Shown piece after piece: positions 1 through 64,000 of a DNA stretch of 64,000 nt. Source of the DNA: Gemmatimonadales bacterium (GTDB lineage Bacteria > Gemmatimonadota > Gemmatimonadetes > Gemmatimonadales > GWC2-71-9). Both the position numbers and the translations under genes were made by a program. The stretch lies in NCBI GenBank assembly GCA_041602035.1, contig JBFIHA010000001.1, forward strand, positions 74,941-138,940. The letters are read 5' to 3'. The notes under the pieces were generated by a model, which worked only from the letters and a program-made list of their open reading frames with translations, was not told where the DNA came from and made no database searches. Numbering within the stretch: position 1 is the first letter of the stretch; each line of letters opens with the position of its first letter.

Positions 1-789
1 GACGGGTCATTGGATCACTTGTGCGCGACGCTGCTGGATGCGGCAGGCTACCCCTACACCGGCTCGGCGCCGCTGGCGCTTCAGGTGACGCGCGATAAGG
101 CGATGAGCAAGAAGATCCTCGCGTTTCACGGGGTGAAGGTGCCGCCGTTCGTGATGTACCGGACGCGCGAACGGGTGACGGAGCCTCCGCCGTTCGACTT
201 CCCGCTCATTGTGAAACCGCTCGCCGCCGATGCGTCAGCTGGCATCGCCAAAGCGTCGGTGGTGGACGACCTCGCGGCGCTGGCCGACCGCGTGGCGTTT
301 GTGCACCAGCGGTTCCGGCAGCCCGCGATCGCCGAGCAGTTCATCCGCGGCCGAGAGCTGTACGCGGGCATGCTGGGCAACGACGAGCGGCTGCAGGTCT
401 TGCCGCTCACCGAGCTGGTGTTCGACAAGGACAAGACCGAACCGGAGCAGCGCATCGCGACGCAGGCGGCCAAGTGGACGGAGACCTATCGCGAACGGTG
501 GGGCATCCGGACCGTGTTTGCTCGACCGGTGTCGGCCGTGGCGCGCGAACGCATCGAGGCCATCTGCCGCACCGCCGGGCGGGCCCTCTGGCTCCGCGAC
601 TACGCCCGGATCGACCTGCGCCTCACCGACGACGACGAGGTGTGGGTGCTCGAGGCCAATGCCAACCCGTTCATCAGCGAGGGGCACGAGATGGCCAACG
701 CCGCCGAGAAGGTGGGACTATCGTATCCGCAGTTCATCGAGCGCATCGTGCAGGAGGCGCTGGCGAGGTACGAACGGTTAGGCGGGTAG
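1..789 (+). CDS. ATP-grasp enzyme of the D-alanine--D-alanine ligase family (5' end lies outside the window)
   Basis: The reading frame is open from base 1. Motifs FPLIVKP, ELYAGMLGN and WVLEANANP are typical of the Ddl-like ATP-grasp fold. The annotated TTG at 10 is internal. Confidence 0.85.
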   Translation, partial: DGSLDHLCATLLDAAGYPYTGSAPLALQVTRDKAMSKKILAFHGVKVPPFVMYRTRERVTEPPPFDFPLIVKPLAADASAGIAKASVVDDLAALADRVAFVHQRFRQPAIAEQFIRGRELYAGMLGNDERLQVLPLTELVFDKDKTEPEQRIATQAAKWTETYRERWGIRTVFARPVSAVARERIEAICRTAGRALWLRDYARIDLRLTDDDEVWVLEANANPFISEGHEMANAAEKVGLSYPQFIERIVQEALARYERLGG

Positions 790-854
790 GCGGTCAGGTG
801 GTTGAGCGGTCGTCCTATCCCTCGATCCGACGATCCACCGACCCCACGATCCCC
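779..854 (+). repeat. composite micro-repeat element: 4 units of the octamer TRGGCGGK followed by 4 units of the octamer CGATCCNN
   Basis: Read directly: taggcggg taggcggt caggtggt tgagcggt at 779..810, then cgatccga cgatccac cgacccca cgatcccc at 823..854. The TAG of unit 2 is the stop codon of the upstream gene. Confidence 0.8.
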
Positions 855-913
855 GCTTGCCATTCCCCGGGATGGCGGTCACGTTAGTCCGGCCTTTCAA
901 TCGAGGGAGCACC

Positions 914-1339
914 ATGCGCGCTTATGTTGCAGTCCTCGCAGGCATCACCGCAGTCGGTATCACGGTGCTGTCGGCTACTCCCCCCCGGAACCCCCAGGCT
1001 CAGACGTACACGGTGAGCGTGCGGGTCGCGTGCCAGGGCACCGGCGTCGAGGTGAATGTCGACCCGTGGCGGCAGCAGCTGGCGGAGGGCGACGAACTGG
1101 ACTGGCGGCTCACCGACGATTCGGACGATGCCACCATCGCGGTGTCCCCAAAACGCGGCAACTGGCCATTTGCGGGACGCAATCCGCGGGCCGGCGGGAA
1201 AGCCGGGGGCCAGAACCAGCCGGCCAGGTCGGGAGGTCGGGCGACGGACCGGGGGAGGCACCTGTACAACATCACCATCGAGTGCGGGGGCCGCACGATC
1301 GTGATCGATCCGGAGATCATCATCGGGGAAGAGGAGTGA
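914..1339 (+). CDS. hypothetical secreted protein
   Basis: ATG at 914 is preceded by GAGGGAG. The N-terminus MRAYVAVLAGITAVGITVL is hydrophobic and signal-like. No domain recognised. Confidence 0.6.
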   Translation: MRAYVAVLAGITAVGITVLSATPPRNPQAQTYTVSVRVACQGTGVEVNVDPWRQQLAEGDELDWRLTDDSDDATIAVSPKRGNWPFAGRNPRAGGKAGGQNQPARSGGRATDRGRHLYNITIECGGRTIVIDPEIIIGEEE

Positions 1340-1633
1340 CGGGACGGATCGCAGCGCCCAGCGGTCCGGCTCGGGCGGGGGCGGCTGCGCCACGTAAGTG
1401 ATTGAATTATAGGAACTTAACGATTGCTTCCCTGGCGCGCCCCGGGCGCCGGCGGGCCCGTCCGCTGAGGAAGCCGCTCCACTGCCGTTTGGGGCTGGGG
1501 AGCCGGATCCGGTCGCGTATCTCCCGGTCCGACTTGCGTTTCCGGACTAGGTTTCCTACCTTGGCATTCGCGTCGGCGCGAGGTTCACTTGCTCTGAGCA
1601 GCGCAAACAAACCTCCAGCACCATGCCCGACGT

Positions 1634-1668
1634 AACGGTCCCGCCTTTGGCGGGGCCGTTTTCTTTCC
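1634..1668 (+). terminator. intrinsic terminator-like hairpin with a U-rich tail
   Basis: 1634..1645 pairs with 1649..1660 (12 bp including one G-U, TTT loop). The stem runs into the T-rich tail GTTTTCTTTCC. Confidence 0.6.
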
Positions 1669-1812
1669 ACCCTTCCAGGTACGCCGAGTGCCCCACGTTC
1701 CAATGTGAAACGGATGGGAAACCCACCGAGTATCGATATTCCGAGTCTGGAGCCAGGAATCCCCGAACGGAGCCCGGACTGGCCCGCCGGACCCGATGCT
1801 GGAGAGCGGCGC

Positions 1813-2718
1813 ATGACACCGAGTTGGAAGGCCGACCACATTCCCGATCAAGCGGGCCGCCTCGCCATCGTGACGGGCGCCAACAGCGGCATTGGGTACG
1901 AAACGGCCAAAGCGCTGGCAAAGGCCGGAGCCACGGTCATTCTCGCCTGTCGCAGCCGCGCGAAGGGCCAGGAGGCCGTCCAGCGCATCCGCGCGGAGCA
2001 TCCGCAGGCGCGGGTGAGCGTCGAGACGCTCGATCTCGCGAGCCTCGCCTCCGTACGGGCGTTTGCCGCGGCGGTGGGTGGCGAACACGAGCGCCTGGAC
2101 CTTCTCATCAACAACGCCGGCGTCATGATGCCGCCGGAACACACCCTCACCGAAGACGGCTTCGAGCTTCAGTTCGGAATCAACCACCTGGGGCACTTTG
2201 CCCTCACGGGCCTTCTCGTTGACCTCATGCGGGGGATTGAGGGGTCCCGCGTGGTGACCGTGAGCAGTTCGGCACACCGCTGGGGCGAGATCGACTTCGG
2301 CGATCTCAATTGGGAGCGACGTCGGTACCAACGAATGCCGGCGTACGGGCAGAGCAAGCTGGCCAACCTGCTGTTCACGTTCGAGTTGCAGCGGCGGCTC
2401 GAGCAGGCCGGGGCGGCCACCGCCGCGCTCGCCGCGCATCCCGGCTGGACCGGCACCAACCTGCAACGGCACAGCGGGGCGTTCCGGCGCCTCAATCCCC
2501 TGTTCTCCATGAAGCCCTGGCAGGGCGCTCTCCCCACGCTGTACGCGGCGACGGCCCCCGATGCCCTTGGCGGCGAGTATTACGGCCCGGACGGGATGAT
2601 GGAGATCCGCGGCTATCCGACGCGGGTTGCCACCAACGAGGCGGCGCGCGACATCGAGGCGGCCACGCGGTTGTGGAGCGTGTCTGAGGACCTGACGGGG
2701 GTGAAGCTGGGCGGGTAG
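1813..2718 (+). CDS. short-chain dehydrogenase/reductase (SDR) family oxidoreductase
   Basis: TGANSGIGYETA Rossmann motif, NNAG motif and YGQSK catalytic motif. The start at MTPSW is preceded by GGAGAG. The upstream part of ORF 1705 is probably not translated. Confidence 0.9.
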   Translation: MTPSWKADHIPDQAGRLAIVTGANSGIGYETAKALAKAGATVILACRSRAKGQEAVQRIRAEHPQARVSVETLDLASLASVRAFAAAVGGEHERLDLLINNAGVMMPPEHTLTEDGFELQFGINHLGHFALTGLLVDLMRGIEGSRVVTVSSSAHRWGEIDFGDLNWERRRYQRMPAYGQSKLANLLFTFELQRRLEQAGAATAALAAHPGWTGTNLQRHSGAFRRLNPLFSMKPWQGALPTLYAATAPDALGGEYYGPDGMMEIRGYPTRVATNEAARDIEAATRLWSVSEDLTGVKLGG

Positions 2719-2739
2719 GCGGTTGGGCGGTTCGGCGTC
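2708..2739 (+). repeat. octamer TRGGCGGK micro-repeat (4 units) spanning the SDR stop codon
   Basis: tgggcggg taggcggt tgggcggt tcggcgtc. It shares the 14-mer GGCGGGTAGGCGGT with 781..794. Confidence 0.75.
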
Positions 2740-4147
2740 ATGAATCGGCGGCGGGCAACCACACGGTGAACGTGCTGCCCGCGCCGACCCTGCTCTCCAC
2801 CTCGATCCGTCCACCTTGCAGCTCTGTGAGCGTGCGGGCGATGGCGAGGCCCAGCCCAACGCCGCCATGGGCTCGGCTGCGGGATTTCTCGACCCGATAG
2901 AAGCGGTCGAAGATGTGGTGGACATCATGGGGGGGTATTCCCGACCCGGTGTCTTGGACGGCGACGCCCACCGTGGACCCATCTCGTCGCGGCGTGATGG
3001 TCACGGACCCCTTCGCCGTGTGCCTAACGGCATTGGTGACGATGTTCAGCACGACCTGGCGGGCGTAGCGGGAGTCGCCCAGGGCCACCGTCGGTCGATC
3101 GAGGTGGTTGTACACGGTGACGTCACGCCCGGTCGCCATGGCGTCGGCGATCTCCTTGGCGTCGCGTGCAATCGCACTCAGGTCGAACGGCTCCCGCTCG
3201 ACGTCCAGTGCGCGATTGTCGCTGCGGGCGAGGAGCAGCAAGTCATCCACCAGCTTGCCTGTCCGTTCCACCTCGCTGCCGATCGCCGCTAGGGCATCCC
3301 GCATTTCGTCGACGGTGCGACGATCGTCAAGTGCCCACTGTGCCTGCGCTCTCAAGTACGTGAGTGGCGTGCGCAACTCGTGGCTCGCGTCGGCCGTGAA
3401 TGCCTCGAGCGCTCGGTGCGCGCTCTCCACGCGGGCGATGAGGCGGTTGATCGCGGCGGCGATCTGAGATATCTCCACGACGCCGGTCGGCTCGGCTACG
3501 CGACGGCTCAGATCGTCCGGCCCGATGCTTTGGGTCTGCGCCCGCACCTGCTCGACCGGCGCCAGCGCCGTGCTGACCGATGTCCGCGTGGCACGTCGCG
3601 CCGCCAACGCGGCCAGCGGCAGGAGCAGCAGCGCCACCCCTGCAACAGCTGCGAGCGCGACCATGTGCGGCTGCCGGCTCCCTGCGATGAAGATGTCGAA
3701 CTCCCCAGCCCGGCGGCGTAGGATGCGGTAGCGCCACCGACCCCGCTCGGCCACCGCGCGCACGATCTCCGAGTGTACATCTTCCGGGGTCGCATCCGGA
3801 CCGAGGGCCTCGATGCGCTTGGCCGGCATGGTGGGGGACAGGAAGTACACGAAATTGTCGCCCTCGGCGGTCGGCGCCGTGCGGGTGATGATGAAGCGCG
3901 CCCCCATGCCGACGAGCTGCTCCGCCAGGCTGTCCGACGCGACCGTCGTACGCTCACCGCCCGGGTCGGCGTACAGGCCGAGTAACGATTCGATGACGGT
4001 GGCGCTCTGACCCAACGACCGACCCAACGACACTTCCCCGAGCACCGCAAAGGCCCCGATCACCACCACGGCGTAGGCCGACAGCGTGAGCCAGGTGAGC
4101 CTGGAAAACCGGGCAACGAGATTGCTCGCCAGCCGTCGCTCGGTCAC
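2738..4147 (-). CDS. sensor histidine kinase (TM-HAMP-HisKA-HATPase_c)
   Basis: H-box SHELRTPLT, N-box and G-boxes (DTGSGIP, GGVGLGLAI). Its GTG start overlaps the regulator stop (GTGA). Confidence 0.92.
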   Translation of the reverse strand: MTERRLASNLVARFSRLTWLTLSAYAVVVIGAFAVLGEVSLGRSLGQSATVIESLLGLYADPGGERTTVASDSLAEQLVGMGARFIITRTAPTAEGDNFVYFLSPTMPAKRIEALGPDATPEDVHSEIVRAVAERGRWRYRILRRRAGEFDIFIAGSRQPHMVALAAVAGVALLLLPLAALAARRATRTSVSTALAPVEQVRAQTQSIGPDDLSRRVAEPTGVVEISQIAAAINRLIARVESAHRALEAFTADASHELRTPLTYLRAQAQWALDDRRTVDEMRDALAAIGSEVERTGKLVDDLLLLARSDNRALDVEREPFDLSAIARDAKEIADAMATGRDVTVYNHLDRPTVALGDSRYARQVVLNIVTNAVRHTAKGSVTITPRRDGSTVGVAVQDTGSGIPPHDVHHIFDRFYRVEKSRSRAHGGVGLGLAIARTLTELQGGRIEVESRVGAGSTFTVWLPAADS

Positions 4148-4818
4148 GGTCCCTCGAGGCGATACCCGACACCGCGCACGGTGCGGATCTCCGTGCCATC
4201 GGACATCTCGCCCAGTTTCTTCCGGAGGTAGTTGATGTACACGTCCACGACGTTGGTCCCCGGGTCGAACTGGTAGTTCCAGACCGCCTCGGCGATACGC
4301 GAGCGTGACATGGTGCGGCCGGCATTGCGCATGAGGAATTCGAGCAACGAGAACTCCCGGGGCGACAACTCGACGCTCCGGTCGCCTACCGTCACTGCTC
4401 GGTCGGCGATAACGAGACGCAGGATGCCCACCCGGAGTGCGGCGTCCTCGCGTTTGAACTGCGCCCGTCGAATGAGCGCCTGCACCCGAGCGAGCAACTC
4501 GGCGAGATCGAACGGCTTGGTCAGGTAGTCATCGGCTCCACCCTCCAACCCTTTCACTCTGTCCGTGAGCTCTCCCCGAGCGGTGAGCATGAGGACGGGG
4601 GTGTGTAGGCCGCGCTCGCGCAGGTGCCGCACGATCTGAAGCCCGTCCATGCCCGGCAGCATCAGATCCAGCACCAGGCAGTCGTACCCGCCGTCGAGAG
4701 CGGCCGAGAGCCCGTCCCCTCCCGTCGCGGCCTGATCGACGGCGTACCCCTCCTCGCGGAACGCCTTTCGCAGAAAGGCGCGCAGGTTGGTGTCGTCTTC
4801 GACGAGCAAGATCCGCAT
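4144..4818 (-). CDS. OmpR/PhoB-family response regulator
   Basis: MRILLVEDD receiver start, DLMLPGMDG, and a winged-helix C-terminus ending RTVRGVGYRL. Confidence 0.93.
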   Translation of the reverse strand: MRILLVEDDTNLRAFLRKAFREEGYAVDQAATGGDGLSAALDGGYDCLVLDLMLPGMDGLQIVRHLRERGLHTPVLMLTARGELTDRVKGLEGGADDYLTKPFDLAELLARVQALIRRAQFKREDAALRVGILRLVIADRAVTVGDRSVELSPREFSLLEFLMRNAGRTMSRSRIAEAVWNYQFDPGTNVVDVYINYLRKKLGEMSDGTEIRTVRGVGYRLEGP

Positions 4819-4885
4819 GCGCGGTACGTGGTTGAAGAAGGGCGGAGCGGGGAGGCGCAAGGCGCCTCCCCACCCGCGAGAGAAG

Positions 4886-5629
4886 TTACTTGATTCGCCG
4901 CACCGTGACACGAGCCACGGGCTCGCTCCAGCCGTGCTGCGAGGGATCCAGGAACGCCCCGCCCTGAATGCCGGGGTGCATCATCACGACGCCACCTTCG
5001 GCGACGCGCCCGTTGCCGTCGGCGGCACCGCCCACGGGTCCGATCGCCGGGCAGGCGTCTACCACGTTGGCCGACAACTCGTCGTTGGCCTCGGTGCCGG
5101 CATCGTAGCCGGCGGCATAGTACGTCTGCGGTTGGAAGCCGCGCGGCAGCTCCGCTCCTGCGAGTCCGGCGAACCCGTCGTTGGTGCAAATGAGCATGAC
5201 GGCGAGCGAGAAGCGGTTGGCATTGGCCCGCGCGGTAATGGTGCTGGTGAGCGACGTGGGCCCGGGACCGCCCACGCGATGGATGGGGGCCATGGTGGCC
5301 ACGACGTCGTCTACCCCGAGGGTGCCCGTCAACTCGGCCGCGGCCGAGCCAGGATCGCCGTCTTCGGCGATCAGGCGCAGGCCTTCGGAGGCTGCCTGCC
5401 CGGCCATGAAGAACGATGCCTGCTTGGCGTGAGTGGCGAGGACCCCGGGTGACATCGGCTGGCCGGTCGTGAGGTTGGTGATGGTGATCTCGTACTCCCG
5501 GACGGCCGCATCGGCGGCGTGCTCGACGCCCGCTGACGCGTCGAGGAGCGCGGGATCGACCACGCGGTCGGTGTCGCTACAGGCAAACGCGACGGTGGTG
5601 GCGAGCAGGACTGCGATCGGTCGGTACAT
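4886..5629 (-). CDS. spondin_N-domain lipoprotein
   Basis: Lipobox AFAC plus an AGGAGG Shine-Dalgarno. The motifs LSPGVLATH, ICTNDGF and YDAGTE match my memory of bacterial spondin_N proteins. Confidence 0.8.
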   Translation of the reverse strand: MYRPIAVLLATTVAFACSDTDRVVDPALLDASAGVEHAADAAVREYEITITNLTTGQPMSPGVLATHAKQASFFMAGQAASEGLRLIAEDGDPGSAAAELTGTLGVDDVVATMAPIHRVGGPGPTSLTSTITARANANRFSLAVMLICTNDGFAGLAGAELPRGFQPQTYYAAGYDAGTEANDELSANVVDACPAIGPVGGAADGNGRVAEGGVVMMHPGIQGGAFLDPSQHGWSEPVARVTVRRIK

Positions 5630-5925
5630 TGCTGAGCCTCCTGTGAAGTGGGATGGACGATGCTCGCAGGCACGGTAGGAGGCTCGGACGCGGCGAGTCG
5701 CCTATGTTAGAGAACTCTCACGAGGTCCTAATGACGGGCTCCGTCGCTGGCACCGTTGGACGGCCCCGCCGGATTAGAGCCGCTGGAGCCGAGCGGGGGG
5801 CTCGGACCGACGCCGGGCAGAACGCACGGGCAGTGCTTGGGCGTCATCACGACCGCCGAGGGAACCCGCGAGGGCGCGAGACATATCACAAGGGAATCGA
5901 CGAAACGAGTCACGTGCATTTAGCC

Positions 5926-7323
5926 ATGAGCCACACTCGAACCACGACGTCCGTCATCGTCAGTGCCGTCGGGCTGCTGCTCCTGCTCGCCGGCTGCCGT
6001 GGAGAGCGGCTGCGTGAGCTGTTGGGTGATTACACGCCACGCCAGCGATACGCGATGCGGCTGGTGGAAGCGGAGCTCGATCGGACCGCCCTCGGCCGGG
6101 ACTGGATGGCTGTGGCGGAGTCGGCCCTCGTGAATCCTGTCGCCGTCGCTGCCCCCTACCGGGAAGAGAGCTATCTGGATCCGCGCGAGGCCATGGCCGT
6201 TGCCTATCGGGTCACGCTTCGGCGCGGCCAGCGACTCGAGGTGGCCTTCGAGAGTGCTCCGGACAGCGGGTACCGTGTGTTCCTCGATGTATTTCGGACG
6301 CCCAGGGATTCGGGTGATGTCCCCAGGCACGTGCTGAGCGCCGACAGCCTGGAGCGGTCACTCGAGTATCTCGCTCGCCGCGACGCGGACTACCTGGTAC
6401 GTATCCAGCCCGAGCTGCTCCGCGGGGGACGCTACACCATCACGATCGTGGTCAAGCCCACCCTCGACTTCCCGGTGTCGGGGTACGATACGACCGCCAT
6501 CCGGAGCCGGTACGGCGATGCACGGGATGGAGGGCGCCGGCGCCACGAGGGGCTCGACATCTTCGCTCGCCGGGGAACGCCGGTCCTTGCGGCGGCCGAC
6601 GGGTACGTGCGTAGCACTCGTCCCAACAACCTGGGGGGCAACGTGATTTGGCTCCGCGACGACCTGGAGCGGACGCACTATTACGCGCATCTGGACAGCG
6701 TCGCCGTCTTTCGCGGATTGGTAGTGCAGGCGGGTGACACCATCGGGTTCGTGGGCAATAGCGGCAACGCTCGAACCACGCCACCGCATCTCCATTTCGG
6801 GGTCTACCAGCGCGGATCGTTCGATCCCTATCCTGCTCTCTACCGGTTGCCCGCGGTTCCGGACGCATTCTCGGGCGATCCCGATCTCGTCGGACGCCTG
6901 GCCCGGGTGAGCCGGGAGCGCACGCGAATCCGGGAGGCGCCCAACGTGGGAGCGGCCGTGGTCGCCGAGCTCGCGCGGCATACGCCGGTTCGGGTTGCGG
7001 CGGGAACCGGATCCTGGTATCGCGTGACCCTGCCCGACGGCGCAACCGGCTACCTCGCGAGCGGGCTTACCGAGCGGCTCGACGGCGCCATTCGGCGACA
7101 GACCATCGGGGCTGAAACCGATGTCCTCAGCGATCCGGATCCAGCCGCGGTGGCGGTGGACCGAATCGTCACGGGGACCGAGCTCGACGTGCTCGGTGCG
7201 TTCGGCGGCTTCGTGTTCGTGCAGGCGTCGAGCGGGAGGTACGGGTGGGTAACGCTGGACTCGAGTCCCCTGTCGCGGGCCGAGGTCAGGGGTGCGTCAA
7301 CGGGAATCGAGGAGCCCGAGTGA
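5926..7323 (+). CDS. M23 family metallopeptidase with two C-terminal SH3b-like domains
   Basis: HEGLDIF, HYYAHLD and PPHLHFGVY are M23 zinc motifs. There is an N-terminal lipoprotein-like signal (LLLAGC). The SH3b-like segments contain WYRVTLPDG and YGWVTLD. Confidence 0.88.
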   Translation: MSHTRTTTSVIVSAVGLLLLLAGCRGERLRELLGDYTPRQRYAMRLVEAELDRTALGRDWMAVAESALVNPVAVAAPYREESYLDPREAMAVAYRVTLRRGQRLEVAFESAPDSGYRVFLDVFRTPRDSGDVPRHVLSADSLERSLEYLARRDADYLVRIQPELLRGGRYTITIVVKPTLDFPVSGYDTTAIRSRYGDARDGGRRRHEGLDIFARRGTPVLAAADGYVRSTRPNNLGGNVIWLRDDLERTHYYAHLDSVAVFRGLVVQAGDTIGFVGNSGNARTTPPHLHFGVYQRGSFDPYPALYRLPAVPDAFSGDPDLVGRLARVSRERTRIREAPNVGAAVVAELARHTPVRVAAGTGSWYRVTLPDGATGYLASGLTERLDGAIRRQTIGAETDVLSDPDPAAVAVDRIVTGTELDVLGAFGGFVFVQASSGRYGWVTLDSSPLSRAEVRGASTGIEEPE

Positions 7324-7991
7324 GTCGGCGCCGCCTTCCCGCTCATCTGTGGTCCGGCCCGCTCCTCGTGGCGCTCCTCGTGGTGGGGAACGCCACCGAC
7401 GCCGGTGCCCAGGTCGAACGCACCGCCCGCGACGGATGGCAGCGGGTCGACGACGTGTTCACGGCGCTTCAAGTGGACGAGGGCGATTGGATCGCCGACG
7501 TCGGTGCCGGCAGCGGGTTCTTTTCGCTGCGGCTCAGCCCGAGAGTCGGTCCTGATGGGAGAGTGATCGCTCAGGACATCGACGCGCGGGTGTTGCGGGA
7601 GTTGCAGGAGGAGGCGGCCCGCGCCGGACTCGACAATATCCAGACCCTCGTCGGTGAGGAGGACGATCCCAAGCTCCCGGAGGGCATGTTGCACGGCGTG
7701 CTCATCGTGAACGCGTATCACGAGATGGATGAGCACGAGGCCATGCTCGCGGGGATTCGGCGCGCGCTGAGACCGCAGGGGCGGCTCGTCATTATCGATA
7801 CCCCGCCAGGCGATTCCACCACCTCTCGCAGGCGGCAGACCAGCCGCCACGACATCGCGATCGGAATCGTGGCACGGGAACTCGAGGCGGCGGGGTTTCG
7901 CGTGATCGACCAGGTCCCCGAGTTCGCCCGCTCGGGTCGGACTCGGCAGTGGCTGCTAGTCGCGGTGGTGGCCGGGGACGGGGGCCCCTGA
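7320..7991 (+). CDS. class I SAM-dependent methyltransferase with N-terminal signal peptide
   Basis: DVGAGSGFF motif I. The GTG at 7320 overlaps the M23 stop (GTGA). The N-terminus is hydrophobic and ends in AGAQ. Confidence 0.85.
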   Translation: MSRRRLPAHLWSGPLLVALLVVGNATDAGAQVERTARDGWQRVDDVFTALQVDEGDWIADVGAGSGFFSLRLSPRVGPDGRVIAQDIDARVLRELQEEAARAGLDNIQTLVGEEDDPKLPEGMLHGVLIVNAYHEMDEHEAMLAGIRRALRPQGRLVIIDTPPGDSTTSRRRQTSRHDIAIGIVARELEAAGFRVIDQVPEFARSGRTRQWLLVAVVAGDGGP

Positions 7992-8025
7992 CGGGCCGCA
8001 CGACGATCCACCCCGGTACCTTTTC

Positions 8026-8685
8026 TCAGTTGGGCGTTCGCTTGTAGCTCACCGACAGCCCACCACCCGCCCGAAAGAACTCCGTCTCCAGTCCGGGGCT
8101 GCCCTGCAGGGCCTCGACGAACTCGCTGATCCCCCGCATTCCTCGTCGGCCCCGGTCGGAAACGTTGTGGGCGGTGAAGCATCCGCCCACCGTGAGCTTG
8201 GGCAGCAGCGCCTCGAAGTACCGCGTATACCAGTCCTTGTCGGCGTCCACGAAGATGAAGTCGAACGGTCCGTCGATCGCATACACCAGTTCGTGGGCGT
8301 CGGCGAGTCGCGCGTCAATGTACGCGCTGAGGCCGGCCGCCTCGAAGTTCTCGAGGGCCTGACGGTATCGGCGTTCGTCGATCTCCACCGTTATCAGCCG
8401 GCCGCCCGTCTTGCTCATGGCCCAGGCAATCCAGATCGCCGAGTGTCCGGTGGAGGTGCCCAGTTCGAGCGCCCTGGTGTAGCCGTTCTCGACCACGAGA
8501 TCGTACAGCTTCTGACCGTCGACCTCCGGAACGTTCATGTCCCGCCATTGACGACGGTTGGCGTCGAGGAATGCTCCTACCTGACGGTCGAACGCGTCGT
8601 GTGCGGTCGGTTCTTGTGCAGCGGAGTCGGTCGCGACGGAACCGAGCAGCGAGACGACGCAGACGGCGATCGACAAGGTCTTCAT
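8026..8685 (-). CDS. O-methyltransferase family 3 (caffeoyl-CoA OMT-like) with signal peptide
   Basis: LELGTSTGHSAIW and FDFIFVDADK motifs. Signal peptide MKTLSIAVCVVSLLGSVATDSAAQ. The ATG overlaps the permease stop (ATGA). Confidence 0.88.
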   Translation of the reverse strand: MKTLSIAVCVVSLLGSVATDSAAQEPTAHDAFDRQVGAFLDANRRQWRDMNVPEVDGQKLYDLVVENGYTRALELGTSTGHSAIWIAWAMSKTGGRLITVEIDERRYRQALENFEAAGLSAYIDARLADAHELVYAIDGPFDFIFVDADKDWYTRYFEALLPKLTVGGCFTAHNVSDRGRRGMRGISEFVEALQGSPGLETEFFRAGGGLSVSYKRTPN

Positions 8686-10043
8686 GATGGGTCCCTCACG
8701 ATGACTGGTCTTCGGTTGGCCCGAATCCTCGCAAACACAACGTAGAACGGCAGGCCCGCCAGAACGGTGAGAATGGCGATCGATGACTCCACCGGGCGCT
8801 CCTGAAAGGCGAGCACTAGGATCAGCACACTCACCGCGGCGAACAGGAGCGCCGCCATCGGGTAGGCCGGCGCCGTTGCTCCCTCGTCTCGACGGAGTTT
8901 GAACACCCCCATCACGACCAGGATAGGAAAGATGCCGAGACAGAAGCCCATGTAGGTCAGGATCTGATCGAACGTTCCCGACAGCACGAGCACGACGGCG
9001 ATCAGGCACTGGAGTAGGATGGCTTTGGAGGGCACGCGGAAGACCGGATGGACGTCGGCCAGCAGGCGAAAAAAGTATCCGTCCTTGGCCATGGCATAGT
9101 AGACCCTCGGCCCTAGGATGATCAGCGCGCTGATGGACGATAGCAGGGCGAAGGCAATCATCAGCGAGATAACGCGCTCCACCCAGCCGCCGAAGAGGCG
9201 GGAGGCGGCCAAGCCTCCAATGGCGATGGTCCCGTTCATCTCGGCCGGCGGCACGGCGTAGACGTACAGGACGTTCAGTCCCAGATAGAGGAGGATGACG
9301 AGCCCGGTGCCCGCGAGCAGCGAGCGCGGGAGATTCCGGCGGGGTTCTTGGATCTCGGAGCCGATGTAGACGGCAGCATTCCACCCGCTGTAGGCGAACA
9401 TGATCCACATCAGCGACAGCCCGACGGCCTTCCACCCATCCCCGTCGAGCGCGACGGCATGGCCGGCCGAGAGGTTGCGAAGATCGCCAGTGCCGAGTGC
9501 AAAGCCGATCACGATCAGTCCGGCGATGAGCAGGACCTTGCCGACGGTGAGGAGGTTTTGCACCTTCGCGCCAAGCTCGATGCCACGGAGATGCACGAGC
9601 GTGAGGCATACGATCACCAGGATGGCGATCGACCGTTTGACGGTGACCGCACCGCCCCACGTGAGCACCTGTGGGAATGCGCTCGTCAGGTACTCGCTCA
9701 GTCCCAGCGACGAAGCCGCCAGCGGGGCGGAGAACCCCACGAAGAACGAGACCCACCCGGTGAGGAAGCCGAAGATCGGGTGGAACTGCTCGGAGAGGTA
9801 CACGTACTCGCCGCCCGCGCGGGGCATGGCGGCGCCCAGGGCACCGTAGCAGAGCGCGCCGCACAGCGCGAGCGCTCCGCCCGCGACCCAGAGGACGATC
9901 ATGAGCACCGGGCTGCCCAGTTCGGCCATGAGCAGCCCGGACGTGGTGAAGATCCCCGCCCCGATCATGTTGGCTACCACGAGGTTCGCGGCGGGGAACA
10001 GACCGAGCGTTCGCGAGAGCGCTGGGGCGGGTGGATCGGTCAC
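8682..10043 (-). CDS. APC-superfamily amino acid permease
   Basis: About 12 hydrophobic segments and the NMIGAGIFTTSG signature near the N-terminus. Confidence 0.92.
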   Translation of the reverse strand: MTDPPAPALSRTLGLFPAANLVVANMIGAGIFTTSGLLMAELGSPVLMIVLWVAGGALALCGALCYGALGAAMPRAGGEYVYLSEQFHPIFGFLTGWVSFFVGFSAPLAASSLGLSEYLTSAFPQVLTWGGAVTVKRSIAILVIVCLTLVHLRGIELGAKVQNLLTVGKVLLIAGLIVIGFALGTGDLRNLSAGHAVALDGDGWKAVGLSLMWIMFAYSGWNAAVYIGSEIQEPRRNLPRSLLAGTGLVILLYLGLNVLYVYAVPPAEMNGTIAIGGLAASRLFGGWVERVISLMIAFALLSSISALIILGPRVYYAMAKDGYFFRLLADVHPVFRVPSKAILLQCLIAVVLVLSGTFDQILTYMGFCLGIFPILVVMGVFKLRRDEGATAPAYPMAALLFAAVSVLILVLAFQERPVESSIAILTVLAGLPFYVVFARIRANRRPVIVRDPS

Positions 10044-10269
10044 TGGTGCGCCTGCATGTCTACTGCTAACTACGTCTGCAGGCGGTCAGGTGTTGAGAGC
10101 GATACTCGAGGACCCCGTGCGGCGAGACGCGCGTGGTCCCTCTGGCCTATCCTCCTACTGGAGGGTACCTTGGCTCATTCTCGACCAATGCTATCGCATT
10201 TCTGGGACCGGGCGTCGTTCGACATTTCCCCGGGAGCCCTTTGAATACTTCAACCCGAGTGGGGAGCCC

Positions 10270-11058
10270 ATGAAGACCCGATTCACCCTCGTTCTCGCCG
10301 TCGCCGCCCTCATCGCCGTGCCGCGAGCGGCACTCGCGCAGGAGATGCCGCGACTGGGCGAGATGTCTGCCGTGTCGGTGTGGCAGGTTGATCCTGCCGA
10401 CATGGGAACGTTCATGACCGTGGCGCAGAAGGTCGCCCAGGCCGCCAAGCAGGCCAAGCTGGGCCGGGGATATGGCTGGACCATGTGGCAAACCTCGTAC
10501 TCCATCTCCATTATCGGCCCGTTCAACAAGGCGGAGCTGGATGATCCCCAAATCTGGATGAAGCAGTTCATGGGGACGCCGGGTGAGGCCACCCTGATGC
10601 AGGCCATGCAGGAGTTCGAGGGGGTGGACATCCTCGGCGGTGCGACCGAGATCGTGCAGGAGATGCCCGACTGGGGGTACATGCCCGAGGGCATGACCGC
10701 GCCGCCCATGGCCTGGGTGCACATCCACGAGTTCTGGCTCCGGAGTGGGGAAGCGAACTTCGCCAAGTGGAACGCGCTCATCCCCGAGTTCGTGGCGTTC
10801 TTCGAGGCCATCGGGTATCCCTATCCCATGTGGTCCCACATGGTGCGGTACGGGGACAACCGGACCCTGTTCGTGACGGCCTACGATAACGCCGGCGAGT
10901 TCTTCGGCACCAAGAGCGTGACGGCGCTTGCCGAAAAACACGGGATGGTCGATCGCTGGCAGCAGCTGCTCACCCGCCTCAACGAGCTGGTTTTGCGGCA
11001 CCGGGAAAGCGACGCGCAGTACCTGGCGGCGCAGAGCTACGTCGTCACGTCGCAGTAG
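10270..11058 (+). CDS. secreted hypothetical protein, two-lobed Trp-rich architecture
   Basis: Signal peptide ending ALAQ. Coding-like composition. Its layout resembles CDS 26871..27629. Confidence 0.7.
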   Translation: MKTRFTLVLAVAALIAVPRAALAQEMPRLGEMSAVSVWQVDPADMGTFMTVAQKVAQAAKQAKLGRGYGWTMWQTSYSISIIGPFNKAELDDPQIWMKQFMGTPGEATLMQAMQEFEGVDILGGATEIVQEMPDWGYMPEGMTAPPMAWVHIHEFWLRSGEANFAKWNALIPEFVAFFEAIGYPYPMWSHMVRYGDNRTLFVTAYDNAGEFFGTKSVTALAEKHGMVDRWQQLLTRLNELVLRHRESDAQYLAAQSYVVTSQ

Positions 11059-11086
11059 GGCACGCGAGCCCGTCGATCTCGATATG

Positions 11087-11128
11087 GAGCGAGCCGGTTC
11101 TCTGAGCCGGCTCGCTCTTGCGTTTGCG
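11087..11128. terminator. bidirectional terminator hairpin between convergent genes
   Basis: Perfect 11-bp stem gagcgagccgg / ccggctcgctc with a 9-nt loop, followed by TTGCGTTTGCG. Confidence 0.65.
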
Positions 11129-11160
11129 CGAGTGTGATGCGGGCGAGGGGTGCCGGACGA

Positions 11161-11532
11161 TCAGTTCTGGTCCGCGATCCGTCCCAGATAGGGTCGGTCC
11201 CACGCGACGTCGAACAGTCCCTGACAGTCGTCGCAGCGGAGCCTCGGTGGCCGGCCCATCGGCAGCTGGCGATGGCGGCAGGCGGGGCACACCGCGTAGC
11301 CCTTGGCCCACCGTGGAGGAATCACGGCTGCATTGCTCGCCTGGGCGACGACGGTCCAGTCGGTGGGCCGGTCCGAGACGATTTCGAGGTGACGGAGCGG
11401 CAGGAACCGCTGCTGCCCGCGCACCGCGAGCAGCGCCTCGGTACGTCCGAGCGCCACGGTCTCGTACCATGCTCCGCGACGCAGCCCGCAGTCGACGTCC
11501 TGCCTGAGACGAGCCCATCCGGTTCCCGGCAT
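11161..11532 (-). CDS. hypothetical protein with C-terminal CxxC...CxxC zinc-ribbon
   Basis: CPACRHRQ and CDDCQG pairs. Compact ORF bounded by a convergent terminator hairpin. Confidence 0.55.
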   Translation of the reverse strand: MPGTGWARLRQDVDCGLRRGAWYETVALGRTEALLAVRGQQRFLPLRHLEIVSDRPTDWTVVAQASNAAVIPPRWAKGYAVCPACRHRQLPMGRPPRLRCDDCQGLFDVAWDRPYLGRIADQN

Positions 11533-11673
11533 GACCGCATCCCTCCGAGCGGGTGCCTGCTCAAAGATCGGGCCGCGGCAGCAGACCAGCGGTGCGGCAG
11601 GTCACAGGATTAGTCCTGATTACCCTTGAGCGCAACTCACGGCCCCCGGCGATGGCGACTGGGGCAGGGATGC

Positions 11674-11702
11674 TTGACAGTGTCCAGAGCGACCCGTACG
11701 CT
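11674..11702 (+). promoter_or_regulatory. candidate sigma70-type promoter upstream of nagB
   Basis: TTGACA at 11674..11679, a 17-nt spacer, then TACGCT at 11697..11702. This is about 125 nt upstream of the GTG start. Confidence 0.4.
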
Positions 11703-11826
11703 TGCCGGGCGATCCGAAGCCGGTTCGGACTGTCGCAGCATCACTCCACCCGTCCCTGACAGATGACGACAACGCACTCTCCATACGCGCCACGGGCGCC
11801 CGGCGGGTGAGCAAGGGGAGCGTCAC

Positions 11827-12609
11827 GTGGAAATCATCATCAAAGACGACTATCAGCAGATGAGCCGGGCTGCGGCGGAGATCGTGGCAGAGGTGCTGAA
11901 CACCAAGCCCAACGCCGTCCTGGGCATGGCGACCGGGTCCACACCGCTGGGGCTTTATCAGGAACTGGTTCGCCTGCACAAGGAGGAGCAACTCGACTTC
12001 TCACGTGTCACGACGTTCAACCTGGACGAGTACGTCGGCCTGCCGGTGAACCATCCGCAGAGCTACCACTACTTCATGCACGAGCACTTCTTCAAGCACG
12101 TGAACATCCCGGCGCACAACATCAACATCCCGTCCGGCACGACCAGCAACTACCAGGCGTTTTGCGAGTGGTATGAGCGACGCATCGATGAGTGCGGGGG
12201 GATCGATCTCCAGATCCTGGGCATCGGGTCGGACGGCCACATCGCGTTCAATGAGCCGGCCAGCTCGCTGAGCTCGCGGACACGACTCAAGACGTTGTCC
12301 GAGCAGACAATCGACGATAATGCCAGGTTTTTCGACCGTCGGGAGGAAGTGCCGGTCTACGCCATCACCATGGGAGTGGGCACGATTCTCGACGCGCGCA
12401 AGCTCATTCTGCTCGCGAGCGGGCAGAAGAAGGCCAAGGCGATCGCCCAGGCGGTCGAGGGGCCCGTCACCAGCATGGTGACGGCGAGCGCGCTCCAGTT
12501 GCACAGTGATGCCAAGGTGATCGTCGACCAGGAGGCGGCGAGCAAGCTCGCCATGCGCGACTACTACGAGTTCATCTACGCTGCCAAGCCTGGCGCGCCT
12601 CGGACCTAG
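11827..12609 (+). CDS. nagB: glucosamine-6-phosphate deaminase
   Basis: GMATGSTP, FNLDEY and LGIGSDGHIAFNEP motifs. GTG start. Confidence 0.95.
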   Translation: MEIIIKDDYQQMSRAAAEIVAEVLNTKPNAVLGMATGSTPLGLYQELVRLHKEEQLDFSRVTTFNLDEYVGLPVNHPQSYHYFMHEHFFKHVNIPAHNINIPSGTTSNYQAFCEWYERRIDECGGIDLQILGIGSDGHIAFNEPASSLSSRTRLKTLSEQTIDDNARFFDRREEVPVYAITMGVGTILDARKLILLASGQKKAKAIAQAVEGPVTSMVTASALQLHSDAKVIVDQEAASKLAMRDYYEFIYAAKPGAPRT

Positions 12610-12679
12610 CGCCGGCGCAGTTCTTCCCCCGGGGCGGCGACGCGGGCGTCCGCCGGCCTTTGGTGTTATCCATGGTGTC

Positions 12680-14626
12680 ATGCTTCGTGTAATGGCCATC
12701 GGCGTCACCGCCACGCTCCTTATCCGGGGAGCAACCGCGCAGGAAGCCCCGCCGCAGATTGTGTCGCGCACCGAATCTCGTGACGCATGGGGCGTGGACC
12801 GCCTTGCCGACCTGCGCTTCGGGCGCGTCGCGCTCGTGGCCGCACCCGAGGGCGTCCGGCTCGACGTCCGCCGGCTGCGCGAAACGCCGGTGCCGATCCC
12901 GCCGGTGAGCATGGAAGGCCGTGCCCCGACGGGCGCGGGCAACATCTTCGTCGTGAGTAATTTCGGTGAGAGCAACCGCACGCCGTTGGGCGGATACTTC
13001 GGCACCTTTCAGCGTGACCCGTCACGGGCCGAGGCACGTGTCGATCGCATGGCGGACGGGCGGCGCGCGCTTGAGCTCATCTGTCGGGTGGAGGGCACGG
13101 GGTTCTGCGGTCTCTGGATCCAACTCTACGACTTCGAAGCCGCACCCGAGGCACGACGCTATCTGGACGCCCGAGGGTTCTCTACACTGAGCTTCTGGAT
13201 TCGCGGGCGTGCCGGCGGTGAGCCGCTTCTCCTGAAAGCGGCCGACGCCGTGTGGGAGCAGCGGGAGGACGCCTTACCGGTCGGTGACGTGGCAGCGTTC
13301 CTTCCCACCGGCCGCGTAGACACGACATGGCAACAAGCGGTCATCCCCCTCGAACGCCTCCCGGTACGCTTGCGGCGTGAGGCGTTGGCGATGCTGGTAT
13401 TCGAAGCCACCGCGCCCGGCACCAGTACGATCGAGCTTGGGCCGGTGGCCCTGTCGGTCGCGCCCCGCGATCTGCCGTCACTTCCCGATCCGCAGCTGGC
13501 GGTGGAGCCGACCTCCGTCGGGCACAAGGCGACGTGGGTATGGAATACCGCCGAACTGCTGGCTGATTCGCTCAAGCGATCCACGATGCTCGCATTCCTG
13601 GAGCGGGAGGGGTTCGACCGCGTGTTTCTCCAGCTTCCCGGCGTGCCGGATGCGCCGAACGTCCCGGGGGAACTCGCGATCGACACGCCGACGATGCGAT
13701 CGCTGGTGGCGGACTTCACGCGACGGGGCATGCGCGTCTACGCGCTCGACGGGTATGCGCGGTATGCGCTTCCCGAGTTCCACGCGGGCGTCCTCGCCAC
13801 GATCGACCACGTCATTCGTTACAACGATGAGGTGTCCCCGCACGAGCAGTTCTTCGGTGTGCGGTACGATATCGAGCCGTATCTGCTGCCGGCGTTCCAC
13901 GGCTCGGGGAGGGCGACGCTGCTCCGGGGGCTGCTGGAACTGACCGCCGCATCGGTCGAGCGCGCACACGCGGCCGGCCTCGTCTACGGCGCGGACATCC
14001 CGTTCTGGTATGACGCTACATCCGACGACACGCCGGAGGCGGTCACAGTCGAGTACCGGGGGATTCGGCAGCCGGTGAGCGCGCACCTGATCGACTTGGT
14101 TGACGATGTGGCGATTATGGACTACCGCACCACGGCGTACGGTGCCGACGGCACGATCCGCCACGCCTCGGGCGAGCTCGCGTACGCGTCACGGCGCGGG
14201 AAGCCGGTGCTCATTGCGCTTGAGACCTTCGATCTCCCCGACGAGGTGCTCCTGGAGGTGCACGGCGCGCCTCGGCGGGGCCTGCCGTCGCGCGCGTCTA
14301 CCCAAGCGGTGGTTGCCGTCGTGACCGCCGGAGATTCGCTGCTTGTCGTCTACGTGAAGGCTGCCGCGGGAGCCGACACGGCGGTTGCCGATTGGCTCGC
14401 CGAACGGGGACTGGACGCCATGGATGTCTGGTGGTGGCCGGTGAGCCGACGGGTCGAGGTCCCCGCCGCCAAACTCACGTTCGCGCGGCATGATCTGCGC
14501 CACCTCAACGACGTGGTGCGCGGAACCGCGGCGGAGCTTCGGCGCTACCCGTCCTTCGCCGGCTTCGCCCTGCATTCCGCTGAGAGCTACATGGCGCTGG
14601 TTGAGCGCGGGGCGCCGCCGCGGTAG
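12680..14626 (+). CDS. secreted protein with an N-terminal beta-sandwich (CBM/CIA30-like) domain and a C-terminal glycoside-hydrolase-like TIM-barrel domain (tentative)
   Basis: Signal peptide. The N-terminal region (GLWIQLYDF, STLSFWIRG) looks like a carbohydrate-binding module. The C-terminal region has the alternating pattern of a TIM barrel (RVFLQLP, VYALDG, IPFWYD, AIMDYR). Confidence 0.75.
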   Translation: MLRVMAIGVTATLLIRGATAQEAPPQIVSRTESRDAWGVDRLADLRFGRVALVAAPEGVRLDVRRLRETPVPIPPVSMEGRAPTGAGNIFVVSNFGESNRTPLGGYFGTFQRDPSRAEARVDRMADGRRALELICRVEGTGFCGLWIQLYDFEAAPEARRYLDARGFSTLSFWIRGRAGGEPLLLKAADAVWEQREDALPVGDVAAFLPTGRVDTTWQQAVIPLERLPVRLRREALAMLVFEATAPGTSTIELGPVALSVAPRDLPSLPDPQLAVEPTSVGHKATWVWNTAELLADSLKRSTMLAFLEREGFDRVFLQLPGVPDAPNVPGELAIDTPTMRSLVADFTRRGMRVYALDGYARYALPEFHAGVLATIDHVIRYNDEVSPHEQFFGVRYDIEPYLLPAFHGSGRATLLRGLLELTAASVERAHAAGLVYGADIPFWYDATSDDTPEAVTVEYRGIRQPVSAHLIDLVDDVAIMDYRTTAYGADGTIRHASGELAYASRRGKPVLIALETFDLPDEVLLEVHGAPRRGLPSRASTQAVVAVVTAGDSLLVVYVKAAAGADTAVADWLAERGLDAMDVWWWPVSRRVEVPAAKLTFARHDLRHLNDVVRGTAAELRRYPSFAGFALHSAESYMALVERGAPPR

Positions 14627-14735
14627 CCGAGATCAGCGGCGCTTTGCAAGCGGCGGGTCGACGCGTCATGTTGGAGGCGAGCGATCCGATCCGACGACAT
14701 CGGCAGCACGTCCCACCCACGCGAGGGCATCAGGA

Positions 14736-15638
14736 ATGAGTGCGGAGCAGTTCGTCAAACGGGCACGCAGCCTCTCGAGACCGTACCGTGTCACGACCGG
14801 GAAGAAGTTCCGGCTCACCGACTACGATCCCGCCGACACGGGAACACTCGGCTCGGGGGACAAGCCCCAGGCCAAGAAGGCCCTCCGAGCCGGGGTGAAG
14901 GCAATGGCGGAGCTGCAGGAGATGCTGTACGCCCAGGACCGATGGGCCGTGCTCCTGGTGTTCCAGGCGATGGACGCCGCGGGGAAGGACAGCGCCATCA
15001 AGCATGTGATGTCGGGCGTGAACCCGCAGGGCTGCCAGGTGTTCTCGTTCAAGGCGCCCAGCAAGGAAGAGCTGGATCACGACTATCTGTGGCGCTGCCT
15101 CCAGCGACTCCCAGAGCGGGGACGGATAGGGATCTTCAACCGCTCGTACTATGAGGAAGTACTGGTGGTGCGCGTGCATCCCGCGATCCTCGAAGGGCAG
15201 AACCTCCCATCCCAGCTCGTGACGGACCGCATCTGGAGACAACGGTTCGAGGACATCCGGAACGTCGAGCAGTATCTCACCCACAACGGCGTCGTGATCC
15301 GGAAGTTCTTCCTCCACGTGTCGAAGGAAGAACAGCAGGACCGGTTTCTCGATCGCATCGACCGGCCCGAGAAGAACTGGAAGTTCTCCGCCGCCGACCT
15401 CGCGGAGCGCGCGCACTGGGACGACTACATGCACGCGTACGAGGACATGATTCGTCACACGGCCACGAAGGAGGCGCCGTGGTACGTGGTCCCCGCGGAC
15501 CGGAAGTGGTTCACGCGTATGGTGGTGGCGTCGGCGATCGTCGACGCGCTTGCCTCGCTCGACCTGCATTTTCCGACAGTCGACAGAGCCGGCAGGCGGA
15601 AACTGGCCAAGCTGCGGAAGGAGTTGGAGGGCGAATAG
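14736..15638 (+). CDS. polyphosphate kinase 2 (PPK2) family phosphotransferase
   Basis: QAMDAAGKD Walker-A-like motif, DYLWR and IFNRSYYEEVLVVRVH motifs. Confidence 0.92.
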   Translation: MSAEQFVKRARSLSRPYRVTTGKKFRLTDYDPADTGTLGSGDKPQAKKALRAGVKAMAELQEMLYAQDRWAVLLVFQAMDAAGKDSAIKHVMSGVNPQGCQVFSFKAPSKEELDHDYLWRCLQRLPERGRIGIFNRSYYEEVLVVRVHPAILEGQNLPSQLVTDRIWRQRFEDIRNVEQYLTHNGVVIRKFFLHVSKEEQQDRFLDRIDRPEKNWKFSAADLAERAHWDDYMHAYEDMIRHTATKEAPWYVVPADRKWFTRMVVASAIVDALASLDLHFPTVDRAGRRKLAKLRKELEGE

Positions 15639-15642
15639 ACCC

Positions 15643-15703
15643 GGGAACTGGGAACGGGAAACGGGAAGAGGAGATTGACCGATCCGACGATCTGACGATC
15701 CCC
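15643..15703 (+). repeat. composite element: GGGAAC(N) 6-7-nt repeat (4 GGG tracts) plus 3 units of CGATCYNN
   Basis: GGGAACTGGGAACGGGAAACGGG at 15643..15665. cgatccga cgatctga cgatcccc at 15680..15703. It starts 5 nt after the PPK2 stop. Confidence 0.8.
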
Positions 15704-15783
15704 AAGGCCGTGAGTGGGGCGGCTAGCGATCCGCTCGACGCCACGCCACCCTACCCGGCCATGATTCCCGTCCGCTCCCACCA

Positions 15784-17184
15784 GTGACGCCGCTCCTCGC
15801 GGCCATCCTCGGCTACCTCGCGGTCCAGCTCGGGATCGGCGTCTGGGCGTCGCGGCGAGTCCACACGGAAGACGACTATCTGGTGGCGGGACGTCGGCTG
15901 GGGTACCCGCTCGCCGTGCTTTCCATCTTCGCCACGTGGTTCGGGGCGGAGACGTGCATTGGCGCGGCGGGCGAGATCTATCGCGAGGGGATCTCGTTCA
16001 CGTCGGCCGAGCCGTTCGGCTACGGGCTGTGTCTCATCTTCATGGGGCTCGTGTTTGCGGTGCCGCTGTGGCGCCGCAAGCTGACGACGCTGCCCGACCT
16101 GTTCCGGCAGCGGTTCTCGGTGCCGGTGGAGCGGCTGGCAGCACTGATTCTCATTCCGGGGTCCATTCTCTGGGCCGCGGCCCAGGTGCGAGCCTTCGGT
16201 CACGTGCTGTCCAGCGCGTCCTCGCTGGACGTGGATTTCGCCATCACGGCGGCGGCGGCGTTCGTGATCCTCTACACCGCGGTCGGCGGACTGCTGGCCG
16301 ATGCGGTGACCGACCTGGTGCAGGGAATCCTGCTCGTGCTGGGTCTCCTGATCGTCGGCATCGCCGCCGTGGCCCATCTCGGCGGGGTGCAGGACGCCGC
16401 GGCCGCCGTGGCGAACGGATTGGGGTCCGGCATCCCCCACGGCGCCACGCGCGCCTCGCTGCTTGATACCGTCGAAGCCTGGGCGATCCCTGTGTGCGGC
16501 TCCGTGGTGGCGGTGGAGCTGGTCGGGCGCGTGATTGCCGCCCGCACGCCGGAGATCGCGAGCCGCTCCAGCGTCGTCGCGGGCGTGATGTACGTCGCCG
16601 TAGGACTCATTCCCGTGTTCGTCGGTCTCACCGGGGCCGCCATCGTTCCCGACTTGGCCGATGCGGAACAGCTCCTGCCGATGGTGGCACAGACCCTCCT
16701 GCCGGCAGTTCTGTACGCCCTGTTTGCCGGCGCGCTCATTTCGGCGATTCTCTCGACGGTGGACAGCACACTGCTGGTCGGCTCAGGGCTGTTGTCGCAC
16801 AACCTCATCGTGCCCCTGTTGCGGTACCCGACCGAGCGCCAGCGCGTCCTGATCGCGCGGCTCGGCGTGGGCGGGTTCGGGATCCTGGCCTATGTGCTGG
16901 CCCTCCGGGCCGAGGGCGTGTACGCGCTGGTGGAGCAGGCGTCGGCGTTCGGCAGCGCGGGCACGCTGGTGATCGTGAGCTTCGGGTTGTTCACCCGGAT
17001 CGGCGGGGCGACCACCGCGGCGGCGACCCTGCTCGCGGGGGTAGGAAGCTATCTGGCGGCCAGCATTGGCGGCCTCCCGCATCCGTTTCTGACATCCCTC
17101 GCCGCGGCACTCGGGACGTACGGCGGCGGCGCGGTGCTCGAGGCGGTGGCGCGGCGAGCAGCCGTGGGTGTCGACCAACCGTAG
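15784..17184 (+). CDS. sodium:solute symporter (SSS) family transporter
   Basis: DYLVAGRRLG and ATWFGAET signatures. About 13 TM segments. GTG start. Confidence 0.9.
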   Translation: MTPLLAAILGYLAVQLGIGVWASRRVHTEDDYLVAGRRLGYPLAVLSIFATWFGAETCIGAAGEIYREGISFTSAEPFGYGLCLIFMGLVFAVPLWRRKLTTLPDLFRQRFSVPVERLAALILIPGSILWAAAQVRAFGHVLSSASSLDVDFAITAAAAFVILYTAVGGLLADAVTDLVQGILLVLGLLIVGIAAVAHLGGVQDAAAAVANGLGSGIPHGATRASLLDTVEAWAIPVCGSVVAVELVGRVIAARTPEIASRSSVVAGVMYVAVGLIPVFVGLTGAAIVPDLADAEQLLPMVAQTLLPAVLYALFAGALISAILSTVDSTLLVGSGLLSHNLIVPLLRYPTERQRVLIARLGVGGFGILAYVLALRAEGVYALVEQASAFGSAGTLVIVSFGLFTRIGGATTAAATLLAGVGSYLAASIGGLPHPFLTSLAAALGTYGGGAVLEAVARRAAVGVDQP

Positions 17185-17257
17185 CAGAACGACACGGGGC
17201 AGTCGTCCGGACCCGCCCCTCTCTCGTGTCGACTCGCTCCACGCTGGCTATACCGCC

Positions 17258-17350
17258 TTAGAAGTGGCCATCCGACAGCGTCTTCAGAAACGCGACGATG
17301 GCGCGCTCGTTCTCCGGGGAGATGAACTCGCCTGAGATCCCCGTGAAACA
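17258..17350 (-). pseudogene. possible remnant of the C-terminal tail of a cytochrome c peroxidase/c-type cytochrome gene
   Basis: The last ~29 codons read FTGISGEFISPENERAIVAFLKTLSDGHF. This resembles the LSxxExxALVAFLKTL tail of di-haem peroxidases. The upstream in-frame sequence is Arg/Ala-rich and non-coding-like, with no CxxCH. Confidence 0.35.
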
Positions 17351-17558
17351 CACCGTTGCGGCGGCGGGACAGAAAGCGGATTGACGCCGTCGGTTTTGCC
17401 GGAGTGGCGGGCCGATGGCACGGTCCGGCACCGACCAGGCCCGGATCTCGTGGAACCGGGCGTTCGTCGAGACCAGATGGCGTGGCCCTTTCCCACCCGG
17501 GTCACCCGCTGCACGTTTAGGCCTCGCCCGATCAGGCGACCAGGACCCGGAGGATGCG

Positions 17559-19100
17559 ATGAGACGTCGACGTGTGCTCTCGAGCCTCGCGATCTGCCTG
17601 CTGGCCATCGCGGCAGTGCCCGCGGCGGCGCAAGGGCCGCCGAGCGAGACGCCGCGAAACGCCAACACGGCCGGCAAGGAGGCGGACCTCCTGCCCGACG
17701 AGCCGGTCGTGACCCAGCATACGGCACGCATCAACGGACAAACGGTGCGCTACACGGCCGAGGCCGGCTGGCTACCGATCCGGGACGAGGGCAAGCTCAC
17801 GGCCAAGATGTTCTACATCGCCTACACCCGGGACGGCGTGACCGATCTGAGCAGTCGGCCGCTCGTGTTCTCGTTCAACGGCGGGCCGGGCACTGCGTCG
17901 GTCTGGATGCATATGGGCTACACGGGCCCTCGCCGCGTGGTCTACGACGAGGATGGGTTTGCGCTCCGTCCCCCCGGCGGGCTGGAAGCCAACCCGCATT
18001 CGATTCTGGACGCGGCGGATATCGTCTACGTCGACCCGGTCGCGACGGGATTCAGCCGCATGGTGGAGGGTGAAGACCTCCACAAGTACCATGGCACGCT
18101 CAGCGACGTGCAGTCCGTAGCGGAGTTCATCCGGCTCTACATCCTGCGGAAGAACCGCTGGACGTCTCCCAAGTTCCTGATCGGCGAGAGCTACGGCACC
18201 ACGCGCGCGTCAGGCCTCGCTGGCCACCTGGTGCGCGCACACCAGATCTACCTGAACGGCATCATCCTCGTCTCGATGACGGGGCTGGACGTGGATCAGG
18301 GTGACGACATCTCCTACGCCACGGCGCTGCCCCACCTCGCGGCCACGGCCTGGTACCATCGGCAGCTGCCCGCCGATCTTCAGGCCCGACCGCTGCGGGC
18401 GCTGCTCGACGACGTGGAACAGTTCGCGATGAGCGAGTATCTGGGGGTGCTCGTGCAGGGCGATCGGCTGGCCGACTCCGCCCGTGACGCCATGGCCGAC
18501 CGCGTGGCCCGCTACACGGGGCTCACCACGGAGTACGTGGTCTCGACGAACCTCCGCATCAGCTCCCGGCGATTCTGGAAGGAGCTGCTTCGCGACCAAC
18601 GCCTTACGGTGGGACGCCTGGACAGCCGGTACCTCGGTGTGGACGTGGACGCCGCGGGCGAAAACCCGGAGTACGACCCCGCAATGGCGGATTGGAACGG
18701 ACCCTTTGCCGATGCCGTGAACCGCTACCTCAGGGAGGAGTTGCGCTACAACCCGGATTTGGAGTACAACGTGTGGGGGAATGTGCGGCCGTGGAACCGC
18801 GATCAGTCGGCGAACGTCGGGGAGATGCTACGGCAGGCGATGCGCAACAACCCGTACCTCAAGGTACTGATCCAGGGCGGCTACTACGATGCCGCCACCG
18901 ACTACTTCAGCGCCGTGTACACGATCTCGCACCTTCAGCCTGGTGGCGAGTTCCGCGATCGGTTCCGCTTCGCCTGGTACGAGAGCGGGCATATGATGTA
19001 CCTGCGGAAGCCCGACCTGGCAAATGCCAACAACGACCTCCGGAGCTTCATTCGGTGGTCCATGGAAGGTGTGCCCGATTACCCGAGGCGGGCGCGGTAG
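17559..19100 (+). CDS. S10 family serine carboxypeptidase, secreted
   Basis: FNGGPGTAS and GESYGT catalytic serine motifs. Signal peptide ending AAAQ. Confidence 0.9.
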   Translation: MRRRRVLSSLAICLLAIAAVPAAAQGPPSETPRNANTAGKEADLLPDEPVVTQHTARINGQTVRYTAEAGWLPIRDEGKLTAKMFYIAYTRDGVTDLSSRPLVFSFNGGPGTASVWMHMGYTGPRRVVYDEDGFALRPPGGLEANPHSILDAADIVYVDPVATGFSRMVEGEDLHKYHGTLSDVQSVAEFIRLYILRKNRWTSPKFLIGESYGTTRASGLAGHLVRAHQIYLNGIILVSMTGLDVDQGDDISYATALPHLAATAWYHRQLPADLQARPLRALLDDVEQFAMSEYLGVLVQGDRLADSARDAMADRVARYTGLTTEYVVSTNLRISSRRFWKELLRDQRLTVGRLDSRYLGVDVDAAGENPEYDPAMADWNGPFADAVNRYLREELRYNPDLEYNVWGNVRPWNRDQSANVGEMLRQAMRNNPYLKVLIQGGYYDAATDYFSAVYTISHLQPGGEFRDRFRFAWYESGHMMYLRKPDLANANNDLRSFIRWSMEGVPDYPRRAR

Positions 19101-19173
19101 GCGCCTTCGCGATCACGAGGTGGAGAGCCCGGTGGTCGGCGGCCGGTCAAGCCAATAGGTTAGGAGCACGAGC

Positions 19174-20181
19174 ATGGAACGATCGTCACTCGTCAACAGA
19201 ATGCGGGAGGACCCTCCTGTGTCGGCTGAACGTTCAACCACCGCGTCCGGCAGTCTCGACCGCCGCACCTTCGTGCTCTCGGCGCTCGCCGTGCTCCCCG
19301 TGGCGTGTCAGCGGAATCCGAGACCCCTTTCTGCGGACGCGTCCGGCATGACCGCGTCGCTGTTCCAGATCTCGCTGGCCGAGTGGTCGCTGCACCGGAC
19401 GCTTTGGGCCGGGCAGATGAGCAACCTCGATTTCCCGGTTGTGGCGCGCACGGACTATGGGCTGGACGGTGTGGAGTACGTGAACTCCTTCTTCAAGGAC
19501 AAGGCGCAGGATCGTCAGTATCTGGCTGACCTCAAGCAGCGAGCCGACGATCACGGCGTTCGAAGCCTCCTCATTATGTGCGACGGCGAAGGGGCGCTCG
19601 GGGATCTCGACAGCGCGGCCCGCACGCAGGCGGTTGAGAACCACCGTCGGTGGGTGGACGCGGCGCAGTTCCTGGGGTGCCACTCGATCCGGGTCAACGC
19701 GCAATCGACCGGTTCCCGGGAGGAACAGCGCGACCTCGCGGCCGATGGACTGCGGCGCCTCACTGAATTCGCGGCCACTCGTGACATCAACGTGATCGTC
19801 GAGAACCACGGCGGTCTGTCGTCGGACGGCGGGTGGCTCGCGAGCGTGATGCGTACCGTCAACCACCCGCGGTGCGGCACGCTGCCGGATTTCGGCAACT
19901 TCCGGATCGGGGAAGACCAGTGGTACGACCGGTACCAGGGGGTAGCCGAGCTGATGCCCTTTGCCAAGGCGGTGAGCGCCAAGTCGCACGACTTTGACGA
20001 TCAGGGAAACGAGACCGAGACCGACTACGTTCGCATGATGCGGATCGTGCTCCACGCGGGATACCGGGGGTACGTGGGGATCGAGTACGAGGGCGATCGG
20101 CTCAGCGAGCCTGACGGCATTCGCGCCACGCTTGCCCTGCTCGAGCGGACCCGCGAGCAGTTGAGCGAAGACCTGCAGTAG
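19174..20181 (+). CDS. sugar phosphate isomerase/epimerase (xylose-isomerase-like TIM barrel), TAT-exported
   Basis: Twin-arginine motif LDRRTFVL. Family motifs VIVENHGG and GYVGIEYEG. Confidence 0.9.
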
Positions 20182-20288
20182 GCATTATGATGGGTGGGCG
20201 GGGCCCGATGGGCTCCGCCTGGCAGACCCGAACCGGCAACCCATACATTCGCCGCGTCTCCTCCCCCGCGGCCCAACGACGAGTCACG

Positions 20289-21329
20289 ATGCACCCTACG
20301 CAGGACATCGCCAGGAAGCTGGCTGCGCTCCGGCGCTTGGGATTCCAGCGGGAGGACGCGCCCCCGGTCGTCACCGAATCCACTCGCGTGGGCCGCCGCA
20401 GCCACGTGGTGACGGCGAGCCGGCCAGCCATGGGGACGCTGGTCTCGGTGTCCACGCTGGCGTCGTCCGCTGCCCGGGCCGAGGAGGCGATCGGGCGGGC
20501 CATGGAGGAGATGGACCGCCTGATCGGGATTTTCAGCCGCTATGAGCACGATTCGGCGATCACCGTGTTGAACGAGGTCGGTCGGCTCGACGGGTCTCCA
20601 CCGGAGCTCACAACGGTGGTCGACGGCTCTCGCGCCTACCACGCGTTGAGTCGCGGGGCATTCGACGTTTCCATCGCGCCGGTGCTCGACCTCGTCGTTT
20701 CCGCTCCGAACGGGATGCCGGCGATAGGCGAACTACGGGATGCGCTGGACTTGGTGGGGACGGAGGGCATCGTCCTGGAGGGGCGCCGAGTGAACTTTGC
20801 GCGGCCCGGCATGCGGATCACGCTCGATGGCATCGCGAAGGGCTTCATTGTCGATGCCGTTGCCGACGTACTGCGGCACCACCGGATCCGCAACTACCTG
20901 ATCAATGCTGGGGGCGACATCCGCACGGCGGGACGGAAACCGGGGCGACGGCCCTGGACCGTGGCGGTGCAGGACCCCGCAAAGGACGGCCGCTATCCTG
21001 ATACGATTCACCTTTCGGACGCCGCTGTCGCGACGTCGGGGAGCTACGAGCGATACTTCGACCGTGACCGACTGCGTCATCACATCGTTGACGGTAGCAC
21101 GGGCCAGTCGCCCGACGAGTGCGCTGGCGTGTCGGTGACGGCGCCCACCGCCATGGCGGCCGACGCGCTGTCGACGGCAGTATTCGTGATGGGACCCTCG
21201 GCCGGCGTCGCGTTCGTCGACAGCCTGCCGGGGTGCGAGTGTATGATCATCGATCGGGAGGGAAAGCCGCGCCGATCCCAGGGGTGGAAGAGCGCCGGCT
21301 CTGTGACCAGAGACGAGGTGGAGGCGTGA
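20289..21329 (+). CDS. apbE: FAD:protein FMN transferase (ApbE family), no detectable signal peptide
   Basis: MGTLVSV, DGIAKGF, INAGGDI and ATSGSYERYF motifs. Neither possible start (20187 or 20289) gives a hydrophobic N-terminal segment. Confidence 0.9.
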   Translation: MHPTQDIARKLAALRRLGFQREDAPPVVTESTRVGRRSHVVTASRPAMGTLVSVSTLASSAARAEEAIGRAMEEMDRLIGIFSRYEHDSAITVLNEVGRLDGSPPELTTVVDGSRAYHALSRGAFDVSIAPVLDLVVSAPNGMPAIGELRDALDLVGTEGIVLEGRRVNFARPGMRITLDGIAKGFIVDAVADVLRHHRIRNYLINAGGDIRTAGRKPGRRPWTVAVQDPAKDGRYPDTIHLSDAAVATSGSYERYFDRDRLRHHIVDGSTGQSPDECAGVSVTAPTAMAADALSTAVFVMGPSAGVAFVDSLPGCECMIIDREGKPRRSQGWKSAGSVTRDEVEA

Positions 21330-21868
21330 TGCGTGACGTCATGAAAGCGGGGAGCGAGGCGATGAAGGGGTACACCTCATTTCAGATGGCGATGCTCGTG
21401 CTGCTCAGAATGTTCATCGGGTGGCACTTCCTGTACGAGGGCCTCGCCAAGCTGGGGAACCCCTACTGGACGTCGGCGGGATATCTGGCCGAATCGAAGT
21501 GGTGGTTCTCCGGGATCTTCACCGCCATCGCGGCGAATCCGACGGTGCTCACGATCGTGGACTATGCCAACGCATGGGGCCTCCTGCTCATCGGCCTCGG
21601 GCTCATGCTTGGCATCTTCACGCGCAGCGCGACGATCGCCGGCCTCGTGCTGCTCTTCCTGTACTACCTCGCGGCCCCGCCGTTCGTCGGCTTGACCTAC
21701 GGCATGCCCACCGAAGGCAGCTATCTGGTGGTCAACAAGGTGCTCATCGAGCTGGCGGCCCTGGCGGTCCTGCTCGCGTTTCCGACGGGCAAGCTGTTCG
21801 GGCTCGACCGACTCCTTCCCTGGAATCGTCAATCCGATAGCCTGGCGCTCGGGCAGACCGGAGCCTGA
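21329..21868 (+). CDS. DoxX/DoxD-family membrane protein
   Basis: Four TM helices and the LRMFIGWHFLYEGLAKL motif. The ATG overlaps the ApbE stop (TGATG). Confidence 0.85.
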   Translation: MRDVMKAGSEAMKGYTSFQMAMLVLLRMFIGWHFLYEGLAKLGNPYWTSAGYLAESKWWFSGIFTAIAANPTVLTIVDYANAWGLLLIGLGLMLGIFTRSATIAGLVLLFLYYLAAPPFVGLTYGMPTEGSYLVVNKVLIELAALAVLLAFPTGKLFGLDRLLPWNRQSDSLALGQTGA

Positions 21869-21883
21869 GGAGAGAGAGAGATC

Positions 21884-23473
21884 ATGACCGACCAACACAC
21901 GACACCCGACAAGCCGCAGGCCACCGACCGTTGGGAGCCGACCCGCCGCGGCGTGCTCAAGGCATTGGTCTCGCTGCCATTCGTGGGGGCGTTTGCGTAC
22001 AACTACCTGAGGAAGCGGGCGGCCGACGACACCAAGAAACGGGCGATCCTGGAGGAGTTGGGCGTGACCGAAGGGCCGGCGTTCATCCCCGAGGCGATCT
22101 CCAAGCCGCCCGGGGAGCGGATCCGGCTCGGGATCATCGGGTTCGGCGGGGAGGGCGAGTCGCTGGTGCGTCACGCCGGCTTCGCGCATCCGGACTGGGT
22201 GGATGAGCAGCGGAAGAACGCCGCGGAGAACCCCGCGAACAAGGCGCTCGAGATCTACCTGACCCAAGAGGACCTGAACGTCGCCATCACCGCGGTATGC
22301 GACGTGTTCGACGTCCGGGCGGATCGTGGCGTCGCGGCGTCGCAGGTGGATGTCCGTCCGGGGGGTGGTGGCGCCAACCCGCCGGCCAAGCGCTACCGCC
22401 ACTATGCCGACCTGCTGCAAAGCGGTGACGTGGACGGGGTGATCATCGCCACGCCCGACCACTGGCACTCGCTCATGACCACGGCGGCCGTCGCCGAAGG
22501 CGTGCATGTCTACTGCGAGAAGTGCCTGACGCGTACGGAGGAGGAGGCGCGCACCGTCTACGATGCGGTGAAGCCGTCCGACATCGTGTTCCAGCTGGGA
22601 CACCAGAATCGCCAGTCCGAGGCGCACAACAAGGCACGTGAGGTGATCGACGCCAACATCCTCGGGCCGATCACGCTGGTGGAGGGAACGACCAACCGGA
22701 ACACCCCGTGGGGCGCGTGGGTGTGGGACATACACGAGGAAGGCAACCCGCAGACGATCGACTGGGAGCTGTTCGAGGGTCCGGCGCCCAATAAGGTGCC
22801 GTTCTCGCTAGAGCGGTTCTTCCGGTGGCGCTGCTGGTTCGACTATGGGACCGGCCTCTCCGGCGATCTGCTCTCGCACGAGTACGACGGCGTGAATCAG
22901 ATTCTGCAGGTGGGGATCCCGCAGTCCTGCGTCGCGTCCGGGGGCATCTACTACTTCAAGGACGGTCGAGACGTGCCGGACGTGTTCCAGGCCGTCTACG
23001 AGTACCCGGACCGCGACCTCACCTTCGTGTACAGCGCGACGCTGGCCAACGGCAACTATCGCGGGCTCGCGTTCATGGGTCACGACGCCACCATGCGAGT
23101 GAGCGGGTCCCTCACGGTGATGGCCGATTCGAACTCCACGCGTTACAAGGACAAGATCGAGAGCGGGGTCATCGATCCGTCCCGGACGATGTTCACCTAT
23201 CGACCGGGCTTCAAGGGTATCGATGCCGTCACGTCGGCCACCGAGGAGTACTTCGTGAGCCGCGGTCTGCTGTACACGTACCGCGGCGGCCGACGCGTGT
23301 CGGCCTACCACCTGCTAATCGGCGAGTGGTTGGACGTGATCCGCAATGGTGGTGAGACGAGCTGCAATATCGACCGCGCGTTCGAGGAAGCCATCACGTG
23401 CCACATGGCCACCCGCTCGTTCAAGGAAGGCCGGAAGGTCACGTGGGATCCGGTGCGGCGCAGAATTGTGTGA
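21884..23473 (+). CDS. Gfo/Idh/MocA family oxidoreductase, TAT-exported
   Basis: Twin-arginine TRRGVLKAL. Rossmann IRLGIIGFGGEG. ATPDHWH and YCEK motifs. A C-terminal DAVTSAT sequence lies at 23222..23242. Confidence 0.92.
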   Translation: MTDQHTTPDKPQATDRWEPTRRGVLKALVSLPFVGAFAYNYLRKRAADDTKKRAILEELGVTEGPAFIPEAISKPPGERIRLGIIGFGGEGESLVRHAGFAHPDWVDEQRKNAAENPANKALEIYLTQEDLNVAITAVCDVFDVRADRGVAASQVDVRPGGGGANPPAKRYRHYADLLQSGDVDGVIIATPDHWHSLMTTAAVAEGVHVYCEKCLTRTEEEARTVYDAVKPSDIVFQLGHQNRQSEAHNKAREVIDANILGPITLVEGTTNRNTPWGAWVWDIHEEGNPQTIDWELFEGPAPNKVPFSLERFFRWRCWFDYGTGLSGDLLSHEYDGVNQILQVGIPQSCVASGGIYYFKDGRDVPDVFQAVYEYPDRDLTFVYSATLANGNYRGLAFMGHDATMRVSGSLTVMADSNSTRYKDKIESGVIDPSRTMFTYRPGFKGIDAVTSATEEYFVSRGLLYTYRGGRRVSAYHLLIGEWLDVIRNGGETSCNIDRAFEEAITCHMATRSFKEGRKVTWDPVRRRIV

Positions 23474-23476
23474 CGA

Positions 23477-23574
23477 TAGGCGGTAAGGCGGTTAGGCGGG
23501 TGGGCGGGTGTACCGCCTAGCCGCCTAACTGCTCAACCGCTCAACCACCTACCCGCTCAACCGCCTACCCGCCC
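23477..23574. repeat. inverted array of octamer repeats: 4 forward units (TRGGCGGK) and about 8 reverse-complement units (CCGCYNAN)
   Basis: Forward units lie at 23477..23508 and reverse units at 23513..23574. 23487..23499 pairs with 23513..23525 (13 bp including one G-U). 23537..23549 is the exact reverse complement of 797..809. Confidence 0.85.
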
Positions 23575-23587
23575 AGGAGCAGCGTCC

Positions 23588-24838
<1,251 letters not shown>

Positions 24839-24841
24839 CCC

Positions 24842-26140
24842 ATGGGACACGCACCGAAGCAGCGGGCGCGGAGGAAGGCGGAGACCGCAGGGACGGCCCG
24901 ACGGCTGGGAGTGGGGATGATCGGTGGCGGGTTCGTGGCGCGGTTTCACATCCGCTCGTTCGTCAGCGTTCGCCAGGCGGACATCCGGGGTGTGGTCAGC
25001 CGGCGCGATGGGACGGCAGAAGAGGCGGTCGCCCTCGTGCGCCAGCTCGGCGTGGGCGACGCGAAGGTCTTCGATTCGGTCACGGCCATGGTGGCGGATC
25101 CCGACATCGACGCCGTGTGGATCTGCGCGCCCAACTTTGCGCGCATCGAGGTGATGGAGGAGATCGTCGAGGCGATCGAGACGGGCAAGGGCACGCTGGT
25201 CGGCGTGGCGTGTGAGAAGCCGCTGGGACGCAACGTGGCCGAGGCTCGTCGCATGCTGGACTTGGTGGAGCGCGCGGGACTGCTGGACGGATACCTCGAG
25301 AATCAGCTGTTCTCGCCCGGGGTCGTGCGTGGCAGGGACGTTCTCTGGGCCCGCGGTGCGGCACTCACGGGACCGCCATACCTGGCCCGGGCGGCTGAGG
25401 AGCACAGCGGTCCGCACAGCCCCTGGTTCTGGGAGGGTGAGCTCCAGGGCGGCGGGGTGCTCAACGACATGATGTGTCACTCGGTGGAGGTGGCCCGCTT
25501 TCTGTTGACGGCGCCCGGGGCCTCGCGGGACACCCTGACGCCCGTCAGGGTCACCGCCCACACGTCCTGTCTCAAGTGGCAGCACCCGGACTATGCGGCG
25601 CTGCTCGCCGAGCAGAGCGGCGGGAAGCTGGACTACCTGACCCGACCGTCCGAGGACTTCGCCCGAGCGTTGGTCGAGTACCGCGACGACACGGGGAGCA
25701 CGCGGGTCGTCGAGGCCACCACCTCCTGGTGTTTCGTGGGCGCGGGCCTCCGGCTCAGCATGGAGGTGCTCGGTCCGGAGTATTCGCTGTCGGTGAACTC
25801 GCTCGATGCCGGGCCGAAGGTCTTTTTCAGTCGGAAGGTGACCGGCGAGGCCGGCGAGGACATCGTCGAGAAGCAGAACGCCGAAATGGGCCTCATGCCG
25901 ATCGTGAGTGACGAGGAGAGTGAATACGGGTACGTGGGCGAGAACCGGCACATGGTTCAGGCGTTCCTCGCCGGGCGTCGTCCGGCGGAGACCTTTGCCG
26001 ACGGCGTCAACGTGACCGAGTTGCTCATGGCCGCGTACATGAGTGCCGAGCAGGGCAAGACCGTACCGTTCCCGCCGCCGGGCCTCGAGGCGTTCGTGCC
26101 CGCCGTGGCCAGGGGCGCCTGGAACCCGAGGACATCATGA
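24842..26140 (+). CDS. Gfo/Idh/MocA family oxidoreductase (cytoplasmic)
   Basis: LGVGMIGGGFVARFH Rossmann motif, ACEKPLGRN motif and no signal peptide. Confidence 0.92.
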   Translation: MGHAPKQRARRKAETAGTARRLGVGMIGGGFVARFHIRSFVSVRQADIRGVVSRRDGTAEEAVALVRQLGVGDAKVFDSVTAMVADPDIDAVWICAPNFARIEVMEEIVEAIETGKGTLVGVACEKPLGRNVAEARRMLDLVERAGLLDGYLENQLFSPGVVRGRDVLWARGAALTGPPYLARAAEEHSGPHSPWFWEGELQGGGVLNDMMCHSVEVARFLLTAPGASRDTLTPVRVTAHTSCLKWQHPDYAALLAEQSGGKLDYLTRPSEDFARALVEYRDDTGSTRVVEATTSWCFVGAGLRLSMEVLGPEYSLSVNSLDAGPKVFFSRKVTGEAGEDIVEKQNAEMGLMPIVSDEESEYGYVGENRHMVQAFLAGRRPAETFADGVNVTELLMAAYMSAEQGKTVPFPPPGLEAFVPAVARGAWNPRTS

Positions 26141-26778
26141 ATCCACGTCGTATATGCGGCCTCGTGCTCGCACTGATCGTTGTGGCCGGCGAGCCGGTCA
26201 TCGCGCAGGATCGCGAAGGCTTCGAGCAGATCCTGGCGCAGCGCAACGGGCGGTACTCGAAGCACGGCTGGAATCACTACGGTCCCGGGTACTTCGATCT
26301 CGATCCCCGGACGGGAGTCCTCACCTCGCATGGGGGCATGGGACTGTTCTGGTACTCGGCGAAGGAGTACGGCGATTTCGTCCTGGACCTCGAGTTCATG
26401 TGCGCGACCAGCGAGACCAACTCCGGCATCTTTCTGCGGGTGCCGGGCGTGCCCACCAGCGACGACTACATCTACCGCAGTTTCGAGATCCAGATCAACG
26501 ATGCGGGGGAAGGGGTTTACCAGACCGCTGCGGCGTACGACGCGGAGGCTCCGACCATGCGTGCCTCGAGGCCGGCCGGGGAATGGAACCGCTATCGGAT
26601 CACGGTTCAGGGTGACCGCATCATGGTGGAGCTGAATGGCACGCAGGTGCTCGACTGGCGAGCGGAGCCGCGCGGCAAGGTTGTGGACTTCGCCCCCCGC
26701 GGCTACATCGGGCTGCAGAACCACGATGATCGGAGCCCGGTGTATTTCCGCAACATCTACGTGAAAGAGTTGCCGTAG
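26137..26778 (+). CDS. DUF1080 (3-keto-disaccharide hydrolase family) secreted protein
   Basis: Signal peptide. SGIFLR, FEIQIND, GYIGLQNH and FRNIYVKEL motifs. ATGA overlap with the upstream gene. Confidence 0.9.
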   Translation: MNPRRICGLVLALIVVAGEPVIAQDREGFEQILAQRNGRYSKHGWNHYGPGYFDLDPRTGVLTSHGGMGLFWYSAKEYGDFVLDLEFMCATSETNSGIFLRVPGVPTSDDYIYRSFEIQINDAGEGVYQTAAAYDAEAPTMRASRPAGEWNRYRITVQGDRIMVELNGTQVLDWRAEPRGKVVDFAPRGYIGLQNHDDRSPVYFRNIYVKELP

Positions 26779-26870
26779 AGTACCACTCGTGCGGCACGGT
26801 CGCGCCGAGGGTTGAACCCTCGCGTCACGACCGGTACCATAGAGCATCCCCGCATCTCCCGGAGGACCCC

Positions 26871-27629
26871 ATGCTCCGCATCTTCACGAGCGTCGCGTGC
26901 GCCTTGCTGCTCTTGGCACCCCCGGCTGCCGCGCAGGAGGCCGAAGCACCGGCGCCCGGGCTGGTCTACGTGGCGTACTTTCAGGTGGCCTACGCAGACC
27001 TCGACGATTGGATTGGCGACTACTACCAGTACTCCGTGCCCGTCCTGCAGGAACTCCAGGATGAAGGGGTGATCACCGGCTGGGGGGTGTGGCAACACCA
27101 AACCGGGGTGGAGTACAACTGGCGCTTCGCCGTGCGGGCGCCGGAGTGGTCGCATTTCGAGGGCTTCTGGCGTGAGTATCTGGGACGCCTCCAAGAGCGT
27201 GCGCCCGAAGTACTGGCCCGAGACAACCGGATGATCCAGGCCCATTTCGACGAAGTGTGGAACATCGACGAGGTGCATGTTCCGGAGGGACTCGACGCCC
27301 TGTACCTGTACGATTCCCGATTCCAGATCAGCTTTGCCTATCTCGAGGAGTGGAACCAGCGCTGGCGTGAAAGCGTGGCCCCGGTCCTCAACCAGTCAAT
27401 GGAGGACGGGATCCTCGATGGCTGGGTTGTCCAGAGCCACAACACGGGCGGTCGCTACAATTGGAAGGTGCTGTACCTGTTCCAGGAATGGGACGATATG
27501 GACGACCACTTCGGGCGGGTCATGGCGGAGCTCACCTCCGACGCCTACGGGTGGGAGCAGTTTTCCAGCATGATCGACGCGCACGACGATGTTATCTGGA
27601 CGGCCGTGCCGCCCACGGGAGGAAACTAG
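26871..27629 (+). CDS. secreted hypothetical protein with an internal ~105-aa duplication
   Basis: Signal peptide ending AAAQ. The two halves align: PVLQELQDEGVITGWGVWQHQTGVEYNW versus PVLNQSMEDGILDGWVVQSHNTGGRYNW. Confidence 0.75.
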   Translation: MLRIFTSVACALLLLAPPAAAQEAEAPAPGLVYVAYFQVAYADLDDWIGDYYQYSVPVLQELQDEGVITGWGVWQHQTGVEYNWRFAVRAPEWSHFEGFWREYLGRLQERAPEVLARDNRMIQAHFDEVWNIDEVHVPEGLDALYLYDSRFQISFAYLEEWNQRWRESVAPVLNQSMEDGILDGWVVQSHNTGGRYNWKVLYLFQEWDDMDDHFGRVMAELTSDAYGWEQFSSMIDAHDDVIWTAVPPTGGN

Positions 27630-27635
27630 GTCGAT

Positions 27636-28451
27636 CTAGCGCGGCACCCGTACCGATAACCCCAGCCCGACAAACCAGTCGTCGGCGTCGCCTGCCCAGC
27701 GGACGCCGCCGCTCGTGTCGAGCTGGACATTGGTGGCGAGCTGGAGTGTGAACCCGGCGTCGAACAGGTGAGATGACGCGACGCCGTCGCTGAGACCTAC
27801 CGAGCCGAACCCCTCAACAAACATGCCCACGCGCTCGACGAGCCCGACGCCAACCGCGAGGGTGTACGGCGCCGCCGCCTCGGTGGCCAGCGTCCCGTCG
27901 CCACGATCTACGGACGAGGCTTCCACGCCCACGTTATAGCCCACGCCGACGCGTTCACTCAGCACGTGGGAGACCGCGATTCTGATCCCGGGGTCAGCCC
28001 GTTCGGCGCGGACGCCCTCCGTCCCGATCGGAACGAGCACCTTCCCGAGCAGCGCGACGGACGGTGTCAACCCGTTGCCCTCGGCCACCTGGACCTTGAA
28101 GCCGAGATCCAGGCTGCCGATGCCGCTCTCGGAGGACGTCGACGCCATGCGCGTCACCGAGGTGCGGACCCACCCCGCGAATCCGATGCGGGCCTCGACT
28201 CGGGGGGCCACACCGATGCGGAGCAGCGCAGGAGCGATGGTCAGCATCTCGGTAGAGTCGGCACCGGCCAAGAGGTTCCCCAGCTCGAGCTGGACATAGC
28301 CGGGTGGCACGATCGCCGTCGACTCCGTTTGGTCCGGGCGGTCGGTGACCAGGGGGCCGGGCGTCTGAGCGGTCGACCACGACGGGAGCCCGACCGTGAA
28401 CCCGAAGACCAAGGCCAAGCCGCGTGCGATCGCCACAGTTCGTTGCAGCAT
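27636..28451 (-). CDS. outer-membrane beta-barrel transporter (MetA/phenol-degradation-like family)
   Basis: Signal peptide ending STAQ. TDRPDQTEST motif. Alternating beta-strand pattern ending in an aromatic/basic C-terminus. I took the start at MLQRT. Confidence 0.8.
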   Translation of the reverse strand: MLQRTVAIARGLALVFGFTVGLPSWSTAQTPGPLVTDRPDQTESTAIVPPGYVQLELGNLLAGADSTEMLTIAPALLRIGVAPRVEARIGFAGWVRTSVTRMASTSSESGIGSLDLGFKVQVAEGNGLTPSVALLGKVLVPIGTEGVRAERADPGIRIAVSHVLSERVGVGYNVGVEASSVDRGDGTLATEAAAPYTLAVGVGLVERVGMFVEGFGSVGLSDGVASSHLFDAGFTLQLATNVQLDTSGGVRWAGDADDWFVGLGLSVRVPR

Positions 28452-28587
28452 GCCGATAGATATCCTCCTGGCGATCGGCACGGAACCCGCGAGTCCCGGG
28501 GTGCCCTGGCTGCGGTGGCGACGGAACTCTATCGTTGAATGTTGCCTCTCGGCTCGCAGAGCCATACTCGGGAACAAGGAAGACCCC

Positions 28588-30312
28588 ATGTTTCGAGCCC
28601 CTGTAACGGTATTCCGCCGCCGCCCGGTGCCGTGCGTCCTGTTAATGGGAGCGGCCATCCTCACGGCGGCCTGTGCCGTCGAGCCCGAGGTCGCGGCCGA
28701 TCTCGTGCTCCGCAATGGAAAGGTGGTCACGGTCGACCCCGCCACACCAGACGGCCAGGCTCTCGCCGTCCTCGGCGACACGATTCTCGCCGTCGGAACC
28801 GACCGGGACGTCTCGCGCTACATCGGTCGCGAGACTGACGTGATCGACCTCGGCGGCCGTCTGGCGATCCCCGGGTTCATCGAGGGCCACGGTCACTTCC
28901 TGGGCATCGGCAGCGCGAAGATGCAGCTCGATCTGATGCACGTGGCCAACTGGAACGAGATCGTCGCGATGGTGGCGGACGCCGCGTCGGATGCCCCTGC
29001 CGGCGCGCTCATTCAGGGACGGGGGTGGCATCAGGAGAAGTGGGACGAGCCTCCACCAGGCAACATCGATGGACTGCCGACCCACCACACGCTGAGCGCC
29101 GTGTCACCCGACAATCCGGTGATCCTGCGCCACGCGAGCGGACACGCCGCGTTCGCCAACGCGAAGGCGATGCAGATGGCCGGCATCACCCGGCGCACGC
29201 CGAATCCTCCGGGCGGCGAGATCGTGCGTGATGCCAACGGCGATCCGATCGGCGCGTTCCGCGAGACCGCACAAGGGTTACTGGGCCCGGCAGCGGCGAA
29301 TGCCGGCCCACCCGATACTCGCCGCCAGGCCGCGTTGGCCATCGAGGAGCTGCTCTCGAAGGGAGTGACCAGTTTCCAGGATGCCGGTGTCGGATTCGGC
29401 ACCCTGGACTTGTATCGGGAGATGGCGGACGAGGGAACCATGGGCGTACGGATGTGGGCCATGATCCGCGCACCCAACGATGCCCTCGCGGCGAGGTTGG
29501 CCGATGCACGCGTCGTCGACTATGGCGATCATCGGCTGACGGTCCGGGCGATCAAGGTCACGGTGGACGGCGCCCTCGGCCCGCACGGTGCCTGGCTGCT
29601 CGAGCCGTACGCCGACCTGCCCACGAGCCGGGGACTGAACACCAGCCCGATCGACGCCCTCGAGGTGACGGCACGACTGGCTCTGGAGCACGACTATCAA
29701 CTGTGCGTGCACGCCATCGGTGACCGGGCCAACCGTGAGGTGCTCGACGTCTACGAGCGCGCCTTCGGGCCAGCAACCGGGGATCGGGATCTCCGCTGGC
29801 GCATCGAGCATTCGCAGCATCTGCATCCCGATGACATTCCACGCTTCGGGCACCTGGGGGTGATCGCGTCGATGCAGGGGATTCACGCTACGTCCGATGG
29901 CCCGTGGGTGATTCCCCGCCTGGGCGAGCAACGGTCGCGAGCGGGCGCCTACGTATGGCGGTCGCTGTGGGACTCGGGAGCAATGGTCACCAACGGAACC
30001 GACGCGCCGGTCGAGGATGTGGATCCGATCGCGTCCTACTACGCCACCGTGTCCCGCAAGCTCAAGGACGGCAGTGTGTTCTTTCCTGAGCAGCGGTTGA
30101 GCCGGATGGAAGCCCTCCAGAGTTACACGATCAACAATGCGTACGCTGCATTCGAGGAAGGCATCAAGGGCTCGCTCACACCGGGGAAACTGGCGGATAT
30201 CACCGTGCTCTCGAAAGACATCCTGACGATTCCGGAGGACGAGATCCCGACCACGACGGTGGATTACACGATCGTGGGTGGCGTCGTGATGTACGCGAGG
30301 GAGGGGAACTAG
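28588..30312 (+). CDS. amidohydrolase family (Amidohydro_3) metallohydrolase, lipoprotein-like
   Basis: GFIEGHGHF metal motif, VHAIGD, GTDAPVE, and LTAAC near the N-terminus. Confidence 0.92.
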   Translation: MFRAPVTVFRRRPVPCVLLMGAAILTAACAVEPEVAADLVLRNGKVVTVDPATPDGQALAVLGDTILAVGTDRDVSRYIGRETDVIDLGGRLAIPGFIEGHGHFLGIGSAKMQLDLMHVANWNEIVAMVADAASDAPAGALIQGRGWHQEKWDEPPPGNIDGLPTHHTLSAVSPDNPVILRHASGHAAFANAKAMQMAGITRRTPNPPGGEIVRDANGDPIGAFRETAQGLLGPAAANAGPPDTRRQAALAIEELLSKGVTSFQDAGVGFGTLDLYREMADEGTMGVRMWAMIRAPNDALAARLADARVVDYGDHRLTVRAIKVTVDGALGPHGAWLLEPYADLPTSRGLNTSPIDALEVTARLALEHDYQLCVHAIGDRANREVLDVYERAFGPATGDRDLRWRIEHSQHLHPDDIPRFGHLGVIASMQGIHATSDGPWVIPRLGEQRSRAGAYVWRSLWDSGAMVTNGTDAPVEDVDPIASYYATVSRKLKDGSVFFPEQRLSRMEALQSYTINNAYAAFEEGIKGSLTPGKLADITVLSKDILTIPEDEIPTTTVDYTIVGGVVMYAREGN

Positions 30313-30319
30313 GCATTTC

Positions 30320-30348
30320 CCGGGGCGGGCTGTCGCAGTCCGCCCCGG
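30320..30348 (+). terminator. GC-rich hairpin downstream of the amidohydrolase gene (no U-tract)
   Basis: Perfect 9-bp stem ccggggcgg / ccgccccgg with an 11-nt loop, 8 nt after the stop. Confidence 0.4.
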
Positions 30349-30474
30349 TACCGCTCTACTGGGGTCCCGACCGGTTTCCCCGCCAACCAGGGCCAGCAGT
30401 ACTATCCGTCGTGCCGTTCGGCACCGTCGCGGCACCTCGACGTCTACAGCAACCTCCGCGGGGAGTGTCCGTCA

Positions 30475-31836
30475 GTGACCGATCACGTATCCGTCGCGCC
30501 GTGGGAGCAACTGGCAACGTTGATCGCCGCGCGTGACGCGGCATCGGCCGAGCGATTCCTGCACGATCTCCCAAGTGGAGAAGTCGCGCGTGCCGTCTCC
30601 CGCCTCTCGGAGGACGATCAGCGAGCGCTGCTCGACCTCCTGGGTCCGCACACCTCGGCCGCGCTGCTCGAGCACCTCTCCAACGTGCAGGCTGTGGAAC
30701 TCATCGAGGAGCTGCCGGCCGCCGATGCCGCCGCTATTCTCGAGGAGATCCCGAGCGCCGACCGGGTCGATCTCCTGGCCGATCTGGAGCATGCCGACGC
30801 GGCCGCGATCCTCGACGCCATGCCGGCCGAGCAGGCCGACGACACGCGCCGGCTGCTGCTGTATCCGGAAGACACGGCGGGCGGCATCATGATCACGGAG
30901 TACCTGTCGTATGCCGAGCACTTCACGGTGGGAGACGTGGTGGAGGACATGCGCGCCCACGGGGAGCGGTACTCCGACTACGACATCCAATACGCGTACA
31001 TCACCGATGGCGAGCGGCGACTCGTGGGCGTGTTGCGGCTTCGGGACCTGCTTCTGGCGCGACCGATGCAGACGGTAAGCGCCATCATGATGCGGGATCC
31101 GTTGAGTGTTCCGGATGACGCTGGGCTGACTGACCTCAAGCAGGTGTTCGACGACCACGCGTTCGTTGGTGTCCCGGTCACCAATGCGGCTGGGCAGCTG
31201 GTGGGGGTCGCACGCCGGGCCGCGGTGCTCACCGCCCTCGGCGAGCGGGCGACGGAGGCGTTTCTCGCCGTGACCGGCCTGATTGGCGAGGAGCTCCGCA
31301 CGATGCCGCTTCGCTATCGGTCACGGCGTCGGCTCTCATGGCTGTCGATCAATATCGTGCTCAATATGATCGCGGCCAGCGTCATCGCTATGTACCAAGA
31401 CACCCTGGCCGCGGTGATCGCCCTGGCGGTGTTCCTGCCCATCATCTCGGACATGAGCGGCTGCTCCGGCAACCAAGCCGTCGCGGTCAGTATCCGCGAG
31501 CTGGCACTCGGCCTGGTCAAGCCGCACGAAATCCTGCGCGTGGCGTTCAAGGAGGGGGCCGTCGGGATCCTGAACGGCGTCGTGCTGGGCGTGCTGCTCG
31601 GACTGGTGGCGGTGCTGTGGAAAGGGAACATCGTGCTTGGGCTCGTGGTCGGCGCCGCGCTCGCCCTTAACACCATTGTCGCCGTCCTGCTCGGCGGACT
31701 GATTCCTCTCGTGCTCCGGGGGCTCAACCACGACCCGGCGCTTGCGTCGGGCCCGATCCTCACGACGGTCACCGACATGGTCGGGTTCTTCTTGGTGCTG
31801 AGCTTTGCGTCGGCGGTCCTGCCGATGCTCATGTGA
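30475..31836 (+). CDS. mgtE: magnesium transporter MgtE
   Basis: MgtE_N acidic helical region, a CBS pair, and a C-terminal 5-TM domain with the PIISDMSG and GPILTTVTD motifs. Confidence 0.93.
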   Translation: MTDHVSVAPWEQLATLIAARDAASAERFLHDLPSGEVARAVSRLSEDDQRALLDLLGPHTSAALLEHLSNVQAVELIEELPAADAAAILEEIPSADRVDLLADLEHADAAAILDAMPAEQADDTRRLLLYPEDTAGGIMITEYLSYAEHFTVGDVVEDMRAHGERYSDYDIQYAYITDGERRLVGVLRLRDLLLARPMQTVSAIMMRDPLSVPDDAGLTDLKQVFDDHAFVGVPVTNAAGQLVGVARRAAVLTALGERATEAFLAVTGLIGEELRTMPLRYRSRRRLSWLSINIVLNMIAASVIAMYQDTLAAVIALAVFLPIISDMSGCSGNQAVAVSIRELALGLVKPHEILRVAFKEGAVGILNGVVLGVLLGLVAVLWKGNIVLGLVVGAALALNTIVAVLLGGLIPLVLRGLNHDPALASGPILTTVTDMVGFFLVLSFASAVLPMLM

Positions 31837-31947
31837 GCCGGCGCATGCGGCGTGGTTGGCTGGCGCTGGGCCTTGGCGCTCCGCATCGTTACACTACTCC
31901 AAGGTGAGTGCTCGTCGATGGGGGAATGACATGACTGTTTTCTGGAG

Positions 31948-33006
31948 ATGGAGCGCGTAGTGTCGGCGGAGCGCCTTCACCGCCCGGCGGGGGCGTATCC
32001 GCGACCGCCGCTCCCGCCCGACGAGCCGGAGCGGCTCCAGGCGCTGCAAGAGTACGACGTGCTCGATTCAGAGCCAGAGCAGGCCTACGAGGACCTGACG
32101 CTGCTCGCGTCGCATATCTGCCAGACACCCATCGCCCTGGTGAGCTTGATCGACACCGACCGGCAGTGGTTCAAATCGCGGATCGGTCTCGATGTGGCGG
32201 AGACCCATCGGGACGTCGCGTTCTGCGCCCACGCCATCGTGGCTCAGGAAACGATGGTGGTGAACGACGCGACGACGGACGAGCGGTTCGCCAACAACCC
32301 GCTGGTGCTGGGCGATCCGGAAATCCGTTTCTATGCCGGTGCGCCCCTGCGCGTGCCCGGGGGGCAGGCCATCGGCACCCTGTGCGTGATCGATCGCGTA
32401 CCCCGTGAGCTGACCGCGGAGCAACAGGCGGCCCTGGAGGCGCTGTCCCGGCAGGTAGTCGCGCAACTCGAACTGCGCCGCAGGATCAAGGAACTCCAGC
32501 AGTACTCAGCGCGCGATCCGCTTACGGGGGTGTTCAACCGCGGCTACTTCGACACGATACTTCCAGTGGAATTGGAGCGGTCGAAGCGCTACAACGACCC
32601 CACCAGCCTCCTGCTTATCGATGCAGACGGCTTCAAGGAGATCAACGATCGGATCGGTCATCAGGAAGGCGACCGCGTGCTGGTGATGCTGGGGGGAATC
32701 CTCACCCGCGGCGTCCGAGCCGCCGACATGATCTGCCGCTACGGTGGGGAAGAGTTCGCCGTGATCCTTCCGCACACCGACCTCGAGGTGGCCGGGGCCA
32801 TGGCCGAACGGATCCGCGAGGGCGTGGCGACGAGCAGCGCCGAGGTGGAGCCCCCACTCCGCACGGGCGCGCTGACCGTGACGATCGGTGTGGCGACGTT
32901 CCCGGTCGATGCTGGGGATGCCGAACGGCTCATCGCGGTGGCCGACCGTCGCCTGTACGCCGGCAAAGCGCGCGGTCGCAACTGTGTGGTTGCGGGGGAC
33001 GGGTAG
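31948..33006 (+). CDS. GAF domain-containing diguanylate cyclase (GGDEF)
   Basis: GAF motifs (ICQTPIALVSL, FYAGAPL) followed by RYGGEEFAVILP. Confidence 0.92.
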   Translation: MERVVSAERLHRPAGAYPRPPLPPDEPERLQALQEYDVLDSEPEQAYEDLTLLASHICQTPIALVSLIDTDRQWFKSRIGLDVAETHRDVAFCAHAIVAQETMVVNDATTDERFANNPLVLGDPEIRFYAGAPLRVPGGQAIGTLCVIDRVPRELTAEQQAALEALSRQVVAQLELRRRIKELQQYSARDPLTGVFNRGYFDTILPVELERSKRYNDPTSLLLIDADGFKEINDRIGHQEGDRVLVMLGGILTRGVRAADMICRYGGEEFAVILPHTDLEVAGAMAERIREGVATSSAEVEPPLRTGALTVTIGVATFPVDAGDAERLIAVADRRLYAGKARGRNCVVAGDG

Positions 33007-33042
33007 CGGCAGGTAGCGTCCCCGCCCCGGGTGCTGCATCTG

Positions 33043-33933
33043 CTACGGCGTCGGTTCCAGGCTTCGGTACACGAACTCGATGAACTGCTCGGGGTTGATG
33101 AACGCCCCACCCCACGCCTCATCGTAGTCGGCCATGGGCCGGGTCGCCTTCACTTGATCGAGCGTCTGTCCTTGAGCGATGGCTGCGGCCACCCGGGTCC
33201 GGGCCGTGACGAGGACCGTGCGGTAGCGCTCGAGGTCGCCTCGTGACGCCAGCGGCCCGTGTCCCGGAATGATCTTCGTGTCCGCGTCGGCGACGGCCAA
33301 TGCTGCGTCGGCGGCCGCGATCATCCCGCGCAGGTTGCCCCCGCTCCCGAGGTCGATGAACGGGTAGAGCCCGTTGAAGAACGTGTCGCCCATGTGCACG
33401 GCGTTCGCCCTGCGGAAGTGTATGATGGCGTCGCCGTCCGTATGTGCATGCGGGACGTGGAACACGTTGAGCTCGTCACCGTTCAGATGGAACGTGACCG
33501 CCTCGCTGAAGGTCACGACTGGCAAGGCCTGGTCGGGTGACGCCGGGACGGTCTGCCCCAACGCCTCCATCACCTGCTCCACGCTCATCCGTTCCCGCAC
33601 GTTGTCGTGCGCCACGATGAGCGCGCCCATCCTGCCGAGGTTCTCGTTGCCACCCACGTGATCGAAGTGCCAGTGCGTGTTCACCACGAACCGGATGGGC
33701 CGGTCGGTGAACCCGCGGATGGCGGCCACGATTTTTTCGGTGAGCGGCGCGAACTGGTCGTCGATGACGAACACGCCGTCGGCACCGGATGAGACCCCGA
33801 TGTTGCCGCCGCTACCGATGAGCATGTGTACGCCGGGCGCGACTGCCACGGTCTGGATCTGGACATCTTGCTGTGCCTCGCCCGGCAGGGTGACAACGGC
33901 GAGGAACAGCACAACGGCGGGGGCGATCCGCAT
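33043..33933 (-). CDS. MBL-fold metallo-hydrolase, secreted
   Basis: THWHFDHVGGN motif. The signal peptide starts at MRIAPAVVLF. Confidence 0.9.
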   Translation of the reverse strand: MRIAPAVVLFLAVVTLPGEAQQDVQIQTVAVAPGVHMLIGSGGNIGVSSGADGVFVIDDQFAPLTEKIVAAIRGFTDRPIRFVVNTHWHFDHVGGNENLGRMGALIVAHDNVRERMSVEQVMEALGQTVPASPDQALPVVTFSEAVTFHLNGDELNVFHVPHAHTDGDAIIHFRRANAVHMGDTFFNGLYPFIDLGSGGNLRGMIAAADAALAVADADTKIIPGHGPLASRGDLERYRTVLVTARTRVAAAIAQGQTLDQVKATRPMADYDEAWGGAFINPEQFIEFVYRSLEPTP

Positions 33934-34255
33934 GAGCACTCCTTGGTGTTGGGGGGGATCGGGATCTACCAAGCTAGTCGGTCGTCACGCCGTCGGCGAC
34001 CTGGAGGGGCAGGGTGTATGGGTGATCCAGAATGGAGCGGGGCGCCTCGTTTCGTGGCGGTGTAACCGGGGGTGTGAGGCGCATCACAGTGTCATAACAC
34101 GCTCTCGCGTAACTACTTCTGGTCAGTCGCCTGACCGCGGCGGGCTCGGCATCGATCCTGCGACTCCCCTGTCACCGTGAGACGCGGGGAGCCCCGCGTC
34201 ACGCGAGCGGAGAGCGGGAATCGATGACGGCAGCATTACCAGTGGGAGGTAGTCC

Positions 34256-35065
34256 ATGATGAAGCGTGTCCTGAGTCTCTCGGCCCTTGTGGCCAGCGCG
34301 GCCCTCTGGGCGGGGTGCAGCGACGGGGGTCCCGGATCGACGGTCGCCGTTCGGTTCGGTACCACGCCCTTGGCGTCGGCCACGGGCCCAATGACTGCCC
34401 CAGGTGCGAGTCTGTCGGGCGCCGCGGTACAGGAGATCACGCTCGACGGGTCCAACGGCCGCCTCACGATCACCGATATCTGGGTGATCGTCGAGGAGAT
34501 CGAGCTGGAGCCGGTCGAGACCGGTGACTGCGACGACGACGTTGTCGAGGTCGAGTGCCCGGATTTCGAACTCCGATATCTGTTCGTCCAGGTGCCGGTT
34601 GACGGTAGTGACGTCCGGGTCGCGGTCACGCAGGCCGATGGCCGGTTCGACGAGTTCGAGTTCGAGGTCGACGACGCTGAGGTCGATGACGACGATCCCG
34701 AGGACCTGGCCGATGCGCAGCTGATCGACGCGATGTTCCGGAACGAGATCACGCCGCGGTTCCCCAACTGGCCGCCCAAGGCGAGCATGGTCGTGGTCGG
34801 CACCTTCGAGCCGAAGAACGCGGATGGGACGTTCGGTGCGCCGGTCGACTTCGAGACCTATTTCCGGGCCGAGATCGAGGTCGAGTTGGATCTGAACCCG
34901 CCGTTCGACACCGCCACCGACAGCGAGATCCTCGTCACCTTGAACCCGGCCGCGTGGTTCCTGCGTGGTGACGGGACCGTGTGGGACCTGTCGGCCCTGC
35001 AGGGACAGCTGGTCGAGTTCGAGCTGGAAATGGAAAACGGGTGGGAGATCGAGATCGACGACTGA
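34256..35065 (+). CDS. acidic lipoprotein (DUF4382-like, tentative)
   Basis: Lipobox WAGC. Highly acidic beta-rich sequence with ITDIWVIVEEIEL. Confidence 0.7.
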   Translation: MMKRVLSLSALVASAALWAGCSDGGPGSTVAVRFGTTPLASATGPMTAPGASLSGAAVQEITLDGSNGRLTITDIWVIVEEIELEPVETGDCDDDVVEVECPDFELRYLFVQVPVDGSDVRVAVTQADGRFDEFEFEVDDAEVDDDDPEDLADAQLIDAMFRNEITPRFPNWPPKASMVVVGTFEPKNADGTFGAPVDFETYFRAEIEVELDLNPPFDTATDSEILVTLNPAAWFLRGDGTVWDLSALQGQLVEFELEMENGWEIEIDD

Positions 35066-35138
35066 CCTGAACTCAGAACGACACGAGCGGCCGGGCGCTC
35101 GCCTTACGGGTGCCCGGCTTCGTGCGGAGGGAAGCATC

Positions 35139-35825
35139 ATGCAGAGATACCGAGGTTACCTACTGCTATCGGCCGCCCTGGCCCTCATGGTGGCTTGCGG
35201 CGACTCGACGGGCCCCGCGGTGGACCGGAACAACCCGGGCACCGGGACCAACACACTCAGCGTCTCGGCGGACATCGACGGCCAGGAGGTGCCGGGCGGC
35301 ATCGTGACCGATATGGAGGTGCAGGTCCGCAGCGCCCAGGGCGCGCCGGTATCCGGCGCGACGGTTACGATCCGAAACGGCGCGCTGGGCACGACCACGC
35401 TGTTCGAGAGCGGCGCCGGTTCGGGCGACTATGTGGCGACGGTCAACGGGTTCGGCGCCGGGGACTACCGGCTCGACGTGGTCGCGGGTGCCGATCGCGT
35501 GGAGAACGTGGTCGTGGGGGGGATCGGGATTCATACGATTCAGAGCCCGACGACGGCGGCGGTGGTGCCGGCCAACCAGCCACTGACGGTCACGTGGACA
35601 CGGCCCGCCGAGGCGTTCAGGGCCGATGTGGAGTCCCGCGACTACGATGCGCAAGACATCCTGGATACGGGGAGCCACATCATCCCGGCAGTGGACGTGC
35701 AGCAGCGAACCGATGAGCGGATTCGGGTCCGGCGCGAGAATCGGGTCACCATTGCCGGCGGCGTGTCGGGCTCTCGGCTGAAAGTCGAGCTGGAGCGCAC
35801 GGTCGAGCCTATCGTCGTCCAGTAG
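35139..35825 (+). CDS. hypothetical lipoprotein with Ig-like beta-rich repeats
   Basis: Lipobox MVAC. Coding-like composition. Confidence 0.65.
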   Translation: MQRYRGYLLLSAALALMVACGDSTGPAVDRNNPGTGTNTLSVSADIDGQEVPGGIVTDMEVQVRSAQGAPVSGATVTIRNGALGTTTLFESGAGSGDYVATVNGFGAGDYRLDVVAGADRVENVVVGGIGIHTIQSPTTAAVVPANQPLTVTWTRPAEAFRADVESRDYDAQDILDTGSHIIPAVDVQQRTDERIRVRRENRVTIAGGVSGSRLKVELERTVEPIVVQ

Positions 35826-35944
35826 CCCGTCCGCAGACAGCGCCACCCACCACCTCCCCGTTCCGATCGCCTGGTCGGAGCGGAGAGGGGTGTTTGTGGC
35901 CGTGAGCGAGGGGCTCTGTGGACTGCCGGTTCCGGGCTGTTTCC

Positions 35945-37174
35945 TCAGTCCGCCAGGCCCACAACCTGCTCTGTCGCGAGACGGTCGACCTCCTGGCCGG
36001 AGTAGCCCAGCAGGTCTTCGAGCACCTCCCTCGTGTGTTGACCGAGGGCGGGAGCCGGATTTCGCTCGATCGCGGGGGCCGACGACAGGTGCGGCGTGGA
36101 TCGGGCAAACGTATAGGTCCCGACCTCGGGATCGTCGATGTCCACCAGCATGTCGCGCGTGCGGAAATGCGGGTCGGCAAAGATGTCCTTGGCCGTGTAG
36201 ACAGGCCCGGTTGGCATGCCGGCCTCGTTCAGCGTGTCCACGACCTCTTGCCGGGTCTTGTCCGCCAACCATGTCTCGATGATCGGCTGCAGGAACGTCG
36301 CGTTTTCGGCACGGCTGGTCCCGTCGCGGCTCCTGGGGTCTTCGATCAGGTCCGGGCGTCCCACGGCGGTGGCGAGGCGGCCCCACACGATGTCGTCGGG
36401 CACATTGAGCGCGACGTAGCCGTCCGAGCACTTGAACGCGCCGCGCGGCCAGAGATGCTCCAACTTCCCCCGCTGGGGCTCCCTGCCCGTTACCGAATAC
36501 AGCGCCACCATGCGCTCGTTCAGCGCCAGCATGTTGTCGGTGAGTGCAACATCCACGACCTGGCCTTCCCCCGTGCGCTCCCGCATGAACAGGGCCTGCA
36601 TTACGCCGAAGGCCGCGATCATACCGGAGTAGACGTCGGCGAGTCCGTAGAGGGTGAAGGTGGGCGGCTTGTCCTCGAACCCGATCAGGTCCATCACGCC
36701 GCTCATGGCTTCGGCCACGATATCGAACGCCGGCCGGTTGGCGTAGTCGCTGCGGTACCCCGGTAGGCGTCCGAAGCCCGAGATCATGGCGTACACGATC
36801 CGCGGGTTCACGGCATGGAGCCCATCATACCCCAGGCCGATCCGGTCCATCGCTCCAGGTCGGAGGTTCTCGACCACCACGTCCGCCACCGCCGCCAGCT
36901 TGCGGACGATTGCCTGGCCGGCCTCGCTCTGCACGTTGAGGGCGAAGCTCTTCTTGTTACGGTTGTAGGCCATATAGCCGAACGCCTTCTTGGCGGAATC
37001 TCGCTTCGCGAACGGCGGGATCGACCGGCGCGGATCACCTTTGCCGGGACGCTCGATCTTGATCACCTCCGCCCCGGCGTCGGCCAGGAGCATGGTGCAG
37101 TACGGTCCGCTCATGTATTGCTCCAGCCCGATTACCCGAATGCCCGTCAGCGGACGCTGGATCTCACCTGACAC
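35945..37174 (-). CDS. CoA-transferase family III (CaiB/BaiF)
   Basis: The N-terminal GIRVIGLEQYMSGPYCTMLLADAGAEVIKIE is the family signature. GTG start with a purine-rich Shine-Dalgarno. Confidence 0.93.
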   Translation of the reverse strand: MSGEIQRPLTGIRVIGLEQYMSGPYCTMLLADAGAEVIKIERPGKGDPRRSIPPFAKRDSAKKAFGYMAYNRNKKSFALNVQSEAGQAIVRKLAAVADVVVENLRPGAMDRIGLGYDGLHAVNPRIVYAMISGFGRLPGYRSDYANRPAFDIVAEAMSGVMDLIGFEDKPPTFTLYGLADVYSGMIAAFGVMQALFMRERTGEGQVVDVALTDNMLALNERMVALYSVTGREPQRGKLEHLWPRGAFKCSDGYVALNVPDDIVWGRLATAVGRPDLIEDPRSRDGTSRAENATFLQPIIETWLADKTRQEVVDTLNEAGMPTGPVYTAKDIFADPHFRTRDMLVDIDDPEVGTYTFARSTPHLSSAPAIERNPAPALGQHTREVLEDLLGYSGQEVDRLATEQVVGLAD

Positions 37175-37200
37175 CTGCCCCCCTTTCCTCTCTACTGCTG

Positions 37201-37248
37201 CCCGACGCTTCCCGCTTCCCGTTTCCCGCTTCCCGCGTCCCGCTTCCC
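37201..37248 (-). repeat. heptamer GGGAAGC micro-repeat (7 GGG tracts on the minus strand) between the thiolase stop and the CoA-transferase start
   Basis: The plus strand shows CCC tracts at 37201, 37211, 37218, 37225, 37232, 37239 and 37246. After the first gap (7 nt), the tracts are 4 nt apart. Confidence 0.85.
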
Positions 37249-37249
37249 G

Positions 37250-38497
37250 TTAATCCCCCACCCATTCCACGACCGTCGACACCCCCATTCCGACGCCCAC
37301 GCATAAGGTCGCGAGGCCGTAGTACGGTCTTGGTGTCTCAGGTGCGCGTCGCTTCATCTCGTGAAGCAGTGTGACGAGGATCCGCGCCCCGGAGCAGCCG
37401 GTGGGATGGCCAAGTGCGATCGCGCCGCCGTTCACGTTTGTGATCTCGGGTTGGAGCCCAAGCCGACGCATGACGCCGAGCGCCTGGGCGGCGAAGGCCT
37501 CGTTCAGCTCCACGAGGCCGATCTGGTCGAGCGTGAGGCCCAGACGCTGGAGCAGCTTTTCGGTGGCCGGTACCGGACCGTAGCCCATCACCCCCGGGTC
37601 CACGCCGGCCACCGCCGAGCCGCGCCAGCGGGCCATGGCTGGGAGGCCGAGTGCTTTGGCCTTCTCGGCGCTCATGAGGAGGAGAGCGGCGGCGCCGTCG
37701 TTGATACCGCTCGAGTTGCCCGCGGTCACCGTCCCGTCATTCCGAAACGCCGGTCGCAGCGATCCGAGTTGCTCCACACTCGTATCCAGTATGCATCGGC
37801 CATTCTCGAGTCGGTAACGGGGATGCTCGTCGGTATCGACCATGATGGGGTTGCCTTTCCGCTGCGGCACCGGGATGGGTACGATCTCGTCCCGGAAGGT
37901 CCCGGCATCGATGGCCGCGACGGCGCGCCGGTGGCTCTCAACCGCGAAGGCATCTTGGTCGGCTCGGGAGATCATCATCTCGTCTGCGATGGCCTCTGCC
38001 GTCTCGCCAAGGCTCACGATTGGGTACCTGGCATGCATGCGCGGGTTGTCGAAACGCCATCCCACGGTGGTATCCCACATCTTCCAATGGCCCACCGGCT
38101 GCCCGCGCTCAGGCTTGGGAATGGCCCAGGGGGCCCGACTCATGCTCTCCACCCCGGCACCCACGAACACGTCGCCTTCGCCGGCGATGATGGCCTTGGC
38201 GGCCTGGTTGACCGCCTCCAGCGCGGACGAGCAGTTCCGGTTGACCGTCACCCCCGGTACCTCGACCGGCCATCCAGCGAGCAGGACGGCCATCCGGGCC
38301 ACATCGCGGTTGTCCTCACCCGCTTGGTTGCCACAGCCGGCATACACGTCGTCGATGAGCGCTGGGTCGAGTCCCACGCGCTCCACCAAGCCCTTCAGGA
38401 CCTCGGCAAGCAGGTCGTCCGGCCGCACGCCGGAGAGGCCGCCGTTGTGCCGTCCAATGGGGGATCGGACGGCGCCGACAATCACGACCTCACGCAC
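37250..38497 (-). CDS. acetyl-CoA C-acyltransferase (thiolase)
   Basis: [10 protein letters not shown] active-site Cys region, [23 protein letters not shown] and CVGVGMG. Confidence 0.95.
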
Positions 38498-38498
38498 G

Positions 38499-39926
38499 CT
38501 ACCGCGCCGCCGCTGCCGCCCGAACGCCGGATCCAGCCCGCTCGGTGCCGTTTTCCAGGTCGGCGATGAACTCTCCGAATCGTTCGGCTACCTGCTGCAG
38601 GCGAGGGTGATGATCCCGTATGAAGCGCTCTGGATCGGGGTCCCGGCGGAATGCTGACAGGACCGCTTCCGCATGTTCGTCGGTCGCGAGATCGAGATAG
38701 CTGGACGAGATTCGGAGCGTGAGGTCCTGGGCTGAATGGAAGGCCGAGCCCGGGAGGGTGGCGATTTCGTACCGGTCGAGCAGATGGAACGCCAAATCCT
38801 CGTCGTTGCGCACGCCGCGAGCCTCCAGTGGCTCGCGCCACTTCTCCAAAGACGGGAAGACGTAAAACGCGCCCGCAGGTTCGGCGCAAGGGACCTTGAG
38901 CCCCTTCATGGTCTCGAAGAGGAAGCGCGTGCGGATACCGTGCATGCGGGTGCAGGTGTCCACGTAGTCGTCGACGTCGGGATCGGTCGAATACGCCACC
39001 TGAGCGGCGTACTGCACCGGGGCCGTGACACAGGTCCAGATACTGGTGGCGATGTTCTCGATCGCTTGACCGAGTGCCCGTCCGCCGTTTTCGCTGGGGA
39101 GGATCGCCACGCCGAACCGCCATCCGCCAAGGCTCAGGTGCTTGCTCAGTCCGCCGAACACGACGGACCCTTCGGGATAGAAGCTCGCGATCGTCACGTG
39201 CGGGGTGGACCCGAACGCCGTGAGCGCGTAGATCTCGTCACTCAGCACCATCAGCTCGTGTTCCCGCGCAAACTCCGCGAGCGTCTCGACCTTGTGCGGT
39301 CGCATCATCGTCCCCGTGGGGTTCTTGGGGCTGTTCACGACGAAGACTTCGGGGTTCCCCCAGTGCTGGCGCGATTCCTGAATCCGGTGCTCGAGCACGT
39401 CCAGCTCCAACTCGTAGTTGGTCTCGGGGCGCGTCGGCACGTAGGTGACGGGCTTCCCCAGGAGATGGGCCTGTGGGGCGTACGACACCCAGGACGGCTG
39501 TGGCAGAATCAGCTCCTCGCCCAATGCCAGTAACGACGCGAAGATCAGGGACTTGCTGCCCGGCCCGACCACGACCTGCTCGGCTGTCACCTCCATGCCG
39601 AACTTCCGCTGATAGAACTCTGCAATGGTGCCGCGCAACTCCGTGATGCCGCGGGCGTGGAGGTAGCTGCGCTTCTGGACGTTCGCCGTCAGTGCCTCGG
39701 CGATCTTTGGGTGAACCGGAAATCGCGACTCGCCGAACGCCAGGTGGTAGACGTTCTTGCCGGCGGCCCACAGATCGCGGACCCGATCGTTGATGGAGAG
39801 GGTTGCCGACGCTTTGAGTCCGCGAACGCCGGCGCGGGAGAATCGAATGGGCTTGAAGCGCTCGACCACCGGTACGCCTCCGTTGGAGGGGCCCTCGCTG
39901 TGAGCTGATAGCGGGCTTCCCGGCAC
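38499..39926 (-). CDS. class I/II pyridoxal-phosphate-dependent aminotransferase
   Basis: NSPKNPTG and LSDEIY motifs, plus [10 protein letters not shown] as the Lys-PLP region. The exact start is uncertain. Confidence 0.9.
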
Positions 39927-40089
39927 GATAGGAAGCTAGTGGGCCAATACGCAAGTCTCGACGCGGTGCGTCGCGTCCGATCGCCATCGCCGACGGGGGC
40001 GCACCCTGGACGTCCTGACCCCACGTCCGTATTGATAAGGGGTGCGGCGGACGCCAGTTGCTCCCGCCCGGTCGCTCGGGAGGACCGTC

Positions 40090-40896
40090 ATGGCAATCAT
40101 TACCATCACCAGAGGCTCGTATGGCGGTGTCGAGGTCCTGGCACGGCGCCTGGCGGACGATCTCGGGTATCGGCTGTTCTCCCGGGAAGAGGTGCTGGAG
40201 GGGACCGTCCGGGAGTACGGGTTGTTGCAGAGTCAGTTGGAATCGGCCCTGATGCACCGGCCGGGGTTCTTGGAGGGCCGGGGTGTCAAGAAGCTCCACT
40301 ACATCGCCTGTGCCCAGGCCGTGCTCGCGAAGGTGGCCAGGGAGGACAACCTGGTGTACCACGGTGAGGCGGGCCACGTGCTGCTGCGAGGCATCCCGCA
40401 TCACGTGCGCGTTCGGGTCGTGGCCGACATGGAGTTCCGCATTTGCGCCGTGATGGAGCGATGCGAGCTCACACGGGAGAAATCGATCCAGTACATCGCC
40501 GACATGGATCGGGAGCGGAACACCTGGCTCAAGTGGGTGCACGGTGTCGACGCGAACGACCTGTCGACCTACGACCTCGTCGTCAATCTCGAGCGGTTCT
40601 CGATTCCCAGCGCCGCCGTGCTGATCGCGCAGGTCGCCGATCGCGACTTCCGGACCACGCCCGACTCACAACGCATGATGGACGACCTGGCCCTGTCGAG
40701 CGAGCTGCGCGCGCGCGTCGGACTGGAGTCCGGGGTTTCCGGCGAACGGATCGGGATCGACGTGGCCGACGGTGTCGTGACCATCACGACGAACGTCAGG
40801 CACCTGGTGGATGCGACCAAAGTGGAAGAGCTGGCCAGGCAGATGACCGGCGTTCGCGATGTGAAGTCGGACATCGACGCGAGGTGGCGCGAGTAG
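40090..40896 (+). CDS. cytidylate-kinase-like P-loop family protein fused to a C-terminal BON domain
   Basis: The N-terminal ITITRGSYGG is typical of the Cytidylate_kin2 family. The C-terminal VTITTNV...VRDVKSDI is BON-like. Confidence 0.8.
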   Translation: MAIITITRGSYGGVEVLARRLADDLGYRLFSREEVLEGTVREYGLLQSQLESALMHRPGFLEGRGVKKLHYIACAQAVLAKVAREDNLVYHGEAGHVLLRGIPHHVRVRVVADMEFRICAVMERCELTREKSIQYIADMDRERNTWLKWVHGVDANDLSTYDLVVNLERFSIPSAAVLIAQVADRDFRTTPDSQRMMDDLALSSELRARVGLESGVSGERIGIDVADGVVTITTNVRHLVDATKVEELARQMTGVRDVKSDIDARWRE

Positions 40897-41259
40897 CGCG
40901 CCGTCACGGTGCCGCAACGGCTGGCCGACCGGCGTCACCTATTGCACGTTCACGTTTGGCAGGCCGCTGGCCTCGGCCCCCGAGGGGCGGATCCGCACTA
41001 CGGGAAAAGGCAGGATCAACGTACCCGCCCCCGCGTCTGGCGCTCGGGCAGCATCCTGATTACCTTCCTTCCGTTGCACGAACCGCAAGCTGGTATCTTC
41101 TCACCTCCGTGGAACGGTAGCGGCTTAGGATGAACTTCGACGCGCCGTAACCACGTCGTTTCACTCCTCAGGTTCAGACAATCAGACAGCACGGCGTTCC
41201 GGCGACACGGGTGTCGTCGAACAGGCGTGCTACACACACGTGAGGAGTGTCTCCGAACG

Positions 41260-42474
41260 ATGTCATTCAATTCATTGGGCCTCGCGCCCGAACTGCTGCG
41301 GGCCGTCGAGGAAGAGGGATATACGGAGCCCACCCCGGTGCAGCTGGAAGCGATTCCGTTGGGCCTGGAGGGACGCGACGTGGTCGGATCGGCCCAGACC
41401 GGGACCGGCAAGACCGCGGCGTTTCTCTTGCCGATTCTGCAGCGCCTCGGACGCGGCCGGCGCGGCTCACTCCGGGCGCTCGTGTTGGTGCCGACCCGCG
41501 AACTTGCCGAACAGGTCCTGCTCAGTGCCCGTGCCTACGGGCGTCACACCAAGGTCACCTCGGCCGCCGTGTACGGCGGCGTTGGCATGGAGCCGCAGAC
41601 CCGCGCGCTGAAGAAGGGTGTCGATATCGTGATCGCGACGCCCGGACGGCTACTCGACCACATGGGACGCGGTCACGTGGACGCCACGAAGCTCGAGGTC
41701 TTGGTGTTGGACGAGGCGGACCGCATGCTCGACATGGGGTTCGCGCCCGACGTAAACCGTATTCTCGACGCCCTGCCGTCAAAGCGGCAGACCATGCTCT
41801 TTTCGGCAACCATCTCCAGTGACGTGGACCGGCTGGCCCGCCGGGCCATGCAGAACCACGCGGCGGTCGAGATCGGCCGGCGTGCCGAGGCCGCCGAAGG
41901 GGTGGAGCACGTGCTGGTGGCCGTGGACAGACCCCACAAGCGCGGGGCGTTGGCGAAGGTGCTCACCGAGTTTCCCCAGGGGCGCACGCTCGTGTTTACC
42001 CGCACCAAGTTCGGGGCGGACAAGCTCGCCCATCACCTCCGCCGGGAGGGCAACAACGTGGTTGCGCTTCACGGTGGCAAGACCCAGGCGTCGCGCACCA
42101 AGGCGCTCGATCGGTTCAAGAACGGTGGGACCCGCGTGTTGATCGCAACCGATGTCGCTGCCCGCGGGATCGACGTGGACGACATCGTCATGGTGGTGAA
42201 CTACGATGTGCCGCGCGATCCGGAGGTCTACGTTCACCGGGTGGGGCGGACCGCACGAGCCGGCGCACAGGGGATCGCGCTCACGCTGATGTCTCCCGAC
42301 GAGTGGCTCATGATGCGAGATGTGGAGAAGCTGATGGGCCGGACGTTTACGCGTGAGGTCATGCCCGGGTTTGAGCCGGCCGTGGCGCCGATCCAACCTC
42401 GGGATCGGGCCGAACACGTCAAGCCCCAGGGACGCTCGGTGCGGCCCCGTCGAGGGCGAGGGCGCGCCAGGTAG
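41260..42474 (+). CDS. DEAD-box ATP-dependent RNA helicase
   Basis: Q-motif TPVQ, AQTGTGKT, DEAD, SAT and HRVGRTARAG motifs. Basic RG-rich tail. Confidence 0.95.
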   Translation: MSFNSLGLAPELLRAVEEEGYTEPTPVQLEAIPLGLEGRDVVGSAQTGTGKTAAFLLPILQRLGRGRRGSLRALVLVPTRELAEQVLLSARAYGRHTKVTSAAVYGGVGMEPQTRALKKGVDIVIATPGRLLDHMGRGHVDATKLEVLVLDEADRMLDMGFAPDVNRILDALPSKRQTMLFSATISSDVDRLARRAMQNHAAVEIGRRAEAAEGVEHVLVAVDRPHKRGALAKVLTEFPQGRTLVFTRTKFGADKLAHHLRREGNNVVALHGGKTQASRTKALDRFKNGGTRVLIATDVAARGIDVDDIVMVVNYDVPRDPEVYVHRVGRTARAGAQGIALTLMSPDEWLMMRDVEKLMGRTFTREVMPGFEPAVAPIQPRDRAEHVKPQGRSVRPRRGRGRAR

Positions 42475-42503
42475 CCCTCAGCATTTCCGGCTGGGCAGCA
42501 TGC

Positions 42504-42540
42504 CCCGATCGGCTGTCTCAGCCGGTCGGGGCGTTTCTTG
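42504..42540 (+). terminator. intrinsic terminator of the DEAD-box helicase gene, embedded in the 3' end of the convergent topoisomerase IB gene
   Basis: 12-bp stem with one mismatch (42504..42515 / 42519..42530) and a 3-nt loop, then GCGTTTCTTG. Confidence 0.55.
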
Positions 42541-43648
42541 TCGCGGCGCTATTCGACCGCTGGTTGGAATCCAGGTGCAGCAGCTTGAGGACGGCGACCT
42601 CGTTTCGTCGCAGCGCGCCGCGCCGCTGCCGGCGCTTCTGCGAGCGCGGACGCGCCGGCTTCGGCGCCACGAGGCCGTTCTGATAGGCGTCGATCACCCG
42701 CGGGTGCACGTAGTACCTACGGCAGACGGCGCGGGTGTTACCCAGCCGCTCCGCGACGAAGTCGATGGCTTTGACGATGTTGACCTGGATCTCGCGCTGC
42801 GTAGCGGCCGGCCCTATGTCGCGCAACTTGGTCGCCGCGGCGATCGTGCCCGCCCACGTGCGAAAATCCTTGGCGGTGAAGTCCTGCCCGGAAACCTGGC
42901 GCAGATAGGCGTTGATGTCGCCTGAATCGACCTTCTGGCGGCGACCCCGGTCGTCCAGATACTGAAACAACTCCTGGCCCGGGAGCGTCTGGCAGTGCTG
43001 CACGATGTTCGCGATGCGTCGATCGGTGATCGCCACCGATCGCAGCACGCCGCTCTTGCCCCGAAACTCGAACCGCAGCTTCGATCCCGAAACCTCCACA
43101 TGACGCCGGCGCATGGTCGTGAGACCGTAGGAGCGGTTCTCGCGCGCGTACACGTCGCTGCCGATACGGATGAGCGTCTTCTCCAGCAACCGGACGACGG
43201 TGGCCAGCACTTTCTCGCGCGGCAGGCCCTCGCGGGACAAGTCGCGCTCCACTCTCTCGCGGATCGCCGGCAGCACACGACTGAACGCGAGCATGCGGTC
43301 GAACTTGGTCTCGTCCCGAACCTCCCGGTACCGCGGGTGATACCGGTATTGCTTGCGACCCTTCGCGTCGCGCCCCGTGGCCTGGAGATGGCCGTGGGGG
43401 GAAGGGCAGATCCACACGTCCGTCCACGATGGCGGGATGGCGAGCGAACGAATGCGCCGCCGTTCGGCGCGATCGCGGATCGGCGTGCCGTCGAGGCCAA
43501 TGTAGCTGAACCCACGACCCGCGCCCCTGCGCTTGATGCCCGGCTCCGCATCGGAGACGTAGATCAGGCCAGCGGGCGCCGCAGTTCTCGGGCCCTCGGC
43601 GCTCGACGTGGCTCGACCAGCCGTGCCGGAGGACGGGCGTGGACTCAC
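42518..43648 (-). CDS. DNA topoisomerase IB (bacterial poxvirus-like type)
   Basis: LIYVSD, PPSWTDVWI, GRDAKGRKQYRYH and a C-terminal YVHP catalytic Tyr region. The GTG start overlaps the M28 stop. Confidence 0.9.
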   Translation of the reverse strand: MSPRPSSGTAGRATSSAEGPRTAAPAGLIYVSDAEPGIKRRGAGRGFSYIGLDGTPIRDRAERRRIRSLAIPPSWTDVWICPSPHGHLQATGRDAKGRKQYRYHPRYREVRDETKFDRMLAFSRVLPAIRERVERDLSREGLPREKVLATVVRLLEKTLIRIGSDVYARENRSYGLTTMRRRHVEVSGSKLRFEFRGKSGVLRSVAITDRRIANIVQHCQTLPGQELFQYLDDRGRRQKVDSGDINAYLRQVSGQDFTAKDFRTWAGTIAAATKLRDIGPAATQREIQVNIVKAIDFVAERLGNTRAVCRRYYVHPRVIDAYQNGLVAPKPARPRSQKRRQRRGALRRNEVAVLKLLHLDSNQRSNSAATRNAPTG

Positions 43649-44943
43649 TCCAGCCCCCGTGGATCGATGCGGGTCGGCGTGGATACCCCATCCGCGATCG
43701 GCCGCGTGGCCCTCGCGATGGCCCTGATCGTATTGGTCATGTGGTCGAGATCGAGTGTAGCGAGCTCGTCGGTGACGCGATGGTAGTCCTCATCCACGTC
43801 GATCGGCGTGGTACTGATCGAATGTGCCGGCACACCGAACCGCGCGAACGTTGCGTTATCGGACCGGAAGAACAGGTTCTCATCCGGGTAGGGATCGGGG
43901 GTAAACGTGAACTCCTCCGCCGCCGCGGCCTGCACGATCGGGCCGAAATCGGACCGGTCGAATCCCGTGATCCAGGCAACGTTTGGCCCGGCCGCGGCGG
44001 GCTTACCGATCATCTCGACGTTGACCATCGCAACGACGCGGGCCAAGTCGAGTTGCGAGGCGAGATAGCGCGAGCCGTAGCCACCCATTTCCTCCGCCGC
44101 GAACGCGACGAACACCAGGGTGCGGACGGGCTTTCGACGGGACCGGAAGTACCTGGCCAGCTCGATCACGGCCGTCGTGCCCGACGCGTTGTCGTTCGCC
44201 CCGTTGGCGATGGAATCGCCGTCCACGGGCGCTCGGATCCCGATGTGATCGTAGTGTGCGGAATAGAGCACGATCTCGTCGCGCCTGGTGCCCGGGATCA
44301 CGCCGACGACGTTGGCGAGCTGCTCTTCGCGTACCGAGGCCGAGATGTCGATCCGGAACTCGGCGGCGCGATCCACGTCGGTCAACACGAAAACCGTGTT
44401 GGCACCGGTGGAAGGGTCGAGGGTGCGGGATGGACCAGCGGTGAACGCGCGTAGCCGACCGAACAGGCCCTCATGCGAGGAATGCAGCAACACTACCGTG
44501 TTGGTGCCCGGCGCGCGCATCGTGGCGAGGGCCTCCATGGGATCGTCGGTGGGCCCCACCGCGAGGACGGTCACGTCGTCGGCCGCCGTCCACTGCACCA
44601 CGGGGCGCGACACCGTGATCGCCACGCGCTCATTCGCAACCGCACGCCCATTCAGCTCCACGGTCGCCCGATCGACGGTCACCGCGTAGACGGGGAAGCG
44701 CTGCAGATACCCGTCAAGGTCGCCGAACCGGTCCAGGCCGATCGCCGCGAATTCTCCGCTGACGAACTCGGCGGCGCGGTCGGCCGCCGGCGTGAAGGCC
44801 CGGCGGCCCAGCATCGCGTCGGCGCTGAGCGTCGCCACGATGCGCTCGACGCGCTCGAGCGAAATCTCGGGTTCGGCGCTGGAGCACGCGAGGGGGCCGG
44901 CCACGGCGAGCGCCAGGATCAGCACATGGGTCTTGTCGGCCAT
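43645..44943 (-). CDS. M28 family aminopeptidase, lipoprotein
   Basis: Lipobox LAC. SAHYDH, GANDNASG and AAEEMGGYGS zinc-ligand motifs. Confidence 0.9.
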   Translation of the reverse strand: MADKTHVLILALAVAGPLACSSAEPEISLERVERIVATLSADAMLGRRAFTPAADRAAEFVSGEFAAIGLDRFGDLDGYLQRFPVYAVTVDRATVELNGRAVANERVAITVSRPVVQWTAADDVTVLAVGPTDDPMEALATMRAPGTNTVVLLHSSHEGLFGRLRAFTAGPSRTLDPSTGANTVFVLTDVDRAAEFRIDISASVREEQLANVVGVIPGTRRDEIVLYSAHYDHIGIRAPVDGDSIANGANDNASGTTAVIELARYFRSRRKPVRTLVFVAFAAEEMGGYGSRYLASQLDLARVVAMVNVEMIGKPAAAGPNVAWITGFDRSDFGPIVQAAAAEEFTFTPDPYPDENLFFRSDNATFARFGVPAHSISTTPIDVDEDYHRVTDELATLDLDHMTNTIRAIARATRPIADGVSTPTRIDPRGLE

Positions 44944-45131
44944 CGCGAGCTCCCGGCGGTTGCGGGTTCGATCCCCCGGGCGCGGAGCCGATCAGCCCAG
45001 GGCAGTGGGCCAAAGCTAGCTACAGGATCCGCGAGCGGGAGCCTGCCGATGCAAAGGGGCCGACGGAGCGATTGTTCGCTCCATCGGCCCACCTCCGCGA
45101 CGCGATCGTCGTGGACGGTCAGGTCGATCGC

Positions 45132-46760
45132 TTACCGCCGCGCGGTACCGCCACGCTCGGTCAGGGCCTCGAGAAGCCGCTTGAGCGTGGTGGGGGCGAT
45201 CGATGCGCGTGCCGTCACGAACGAATCGCGATACCGCACCGTCCCGACGGCCGTATCGCCTGAGACCTCGACCTGCAGCGTGCCACGCTCCCCATCGGGG
45301 GCGTCGGCAAACGGGATGACCGACAACGAGACCTGCTCTCCGGTCGCGAGCCGCTGGACCACCTGGTAGCTGTCCGGCCCGCGGGCTATGGCGGCGATCT
45401 CGAGATCGGCGATGGCGACGACCGGGTCGCTGGCCGTCGATCGCGGCGTGGCCGCTGCGGCTCGGCTCATCAGCTCGGACGCCGCGGGGAGCGTCGTGGG
45501 GATCGCGATCCGCCCGACGTCCTCAACGGCAGAGCTGATCGGGATGTCGATGGTACCGGGCTGCGCGTTCATGGCCGCCCGCGTTGCGGCGGCCAGCGCC
45601 GACGGGTCGAGCGCCACCGGCACGAGCGGTGCACGTTCCTGCAGCCCGACGGCCGCGGTCGAATCCGAGGCGACTCGGGCGCCGCGGACCGGCGCCTGCA
45701 CCGGTGCCGCAGGCGTCGCTCCGGGCGTGGCCCGCTGCTCGGAGTCCGTGGCCCCAAACGCAGCCACCATCATCAAGGTGCTGCGCGACGGCGTGGCATG
45801 CGGTACGGTCACCCCAGGCTGTTCGGCATCCAACTCGCCGCCAAAGGGTACCGCGCCGAAGGCGAAGAAGCCCACGCCCGCGACCGCCACCGCTGCCGCG
45901 GCGGCGGCGGGATAGACCCACACCGGCCGCGCGCGCCATGAGCGGCGGATCCTGGCCACGAGTCCGAGGCGCGTAACGGCCGGCTGGGGCTGTGTCGGCC
46001 GACGGGCGGCCTCGGGGCGGCGTTCTGGCGCCGCGGGCTCTACGACTGGCGGTTGGGCGGTCCCCCGGGGAGCCGGCTGCCGGAGCTCGGCCATGATGGG
46101 ATCGCGCGCCGGCACTGCGGCCCGGTGTTCCGGCGTCCGTACCGGTGCGGCAGACGCCGTTGGCGCCCGAGCAGCCGGTCGGTGTGTTTCGGCCAGCGGC
46201 GGTCGCGGCGCCGTCGGTGGCATGGCATCGGCGGGGAGCATGATGGCCGGCATTTCGCCGGTGTGGCCCGCCATGTGCTGACCGCGCTCGGCCGTCTCGA
46301 AGAACCGCTCCAGCATCGCCCGGATCTCCGACTCGGGGCGCACGGCCAGCCGTTGAAGCGTGTTCAAGGTCTTCGGGAGTTTGGCCCGCTCGGCATAGTC
46401 GACCAGCACGAGCCGAGTGGGTTCGACGTAGTCATTCTGGAGCAGCTCTCTGGCGAACCGGAGGTGCACGTCGGTCCGGTGGGGAGCGGTACGCAGGATC
46501 TTGAGACACAGGGCGATGACGCTCCGATTCGAACCCTGCTTCGCATACTGCTCGGCGGCCCGTTCGAACATGGCGATGGCACCGAGCTTGTCCCCGCTCT
46601 TGAGCGAGAGGTCGCCGACCTTGACGAACAGGGGCGCCTCCGGCTCGACGGCATCGCACTCGAGTCGTGCGATGATCTCCTCGTACGCATCGAGCGCCGC
46701 TGCCGTCTTTCCTTGTCTTTCGAGTTCGCGTGCCTGCTGTTTGACCGTAGCGATGTTCAC
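45132..46760 (-). CDS. hypothetical single-pass membrane protein: N-terminal TPR-like helical domain, Pro/Ala-rich linker, TM helix, C-terminal extracytoplasmic domain
   Basis: I prefer the GTG at 46760 because it is preceded by GGAGGTG. The ORF could extend to 46814. No catalytic motif recognised. Confidence 0.7.
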   Translation of the reverse strand: MNIATVKQQARELERQGKTAAALDAYEEIIARLECDAVEPEAPLFVKVGDLSLKSGDKLGAIAMFERAAEQYAKQGSNRSVIALCLKILRTAPHRTDVHLRFARELLQNDYVEPTRLVLVDYAERAKLPKTLNTLQRLAVRPESEIRAMLERFFETAERGQHMAGHTGEMPAIMLPADAMPPTAPRPPLAETHRPAARAPTASAAPVRTPEHRAAVPARDPIMAELRQPAPRGTAQPPVVEPAAPERRPEAARRPTQPQPAVTRLGLVARIRRSWRARPVWVYPAAAAAAVAVAGVGFFAFGAVPFGGELDAEQPGVTVPHATPSRSTLMMVAAFGATDSEQRATPGATPAAPVQAPVRGARVASDSTAAVGLQERAPLVPVALDPSALAAATRAAMNAQPGTIDIPISSAVEDVGRIAIPTTLPAASELMSRAAAATPRSTASDPVVAIADLEIAAIARGPDSYQVVQRLATGEQVSLSVIPFADAPDGERGTLQVEVSGDTAVGTVRYRDSFVTARASIAPTTLKRLLEALTERGGTARR

Positions 46761-47052
46761 CGTCCCACCTCCGAAAACCTGAGCGCAAACCCCGTCGGGG
46801 GAGGGCCCCGACACACCATGCGGTCACAGTATCGTGCCTCGGACTGGCCGAGCCAGTGACCCAGAGCACAGTCACCGCTCGAGGGGGGAAATCCCCGCCA
46901 GATCTGGCCGACGGAGCCCGTACATCCGTCCGTTCGAGCGGGGTGGCGCGGGCGGGTCCGTCGGCCCAACTTGACCGGAAGGGCGGGGTTCGGGTCGAGG
47001 AGTTCTCACCGACGGTCGAGTCACCCCGACCGCCGAGGGGCCGGAGCAACGC

Positions 47053-47964
47053 ATGACCGAGCCAGTGCGGAGCAGGATGAGCGGGTCGCGTCCGATGGAG
47101 GCCGACGTGGATGTGTTCGGCCTGACGCATCCCGGGCGCGTCCGTACGGCAAACGAAGACCACTTCCTGATCGCAAGCCTCCACAAGCTCCTGCGGGTGC
47201 AGCAGTCGAGTCTGCCCGAGCAGGAGTATCCCCAGCTGGTGAGCGATTCCCGCGGCTACCTGTTTCTCGTCGCCGATGGGGTCGGCGGCCGACCGGATGG
47301 CCACCTGGCGAGTGAGACCGTGCTCCGGACCATCGCCGATCATGTCACCAACCTCATGGATCTGTACCGGCGCTTGGATCCCGAACGGGAATCCCTCTTT
47401 CTGCGGGAGCTCACCGGGTCGGTTGAACGAAGCCACGCGATCCTCAAGGAACAGGGCGAACGCGATCACGAGGGGCAGGGCCTCGCGACCACCCTGACCA
47501 TGGTGGCCGTCCTATGGCCGCGTGCGTACCTAGTGCAGGTGGGCGACAGCCGGTGCTACCGGCTACGGGGCGGGCGGCTGGAGCGCCTCTCGCGCGACCA
47601 GACCGTGGCACAGGCGCTGGTGGATTCGGGCGCCCTGACCCCGGAGGAGGCGACCCGGTCGCCGTTTCGCAGCGTGCTGGCGAGCGCCGTGGGCGGTCCG
47701 GAAGCGCTCCCCATCACGGCGTCCGACGACGTACGGCGTGACGATGTGATGCTGCTGTGTACGGACGGGCTCACCAAGCACGTGACGGAAGCCGAGATCG
47801 AGCAGGAGCTGCAACGCCTGGAGGCAGCTGAGAAGAGCTGCCATCGGCTGGTCGATCTGGCCCTCGAGCGGGGCGGACGGGACAACATCACCGTGCTAAT
47901 CGGTCGGATGCGGCCCAGAAACAGTCGGGCGTCCGGTGCCCGTCCGACAGCGTCAGCCGAGTGA
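47053..47964 (+). CDS. PP2C-family Ser/Thr protein phosphatase
   Basis: NEDHF, ADGVGG, VGDSR, CTDGL and GGRDNITV motifs. Confidence 0.9.
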   Translation: MTEPVRSRMSGSRPMEADVDVFGLTHPGRVRTANEDHFLIASLHKLLRVQQSSLPEQEYPQLVSDSRGYLFLVADGVGGRPDGHLASETVLRTIADHVTNLMDLYRRLDPERESLFLRELTGSVERSHAILKEQGERDHEGQGLATTLTMVAVLWPRAYLVQVGDSRCYRLRGGRLERLSRDQTVAQALVDSGALTPEEATRSPFRSVLASAVGGPEALPITASDDVRRDDVMLLCTDGLTKHVTEAEIEQELQRLEAAEKSCHRLVDLALERGGRDNITVLIGRMRPRNSRASGARPTASAE

Positions 47965-48022
47965 TCGGGGCACGCCCCTTGCAGTCTAGGCTCGAGGACG
48001 ACCCCATGGGCGGCTCGGGGCG

Positions 48023-48403
48023 ATGGCACACATTCTGGTGGTGGACGACGATCCGCAGTTGCGTACGATGCTCGAGCGCGTGCTCGTGCAACTGGGTCAT
48101 GACGTCACACAGGCCGAAGACGGTCTGGCCGCGCTGAACACCGTCGGCACGCGTCCGTTTGCAATCGCGTTCGTCGATCTGTTCATGCCGGTCATCGACG
48201 GCCTGGAAGTGATCCCCAAGCTGCTGTTTCAATCCCCGAAGACGAAGATCGTCGCCATGTCAGGTGGGGTGTACGGCGGGAAAGCCGTGAGCCTGCTGAG
48301 CGTGGCGGAACGGCTCGGCGCCGCGCGGACGCTGGCGAAGCCCTTCGGGATCGACGACGTCGAGCAGGTCCTCGGGGAACTGCTGAACGGGAACGCCGCC
48401 TAG
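48023..48403 (+). CDS. single-domain CheY-like response regulator
   Basis: ILVVDDD, VDLFMPVIDG and IVAMSG receiver motifs. No output domain. Confidence 0.9.
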   Translation: MAHILVVDDDPQLRTMLERVLVQLGHDVTQAEDGLAALNTVGTRPFAIAFVDLFMPVIDGLEVIPKLLFQSPKTKIVAMSGGVYGGKAVSLLSVAERLGAARTLAKPFGIDDVEQVLGELLNGNAA

Positions 48404-48503
48404 CGCGCATCGCTGGCTGCCGTCACCCGGCACCGCCCGGTACCTTTAGCGCGACCGTGCCCTCGGAGTCGCGCGTCTGAAGCTCTCGCAGCGTTCCATC
48501 TTC

Positions 48504-49787
48504 GTGTTCTGGGTCCCGCTGGCTGCCACTTGGCTCATGATGGCGGCGGAGGGGCCATTCCTCGCGGCGATCATCGCCCGCTTAGTGGATCCCACCTTCA
48601 ACCTCGCGGCTCATGGTGTCGCGTACGCCTTCGCGCTGCTGGTCGAGGCGCCCGTCATCATGATCATGAGTGCCTCCACCGCGTTGGCGGAAGACGCACA
48701 CAGCTTTCGGCGTCTCCGCGCGTTCACCTATGTGCTCAACGCCGCCGTGACGGTGGCCATGCTGACGCTGCTCGTCCCGCCGGTGTTCCGCATCGTCATG
48801 CTGGACCTGATCGCGATTCCCGGCGACGTGGCGGACCTCACGTATGTGGCGCTCTGGCTGCTTCTGCCCTGGCCTGGGGCGATCGGCTACCGCCGGTTCT
48901 ATCAGGGGCTCCTGATCCGCGGCGGGCGCACCCGTCTCGTCGCCTATGGCACTGTGCTCCGACTCACGACCATGGCGACCACGGCGCTCATGCTCTACGT
49001 GACGATCGCGCCCCCGGGAGCGTGGGTCGGGGCCGCGGCCCTGGCCGCCGGCGTGTCGGCAGAGGCCGTCGCCAGCCGGATCATGGCGCGCGCCACCGTG
49101 CGCGAGCTCCTGGGGAGCGACAGTGAAGCCGGAAGAGCGCTGAGCTACGGCAAGATTGCTCGGTTCTACTACCCCCTCGCGCTCACGTCGCTCATCGGAC
49201 TGGCGGTGCAGCCGATGGTCACGTTCTTCATGGGGCGGGCGCCGGCGCCACTCGAGTCGCTCGCCGTGTTTCCCGTCGTGGTGGCGCTGTCGTTCATCTT
49301 CCGGGCGATGGGCTTGAGCTTCCAGGAGGTGGCGATTGCCCTGATGGGGAACCGCTACGAGCACGTGCGCGCGCTGTGGCGGTTCGCGCTCTCGCTCGGG
49401 ATCGCGGCGTCGGTGGTGCTCGCGCTGGTGGCCCTGACCCCGCTCTCACGCTTCTGGTACGAGACCGTGTCCGGTCTCGCGCCCGAGTTGGCGCGGTTTG
49501 CGATCCTGCCCACGATCATCATCATTCCCATTCCCCTGCTGTCGGTCATCCTCTCGTTCCAGCGCGCCATCCTGATGGTGGGACACACCACGCGGCCGGT
49601 CACGTGGGCGACCGCAATCGAAGTCGGCGGCATCGCGGTGCTGTTTCCGCTGTTGGGGTGGAAGCTCGGTGTGGTGGGCGTCACCGCAGCGACGATCGCG
49701 TTCGTGGTGGGGCGGATGGCAGGAAACGTGTACTTGGCGAGGCCGTGTGTGAGGGAGGTCAGATTGGGGGAGGGAGAGACGGGATAG
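48504..49787 (+). CDS. polytopic membrane protein, MOP/MATE-flippase-like
   Basis: About 12 TM segments with a two-fold repeat pattern. The family assignment is tentative. GTG start. Confidence 0.75.
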   Translation: MFWVPLAATWLMMAAEGPFLAAIIARLVDPTFNLAAHGVAYAFALLVEAPVIMIMSASTALAEDAHSFRRLRAFTYVLNAAVTVAMLTLLVPPVFRIVMLDLIAIPGDVADLTYVALWLLLPWPGAIGYRRFYQGLLIRGGRTRLVAYGTVLRLTTMATTALMLYVTIAPPGAWVGAAALAAGVSAEAVASRIMARATVRELLGSDSEAGRALSYGKIARFYYPLALTSLIGLAVQPMVTFFMGRAPAPLESLAVFPVVVALSFIFRAMGLSFQEVAIALMGNRYEHVRALWRFALSLGIAASVVLALVALTPLSRFWYETVSGLAPELARFAILPTIIIIPIPLLSVILSFQRAILMVGHTTRPVTWATAIEVGGIAVLFPLLGWKLGVVGVTAATIAFVVGRMAGNVYLARPCVREVRLGEGETG

Positions 49788-49902
49788 GGGGACCGGGAAG
49801 TGGGGAGCGTTGGGCGTTCGTGGTCGGGGGCGTCTTGCGCGGCGGACCGGCGCTCACAATGTTTGCGCGTTCCCCTCACGTCCTCTCTGGAGGTGCATCC
49901 GT

Positions 49903-50472
49903 ATGGCCGCCCAAATGGTTCTCCGCGCCGCGTGTGCGGCGGCAGTCATCGCCGTTGGTCTGCCCGCCGTGGCCAAGGCCCAGCTGGCCCAGCCTGCGTT
50001 CGATCAGTCGTCTGTGTTCATGGTGGCGTTGGGGGAGTCGGCGCCGGACGCCACGGCCGTCGTGCAACAGCGTGGTGAGAAGAGCCCCTGGCTGGCCGGC
50101 ATTCTCAGTTTCTTCCTGCCATACGGCACGGGGTCCTTCTACGCCGGCCACAACGGGCACGGCATCCGGCATCTCGTGATCGGGGGGGTCACCGCCATCG
50201 GCATGGGCGTGAGCCTGCTGGAGGCATGCATCGACGGCTTCTCCGTGTGCGACAAAGACGGCACCGCGTACGCTGTTGGGGGGGTGTTCGCGCTCGGGTG
50301 GGTGGCGAACTGGGTATGGGGCACGATCACGGCGGTGAGTGATGCCAACGCGTACAACCGGGGCTCGACTGGCGCGAGTCTCCAGCCGGGGCTTCTGGTG
50401 CTCGTGCCGGCGCCCGGCGCCGTGGGGGTATCGCCGGCCGTGGGTCTGCAGATCGGTCGGGTGACGTTCTAG
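49903..50472 (+). CDS. hypothetical membrane protein (TM2-like central segment)
   Basis: ATG preceded by GGAGGTG. Signal peptide ending AKAQ. Two hydrophobic helices (LAGILSFFLPYG, LVIGGVTAIGMG). Confidence 0.6.
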   Translation: MAAQMVLRAACAAAVIAVGLPAVAKAQLAQPAFDQSSVFMVALGESAPDATAVVQQRGEKSPWLAGILSFFLPYGTGSFYAGHNGHGIRHLVIGGVTAIGMGVSLLEACIDGFSVCDKDGTAYAVGGVFALGWVANWVWGTITAVSDANAYNRGSTGASLQPGLLVLVPAPGAVGVSPAVGLQIGRVTF

Positions 50473-50596
50473 TACGAGTCGACAACGCAGTCCGTCCTGG
50501 GGCCCCGTGCTGCTCGTGCGCGGGGCTCCTGGCGTTGAAGCCCGACGTGGTGTCGGAGTTGACACGGGCCGTGCATGCGTCCCCTTTGAGAACGTG

Positions 50597-51196
50597 ATGC
50601 TTCCCCTGCTCGTGGCCTGTTGTCTCACCAATCTCGCCGACGTGCAGCCCGGTCCGGGGCTTCCCGACGGTTGGGACCTCCGGCGGGCGCGCGGCCGTCC
50701 AGCTCCGGTGTACGCCGTGACGGACGAGGCCGCCCTCCACGTCGAAGGGGCTGGCGCGGTCGGCTACGCGGTGTTCGAGCTGCCCGAACGACTGCCTCCG
50801 GCAACCGGCGTACTCACGTGGCGCTGGCGGACGGCCACGGCGCTTCCCGGTGCCGACCTTCGGGATCGACGGCGCGACGACAGCCCCGTACGTGTGCTCG
50901 TCGTGTTCCGCGACCGCCGCACGCTGTTCTACACGTGGGCCGGCGCCGAACGCGTGGACGAATGGTTTGCGAGCTGGACCGGGTCGTCCCGGATCGTGTG
51001 GGTGCTGCGCACCGCGAACGACGCGGACGGCACCTGGCATGCCGAACGGCGTGATCCGTTTGCGGACTATCGAACGGCGTTCGGTCGCGACCCGCCCGCC
51101 GTCGTTGCCGTGGGAATCGTGCAGGACACGGACAATCTCGGACACCCGGCGTCGGCCGAAGTCGCCGACCTGGCGTGGACGCCTGAGCCCCGCTGA
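50597..51196 (+). CDS. DUF3047 domain protein
   Basis: LTWRWR, DDSPVRV and YTW motifs, matched from my memory of this family. Confidence 0.8.
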   Translation: MLPLLVACCLTNLADVQPGPGLPDGWDLRRARGRPAPVYAVTDEAALHVEGAGAVGYAVFELPERLPPATGVLTWRWRTATALPGADLRDRRRDDSPVRVLVVFRDRRTLFYTWAGAERVDEWFASWTGSSRIVWVLRTANDADGTWHAERRDPFADYRTAFGRDPPAVVAVGIVQDTDNLGHPASAEVADLAWTPEPR

Positions 51197-51274
51197 GCCG
51201 ACCTTCCGCCTCGCGGGCCATCGGCGCATCATACGCCTCGCTCCGATCCGCCCTCCAACGTGGGGAGTACCGCA

Positions 51275-52567
51275 ATGATCTCTCGCCGCAGCTTCGTCGG
51301 TGCCTCCGCGGCCACGCTCGTCGGAGCGTCCGCCGCGCCCGCGATCGTCGAGCCGCAGACTCCGCAAGGCACGGACGACCTCCCGCCATCGATCCTGGCG
51401 CTCACGTCGATGAAGGACGAGGCCACCCCGATCACCGTCGACGAGCGGCGGCAGCGGATCGAGAAGGCGCGCCGGCTCATGCGTGCCAACCAGCTCGATG
51501 CCATGCTGCTGATCGGCGGCACGTCGCTCGTCTACTACGCCAACATCTCCTGGTGGAACAGCGAGCGGCTGTTCGCCCTGATCCTCCCGGTCGAAGGACG
51601 GCCCTTCATCGTCACCCCCGCGTTCGAAGAAGACCGCGCGCGGGAGCAGTTGGAGAAGGGTCCGCTCGGGGGCGACGCAGTAGACGTCATGTCGTGGCAG
51701 GAAGACGAAGATCCCTATCGGCTGGTCGCCCACGGCATGCGCGCGTTGGGCTACGGGACGGGGCGACTCGGGGTCGAAGAGACCGTGCGGTTCGTCTTCT
51801 CCCACGGGGTGGCGCAGGCGGCGCCAGCCCTCGGGATCGCGAGCGCGACGCCCGTCACCGCCGGATGCCGCGGCGTCAAGACGGCCCATGAACTCGAGCT
51901 GATGCGCCTGGCATCCACGGTCACGCTCACGGCGTACGAGGCCGCGTGGAAGGCGCTGGAAGACGGGATGACGCAGCAGCGATTTGCCGACCTCGTGTCG
52001 GCGGCGCACGATCGCCTCGGGTTCTCGGGTGGGGCGGGTGTCCAGGTGGGAGAGTACTCCGCGCTGCCCCACGGCTCCTCCACACCACAGGTGATACGCG
52101 AGGGCACGATTCTCCTGATTGACGGCGGCTGCGGCGTGGAGGGCTACCGCTCCGATATCAGCCGGACCTTCGTGCTCGGCCAACCCACCGAGAAGATGAA
52201 GCGCGTGTTCGAAGTGGAGCTTCGAGCGCAGACCGCGGCGCTCCGTGCCGCCGCGCCCGGCGTTCCCTGCGAGGCCGTGGATCGCGCCGCGCGCACGGTC
52301 ATCGAGGAGGCCGGATTCGGCCCCGATTACGCGTACTTCACCCACCGGGTGGGCCACGGGATCGGCATGGACGGCCACGAGTGGCCCTATCTGGTCCGGG
52401 GTAACACGCTGGCACTCGAGCCCGGCATGACCTTCAGTGATGAGCCGGGGATCTACCTCCGCGGCGAGTTCGGCGTGCGCCTGGAAGACGACATGGTGAT
52501 CACCGAAACCGGGGCCGAATTGATGACGCCGCAGAGTCGATCACTCGAGGAGCCGTTTGGGGAGTAA
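51275..52567 (+). CDS. M24 family Xaa-Pro peptidase/creatinase-like, TAT-exported
   Basis: Twin-arginine SRRSFVGA. DGGCGVEGYRSDISRT, HRVGHGIGMDGHE and EPGIY metal-ligand motifs. Confidence 0.92.
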   Translation: MISRRSFVGASAATLVGASAAPAIVEPQTPQGTDDLPPSILALTSMKDEATPITVDERRQRIEKARRLMRANQLDAMLLIGGTSLVYYANISWWNSERLFALILPVEGRPFIVTPAFEEDRAREQLEKGPLGGDAVDVMSWQEDEDPYRLVAHGMRALGYGTGRLGVEETVRFVFSHGVAQAAPALGIASATPVTAGCRGVKTAHELELMRLASTVTLTAYEAAWKALEDGMTQQRFADLVSAAHDRLGFSGGAGVQVGEYSALPHGSSTPQVIREGTILLIDGGCGVEGYRSDISRTFVLGQPTEKMKRVFEVELRAQTAALRAAAPGVPCEAVDRAARTVIEEAGFGPDYAYFTHRVGHGIGMDGHEWPYLVRGNTLALEPGMTFSDEPGIYLRGEFGVRLEDDMVITETGAELMTPQSRSLEEPFGE

Positions 52568-52591
52568 GGGAGCTGGGAAGCGGGAAGCGGG
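52568..52591 (+). repeat. heptamer GGGAAGC micro-repeat (4 GGG tracts) directly after the M24 peptidase stop
   Basis: TAA GGGAGCTGGGAAGCGGGAAGCGGG, read directly. Confidence 0.8.
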
Positions 52592-52631
52592 AATGGTGCA
52601 GCGCACATCGTACAGGATCTCGAAACGCACC

Positions 52632-53168
52632 TTACCCGTCGAACGCGATCGTCAGTGGCGAGTGGTGCTCGGCATTGAGGAAGTGCAGTAGATCGGTGCC
52701 GGTGATGGCGGTCGTCCTGGCGTTGTCCAGCGGGTGCAGGTTCACCGGGTCCTGCCGCAACACGCCGCGGTCGATCGCCACCCGCACCGCGCCGCCCCGA
52801 TCGTTGATGACGGCAAACGGGCTCACCGCCCCTGGGATGACACCAAGGAACGCCATCAGCCGATCGGCGCTGCCGAACGAAAGGCGCTTGGCGCCGAGGC
52901 GATTGGCCAGGTCTTTGAGGTCCACCGGGCGATCCTCGAGGCATACCACGAGCCACATCGCGCCCTTCTTGTCCCGCAGGAACAGGCTCTTGGTGTGAGT
53001 GCCAGGGAGGTCGCCGCGGAGCGCCTTGGCTTCGTCGACGGTGAACACCGGAGGATGGTCCACGGTGGTGACCGCGATCCCCAGTGCCTCGAGCCGGTCG
53101 AGGAGTTGCACCGGCGTCGCGGGTCGGCTGCCGTCAGCCAGCCGGTTCGCCGGCGGATGGTCTGGCAT
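52632..53168 (-). CDS. YbaK/ProX-type aminoacyl-tRNA editing (deacylase) domain protein
   Basis: HTKSLFL, PGAVSPF and VNLHPL motifs. Confidence 0.88.
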   Translation of the reverse strand: MPDHPPANRLADGSRPATPVQLLDRLEALGIAVTTVDHPPVFTVDEAKALRGDLPGTHTKSLFLRDKKGAMWLVVCLEDRPVDLKDLANRLGAKRLSFGSADRLMAFLGVIPGAVSPFAVINDRGGAVRVAIDRGVLRQDPVNLHPLDNARTTAITGTDLLHFLNAEHHSPLTIAFDG

Positions 53169-53171
53169 GGG

Positions 53172-53384
53172 CTAGCGCTCCTCGCGTCCCGTGGGCGCGT
53201 CGCGCCGGGTCCGGAGGCTGCCGAACAGCACGGTCAGCAACCCCAGGAGGATCTCGTCCACGAAGGGCAGCAGGTCCGGGAGCACGAGATCGGCGCCAAA
53301 CAGAACGGCGGTCAGCGCGAGGAGCTTCGGATAGCGGAGCCGTCGCGCGTAGCGGCGGACCAGGCCGAACACCGGACCCGGCAT
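53172..53384 (-). CDS. small membrane protein (DUF6116-like, tentative)
   Basis: LRYPKLLALTAVLFGADLVLPDLLPFVDEILLGLLT has a single-helix architecture. The start is uncertain (53384 or 53435). Confidence 0.5.
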   Translation of the reverse strand: MPGPVFGLVRRYARRLRYPKLLALTAVLFGADLVLPDLLPFVDEILLGLLTVLFGSLRTRRDAPTGREER

Positions 53385-53489
53385 GGGGTCTCCTGGGTGC
53401 GTGATGCCTGAACTTACGGCGAGCGTCGGCGGCATGCGCGAATCCAGTCCGAGGTAGCTCGTCGTGTGCCGCGACCTATCTTAGAGGCC

Positions 53490-55958
53490 ATGTCGAAGCA
53501 AGTCGAGCGCCTTCGTGTTGCCCTGGAAGGCCGGTACGCCATCGAGTCCGAGATCGGTGCGGGTGGCATGGCCACGGTCTACCTGGCCGACGATCGGAAG
53601 CACCACCGGAAGGTCGCCGTAAAGGTGCTGCGGCCGGAGCTGGGAGCGACGATCGGTCCCGAGCGCTTCCTGCGGGAGATCCAGATCGCGGCCGGCTTGG
53701 ACCATCCGCACATCCTCCCCCTGTACGACTCGGGGGAAGCTGACGGATTCCTGTTCTTCGTGATGCCGCTGGTCGAGGGCGAATCCCTCCGCGACCGGCT
53801 CGATCGCGAGCGGCAGCTCCCCATCGACGACGCGGTTCAGATCGCGGAAGAAGTGGCGGACGCCCTCGCCTACGCGCACTCGCGCGGGGTCGTGCACCGC
53901 GACATCAAGCCGGAAAACATCATGCTTTCCGGCGGACACGCCAGGGTCTCGGACTTCGGCGTGGCGCGGGCGCTGTACGCGGCCGGCGACGACCGCATCA
54001 CCGAGACGGGATTCGCCGTCGGCACCCCAGCGTACATGAGCCCTGAGCAGGCGACCGGTGGCGAGACCATCGACAGCCGCGCCGACATCTACAGCCTGGG
54101 CTGCGTGGTCTACGAGATGTTGGGAGGCGAGCCGCCGTTCTCCGGGGCAACACCCCACGCGGTGTTGGCCCGCCACGCCATTGACCCCGTACCGTCCCTG
54201 GCCACCGTGCGAACCACGATTCCCGCCCCGGTGCGGCTCGCGGTCGAGCGGGCGCTCGCCAAGGTCCCAGCTGACCGCTTTCCGACGGCGTCGGGGTTCG
54301 CGGCCGCGCTGCGCGCGCGCCAAACGGCCAAGACACCGTTCAGGGTGAAGCGGCGGTGGATCACCGTGCCGGCGTTGGTCGGGCTGGCGGGGATCGTGGC
54401 CTGGCTCGCCTGGCGGTTCGCACCGGTGAGCAGTCCGGAGGCGACGAGCACCGGTTTCTCCCCGACACGCATCGCCGTGCTCTACTTCGACGATCACAGT
54501 GAGGGCGGTCAGCTGGGTCATGTGGCGGCTGGGCTCACGGAAGGTTTGATCCACGAGCTGGCGCAGATCGACGCGCTGGAAGTGGTGTCACGCAATGGGG
54601 TGAAGCCGTTTCGGGCCGCGTCGGTCCCGATCGACAGCATCGTCAGGGCGCTCGAGGTCGGCACGATCGTCGAAGGGAGCGTGGCAAAGTCTGGCGAGCG
54701 ACTGCGTGTCACCGTGCAACTGGTAGACGCCGCCACCGACACCCATCTCGAGAGCCGCGTGCTCGAGGAACCGATCACCGATCTGTTCGCGCTGCAGGAT
54801 CGGCTGACGTCCACCGTCTCCGAGTTCCTGCGCACGCGCATTGGGCGGGAAATCCGGTTCCGGGCGCGTCGCGCGGGCACGGGGAACGTCGAGGCGTGGG
54901 AACTCGTCGAACTGGCCGACCAGCGGCAGGACGAAGCGCGCCGGTTGAGCGATGCCGGAGACTCGACCGCGGCCGTGTCGGTGCTAGTGGCGGCCGACTC
55001 GCTGCTCGCCCGAGCGGAAGCGCTCGACGCCCGATGGGTGGAGCCGATCGTTCAGCGCGGATGGGTCGCCGAGGCGCGGGCCGACCTATGGCAGCCGGTG
55101 CCGGGTGCCGCCGACACGGTGTGGATTGCCATCGGCGTCGCGCACGCCAACCGGGCGCTCAGGGTCGCGCCGGACGATCCCCGTGCGCTGGAGTTGCGGG
55201 GTTCGCTCATGAGCGAGCTCGCGCAAGGTCGCGCCGCCGTGAACGCCGCGTCGCTCCGGCACCAGGCCGAAGCCGATCTTCGTGCGGCCGTGGCACGTGA
55301 CCCGGGCCGGGCCACTGCCTGGGCCGCGTTGAGCGGGTTGCTGAGGGTCGAGGGACGGTTTGCCGAGGCGAAAGAAGCGGCCGAGCGAGCGCTGGAAAAG
55401 GACGCATTCCTGGCCGACGCCAGCAGCATCACGTTCAACTTGTATCAGACCTCGCTCGATCTCGATCAGGTGACCGAGGCCGCCCGCTGGTGTGAGATCG
55501 GGCAACGCCGGTTCGCCGGTCGCTCGTGGACGGCGGCCTGCGGATTGTTCTTGGGTGCCTTGGGAGAGGGGCCGAGGCTAGCTCCGGACAGCGCCCAGGG
55601 CCTGTATGACCTCCTGCTCCAATGGAGCACGCCCGCCGAGCGGACGACGAACGAGGTGGTGGGCCACCTGTGGATGGCGGCGGTGATGGCGAGAGAAGCG
55701 GATCGCGACAGCGCGGAGGCGCTCATCCGCACGGCACGATCGGAATCGTCGGCGGCGTTGCTCCCGTGGGTCAGCTATCTCGAGGCCAATGTCCGGTTGC
55801 TCCTGGGTGATCGCGATGCCGCGCTCGCGCAGCTCTCCGCCTTCCTCGAGGCCTTTCCGCAGCGCAAGAGCTACATCGCCTCGGACTGGATGTTCCGACC
55901 GTTGTGGAGCGACCCACGGTATCAGGCGCTGGTCGATACCGTCGGCCAGGGTCCGTAA
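53490..55958 (+). CDS. Ser/Thr protein kinase with TM helix and large C-terminal TPR-like sensor region
   Basis: GAGGMATVY, VAVK, HRDIKPEN, DFG and SPEQ kinase subdomains. Confidence 0.93.
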   Translation: MSKQVERLRVALEGRYAIESEIGAGGMATVYLADDRKHHRKVAVKVLRPELGATIGPERFLREIQIAAGLDHPHILPLYDSGEADGFLFFVMPLVEGESLRDRLDRERQLPIDDAVQIAEEVADALAYAHSRGVVHRDIKPENIMLSGGHARVSDFGVARALYAAGDDRITETGFAVGTPAYMSPEQATGGETIDSRADIYSLGCVVYEMLGGEPPFSGATPHAVLARHAIDPVPSLATVRTTIPAPVRLAVERALAKVPADRFPTASGFAAALRARQTAKTPFRVKRRWITVPALVGLAGIVAWLAWRFAPVSSPEATSTGFSPTRIAVLYFDDHSEGGQLGHVAAGLTEGLIHELAQIDALEVVSRNGVKPFRAASVPIDSIVRALEVGTIVEGSVAKSGERLRVTVQLVDAATDTHLESRVLEEPITDLFALQDRLTSTVSEFLRTRIGREIRFRARRAGTGNVEAWELVELADQRQDEARRLSDAGDSTAAVSVLVAADSLLARAEALDARWVEPIVQRGWVAEARADLWQPVPGAADTVWIAIGVAHANRALRVAPDDPRALELRGSLMSELAQGRAAVNAASLRHQAEADLRAAVARDPGRATAWAALSGLLRVEGRFAEAKEAAERALEKDAFLADASSITFNLYQTSLDLDQVTEAARWCEIGQRRFAGRSWTAACGLFLGALGEGPRLAPDSAQGLYDLLLQWSTPAERTTNEVVGHLWMAAVMAREADRDSAEALIRTARSESSAALLPWVSYLEANVRLLLGDRDAALAQLSAFLEAFPQRKSYIASDWMFRPLWSDPRYQALVDTVGQGP

Positions 55959-55963
55959 GCCCC

Positions 55964-56329
55964 TCAGTTCTGCCACACGCCGAATCCCAGGGCACGAAGG
56001 TGCTCGGCAAGTCGCTTCTCCCGTCGCACCGCCTCCCCGAACGTCATGGGATTGTACCGCTCGTAGAGATGCGGCAGCAGCCGCTCTCCGTACCGTTCGA
56101 CGTACTTCCCGGATTTGTAGCCCCGCTTGTGCTGGTGAAACCGCTCCTCCGGCGTGAGACCAGTCATCCCGACGTACACGCATGCCTTGAGCGGATGGTG
56201 TCCGGGATTGGCGTCACGAAAGGGTTTGTGCGTGACGACGGCGCCGTCGAGCCTGATCACGTAGACGTGATAATGGTCTCGGCCGGTCGCTGCGGCGGCG
56301 GGTGCGCGCCGGCGGGGCTTAGCGCCCAT
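55964..56329 (-). CDS. small GIY-YIG-like nuclease superfamily protein
   Basis: HVYVIRL ... VYVGMTG ... RFHQHKRG ... E. The order of elements is as in GIY-YIG, but the spacing between the first two is long. Confidence 0.6.
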   Translation of the reverse strand: MGAKPRRRAPAAAATGRDHYHVYVIRLDGAVVTHKPFRDANPGHHPLKACVYVGMTGLTPEERFHQHKRGYKSGKYVERYGERLLPHLYERYNPMTFGEAVRREKRLAEHLRALGFGVWQN

Positions 56330-56340
56330 TGGCCGCCGTG

Positions 56341-57108
56341 CTACGGCCGGGCGAACGTCGCGTTCGCCTCCGCCGCCGCGTCCTGGAGGAGTCGGGAAAT
56401 GACCGGGTCCAGTGCAACGACCGGCGTGGCGCTCCCGCGCACGCTCAGCGAGCCGGGCAGCCCGACAGGGGGCCTGCCCGTGAGTTGTTCGAACATCACC
56501 AAGGCGGCGAGGTAGGTCGCCATCCGGCTGGGGTGGAATCCGTCGGGTCCGTACAGCGCCAACGTGGAGTCACGCCGCCACGCGGCACGCCAGGCTTCGC
56601 CGACGGGAAACAACAATCCTCCCGCCGAGTCCGCTGCCATCGCGTACGACTCACTCACGCCGTCGAAATCGAAAGGCCGAGACTGGGATGGCCAGACCAT
56701 GTACAGCGCGACGCGTGCGCCCACGCGGCGGGACTCCTCGCCGTACCGTTGGGCGTACTCGATCAACGAGGGCCGTCCTTCGGTGGCGGACGGTCCCTGT
56801 TGGATGGCGACAACGTCCCATCCACCGCGGGCGATTTGCTGCTGTGCCTCGCCGCGCACCCAGTGGTCGGCGAGGCCAAAATCGGGAAAGGCCACCGCGT
56901 CGATGGTTCGCGGCCCAACCGCCGCCGAGTCCAGGAGTGCTTCCACCATGCCCGGGAGGTCGTTCGTATAGGTCAGGCTATTCCCGACGAACAGCACGTT
57001 GAGGCCAGCGGGGACCGGGCCCGTCGCCGTCGTGAGGCTGCAGCCGAGTGCAGCCGCGACGAGTGGGACCACCCGCCGGACCGCGGTCCGGATCCGCGGC
57101 ATCCCCAT
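56341..57108 (-). CDS. SGNH/GDSL hydrolase-type esterase, lipoprotein
   Basis: FVGNSLT block I with the catalytic Ser. Lipobox LGC. DGFHP block V. Confidence 0.85.
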   Translation of the reverse strand: MGMPRIRTAVRRVVPLVAAALGCSLTTATGPVPAGLNVLFVGNSLTYTNDLPGMVEALLDSAAVGPRTIDAVAFPDFGLADHWVRGEAQQQIARGGWDVVAIQQGPSATEGRPSLIEYAQRYGEESRRVGARVALYMVWPSQSRPFDFDGVSESYAMAADSAGGLLFPVGEAWRAAWRRDSTLALYGPDGFHPSRMATYLAALVMFEQLTGRPPVGLPGSLSVRGSATPVVALDPVISRLLQDAAAEANATFARP

Positions 57109-57119
57109 GGCGAAAGCCG

Positions 57120-57953
57120 TCAGCGTGACGGCGGACCGGCGTTGACTCTAAGCTCCTTCACCACCAGCTCCACGATCATCTCATCGCCCTCAGCGCCCAT
57201 CATCTTCTCCATCCGCTCCATCTGACCTTTCATCATCTGTTCGACCATGGCACGTTGCGCCTCGGGCATCTCGGCCAACTTGCGTTTCATCTCCTCGTAT
57301 TGCGCACGAGTCTCCGGATCCATCGCCTGACCCAGGCCCTCGATCCGGATCGTGGTCCGGAACGGATGCAACATGCCGTCGACCTCGCGGTAATCCTCGA
57401 GATCCGCCACGCTGTGCATCTCGGCCGGTCCGCGGTCCGTCTGCATCTCCCCCCAAAATTCCACCCGTCGCGGTACCCACTGCTCGGTGTCCACGAACAG
57501 CGTCCCACGTTGCGGTCGGAAGTTGGCGTCCTTGGGAATCATGCCCTGGCCGAAATCGACCCGGTCGAGATTGCGCATATCGATCACATGCACGGCGTGA
57601 CCGTCGAGTCGGTCGCGGCCGCGGTACTCGCTGTTGGCGATGAGGACCGGTGCGGCACGCTGGATCGCATCCCAACCCTGCTCGTTCGTACCCGGCATGG
57701 CCATCCCGCCGGTCTGTGCCTGCTTGAGCCGCAGGATGCGGCGGCCGTCGACCATCGTTTTTTCGAAGTAGAGGACGGACTCGAACCCCATGGCGTCTTG
57801 GACGAGCGTGTAATTCTCGACGCCCGCGGTTCGGCGGTCGTACTCGCCAAGCATGCGATCGAAGATCTCCTGCGGCGTTTGGCTGAGGACTGTCGCAGGA
57901 AGCGCCATCCAAACGGTGAGTGCGATGGCAACGGGTTGGACGGGGAAACGCAT
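57120..57953 (-). CDS. secreted hypothetical protein
   Basis: Signal peptide ending LSQ. Coding-like composition with a Met/Glu-rich helical C-terminus. Confidence 0.7.
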   Translation of the reverse strand: MRFPVQPVAIALTVWMALPATVLSQTPQEIFDRMLGEYDRRTAGVENYTLVQDAMGFESVLYFEKTMVDGRRILRLKQAQTGGMAMPGTNEQGWDAIQRAAPVLIANSEYRGRDRLDGHAVHVIDMRNLDRVDFGQGMIPKDANFRPQRGTLFVDTEQWVPRRVEFWGEMQTDRGPAEMHSVADLEDYREVDGMLHPFRTTIRIEGLGQAMDPETRAQYEEMKRKLAEMPEAQRAMVEQMMKGQMERMEKMMGAEGDEMIVELVVKELRVNAGPPSR

Positions 57954-58032
57954 GGTCGCTCCTAGAGGCGTGTCAGGTCGATGATGGCGATGGGTGTCGG
58001 AGCAGTGATACGCCGCAGTGTCACAAAAGTTG

Positions 58033-58602
58033 CTAGCGACTGATCATCACGTGTGCCCACGGTGTGCCCGGGAACATGAGCCACGGCCGATCCGGTGCCG
58101 GCGTCGTGGAGATGCCGGTGCTCTCCTCGGTTGCGTACGGCATGTAGATCACATACAGCCCACGGGCATCGGCGGGCAAGCCGGTATCAGGGTCGAACTC
58201 AGCCTGCAGAAACACGGAATACAGGGCGGCCGGATGGTCCGGCATCGCGAGTCGGCCACTCTGGATCTCGGCGAGCCTGACGGAGTCGATCGCGGCCCGG
58301 TCCGTTCCCGCCGCTCGAAGCGCGCGACCTCGCGCCATGAACGGCTCGAGGGCTCGATGGTAGCAGGCAGCGTGGAACCCCGAGGTGGCGGGATCGTCGG
58401 CCACGCAGATCATGGCATTGGTGCCGGTCCGAAGCGTCACGAGCGATCCCTCCCGATACCCAAGGACCTCGGCGCCGGGCCTGAGGCTGTCAGGGAGGGG
58501 GCTCACGGCCCCGGCGATCTGCAGCTCGGCAGGTTGATCCTGGGCTGCGGCACCAGAGATCCCCACCAAAGCGGCAAGCACAATCAGTATCGCGGTTCGC
58601 AC
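58033..58602 (-). CDS. secreted hypothetical protein
   Basis: Signal peptide ending AAAQ. No recognised domain. Confidence 0.7.
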   Translation of the reverse strand: MRTAILIVLAALVGISGAAAQDQPAELQIAGAVSPLPDSLRPGAEVLGYREGSLVTLRTGTNAMICVADDPATSGFHAACYHRALEPFMARGRALRAAGTDRAAIDSVRLAEIQSGRLAMPDHPAALYSVFLQAEFDPDTGLPADARGLYVIYMPYATEESTGISTTPAPDRPWLMFPGTPWAHVMISR

Positions 58603-58824
58603 GATGTGACTCCCGTTGGATCGAAGCGGGGCCGAACGACCTCTCGCCTCGAAATGGAAGTGTCTCGATCGGGTTTGGCAACTTTTGGGGGCGGGTCGCT
58701 CCCGGATCCCGCCGAGTCACGCTCCGGCTACAGGTGGGAAACGGGCGGTCGGCACGTTACACTCGCACACCCGCTTGTGCCGACACACGGCACCTCGGTA
58801 GGACCACTGGCGCGGAGCACAACG

Positions 58825-59424
58825 ATGTTGAATGTCAGACGTCCCCCATCCCGGTACTGCTTCTCCATTTGGCTGTGCGCCGGGGCGGCGCTTCCCATGA
58901 TCGCCACCCCGCTCCCTGCGCAGGGGTTCTGCTTTCACGGGCACCAGGAGCGTTGCTCGGCGTTCCTGGTGACCGAAGCCGGGGTGGGGTTGTCCGTGCC
59001 GACCGACGACGATGCCAACTTCACGTTCCAATCGGGCGTGCTGTTCAACGTGGGGCCACGGTCAGCGGTGGGTGGTGTGCTCATCGGTGGAGCGTTTCAG
59101 AACGACGTCCGCCTCGGGGCTCGGGTCCGGTACCGCCATTGGGTCACGCCCCAACTCACGCTCGACGTTGCACCCGGCCTGCTGTTCGTCAACGATGCCT
59201 TCACGTCTCGGGAGCCGGGCTTCAGTGGGGAGCTTGCGGTGGGGTACGGAGAATGGGTGGCGGTCGCGGCCCAACTCGAGGTGCTGCCGTTCGAGTTCGC
59301 CACCGATACCCGCGCGTTCTTCGGACTGAAGCTCGGGTCCTACCCGGGCGCTGTGGCAACCGCAGGCGCGGCGCTTTGGGTGGCGGTCCTGGCGATCCTG
59401 ATCAGCGGGACCGAGTTCCAGTAG
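58825..59424 (+). CDS. hypothetical beta-rich membrane/outer-membrane protein
   Basis: Only the C-terminal 199 codons of ORF 58018 look coding. They have a signal-like N-terminus and a terminal hydrophobic helix. Confidence 0.55.
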   Translation: MLNVRRPPSRYCFSIWLCAGAALPMIATPLPAQGFCFHGHQERCSAFLVTEAGVGLSVPTDDDANFTFQSGVLFNVGPRSAVGGVLIGGAFQNDVRLGARVRYRHWVTPQLTLDVAPGLLFVNDAFTSREPGFSGELAVGYGEWVAVAAQLEVLPFEFATDTRAFFGLKLGSYPGAVATAGAALWVAVLAILISGTEFQ

Positions 59425-59439
59425 CGGCGCGCCCGGGCG

Positions 59440-59853
59440 TCACAGACACTTGAACACCTGACCCGGGACGCCTCTCACCAGCGCGAACGTGCCAACAACC
59501 TGGTCGGTGTCGGTCATAGTCACGGTGAGCGACATGGTCCGACCGTTCGTTCGACCGACGTACCGCGCGGGATGAGCATCGGGGGGGACGCCGTCCTGCA
59601 CCGGCCCACCGTGCTCCAGCACGTGCACGCCGCTCAGGTCGAAGCGGCCACTTCCGTCGATGGCGAAGAACCCGTCAATGGTACCGTGGGCGCAGTCATA
59701 CTCGATGGTGGTGCCGCTGGCCGTGATCTCCATCGAGATGTGCTCGCCGCCCCACATACCCAGCAACTGGGGTCCGACGAACTCCGAGCGGCACGTCCCC
59801 GCCAGGGTCGCGCAGGCCGCGACCAGAACCAGAGCCAGATCCCTGCGACGCAT
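59440..59853 (-). CDS. hypothetical lipoprotein
   Basis: The start at MRRRDLALVLVAAC carries a lipobox. The remainder is beta-rich. Confidence 0.6.
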   Translation of the reverse strand: MRRRDLALVLVAACATLAGTCRSEFVGPQLLGMWGGEHISMEITASGTTIEYDCAHGTIDGFFAIDGSGRFDLSGVHVLEHGGPVQDGVPPDAHPARYVGRTNGRTMSLTVTMTDTDQVVGTFALVRGVPGQVFKCL

Positions 59854-60059
59854 ACGTGCGTGCCTCCCTCGGTCCCGTGATGGTGTTGCCGTCTGTTCTG
59901 TATAGTGTACCGCGACCACCGCGCAAAGGTCACAAGTCACGGCCGTTGGCCCCCGGTTCCCCCCTGGGTATCTTGCAGCCTCGTTTCCGCAGCCCGCAAC
60001 GGCCCGGTAGTGCGACGTGGTGTCCTCTCGGTGCCGGCGCGGCCAATCAGAGGGTGGGC

Positions 60060-60752
60060 ATGATTACACCAATTCGGACAGGCGTGGCCGCCGTGATGAC
60101 CGTGGCGCTCGTGAGCGGATGTGCCTCGGAGCGAACGGTGCGCCTGGAGTCATTTGCCGACAGCGCAAGCTACGCCATAGGGATGAACATGGGTGCCTCG
60201 GTCCAACAGGTGAAAGACCAGATCGAGATGGACAAGCTCATGCGTGGGCTCACCGACCAGGCGGAGGGGCGCGACGCCGCGCTCACGCAGCAGCAAGCCA
60301 TGACGGTCTTGCGGGCTTTCGCCACCCAAGTCCAGGCGTCGCAACAACAACACGCGGAGGAGCAGGTGGCGAAGAACAAGCAGGCGGGTGAGGCGTTTCG
60401 CACCGAGAACGCCGCCAAGGCCGGTGTGACGACGACGGCTAGCGGTCTCCAGTACGAGGTGCTGACCCAGGGGACGGGTCCCCGGCCCAAGGCCACCGAT
60501 AACGTGCGGGTGCACTATCGTGGCTCGCTGGTGGACGGCTCGGAATTCGAGAGCTCGTACGACGGCGACCCGGTGACCTTTCCGCTCAATCAAGTGATCC
60601 CGGGTTGGACCGAGGGTGTGCAGCTCATGAACGTGGGGAGCAAGTACCGGTTCGTGCTTCCGCCGGAGCTGGGCTACGGCGACGGGGGTGGACCCGGCGG
60701 ACCCGGTTCGACCTTGATCTTCGAGGTGGAGCTGGTCGGGATCGACGGGTAG
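60060..60752 (+). CDS. FKBP-type peptidyl-prolyl cis-trans isomerase (FkpA-like lipoprotein)
   Basis: Lipobox VSGC, a helical dimerisation N-domain, and GLQYEVL, VHYRGSLVDGSEFESSY and LIFEVELVGI motifs. Confidence 0.93.
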   Translation: MITPIRTGVAAVMTVALVSGCASERTVRLESFADSASYAIGMNMGASVQQVKDQIEMDKLMRGLTDQAEGRDAALTQQQAMTVLRAFATQVQASQQQHAEEQVAKNKQAGEAFRTENAAKAGVTTTASGLQYEVLTQGTGPRPKATDNVRVHYRGSLVDGSEFESSYDGDPVTFPLNQVIPGWTEGVQLMNVGSKYRFVLPPELGYGDGGGPGGPGSTLIFEVELVGIDG

Positions 60753-60782
60753 TCGGCGCCGATCCATCCGAAGCACCCTTGT

Positions 60783-60820
60783 CCGCGCCCGGCCCTCCAG
60801 GCCGGGCGCGGCGCGTTTGG
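60783..60820 (+). terminator. intrinsic terminator after the FKBP isomerase gene
   Basis: Perfect 12-bp stem ccgcgcccggcc / ggccgggcgcgg with a 5-nt loop, then CGCGTTTGG. Confidence 0.65.
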
Positions 60821-61028
60821 TGACCGTAACTGGTTGTCACCCCCGTGATTAGGCGCCGCCGGTGACCGACGTCACCGCTCGGGCGTTGGCTGCGTCATGG
60901 CAGGTGGCGACCCTGGGAACCTATGCTCGGGCCAACGACAGCACTTGGGTTCACTTCAGAGCGTTCGGCCGCAGCACCCGCGCCGCGAGGCACGGCTGCC
61001 CGCGTGCCGGAGCGCAAGGAAGGGCATC

Positions 61029-63056
61029 ATGGTCGGTATACGTGTCAGCCATGCTGTGCGCTCGCTGACGTTGGTCGGCGCCGTGCTCGGCGTGGCCGCT
61101 TGCGCGGACACGCCAGGACTCGGGCCGGACGGCCTAGGAGATTTGCCGGCGTTTGCCAACGACGTCACCATGCTCGGCTTCCAGAGCGAGATGGCGACGG
61201 GCAACGCGGTGCGCATCGAGATCGTGCTGGCGGGCGACGGGCTACTCGCCCGTGAGGTGGCGATCAAGTCCGGTGAGGTGCTCCGGACGCCCGAACGGAT
61301 TCACGGTCACATCACGCATCTCGAGCCCACCAGCACTGGTGGAGTGCTCACGCTCGATATCGGTGGTCTCAAGGTCCAGTTCAGCGGCGAGACCGGCATC
61401 GGTGTCTTCGGGACCGACGGTGCCATGGATCTAGAGACGTTCATCGCGCGGGTGACCGCCGCACTGGCCGAGGGGCACCACCCGGCGGTAGTGGCCATGC
61501 GGGCGCCTCCGGACATGCCCCAGGCACCGGATGACGGCGCGTTCCTGGCCGGCAGGTTATTGCTCGGCGGCGAGGGCGAGGGGCGCATCCTCGTGTTCAA
61601 CATCGTCACGGACAACTTCGAGCGAAACGTCAGCCCACCGCCCGACGGCTGGGTGCTGCTCTTGGGTCTCCGGATCGAATTGCGCGTCTCCGAGGGTCTG
61701 ACGCGCATTCGGAAGGAGCGCGACGATATCCGGGTTGAGCGGTTCGAGGGTGTCGTCGAATCGGTGAACCTCGACCGGCACACGTTCACGCTTCGCAACG
61801 GGACGATCGTGCGGCTGGTGCGGGACAGCGAGATCAAGTACGAGGTGGGTGACGAGCATCGGCTCGGCTCGCTTGAAGATGTCGCTCGCGCGCTCCAGGC
61901 GGGCTTCACGGTTGTGTCGGCTGGCGCCGGCGTGGTCGAAGGGCGAGAACCGCTGCGGCTCGTGGCCATCGCCGTGGTGTTCGAGCTGGCCCGTCCGCCC
62001 ATGGTGGACTTCGAAGGCGTGGTTGCCTCAGTGGATCTCGAGAACCGCTCGGTGCTGCTGGAGCGGGGGGTCACCATCCGCCTCACCGACGACACACAGA
62101 TCGGGTTCCACACCGACCGCGATCACATGCTCGGGTCGCTCGAGGAGGTGGCGAAGGCCATCGCCGACAAGCAGACGGTCGTCGCGGCAGGTGTCGGGAC
62201 GGTGGAGCAACACGAGCCGCCGGTGATCGTGGCGCACAAGGTGGTGTTTGTGCTCCGTCTGCCCCCGATGCGGGAGTTCCGCGGCGTCGTGCAGGCGGTG
62301 CGCCTCCCCGACAGTATCGTCGTCCTGGCCGAAGGACCGGCCGTGCGTGTAACCGCGCACACCGAGATCTCGTTCGAGACGGGCGACGCGGATCGGTACG
62401 GGTCGCTCGAAGCCGTGGCGGAAGCCGTGGCGGCCGGCACCAAGGTCCTCGCCGCCGGGGTGGGCGAGGTGGTGTCTGCCGACGCGGCCCTCATCGTCGC
62501 CAAGAAGATCGTGTTCTTCCGGGCGCCGCCCGACGTGACGGCGTTCCACGGGCTCGTGGAGTCCGTGGATCTCGGGGCACACACGTTCACGCTCAGGGGC
62601 GGACCGGTGGTGCGCATCGGCGACGGCACCGTCATCTGGTTTGCCACCAACGACATGCACGCCCTCAGAAGCTTGGAGGCGGTGGCCGAAGCGTTGATGA
62701 ACCATCAGGTGGTGCTTGCGGCGGGCGTGGGGATCGTGGAAGCGACCGATCCACTCAGGCTGCTCGCGCGCAAGGTGGCCTTCATGGTCGTGCCACCAGG
62801 CATCCAGTACTTCGAAGGGGTGATCGCCTCCGTCGATCACGAGCGGCGGGCGTTCACGATCGAAGGCGGGCCGACGGTCCGGCTCGTTGAGGGGACGATG
62901 ATCGTGCACGAATCGGGCGGTGAGACGCTCGGCAGCTTCGACGCAGTCGCCGAAGTGGTGGGAAGCGGTGGGACCGTCAGGGCCGCGGGCATGGGGCTGC
63001 TCGAGACCTCCGACCCGCTCGTGCTCATCGCGATCGCCGTGATCTTCAGGCTGTAG
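61029..63056 (+). CDS. lipoprotein made of tandem ~88-aa beta-rich repeats (DUF5666-like modules)
   Basis: Lipobox VAAC. Five clear repeats of the pattern FEGVVxSVDL...LGSLExVAxA...AAGVG...VF, plus one degenerate N-terminal copy. Confidence 0.85.
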   Translation: MVGIRVSHAVRSLTLVGAVLGVAACADTPGLGPDGLGDLPAFANDVTMLGFQSEMATGNAVRIEIVLAGDGLLAREVAIKSGEVLRTPERIHGHITHLEPTSTGGVLTLDIGGLKVQFSGETGIGVFGTDGAMDLETFIARVTAALAEGHHPAVVAMRAPPDMPQAPDDGAFLAGRLLLGGEGEGRILVFNIVTDNFERNVSPPPDGWVLLLGLRIELRVSEGLTRIRKERDDIRVERFEGVVESVNLDRHTFTLRNGTIVRLVRDSEIKYEVGDEHRLGSLEDVARALQAGFTVVSAGAGVVEGREPLRLVAIAVVFELARPPMVDFEGVVASVDLENRSVLLERGVTIRLTDDTQIGFHTDRDHMLGSLEEVAKAIADKQTVVAAGVGTVEQHEPPVIVAHKVVFVLRLPPMREFRGVVQAVRLPDSIVVLAEGPAVRVTAHTEISFETGDADRYGSLEAVAEAVAAGTKVLAAGVGEVVSADAALIVAKKIVFFRAPPDVTAFHGLVESVDLGAHTFTLRGGPVVRIGDGTVIWFATNDMHALRSLEAVAEALMNHQVVLAAGVGIVEATDPLRLLARKVAFMVVPPGIQYFEGVIASVDHERRAFTIEGGPTVRLVEGTMIVHESGGETLGSFDAVAEVVGSGGTVRAAGMGLLETSDPLVLIAIAVIFRL

Positions 63057-63078
63057 CAGCCGGCGGGAGTCGACGTGC

Positions 63079-63113
63079 CGACGGGAGGCGGGCAGGGCAG
63101 CCGCCTCCCGTCG
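63079..63113. terminator. bidirectional terminator hairpin between the repeat lipoprotein gene and the convergent hybrid kinase gene
   Basis: Perfect 13-bp stem cgacgggaggcgg / ccgcctcccgtcg with a 9-nt loop. Confidence 0.6.
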
Positions 63114-63127
63114 TGTTAACGGCAGCG

Positions 63128-64000
63128 CTAGGCGCGGGTCGTGAGTTTCGCGGGAATCGGATCGCGGCCGACGAGGTCTCGCACCCGTTCAGCGATGACC
63201 GTCCAGTCCATCGGCTTCGACAGGAAGTCGGCTCCCAAGGTCTTCGCGTCGCGCTGCGCCTGCTGTGTTCCCTCGCCGCTGATGAGCAGCGCCGGGACGG
63301 AGGCAAGCGCCGGTTCGGCGCGCATAGCCTGCAGGACGTCGAGCCCATTCATGCCGGGGAGCTGGTAATCGGTCACGACCGCATGCGGGGGTCGTCGCCT
63401 CGCAAGCTCGAGGCCGGTTGCGCCGTCGGCCGCTTCCACAACGGCGAGTCCCTGCCGGCGGATCAGACGGGCGAGCGCCCCACGCTGCGCAGGATCGTCT
63501 TCGATGAGCAGCACGATGGGCCTTCGGGGAGCGCGTCCGATCCGCAGCACCTCCTCCAGGACGCCGCCGGGGTCCGCCGGAACCCACACGTCGGCCCCGT
63601 AGGCGATGGCTTGCGCGGGAGGGACGTCGCCGCCGATCAACACCGTCGGCAGGTCGGTTGTCTGCGGCCCTTCCCGGAGGCGCCGAACGAACTCGAGTCC
63701 GTGCATGTCGTCGAGTCCGACGTGCGCGACGATTGCGTCGGGCGACCAGCGTTCGATGAGGTCCAGGGCCTCGGATCCATGGGACCGTCCTTCCACCTCG
63801 ATGCTCTCCTGCTCGAGCTCGGTCCGGATGAGCAGAGCCAGATCGGGGTCGGGCACCAGGAGCAGGACACGGCGCATGGCACTCGCGCTGGCTGCGACCG
63901 GGACCGGCGCGGCAACGGGAGCCACGGCGCGCGGCACGCGCACATAAAACCGCGTTCCCCGGCCCTCGCTACTCTCGGCCCACAATTCCCCGCCCAGCTG
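63128..64000 (-). CDS. hybrid sensor histidine kinase, C-terminal part (end of HATPase_c plus two receiver domains); the 5' part is outside the window
   Basis: The frame is open to base 64000 and reads QLGGELWAESSEGRGTRFYV (G2 box). Two REC domains follow (VLLLVPD..., IVLLIEDD...DYQLPGMNG). Confidence 0.88.
   Translation of the reverse strand, partial: QLGGELWAESSEGRGTRFYVRVPRAVAPVAAPVPVAASASAMRRVLLLVPDPDLALLIRTELEQESIEVEGRSHGSEALDLIERWSPDAIVAHVGLDDMHGLEFVRRLREGPQTTDLPTVLIGGDVPPAQAIAYGADVWVPADPGGVLEEVLRIGRAPRRPIVLLIEDDPAQRGALARLIRRQGLAVVEAADGATGLELARRRPPHAVVTDYQLPGMNGLDVLQAMRAEPALASVPALLISGEGTQQAQRDAKTLGADFLSKPMDWTVIAERVRDLVGRDPIPAKLTTRA

What the first reader, a model, noticed from the sequence alone, without database searches (positions are those of the whole stretch)
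20289..23473. ApbE-DoxX-TAT oxidoreductase trio with a candidate flavinylation motif on a Gfo/Idh/MocA enzyme
Three tightly packed genes sit together. The ApbE stop and the DoxX start overlap in TGATG, and there is a 15-nt gap to the next gene.
- The first encodes an ApbE FMN transferase with no signal peptide from either possible start.
- The second encodes a DoxX/DoxD-type quinone-associated membrane protein.
- The third encodes a twin-arginine-exported Gfo/Idh/MocA oxidoreductase.

The oxidoreductase contains D-A-V-T-S-A-T at 23222..23242. This fits the published ApbE target pattern Dxx(s/t)gA(T/S), with Ser at the weakly conserved Gly position. No other protein in the cluster carries such a motif. 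Gfo/Idh/MocA enzymes are normally NAD(P) enzymes and are not known ApbE substrates, as far as I know.

Working model (inference): a cytoplasmic ApbE attaches FMN covalently before TAT export. The periplasmic dehydrogenase then passes electrons through the flavin to the quinone pool via DoxX. That would solve the cofactor re-oxidation problem faced by periplasmic GFOR-like enzymes.
Basis: partly seen in the sequence, partly recalled or inferred. Interest (0 to 1): 0.7.

Follow-up and report, generated by a model that had tools for sequence, protein, structure and literature searches.

The report
Likely flavin-tagged periplasmic sugar dehydrogenase
A sugar-oxidising enzyme that is exported across the membrane carries a conserved tag site for covalent flavin and sits next to the tagging enzyme (ApbE) and a small quinone-linked membrane protein (DoxX); together they look like an undescribed way of passing electrons from sugars outside the cytoplasm into the respiratory chain.

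Summary
ApbE (20289-21329), DoxX (21329-21868) and a Tat-signal Gfo/Idh/MocA enzyme (GFO, 21884-23473) are packed as described, and DAVTSAT sits at 23222-23242.

- **The motif is real.** It lies in a subfamily-specific loop. All 45 DoxX-linked GFO relatives with this stretch (37-72% identity, at least five phyla) have D-[AGT]-[VILY]-[TSA]-[SGT]-[AP]-[TS] there. D447 and T453 are nearly invariant, and a few carry the canonical DAVSGAT or DAVTGAT.
- **DoxX is an obligate partner.** It is adjacent in 46/46 loop-bearing loci and 0/35 other GFO loci. Three in-frame DoxX-GFO fusions exist.
- **ApbE was recruited next to this GFO clade repeatedly,** in about eight gene arrangements, including a DoxX-less Planctomycetota sister clade with a TSPT loop.
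- **The window's ApbE is dedicated.** Its clade has a decayed Tat signal and is always followed by DoxX-GFO. Its nearest relatives keep the Tat signal and sit in housekeeping contexts.
- **The loop looks flexible.** AlphaFold (pLDDT 88.6) gives a sugar 3-dehydrogenase-like fold, with the motif loop one of only two low-confidence internal segments.

Best reading (confidence about 0.6): a new class of ApbE substrate, with FMN on T453 relaying electrons from bound NAD(P)H to quinone at DoxX. This is not shown biochemically. Most DoxX-GFO loci lack a nearby ApbE.

The parts
19174..20181 (+). Xylose-isomerase-like TIM-barrel protein with a Tat-type lipoprotein signal ([17 protein letters not shown]). 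It is the usual upstream neighbour of the dedicated ApbE and probably processes 3-keto-glycosides.
   Evidence: PF01261, E=6.5e-29. Homologues (E about 1e-99 to 1e-183) precede ApbE in most group-A loci. The RR signal is conserved and there is no conserved flavinylation-like motif.
20289..21329 (+). ApbE-family FAD:protein FMN transferase, 346 aa, with no signal peptide. It is predicted to be cytoplasmic and catalytically intact.
   Evidence: PF02424, E=4.7e-69. It aligns to V. cholerae ApbE (6nxi) with the catalytic His (His257, mutated in 6nxj) conserved, along with the ATSGSYE and DAL(S/A)T motifs. There is no TM-like segment.
20289..20420 (+). N-terminal 44 residues of ApbE (..IARKLAALRRLGFQRE..): a decayed Tat signal peptide.
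   Evidence: It aligns essentially without gaps to the Tat signal of the nearest ApbE clade: DRRSFLKLSGLLGLGLA..AEA against IARKLAALxDLGFERV..TEA.
21329..21868 (+). DoxX-family small integral membrane protein, 179 aa with about 4 hydrophobic helices. It is the obligate partner of the GFO and the presumed quinone site.
   Evidence: PF07681, 31.2 bits. Hydrophobic segments are shown. It is adjacent to 46/46 loop-bearing GFOs and 0/35 others. It is fused in frame to the GFO in L115, L121 and P0365.
21884..23473 (+). Gfo/Idh/MocA oxidoreductase, 529 aa. It has a Tat-type N-terminal signal-anchor, a Rossmann NAD(P) domain and a sugar 3-dehydrogenase-like fold.
   Evidence: Pfam hits are. The best NCBIfam hit is BT_2158_fam glycoside 3-dehydrogenase, far below its cut-off. 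The AF2 model has pLDDT 88.6. Foldseek finds levoglucosan DH, glucoside-3-DH AL3 and glucuronide-3-DH.
21944..22000 (+). Twin-arginine motif (R21 R22) plus the hydrophobic segment (residues 23-39). This is probably an uncleaved Tat signal-anchor, because no A-x-A cleavage site is conserved.
   Evidence: R21 and R22 are at least 90% conserved in alignments A2 and A3. The hydrophobic segment 23-39 is shown. The model has one long helix over residues 21-59. The AFA site is replaced by VFF or AFF in close homologues.
22139..22156 (+). Rossmann dinucleotide-binding motif G86-F-G88-G-E-G91.
   Evidence: G86 and G88 are invariant and G91 is at least 90% conserved across 81 sequences down to 28% identity. 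D192, H195, E212 and K213 are also invariant.
23222..23242 (+). D447-A-V-T-S-A-T453, the candidate ApbE flavinylation motif. The proposed FMN acceptor is T453 (codon 23240-23242).
   Evidence: Coordinates are confirmed. Canonical DAVSGAT and DAVTGAT variants occur in relatives. The last S/T is retained in every sister-clade sequence examined.
23225..23257 (+). Residues 448-458, a low-confidence (pLDDT below 50) loop in an otherwise confident model. It lies in a subfamily-specific insertion that is absent from most GFO relatives.
   Evidence: AF2 segments are. The gap pattern is visible in the alignment of representatives.
23588..24838 (+). MFS transporter of the Nuc_H_symport / LacY-like type. 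It is a conserved member of the cassette and presumably takes up the (keto-)sugar product.
   Evidence: PF03825, E=2e-100. It occupies the same position in L082, L083 and L019.
24842..26140 (+). Second Gfo/Idh/MocA enzyme, 432 aa, with no signal and so predicted cytoplasmic. It is probably a keto-sugar reductase.
   Evidence: Pfam hits are and NCBIfam hits. There is no hydrophobic segment. It is conserved in the cassette in L082, L084 and L019.
26137..26778 (+). DUF1080 / 3-keto-disaccharide hydrolase with a Sec-type signal, so predicted periplasmic.
   Evidence: PF06439, E=2.7e-36. The signal-like segment is residues 4-23. The family function was shown for BT2157 (PMC8121099).

Best explanation
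The locus encodes a membrane-bound, periplasm-facing sugar (probably glycoside 3-) dehydrogenase:quinone oxidoreductase. It is built from three cofactor stations.

1. The Gfo/Idh/MocA enzyme folds in the cytoplasm around tightly bound NAD(P).
2. A dedicated ApbE that has lost its own Tat signal transfers FMN from FAD onto Thr453, in the flexible loop DAVTSAT.
3. The Tat pathway exports the loaded enzyme, which stays anchored by its uncleaved RR signal helix next to DoxX.
4. In the periplasm the enzyme oxidises its sugar and so reduces the bound nicotinamide.
5. The tethered flavin takes the hydride and passes the electrons to quinone at DoxX. This regenerates NAD(P)+ without needing a second sugar substrate.
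6. The neighbouring genes finish the pathway: the TIM-barrel protein and DUF1080 (3-keto-glycoside cleavage), the MFS transporter (uptake) and the cytoplasmic GFO2 (reduction).

**Shown by computation:** gene order; family assignments; the conserved Tat motif; an intact Rossmann motif; an intact ApbE catalytic His; conservation of the motif; the obligate DoxX pairing and fusions; the recurrent ApbE association; the decayed Tat signal of this ApbE.

**Inferred:** covalent FMN on T453; flavinylation before export; the electron path NAD(P)H to FMN to quinone; the substrate.

My estimates are P(the GFO is the ApbE target at T453) about 0.7 and P(the whole mechanism) about 0.5.
For: **Motif**
- All 45 DoxX-linked GFOs that include this stretch (37-72% identity) have D-[AGT]-[VILY]-[TSA]-[SGT]-[AP]-[TS] at the aligned position. 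They come from Gemmatimonadota, Aminicenantes, Marinimicrobia and Bacteroidota, plus one gammaproteobacterial MAG.
- D447 is 41/41 and T453 is 39 T and 2 S. L011 and L065 carry the canonical TGAT and SGAT.
- The published motif is D-x-x-[S/T]-G-A-[S/T]. A G-to-A substitution still gives about 50% flavinylation (PMC12052999).

**Link between ApbE and the GFO**
- In the search centred on ApbE, all 38 signal-less 'group A' ApbE loci with any room downstream (45-85% identity) are followed by DoxX, and by the GFO where the contig continues. None of the 41 loci of the nearest clade (Tat signal; next to ribF, dnaB and hflX) has either gene.
- In the search centred on the GFO, ApbE lies within 10 kb in 7/49 DoxX-GFO loci and 0/35 control GFO loci.
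- These include unrelated ApbEs recruited independently: lipoprotein types in L019 and L042, and a signal-less one in L013 next to tatC.
- A DoxX-less Planctomycetota sister clade has the same loop (..VTSPT..W..GKG) and a Tat signal. It has a lipoprotein ApbE within 3 kb in 7 of 8 loci, in four different arrangements.

**No competing substrate**
- No other cassette protein carries a conserved motif.
- None of the 29 window ORFs scanned against Pfam (about 50 likely genes) belongs to a known ApbE-substrate family, and the three other ORFs with [ST]GA[ST] are not ApbE-substrate families.

**ApbE itself**
- It keeps the catalytic His and the FAD and Mg motifs.
- Its N-terminus aligns essentially without gaps to a Tat signal but has lost the RR, the hydrophobic core and the AEA cleavage site.

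**DoxX coupling**
- Adjacency is 46/46 against 0/35.
- Three in-frame DoxX-GFO fusions keep the RR at the junction, which places the GFO domain on the opposite side of the membrane from the DoxX C-terminus.

**Structure**
- The model has pLDDT 88.6. The motif loop, residues 448-458, is one of only two low-confidence internal segments. That is how a conserved but flexible or partner-dependent loop would look.
- The nearest folds are NAD-dependent sugar 3-dehydrogenases.

**Biochemical need**
- For the related periplasmic BT2158, the acceptor that re-oxidises the bound NAD(P)H is explicitly unknown (PMC8121099).
Against: - No experiment exists. The evidence is a motif plus gene neighbourhoods.
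- Position 5 of the motif is Ser, not the canonical Gly, in 36/41 relatives. Position 6 is Pro in some GFOs that sit right next to a dedicated ApbE (L003 DAVTTPT, L084 DAITSPT) and throughout the sister clade (TSPT).
- One ApbE-adjacent GFO has only HAVPS (L171). ApbE adjacency therefore does not track how good the motif is. Either recognition is looser than published, or the link is not through this motif.
- Most DoxX-GFO loci have no ApbE nearby: 22 of the 25 with at least 5 kb on both sides. A housekeeping ApbE elsewhere in those genomes has to be assumed, and that could not be checked here.
- The loop has no detectable similarity to FMN_bind or any other Pfam family.
- T453 could be conserved for a structural reason, as the N-cap of the short helix 456-459.
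- Quinone binding by this DoxX is assumed from the family name only.
Confidence: 0.6

Rival explanations
1. The conserved loop is a docking, quinone-site or substrate-binding element for DoxX, and it resembles the ApbE motif only by coincidence. Bound NAD(P)H would reduce quinone directly at the DoxX interface. The ApbE in some cassettes would act on another, unlinked protein, or would work as an FAD pyrophosphatase or FMN supplier (as T. pallidum Ftp does) rather than tagging the GFO.
For: - The motif tracks DoxX perfectly (46/46) but ApbE only loosely (7/49).
- Gly5 is replaced by Ser, Ala6 is sometimes Pro, and L171 has HAVPS next to an ApbE.
- The loop has no similarity to known flavinylated domains.
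Against: - The sister clade has no DoxX at all, yet it keeps the loop, the invariant terminal S/T and an adjacent ApbE in four arrangements.
- An entire signal-less ApbE clade is found only upstream of DoxX-GFO.
- Independent recruitment of unrelated ApbEs into the same cassette is hard to explain without a target inside the cassette, and the GFO is the only cassette protein with a conserved candidate site.
- All seven motif positions, not just one or two, match the preferences of the ApbE motif.
Confidence: 0.22
2. The GFO is flavinylated, but the flavin is not a relay to quinone. It could be the primary sugar oxidant with NAD(P) purely structural. It could pass electrons to a soluble periplasmic acceptor such as cytochrome c, or to O2. 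Or the module could run in reverse, with quinol driving reduction of a keto-sugar. DoxX would then be only an anchor or assembly factor.
For: - The sister clade works without DoxX, so a flavin on this loop must be able to use other partners. L168 lies near a Planctomycete cytochrome-domain protein, and L165, L166, L169 and L173 lie near sdhCAB.
- DoxX proteins have no demonstrated quinone site outside the archaeal DoxDA enzyme (my own knowledge).
Against: - The Rossmann motif and the catalytic GFO residues are invariant, which argues that NAD(P) is catalytic.
- The obligate adjacency and the fusions of DoxX with the GFO argue for more than occasional anchoring, since the GFO already has its own membrane helix.
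Confidence: 0.12
3. There is no functional link. ApbE is adjacent by chance or by operon drift, and DAVTSAT is an ordinary conserved loop.
For: Short motifs do arise by chance, and Planctomycetota genomes hold many GFO paralogues.
Against: - There are about eight different ApbE-GFO arrangements in at least four phyla, against 0/35 for control GFO loci.
- By my estimate, the expected chance of an ApbE lying within 10 kb of a given gene is about 1%.
Confidence: 0.04

Closest known systems
ApbE substrates found from 'orphan apbE' neighbourhoods (FMN_bind/NqrC/RnfG, DUF2271, DUF3570; Méheust et al. 2021, PMC8238504)
   Same: The same discovery logic applies: an apbE gene next to a protein with a conserved [S/T]xA[S/T]-type motif in a loop, working in redox chemistry outside the cytoplasm. 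That paper states that rarer substrates remain unidentified.
   Different: - The carrier here is a 529-aa NAD(P)-dependent Rossmann enzyme, not a small flavin-only domain.
- Gly5 of the motif is Ser.
- The membrane partner, DoxX, is not among the transmembrane systems described there; DoxX is not mentioned anywhere in the paper's main text.
- That survey discarded ApbEs without a signal peptide, so it would not have seen this clade.
Cytoplasmic ApbE and soluble fumarate reductase of Klebsiella pneumoniae (reviewed in PMC12052999)
   Same: A signal-less ApbE flavinylates its target inside the cytoplasm.
   Different: - There the target stays in the cytoplasm and carries an FMN_bind-type domain.
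- Here the presumed target has a conserved Tat signal and would be exported after modification.
- This ApbE is visibly derived from a Tat-exported ancestor.
BT2158-type periplasmic glycoside 3-dehydrogenases and their cassette (BT2156-BT2159; Alistipes AL3, PDB 8tdf; glucuronide-3-DH, PDB 8tdi)
   Same: - Both have a Tat-signal Gfo/Idh/MocA enzyme in a cassette with a xylose-isomerase-like TIM barrel, a DUF1080 3-keto-disaccharide hydrolase and a second GFO.
- These are the nearest sequence and fold matches.
   Different: - The window GFO scores 120 bits against a family cut-off of 750, and only the N-terminal half aligns.
- None of the 35 GFO loci without the loop has DoxX or ApbE nearby.
- The window GFO has the 448-458 loop and the N-terminal anchor.
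- BT2158 is proposed to recycle NAD(P)H by reducing an unidentified second sugar.
Zymomonas mobilis glucose-fructose oxidoreductase (GFOR; PDB 1ofg, 1h6a)
   Same: It has the same fold family, is exported by Tat with tightly bound NADP, and faces the problem of re-oxidising a cofactor that cannot exchange.
   Different: GFOR solves the problem with a ping-pong second substrate (fructose). Here a tethered flavin plus a membrane partner is proposed instead.
DoxX/DoxD family (DoxDA thiosulfate:quinone oxidoreductase of Acidianus; the M. tuberculosis DoxX-SseA-SodA complex). This entry rests on my own knowledge.
   Same: A small polytopic DoxX-family membrane protein pairs with a redox enzyme and is thought to connect it to the quinone pool.
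   Different: - No DoxX has been linked to sugar oxidation, to a GFO enzyme or to flavinylation (searches found nothing).
- The Pfam match here is weak (31 bits).
Flavin- or cytochrome-dependent glucoside 3-dehydrogenases (LacABC, ThuAB)
   Same: They carry out periplasmic or membrane-linked oxidation of glycosides at C3, with electrons entering the respiratory chain.
   Different: The protein families are unrelated (GMC/FAD plus cytochrome c subunits). They have no NAD(P), ApbE or DoxX.

Membership tests
ApbE (FAD:protein FMN transferase, PF02424) | Full-length match to the family profile | tested here: met
   PF02424, E=4.7e-69, profile positions 1-266 of 266. It also matches NCBIfam PRK10461 at 96 bits, below the equivalog cut-off of 498.
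ApbE (FAD:protein FMN transferase, PF02424) | Catalytic His (V. cholerae His257) and the ATSG-x-Y and D-A-L-x-T motifs | tested here: met
   The alignment to 6nxi and to the His257Gly entry 6nxj places the window's H265 on His257. H264, H265, T249, S250, G251, Y253, D292, A293 and L294 are invariant in the five group-A ApbEs.
ApbE (FAD:protein FMN transferase, PF02424) | Typical extracytoplasmic location (lipobox or signal peptide) | tested here: not met
   There is no hydrophobic N-terminal segment. The N-terminus is a decayed Tat signal. Cytoplasmic ApbEs are a known minority.
ApbE substrate (flavinylation motif D-x-x-[S/T]-G-A-[S/T]) | Asp at position 1, [S/T] at position 4, Ala at position 6 and [S/T] at position 7 | tested here: met
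   D447, T450, A452 and T453. They are conserved in 41/41, 37/41 (S or T), 38/41 and 41/41 (T or S) of distant relatives.
ApbE substrate (flavinylation motif D-x-x-[S/T]-G-A-[S/T]) | Gly at position 5 | tested here: not met
   The window has Ser451. The family has S 36, T 3 and G 2 of 41. A G-to-A substitution retains about 50% flavinylation in a model substrate.
ApbE substrate (flavinylation motif D-x-x-[S/T]-G-A-[S/T]) | Motif in an accessible loop | tested here: inconclusive
   Residues 448-458 have pLDDT below 50 within a model of pLDDT 88.6, which is consistent with a flexible loop.
ApbE substrate (flavinylation motif D-x-x-[S/T]-G-A-[S/T]) | Covalent FMN-phosphoryl-Thr that depends on ApbE | not testable with these tools
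   This needs co-expression, UV-fluorescent SDS-PAGE and mass spectrometry.
Gfo/Idh/MocA oxidoreductases | N-terminal Rossmann domain with GxGxxG, the E-K-P-type motif, and the C-terminal alpha/beta domain | tested here: met
   PF01408, PF22725 and PF02894 all match above their cut-offs. G86, G88, E212, K213 (the motif is EKC here), D192 and H195 are invariant and G91 is at least 90% conserved. Foldseek gives probability 1.0 to many GFO structures.
BT_2158 family glycoside 3-dehydrogenase (NF058561) | Score above the equivalog cut-off | tested here: not met
   120 bits against a cut-off of 750, with only residues 166-378 aligned. It is related to this family but is not a member.
Tat-exported proteins | Twin-arginine motif followed by a moderately hydrophobic segment | tested here: met
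   T-R-R-G-V-L-K-A-L followed by hydrophobic residues 23-39. R21 and R22 are at least 90% conserved.
Tat-exported proteins | Signal-peptidase site (A-x-A) | tested here: inconclusive
   AFA at residues 36-38 in the window is VFF or AFF in close homologues. The model has one continuous helix over 21-59. An uncleaved signal-anchor is more likely.
DoxX (PF07681) | Profile match above the gathering score; small polytopic membrane protein | tested here: met
   31.2 bits against a cut-off of 23.6. Several hydrophobic segments are present. Quinone binding was not tested.

The most novel reading that the evidence does not exclude
Loop-bearing, Tat-exported Gfo/Idh/MocA enzymes are a large, overlooked class of ApbE substrates. 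They include the DoxX-linked clade found in at least five phyla and the DoxX-less Planctomycetota clade.

They would form a new kind of periplasmic dehydrogenase in which a permanently bound NAD(P) is recycled by a covalently tethered 'swinging' FMN. The FMN hands electrons to quinone at DoxX, or to other acceptors.

In Gemmatimonadota-type cassettes the flavin would be attached in the cytoplasm, before Tat export, by an ApbE that evolved from a Tat-exported ancestor by losing its signal. This would be the first case of ApbE tagging a Tat passenger, and the first defined role for DoxX in carbohydrate oxidation.
Probability: 0.45. Interest if true: 0.85.

Novelty: new variant of a known kind. 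Interest (0 to 1): 0.78.

Why it matters
**An open biochemical question.** Periplasmic Gfo/Idh/MocA enzymes carry an NAD(P) that cannot exchange. How it is re-oxidised is unsolved for the 3-keto-glycoside pathways of gut and soil bacteria. For BT2158 the acceptor is 'another as yet unidentified sugar'. A tethered flavin plus DoxX would be a concrete, testable answer. It would also make glycoside oxidation outside the cytoplasm an energy-conserving, respiratory reaction.

**Flavinylation biology.**
- It would add the first NAD-dependent enzyme fold to the list of ApbE targets.
- It would add a motif variant (T-S-A-T, T-S-P-T).
- It would add a new membrane partner.
- It would be a clear example of an ApbE being moved to the cytoplasm by decay of its Tat signal.

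**Abundance and testability.** The family is large. About 5,800 of the 8,000 scored candidates (90%-identity clusters) match the loop-GFO profile at E ≤ 1e-20. It occurs in Gemmatimonadota, Bacteroidota (including Odoribacter and Prevotella), Marinimicrobia, Aminicenantes and Planctomycetota. One co-expression experiment would test the central claim.

Tried and rejected
- **First AlphaFold run.** A shallow alignment (22 sequences at 72% identity or more) gave pLDDT 53 and was discarded. A second run with 81 diverse sequences worked.
- **Distance from T453 to the nicotinamide site.** This could not be measured because model coordinates are not exposed.
- **Similarity of the loop to FMN_bind or any Pfam family.** None was found, even at E up to 10.
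- **The TIM-barrel protein as the ApbE target.** Rejected. The SGMT in its linker is not conserved, and no motif column is conserved in 24 homologues.
- **Other [ST]GA[ST]-bearing ORFs in the window** (34965-35825, 49810-50472, 53466-55958). Rejected. One has no Pfam match, one has a weak TM2 match and one is a Ser/Thr kinase; none has Asp at position 1.
It fails in the DoxX clade, where the motif is conserved regardless. In the sister clade, TSPT goes with ApbE, but HAVPS (L171) also has an ApbE and AAPS (L167) does not.
- **Missed divergent ApbEs.** A 15-sequence profile HMM found no further ApbE in the GFO-centred loci.
- **Promoter and terminator scan of 18800-27800.** Nothing was found above the shuffle expectation.
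- **Literature searches.** Searches for ApbE + Gfo/Idh/MocA, DoxX + Gfo/Idh/MocA and ApbE + 3-dehydrogenase returned nothing. Searches for flavinylation + DoxX and for DoxX + glycoside + dehydrogenase + quinone returned only two papers each; from their titles and term counts (not opened) none is about this module. The paper describing the 8tdf/8tdi structures was not in the library.

Full report
**1. The observation**

- ApbE runs 20289-21329. Its stop (TGA, 21327-21329) shares one base with the DoxX start (ATG, 21329-21331), giving TGATG.
- DoxX ends at 21868, and the oxidoreductase starts 15 nt later, at 21884.
- Pfam confirms a full-length ApbE (E=4.7e-69), a weak but above-threshold DoxX match (31.2 bits, cut-off 23.6), and the Rossmann and C-terminal domains of Gfo/Idh/MocA.
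- DAVTSAT is residues 447-453, nt 23222-23242. It is the only match to D..[ST][GSA]A[ST] in a plausible gene anywhere in the 64-kb window.
- The window is 64-70% G+C. Its closest protein relatives are named Gemmatimonadota or Gemmatimonadales.

**2. The surrounding cassette**

All genes from 19174 to 26778 are on the + strand and are separated by short gaps or overlaps.

| Gene | Coordinates | Predicted location |
|---|---|---|
| TIM-barrel protein (AP_endonuc_2), Tat-lipoprotein signal | 19174-20181 | periplasm |
| ApbE | 20289-21329 | cytoplasm |
| DoxX | 21329-21868 | membrane |
| GFO | 21884-23473 | periplasm, anchored |
| MFS transporter (Nuc_H_symport type) | 23588-24838 | membrane |
| Second GFO, no signal | 24842-26140 | cytoplasm |
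| DUF1080 3-keto-disaccharide hydrolase, Sec-type signal | 26137-26778 | periplasm |

The same cassette, DoxX-GFO-MFS-GFO2-TIM-DUF1080, recurs elsewhere without ApbE in L082 (in part in Aminicenantes L083) and, lacking the MFS gene, with ApbE in L084. It parallels the BT2156-BT2159 system of Bacteroides thetaiotaomicron. There, DUF1080 hydrolyses 3-keto-trehalose, and a Tat-signal GFO (BT2158) is thought to make the 3-keto sugar (PMC8121099).

The window GFO's best NCBIfam hit is that family, but far below its cut-off (120 bits against 750). Its closest solved relatives by sequence and by fold are NAD-dependent sugar 3-dehydrogenases. They include levoglucosan DH, Alistipes glucoside-3-DH AL3 (8tdf), glucuronide-3-DH (8tdi) and DgpA. 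The Rossmann GxGxxG motif and the catalytic E212, K213, D192 and H195 are invariant across 81 sequences down to 28% identity, apart from G91, which is at least 90% conserved.

**3. The motif is a conserved feature of a distinct subfamily**

- Close homologues (72-94% identity) keep the motif, but they keep nearly everything else too.
- I aligned representatives of 50%-identity clusters. The motif lies in an insertion that most GFO enzymes lack.
- A scan of one genome per species returned 80 loci. In 45 of them (46 with the earlier locus L001), the GFO has the insertion. These come from Gemmatimonadota, Aminicenantes, Marinimicrobia and many Bacteroidota, including Odoribacter laneus, Prevotella sp. 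10(H), Carboxylicivirga and Algoriphagus, plus one gammaproteobacterial MAG.
- All 45 sequences that include this stretch (one contig, L040, ends before it) have D-[AGT]-[VILY]-[TSA]-[SGT]-[AP]-[TS] at the aligned position. Of 35 GFOs without the insertion, one has such a pattern anywhere.
- Among the 41 relatives at 37-56% identity, the counts per position are:

| Position | Residues |
|---|---|
| 447 | D 41 |
| 448 | A 29, G 10, T 2 |
| 449 | V 28, I 10 |
| 450 | T 23, S 14, A 4 |
| 451 | S 36, T 3, G 2 |
| 452 | A 38, P 3 |
| 453 | T 39, S 2 |

- This is the published ApbE motif, D-x-x-[S/T]-G-A-[S/T], including its usual A/G and V/I preferences at x2 and x3. The one difference is Ser in place of Gly. 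L011 (DAVTGAT), L065 and two cluster representatives (DAVSGAT) are fully canonical.
- A Gly-to-Ala change still allows about 50% flavinylation in a model substrate (PMC12052999).

**4. DoxX is the obligate partner**

- A DoxX gene is adjacent to the GFO in 46 of 46 insertion-bearing loci. It is directly upstream in nearly all (about 1 kb upstream in L020) and directly downstream in L037-L039 and L041. It is adjacent in 0 of 35 others.
- In L115, L121 and protein P0365 the two genes are fused in frame. The RR motif is retained at the junction.
- The fusion argues for physical association. If the DoxX C-terminus is cytoplasmic, as is usual for four-helix DoxX proteins (my own knowledge), the GFO domain sits on the periplasmic side.
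- The twin arginines are at least 90% conserved. No A-x-A cleavage site is conserved, and the model shows one long helix over residues 21-59. I therefore read the N-terminus as an uncleaved Tat signal-anchor.

**5. ApbE is linked to this GFO clade again and again**

*Searching from the GFO.*
- ApbE lies within about 10 kb in 7 of 49 DoxX-GFO loci and in 0 of 35 controls. A profile HMM found no further ApbE.
- The seven are not one event. L001, L003, L004 and L084 have the window's signal-less type.
- L042 (Bacteroidota) has a lipoprotein ApbE in the same ApbE-DoxX-GFO order.
- L019 (Marinimicrobia) has a lipoprotein ApbE on the opposite strand inside the cassette.
- L013 (Prevotella sp. 10(H)) has DoxX-GFO-GFO-DUF1080-TIM-ApbE(signal-less)-TatC.

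*Searching from ApbE.*
- A metagenome scan with an alignment of the signal-less ApbEs returned its 80 closest relatives.
- In 38 of them (45-85% identity) DoxX follows. The GFO follows DoxX wherever the contig continues, and the TIM gene usually lies upstream.
- One more (L149) has the same type of N-terminus, but its contig ends 56 nt after the gene.
- The other 41 (45-50% identity) have neither DoxX nor GFO. Wherever the N-terminus is present, it is a canonical Tat signal. Their neighbours are ribF, hflX, dnaB and ribosomal-protein genes.

*The sister clade.*
- GFOs that share the insertion but have a different loop sequence are mostly from Planctomycetota. They have Tat signals and no DoxX.
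- Of 8 distinct loci examined, 7 have a lipoprotein ApbE within 3 kb, in four different arrangements:
  - convergent, with ApbE at the end of a MacB-type ABC operon (L165, L166, L169, L173);
  - L168;
  - L170, which has two tandem GFO paralogues;
  - divergent, in L171/L172.
- The loop in this clade is [LM]-x-T-S-P-T-x-x-W in 19 of 22 cluster representatives.
- The exceptions matter. L171 has only H-A-V-P-S, yet it sits next to an ApbE. L167 (A-A-P-S) has none.
- The one constant across both clades is the Ser/Thr that aligns with T453.

**6. This ApbE was moved into the cytoplasm**

The N-termini of the DoxX-linked ApbEs align essentially without gaps to the Tat signals of their nearest relatives. 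DRRSFLKLSGLLGLGLAxAxxxPxxAEAVKF in the relatives corresponds to xxxIARKLAALxDLGFERVxxxPVxTEAVRV in the DoxX-linked clade. The RR pair, the hydrophobic core and the AEA cleavage site are all lost. The catalytic His (V. cholerae His257) and the other active-site motifs are intact.

A cytoplasmic, catalytically competent ApbE found only beside a Tat passenger is what one expects if the flavin is attached before export. The lipoprotein ApbEs of the other lineages would have to act after export. Both routes are possible if the loop is exposed.

**7. Structure**

With 81 diverse sequences, AlphaFold gives pLDDT 88.6 and pTM 0.85. Apart from the N-terminal 16 residues, only two segments fall below pLDDT 50: residues 65-73, and residues 448-458, which is the motif itself. 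A segment that is among the most conserved in sequence yet unplaceable in a confident fold behaves like a flexible loop that needs a partner or a cofactor.

**8. Mechanism**

*Inferred sequence of events.*
1. NAD(P) is bound on folding.
2. FMN is attached to T453 by the cytoplasmic ApbE.
3. Tat exports the enzyme, which stays anchored beside DoxX.
4. The enzyme oxidises a sugar, and the hydride goes to the bound nicotinamide.
5. The tethered flavin re-oxidises the nicotinamide and delivers the electrons to quinone at DoxX.
6. DUF1080 and the TIM-barrel protein cleave the keto-glycoside, the MFS transporter imports the product, and GFO2 reduces it.

*Shown.* The anatomy, the conservation, the associations and the intact catalytic motifs.

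*Not shown.* The covalent flavin, the order of events, quinone binding by DoxX, and the substrate.

**9. What speaks against it**

- Ser replaces the canonical Gly. Pro replaces Ala in some GFOs with a dedicated ApbE (L003, L084) and across the sister clade.
- HAVPS in L171 shows that ApbE adjacency does not follow motif quality.
- 22 of the 25 DoxX-GFO loci with at least 5 kb on both sides have no ApbE nearby. I could not check whether those genomes encode one elsewhere. Bacteroidota normally do, for Nqr and Rnf, but that is my own knowledge.
- The loop has no similarity to known flavinylated domains.
- T453 could be a helix cap.
- The main rival is that the loop is a docking or quinone-site element and ApbE has another role. 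I rate this at about 0.2. What counts most against it is that the DoxX-less sister clade keeps both the loop and the ApbE.

**10. Comparison with what is known, and novelty**

- ApbE flavinylation, Tat-exported GFO enzymes, the 3-keto-glycoside cassette and DoxX are each known. Their combination is not.
- The two large surveys of flavinylation do not mention Gfo/Idh/MocA or DoxX, and the first excluded ApbEs without signal peptides.
- Three full-text searches pairing ApbE with Gfo/Idh/MocA or 3-dehydrogenase, or DoxX with Gfo/Idh/MocA, returned nothing. Two pairing DoxX with flavinylation or with glycoside/dehydrogenase/quinone returned only two papers each; from their titles and term counts (not opened) none is about this module.
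- I class this as a new variant of a known kind: a new class of ApbE substrate with a new electron-transfer module.

**11. Verdict**

- the obligate DoxX pairing and the fusions;
- a dedicated ApbE clade with a decayed Tat signal;
- independent recruitment of other ApbEs;
- the sister clade;
- the flexible loop.

It remains a prediction until a flavin is seen on T453. Interest is 0.78.

Noticed in passing
L011, L026, L027, L029-L031, L034, L035, L040, L042, L044, L045 (aligned just after window GFO residue 376, nt about 23011): One Bacteroidota subclade of the DoxX-linked GFOs (the named records are Saprospiraceae, Cyclobacteriaceae/Algoriphagus, Roseivirgaceae, Flammeovirgaceae and Flavobacteriaceae) has an extra 12-residue insertion. 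It carries a second motif resembling the flavinylation motif. L042 (D-F-S-T-G-A-S-Q) and L011 (D-F-T-M-G-A-T-Q) are close to canonical, while others have F-S-T-G-S-S-Q. This may be a second flavin site.
   Followed up: partly
L115 685-3283, L121 8996-11110, protein P0365: These are in-frame DoxX-GFO fusion proteins of about 700 aa. The twin-arginine motif is retained internally, after the DoxX helices. This resembles polytopic proteins that are targeted by both Sec and Tat.
   Followed up: partly
L165 8550-14752, L166 8482-15044, L169 8466-14904, L173 9466-15694: In the Planctomycetota sister clade, the lipoprotein ApbE is the last gene of a conserved minus-strand operon. The operon holds a MacB-type ABC transporter (FtsX, ABC_tran), an HlyD-like adaptor and an unknown protein of about 600 aa. 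It lies beside sdhCAB-like genes. It could be a flavin or FAD export system for periplasmic flavinylation, but this is untested.
   Followed up: no
L170 7001-11977: Two tandem paralogues of the TSPT-loop GFO are separated by a Flavodoxin_2/FMN_red gene. An ApbE and two Beta_helix/NosD-like genes follow.
   Followed up: no
L013 15109-17314 (Prevotella sp. 10(H)): The cassette's ApbE also lacks a signal peptide, although it is unrelated to the window's type. It is followed within about 350 nt by tatC.
   Followed up: partly
L099-L164 group B loci (for example L156 5587-6669, upstream of ApbE): The nearest Tat-signal ApbE clade sits in a housekeeping neighbourhood. ribF (riboflavin kinase / FAD synthetase) lies about 1 kb upstream, and hflX, dnaB, rpsF and rplI lie nearby. 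This is a sensible pairing of FAD synthesis with FAD use.
   Followed up: partly
L171 6796-9392 and L172 742-3338: A GFO with a degenerate loop (HAVPS) still has a divergently transcribed lipoprotein ApbE. The pair lies next to a molybdopterin oxidoreductase operon. This does not fit a strict motif requirement.
   Followed up: partly
window 42518-43648 (-): This ORF is a type IB DNA topoisomerase: the eukaryotic-type Topoisom_I catalytic core plus the bacterial Top1B N-terminal domain. It is uncommon in bacteria and unrelated to the finding.
   Followed up: no
window 14490-15638 (+), 15784-17184 (+), 17415-19100 (+): The upstream neighbours are a PPK2 polyphosphate kinase, a sodium:solute symporter and a serine carboxypeptidase S10-like protein. 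They are ordinary genes, and they are not conserved next to the cassette in other loci.
   Followed up: no
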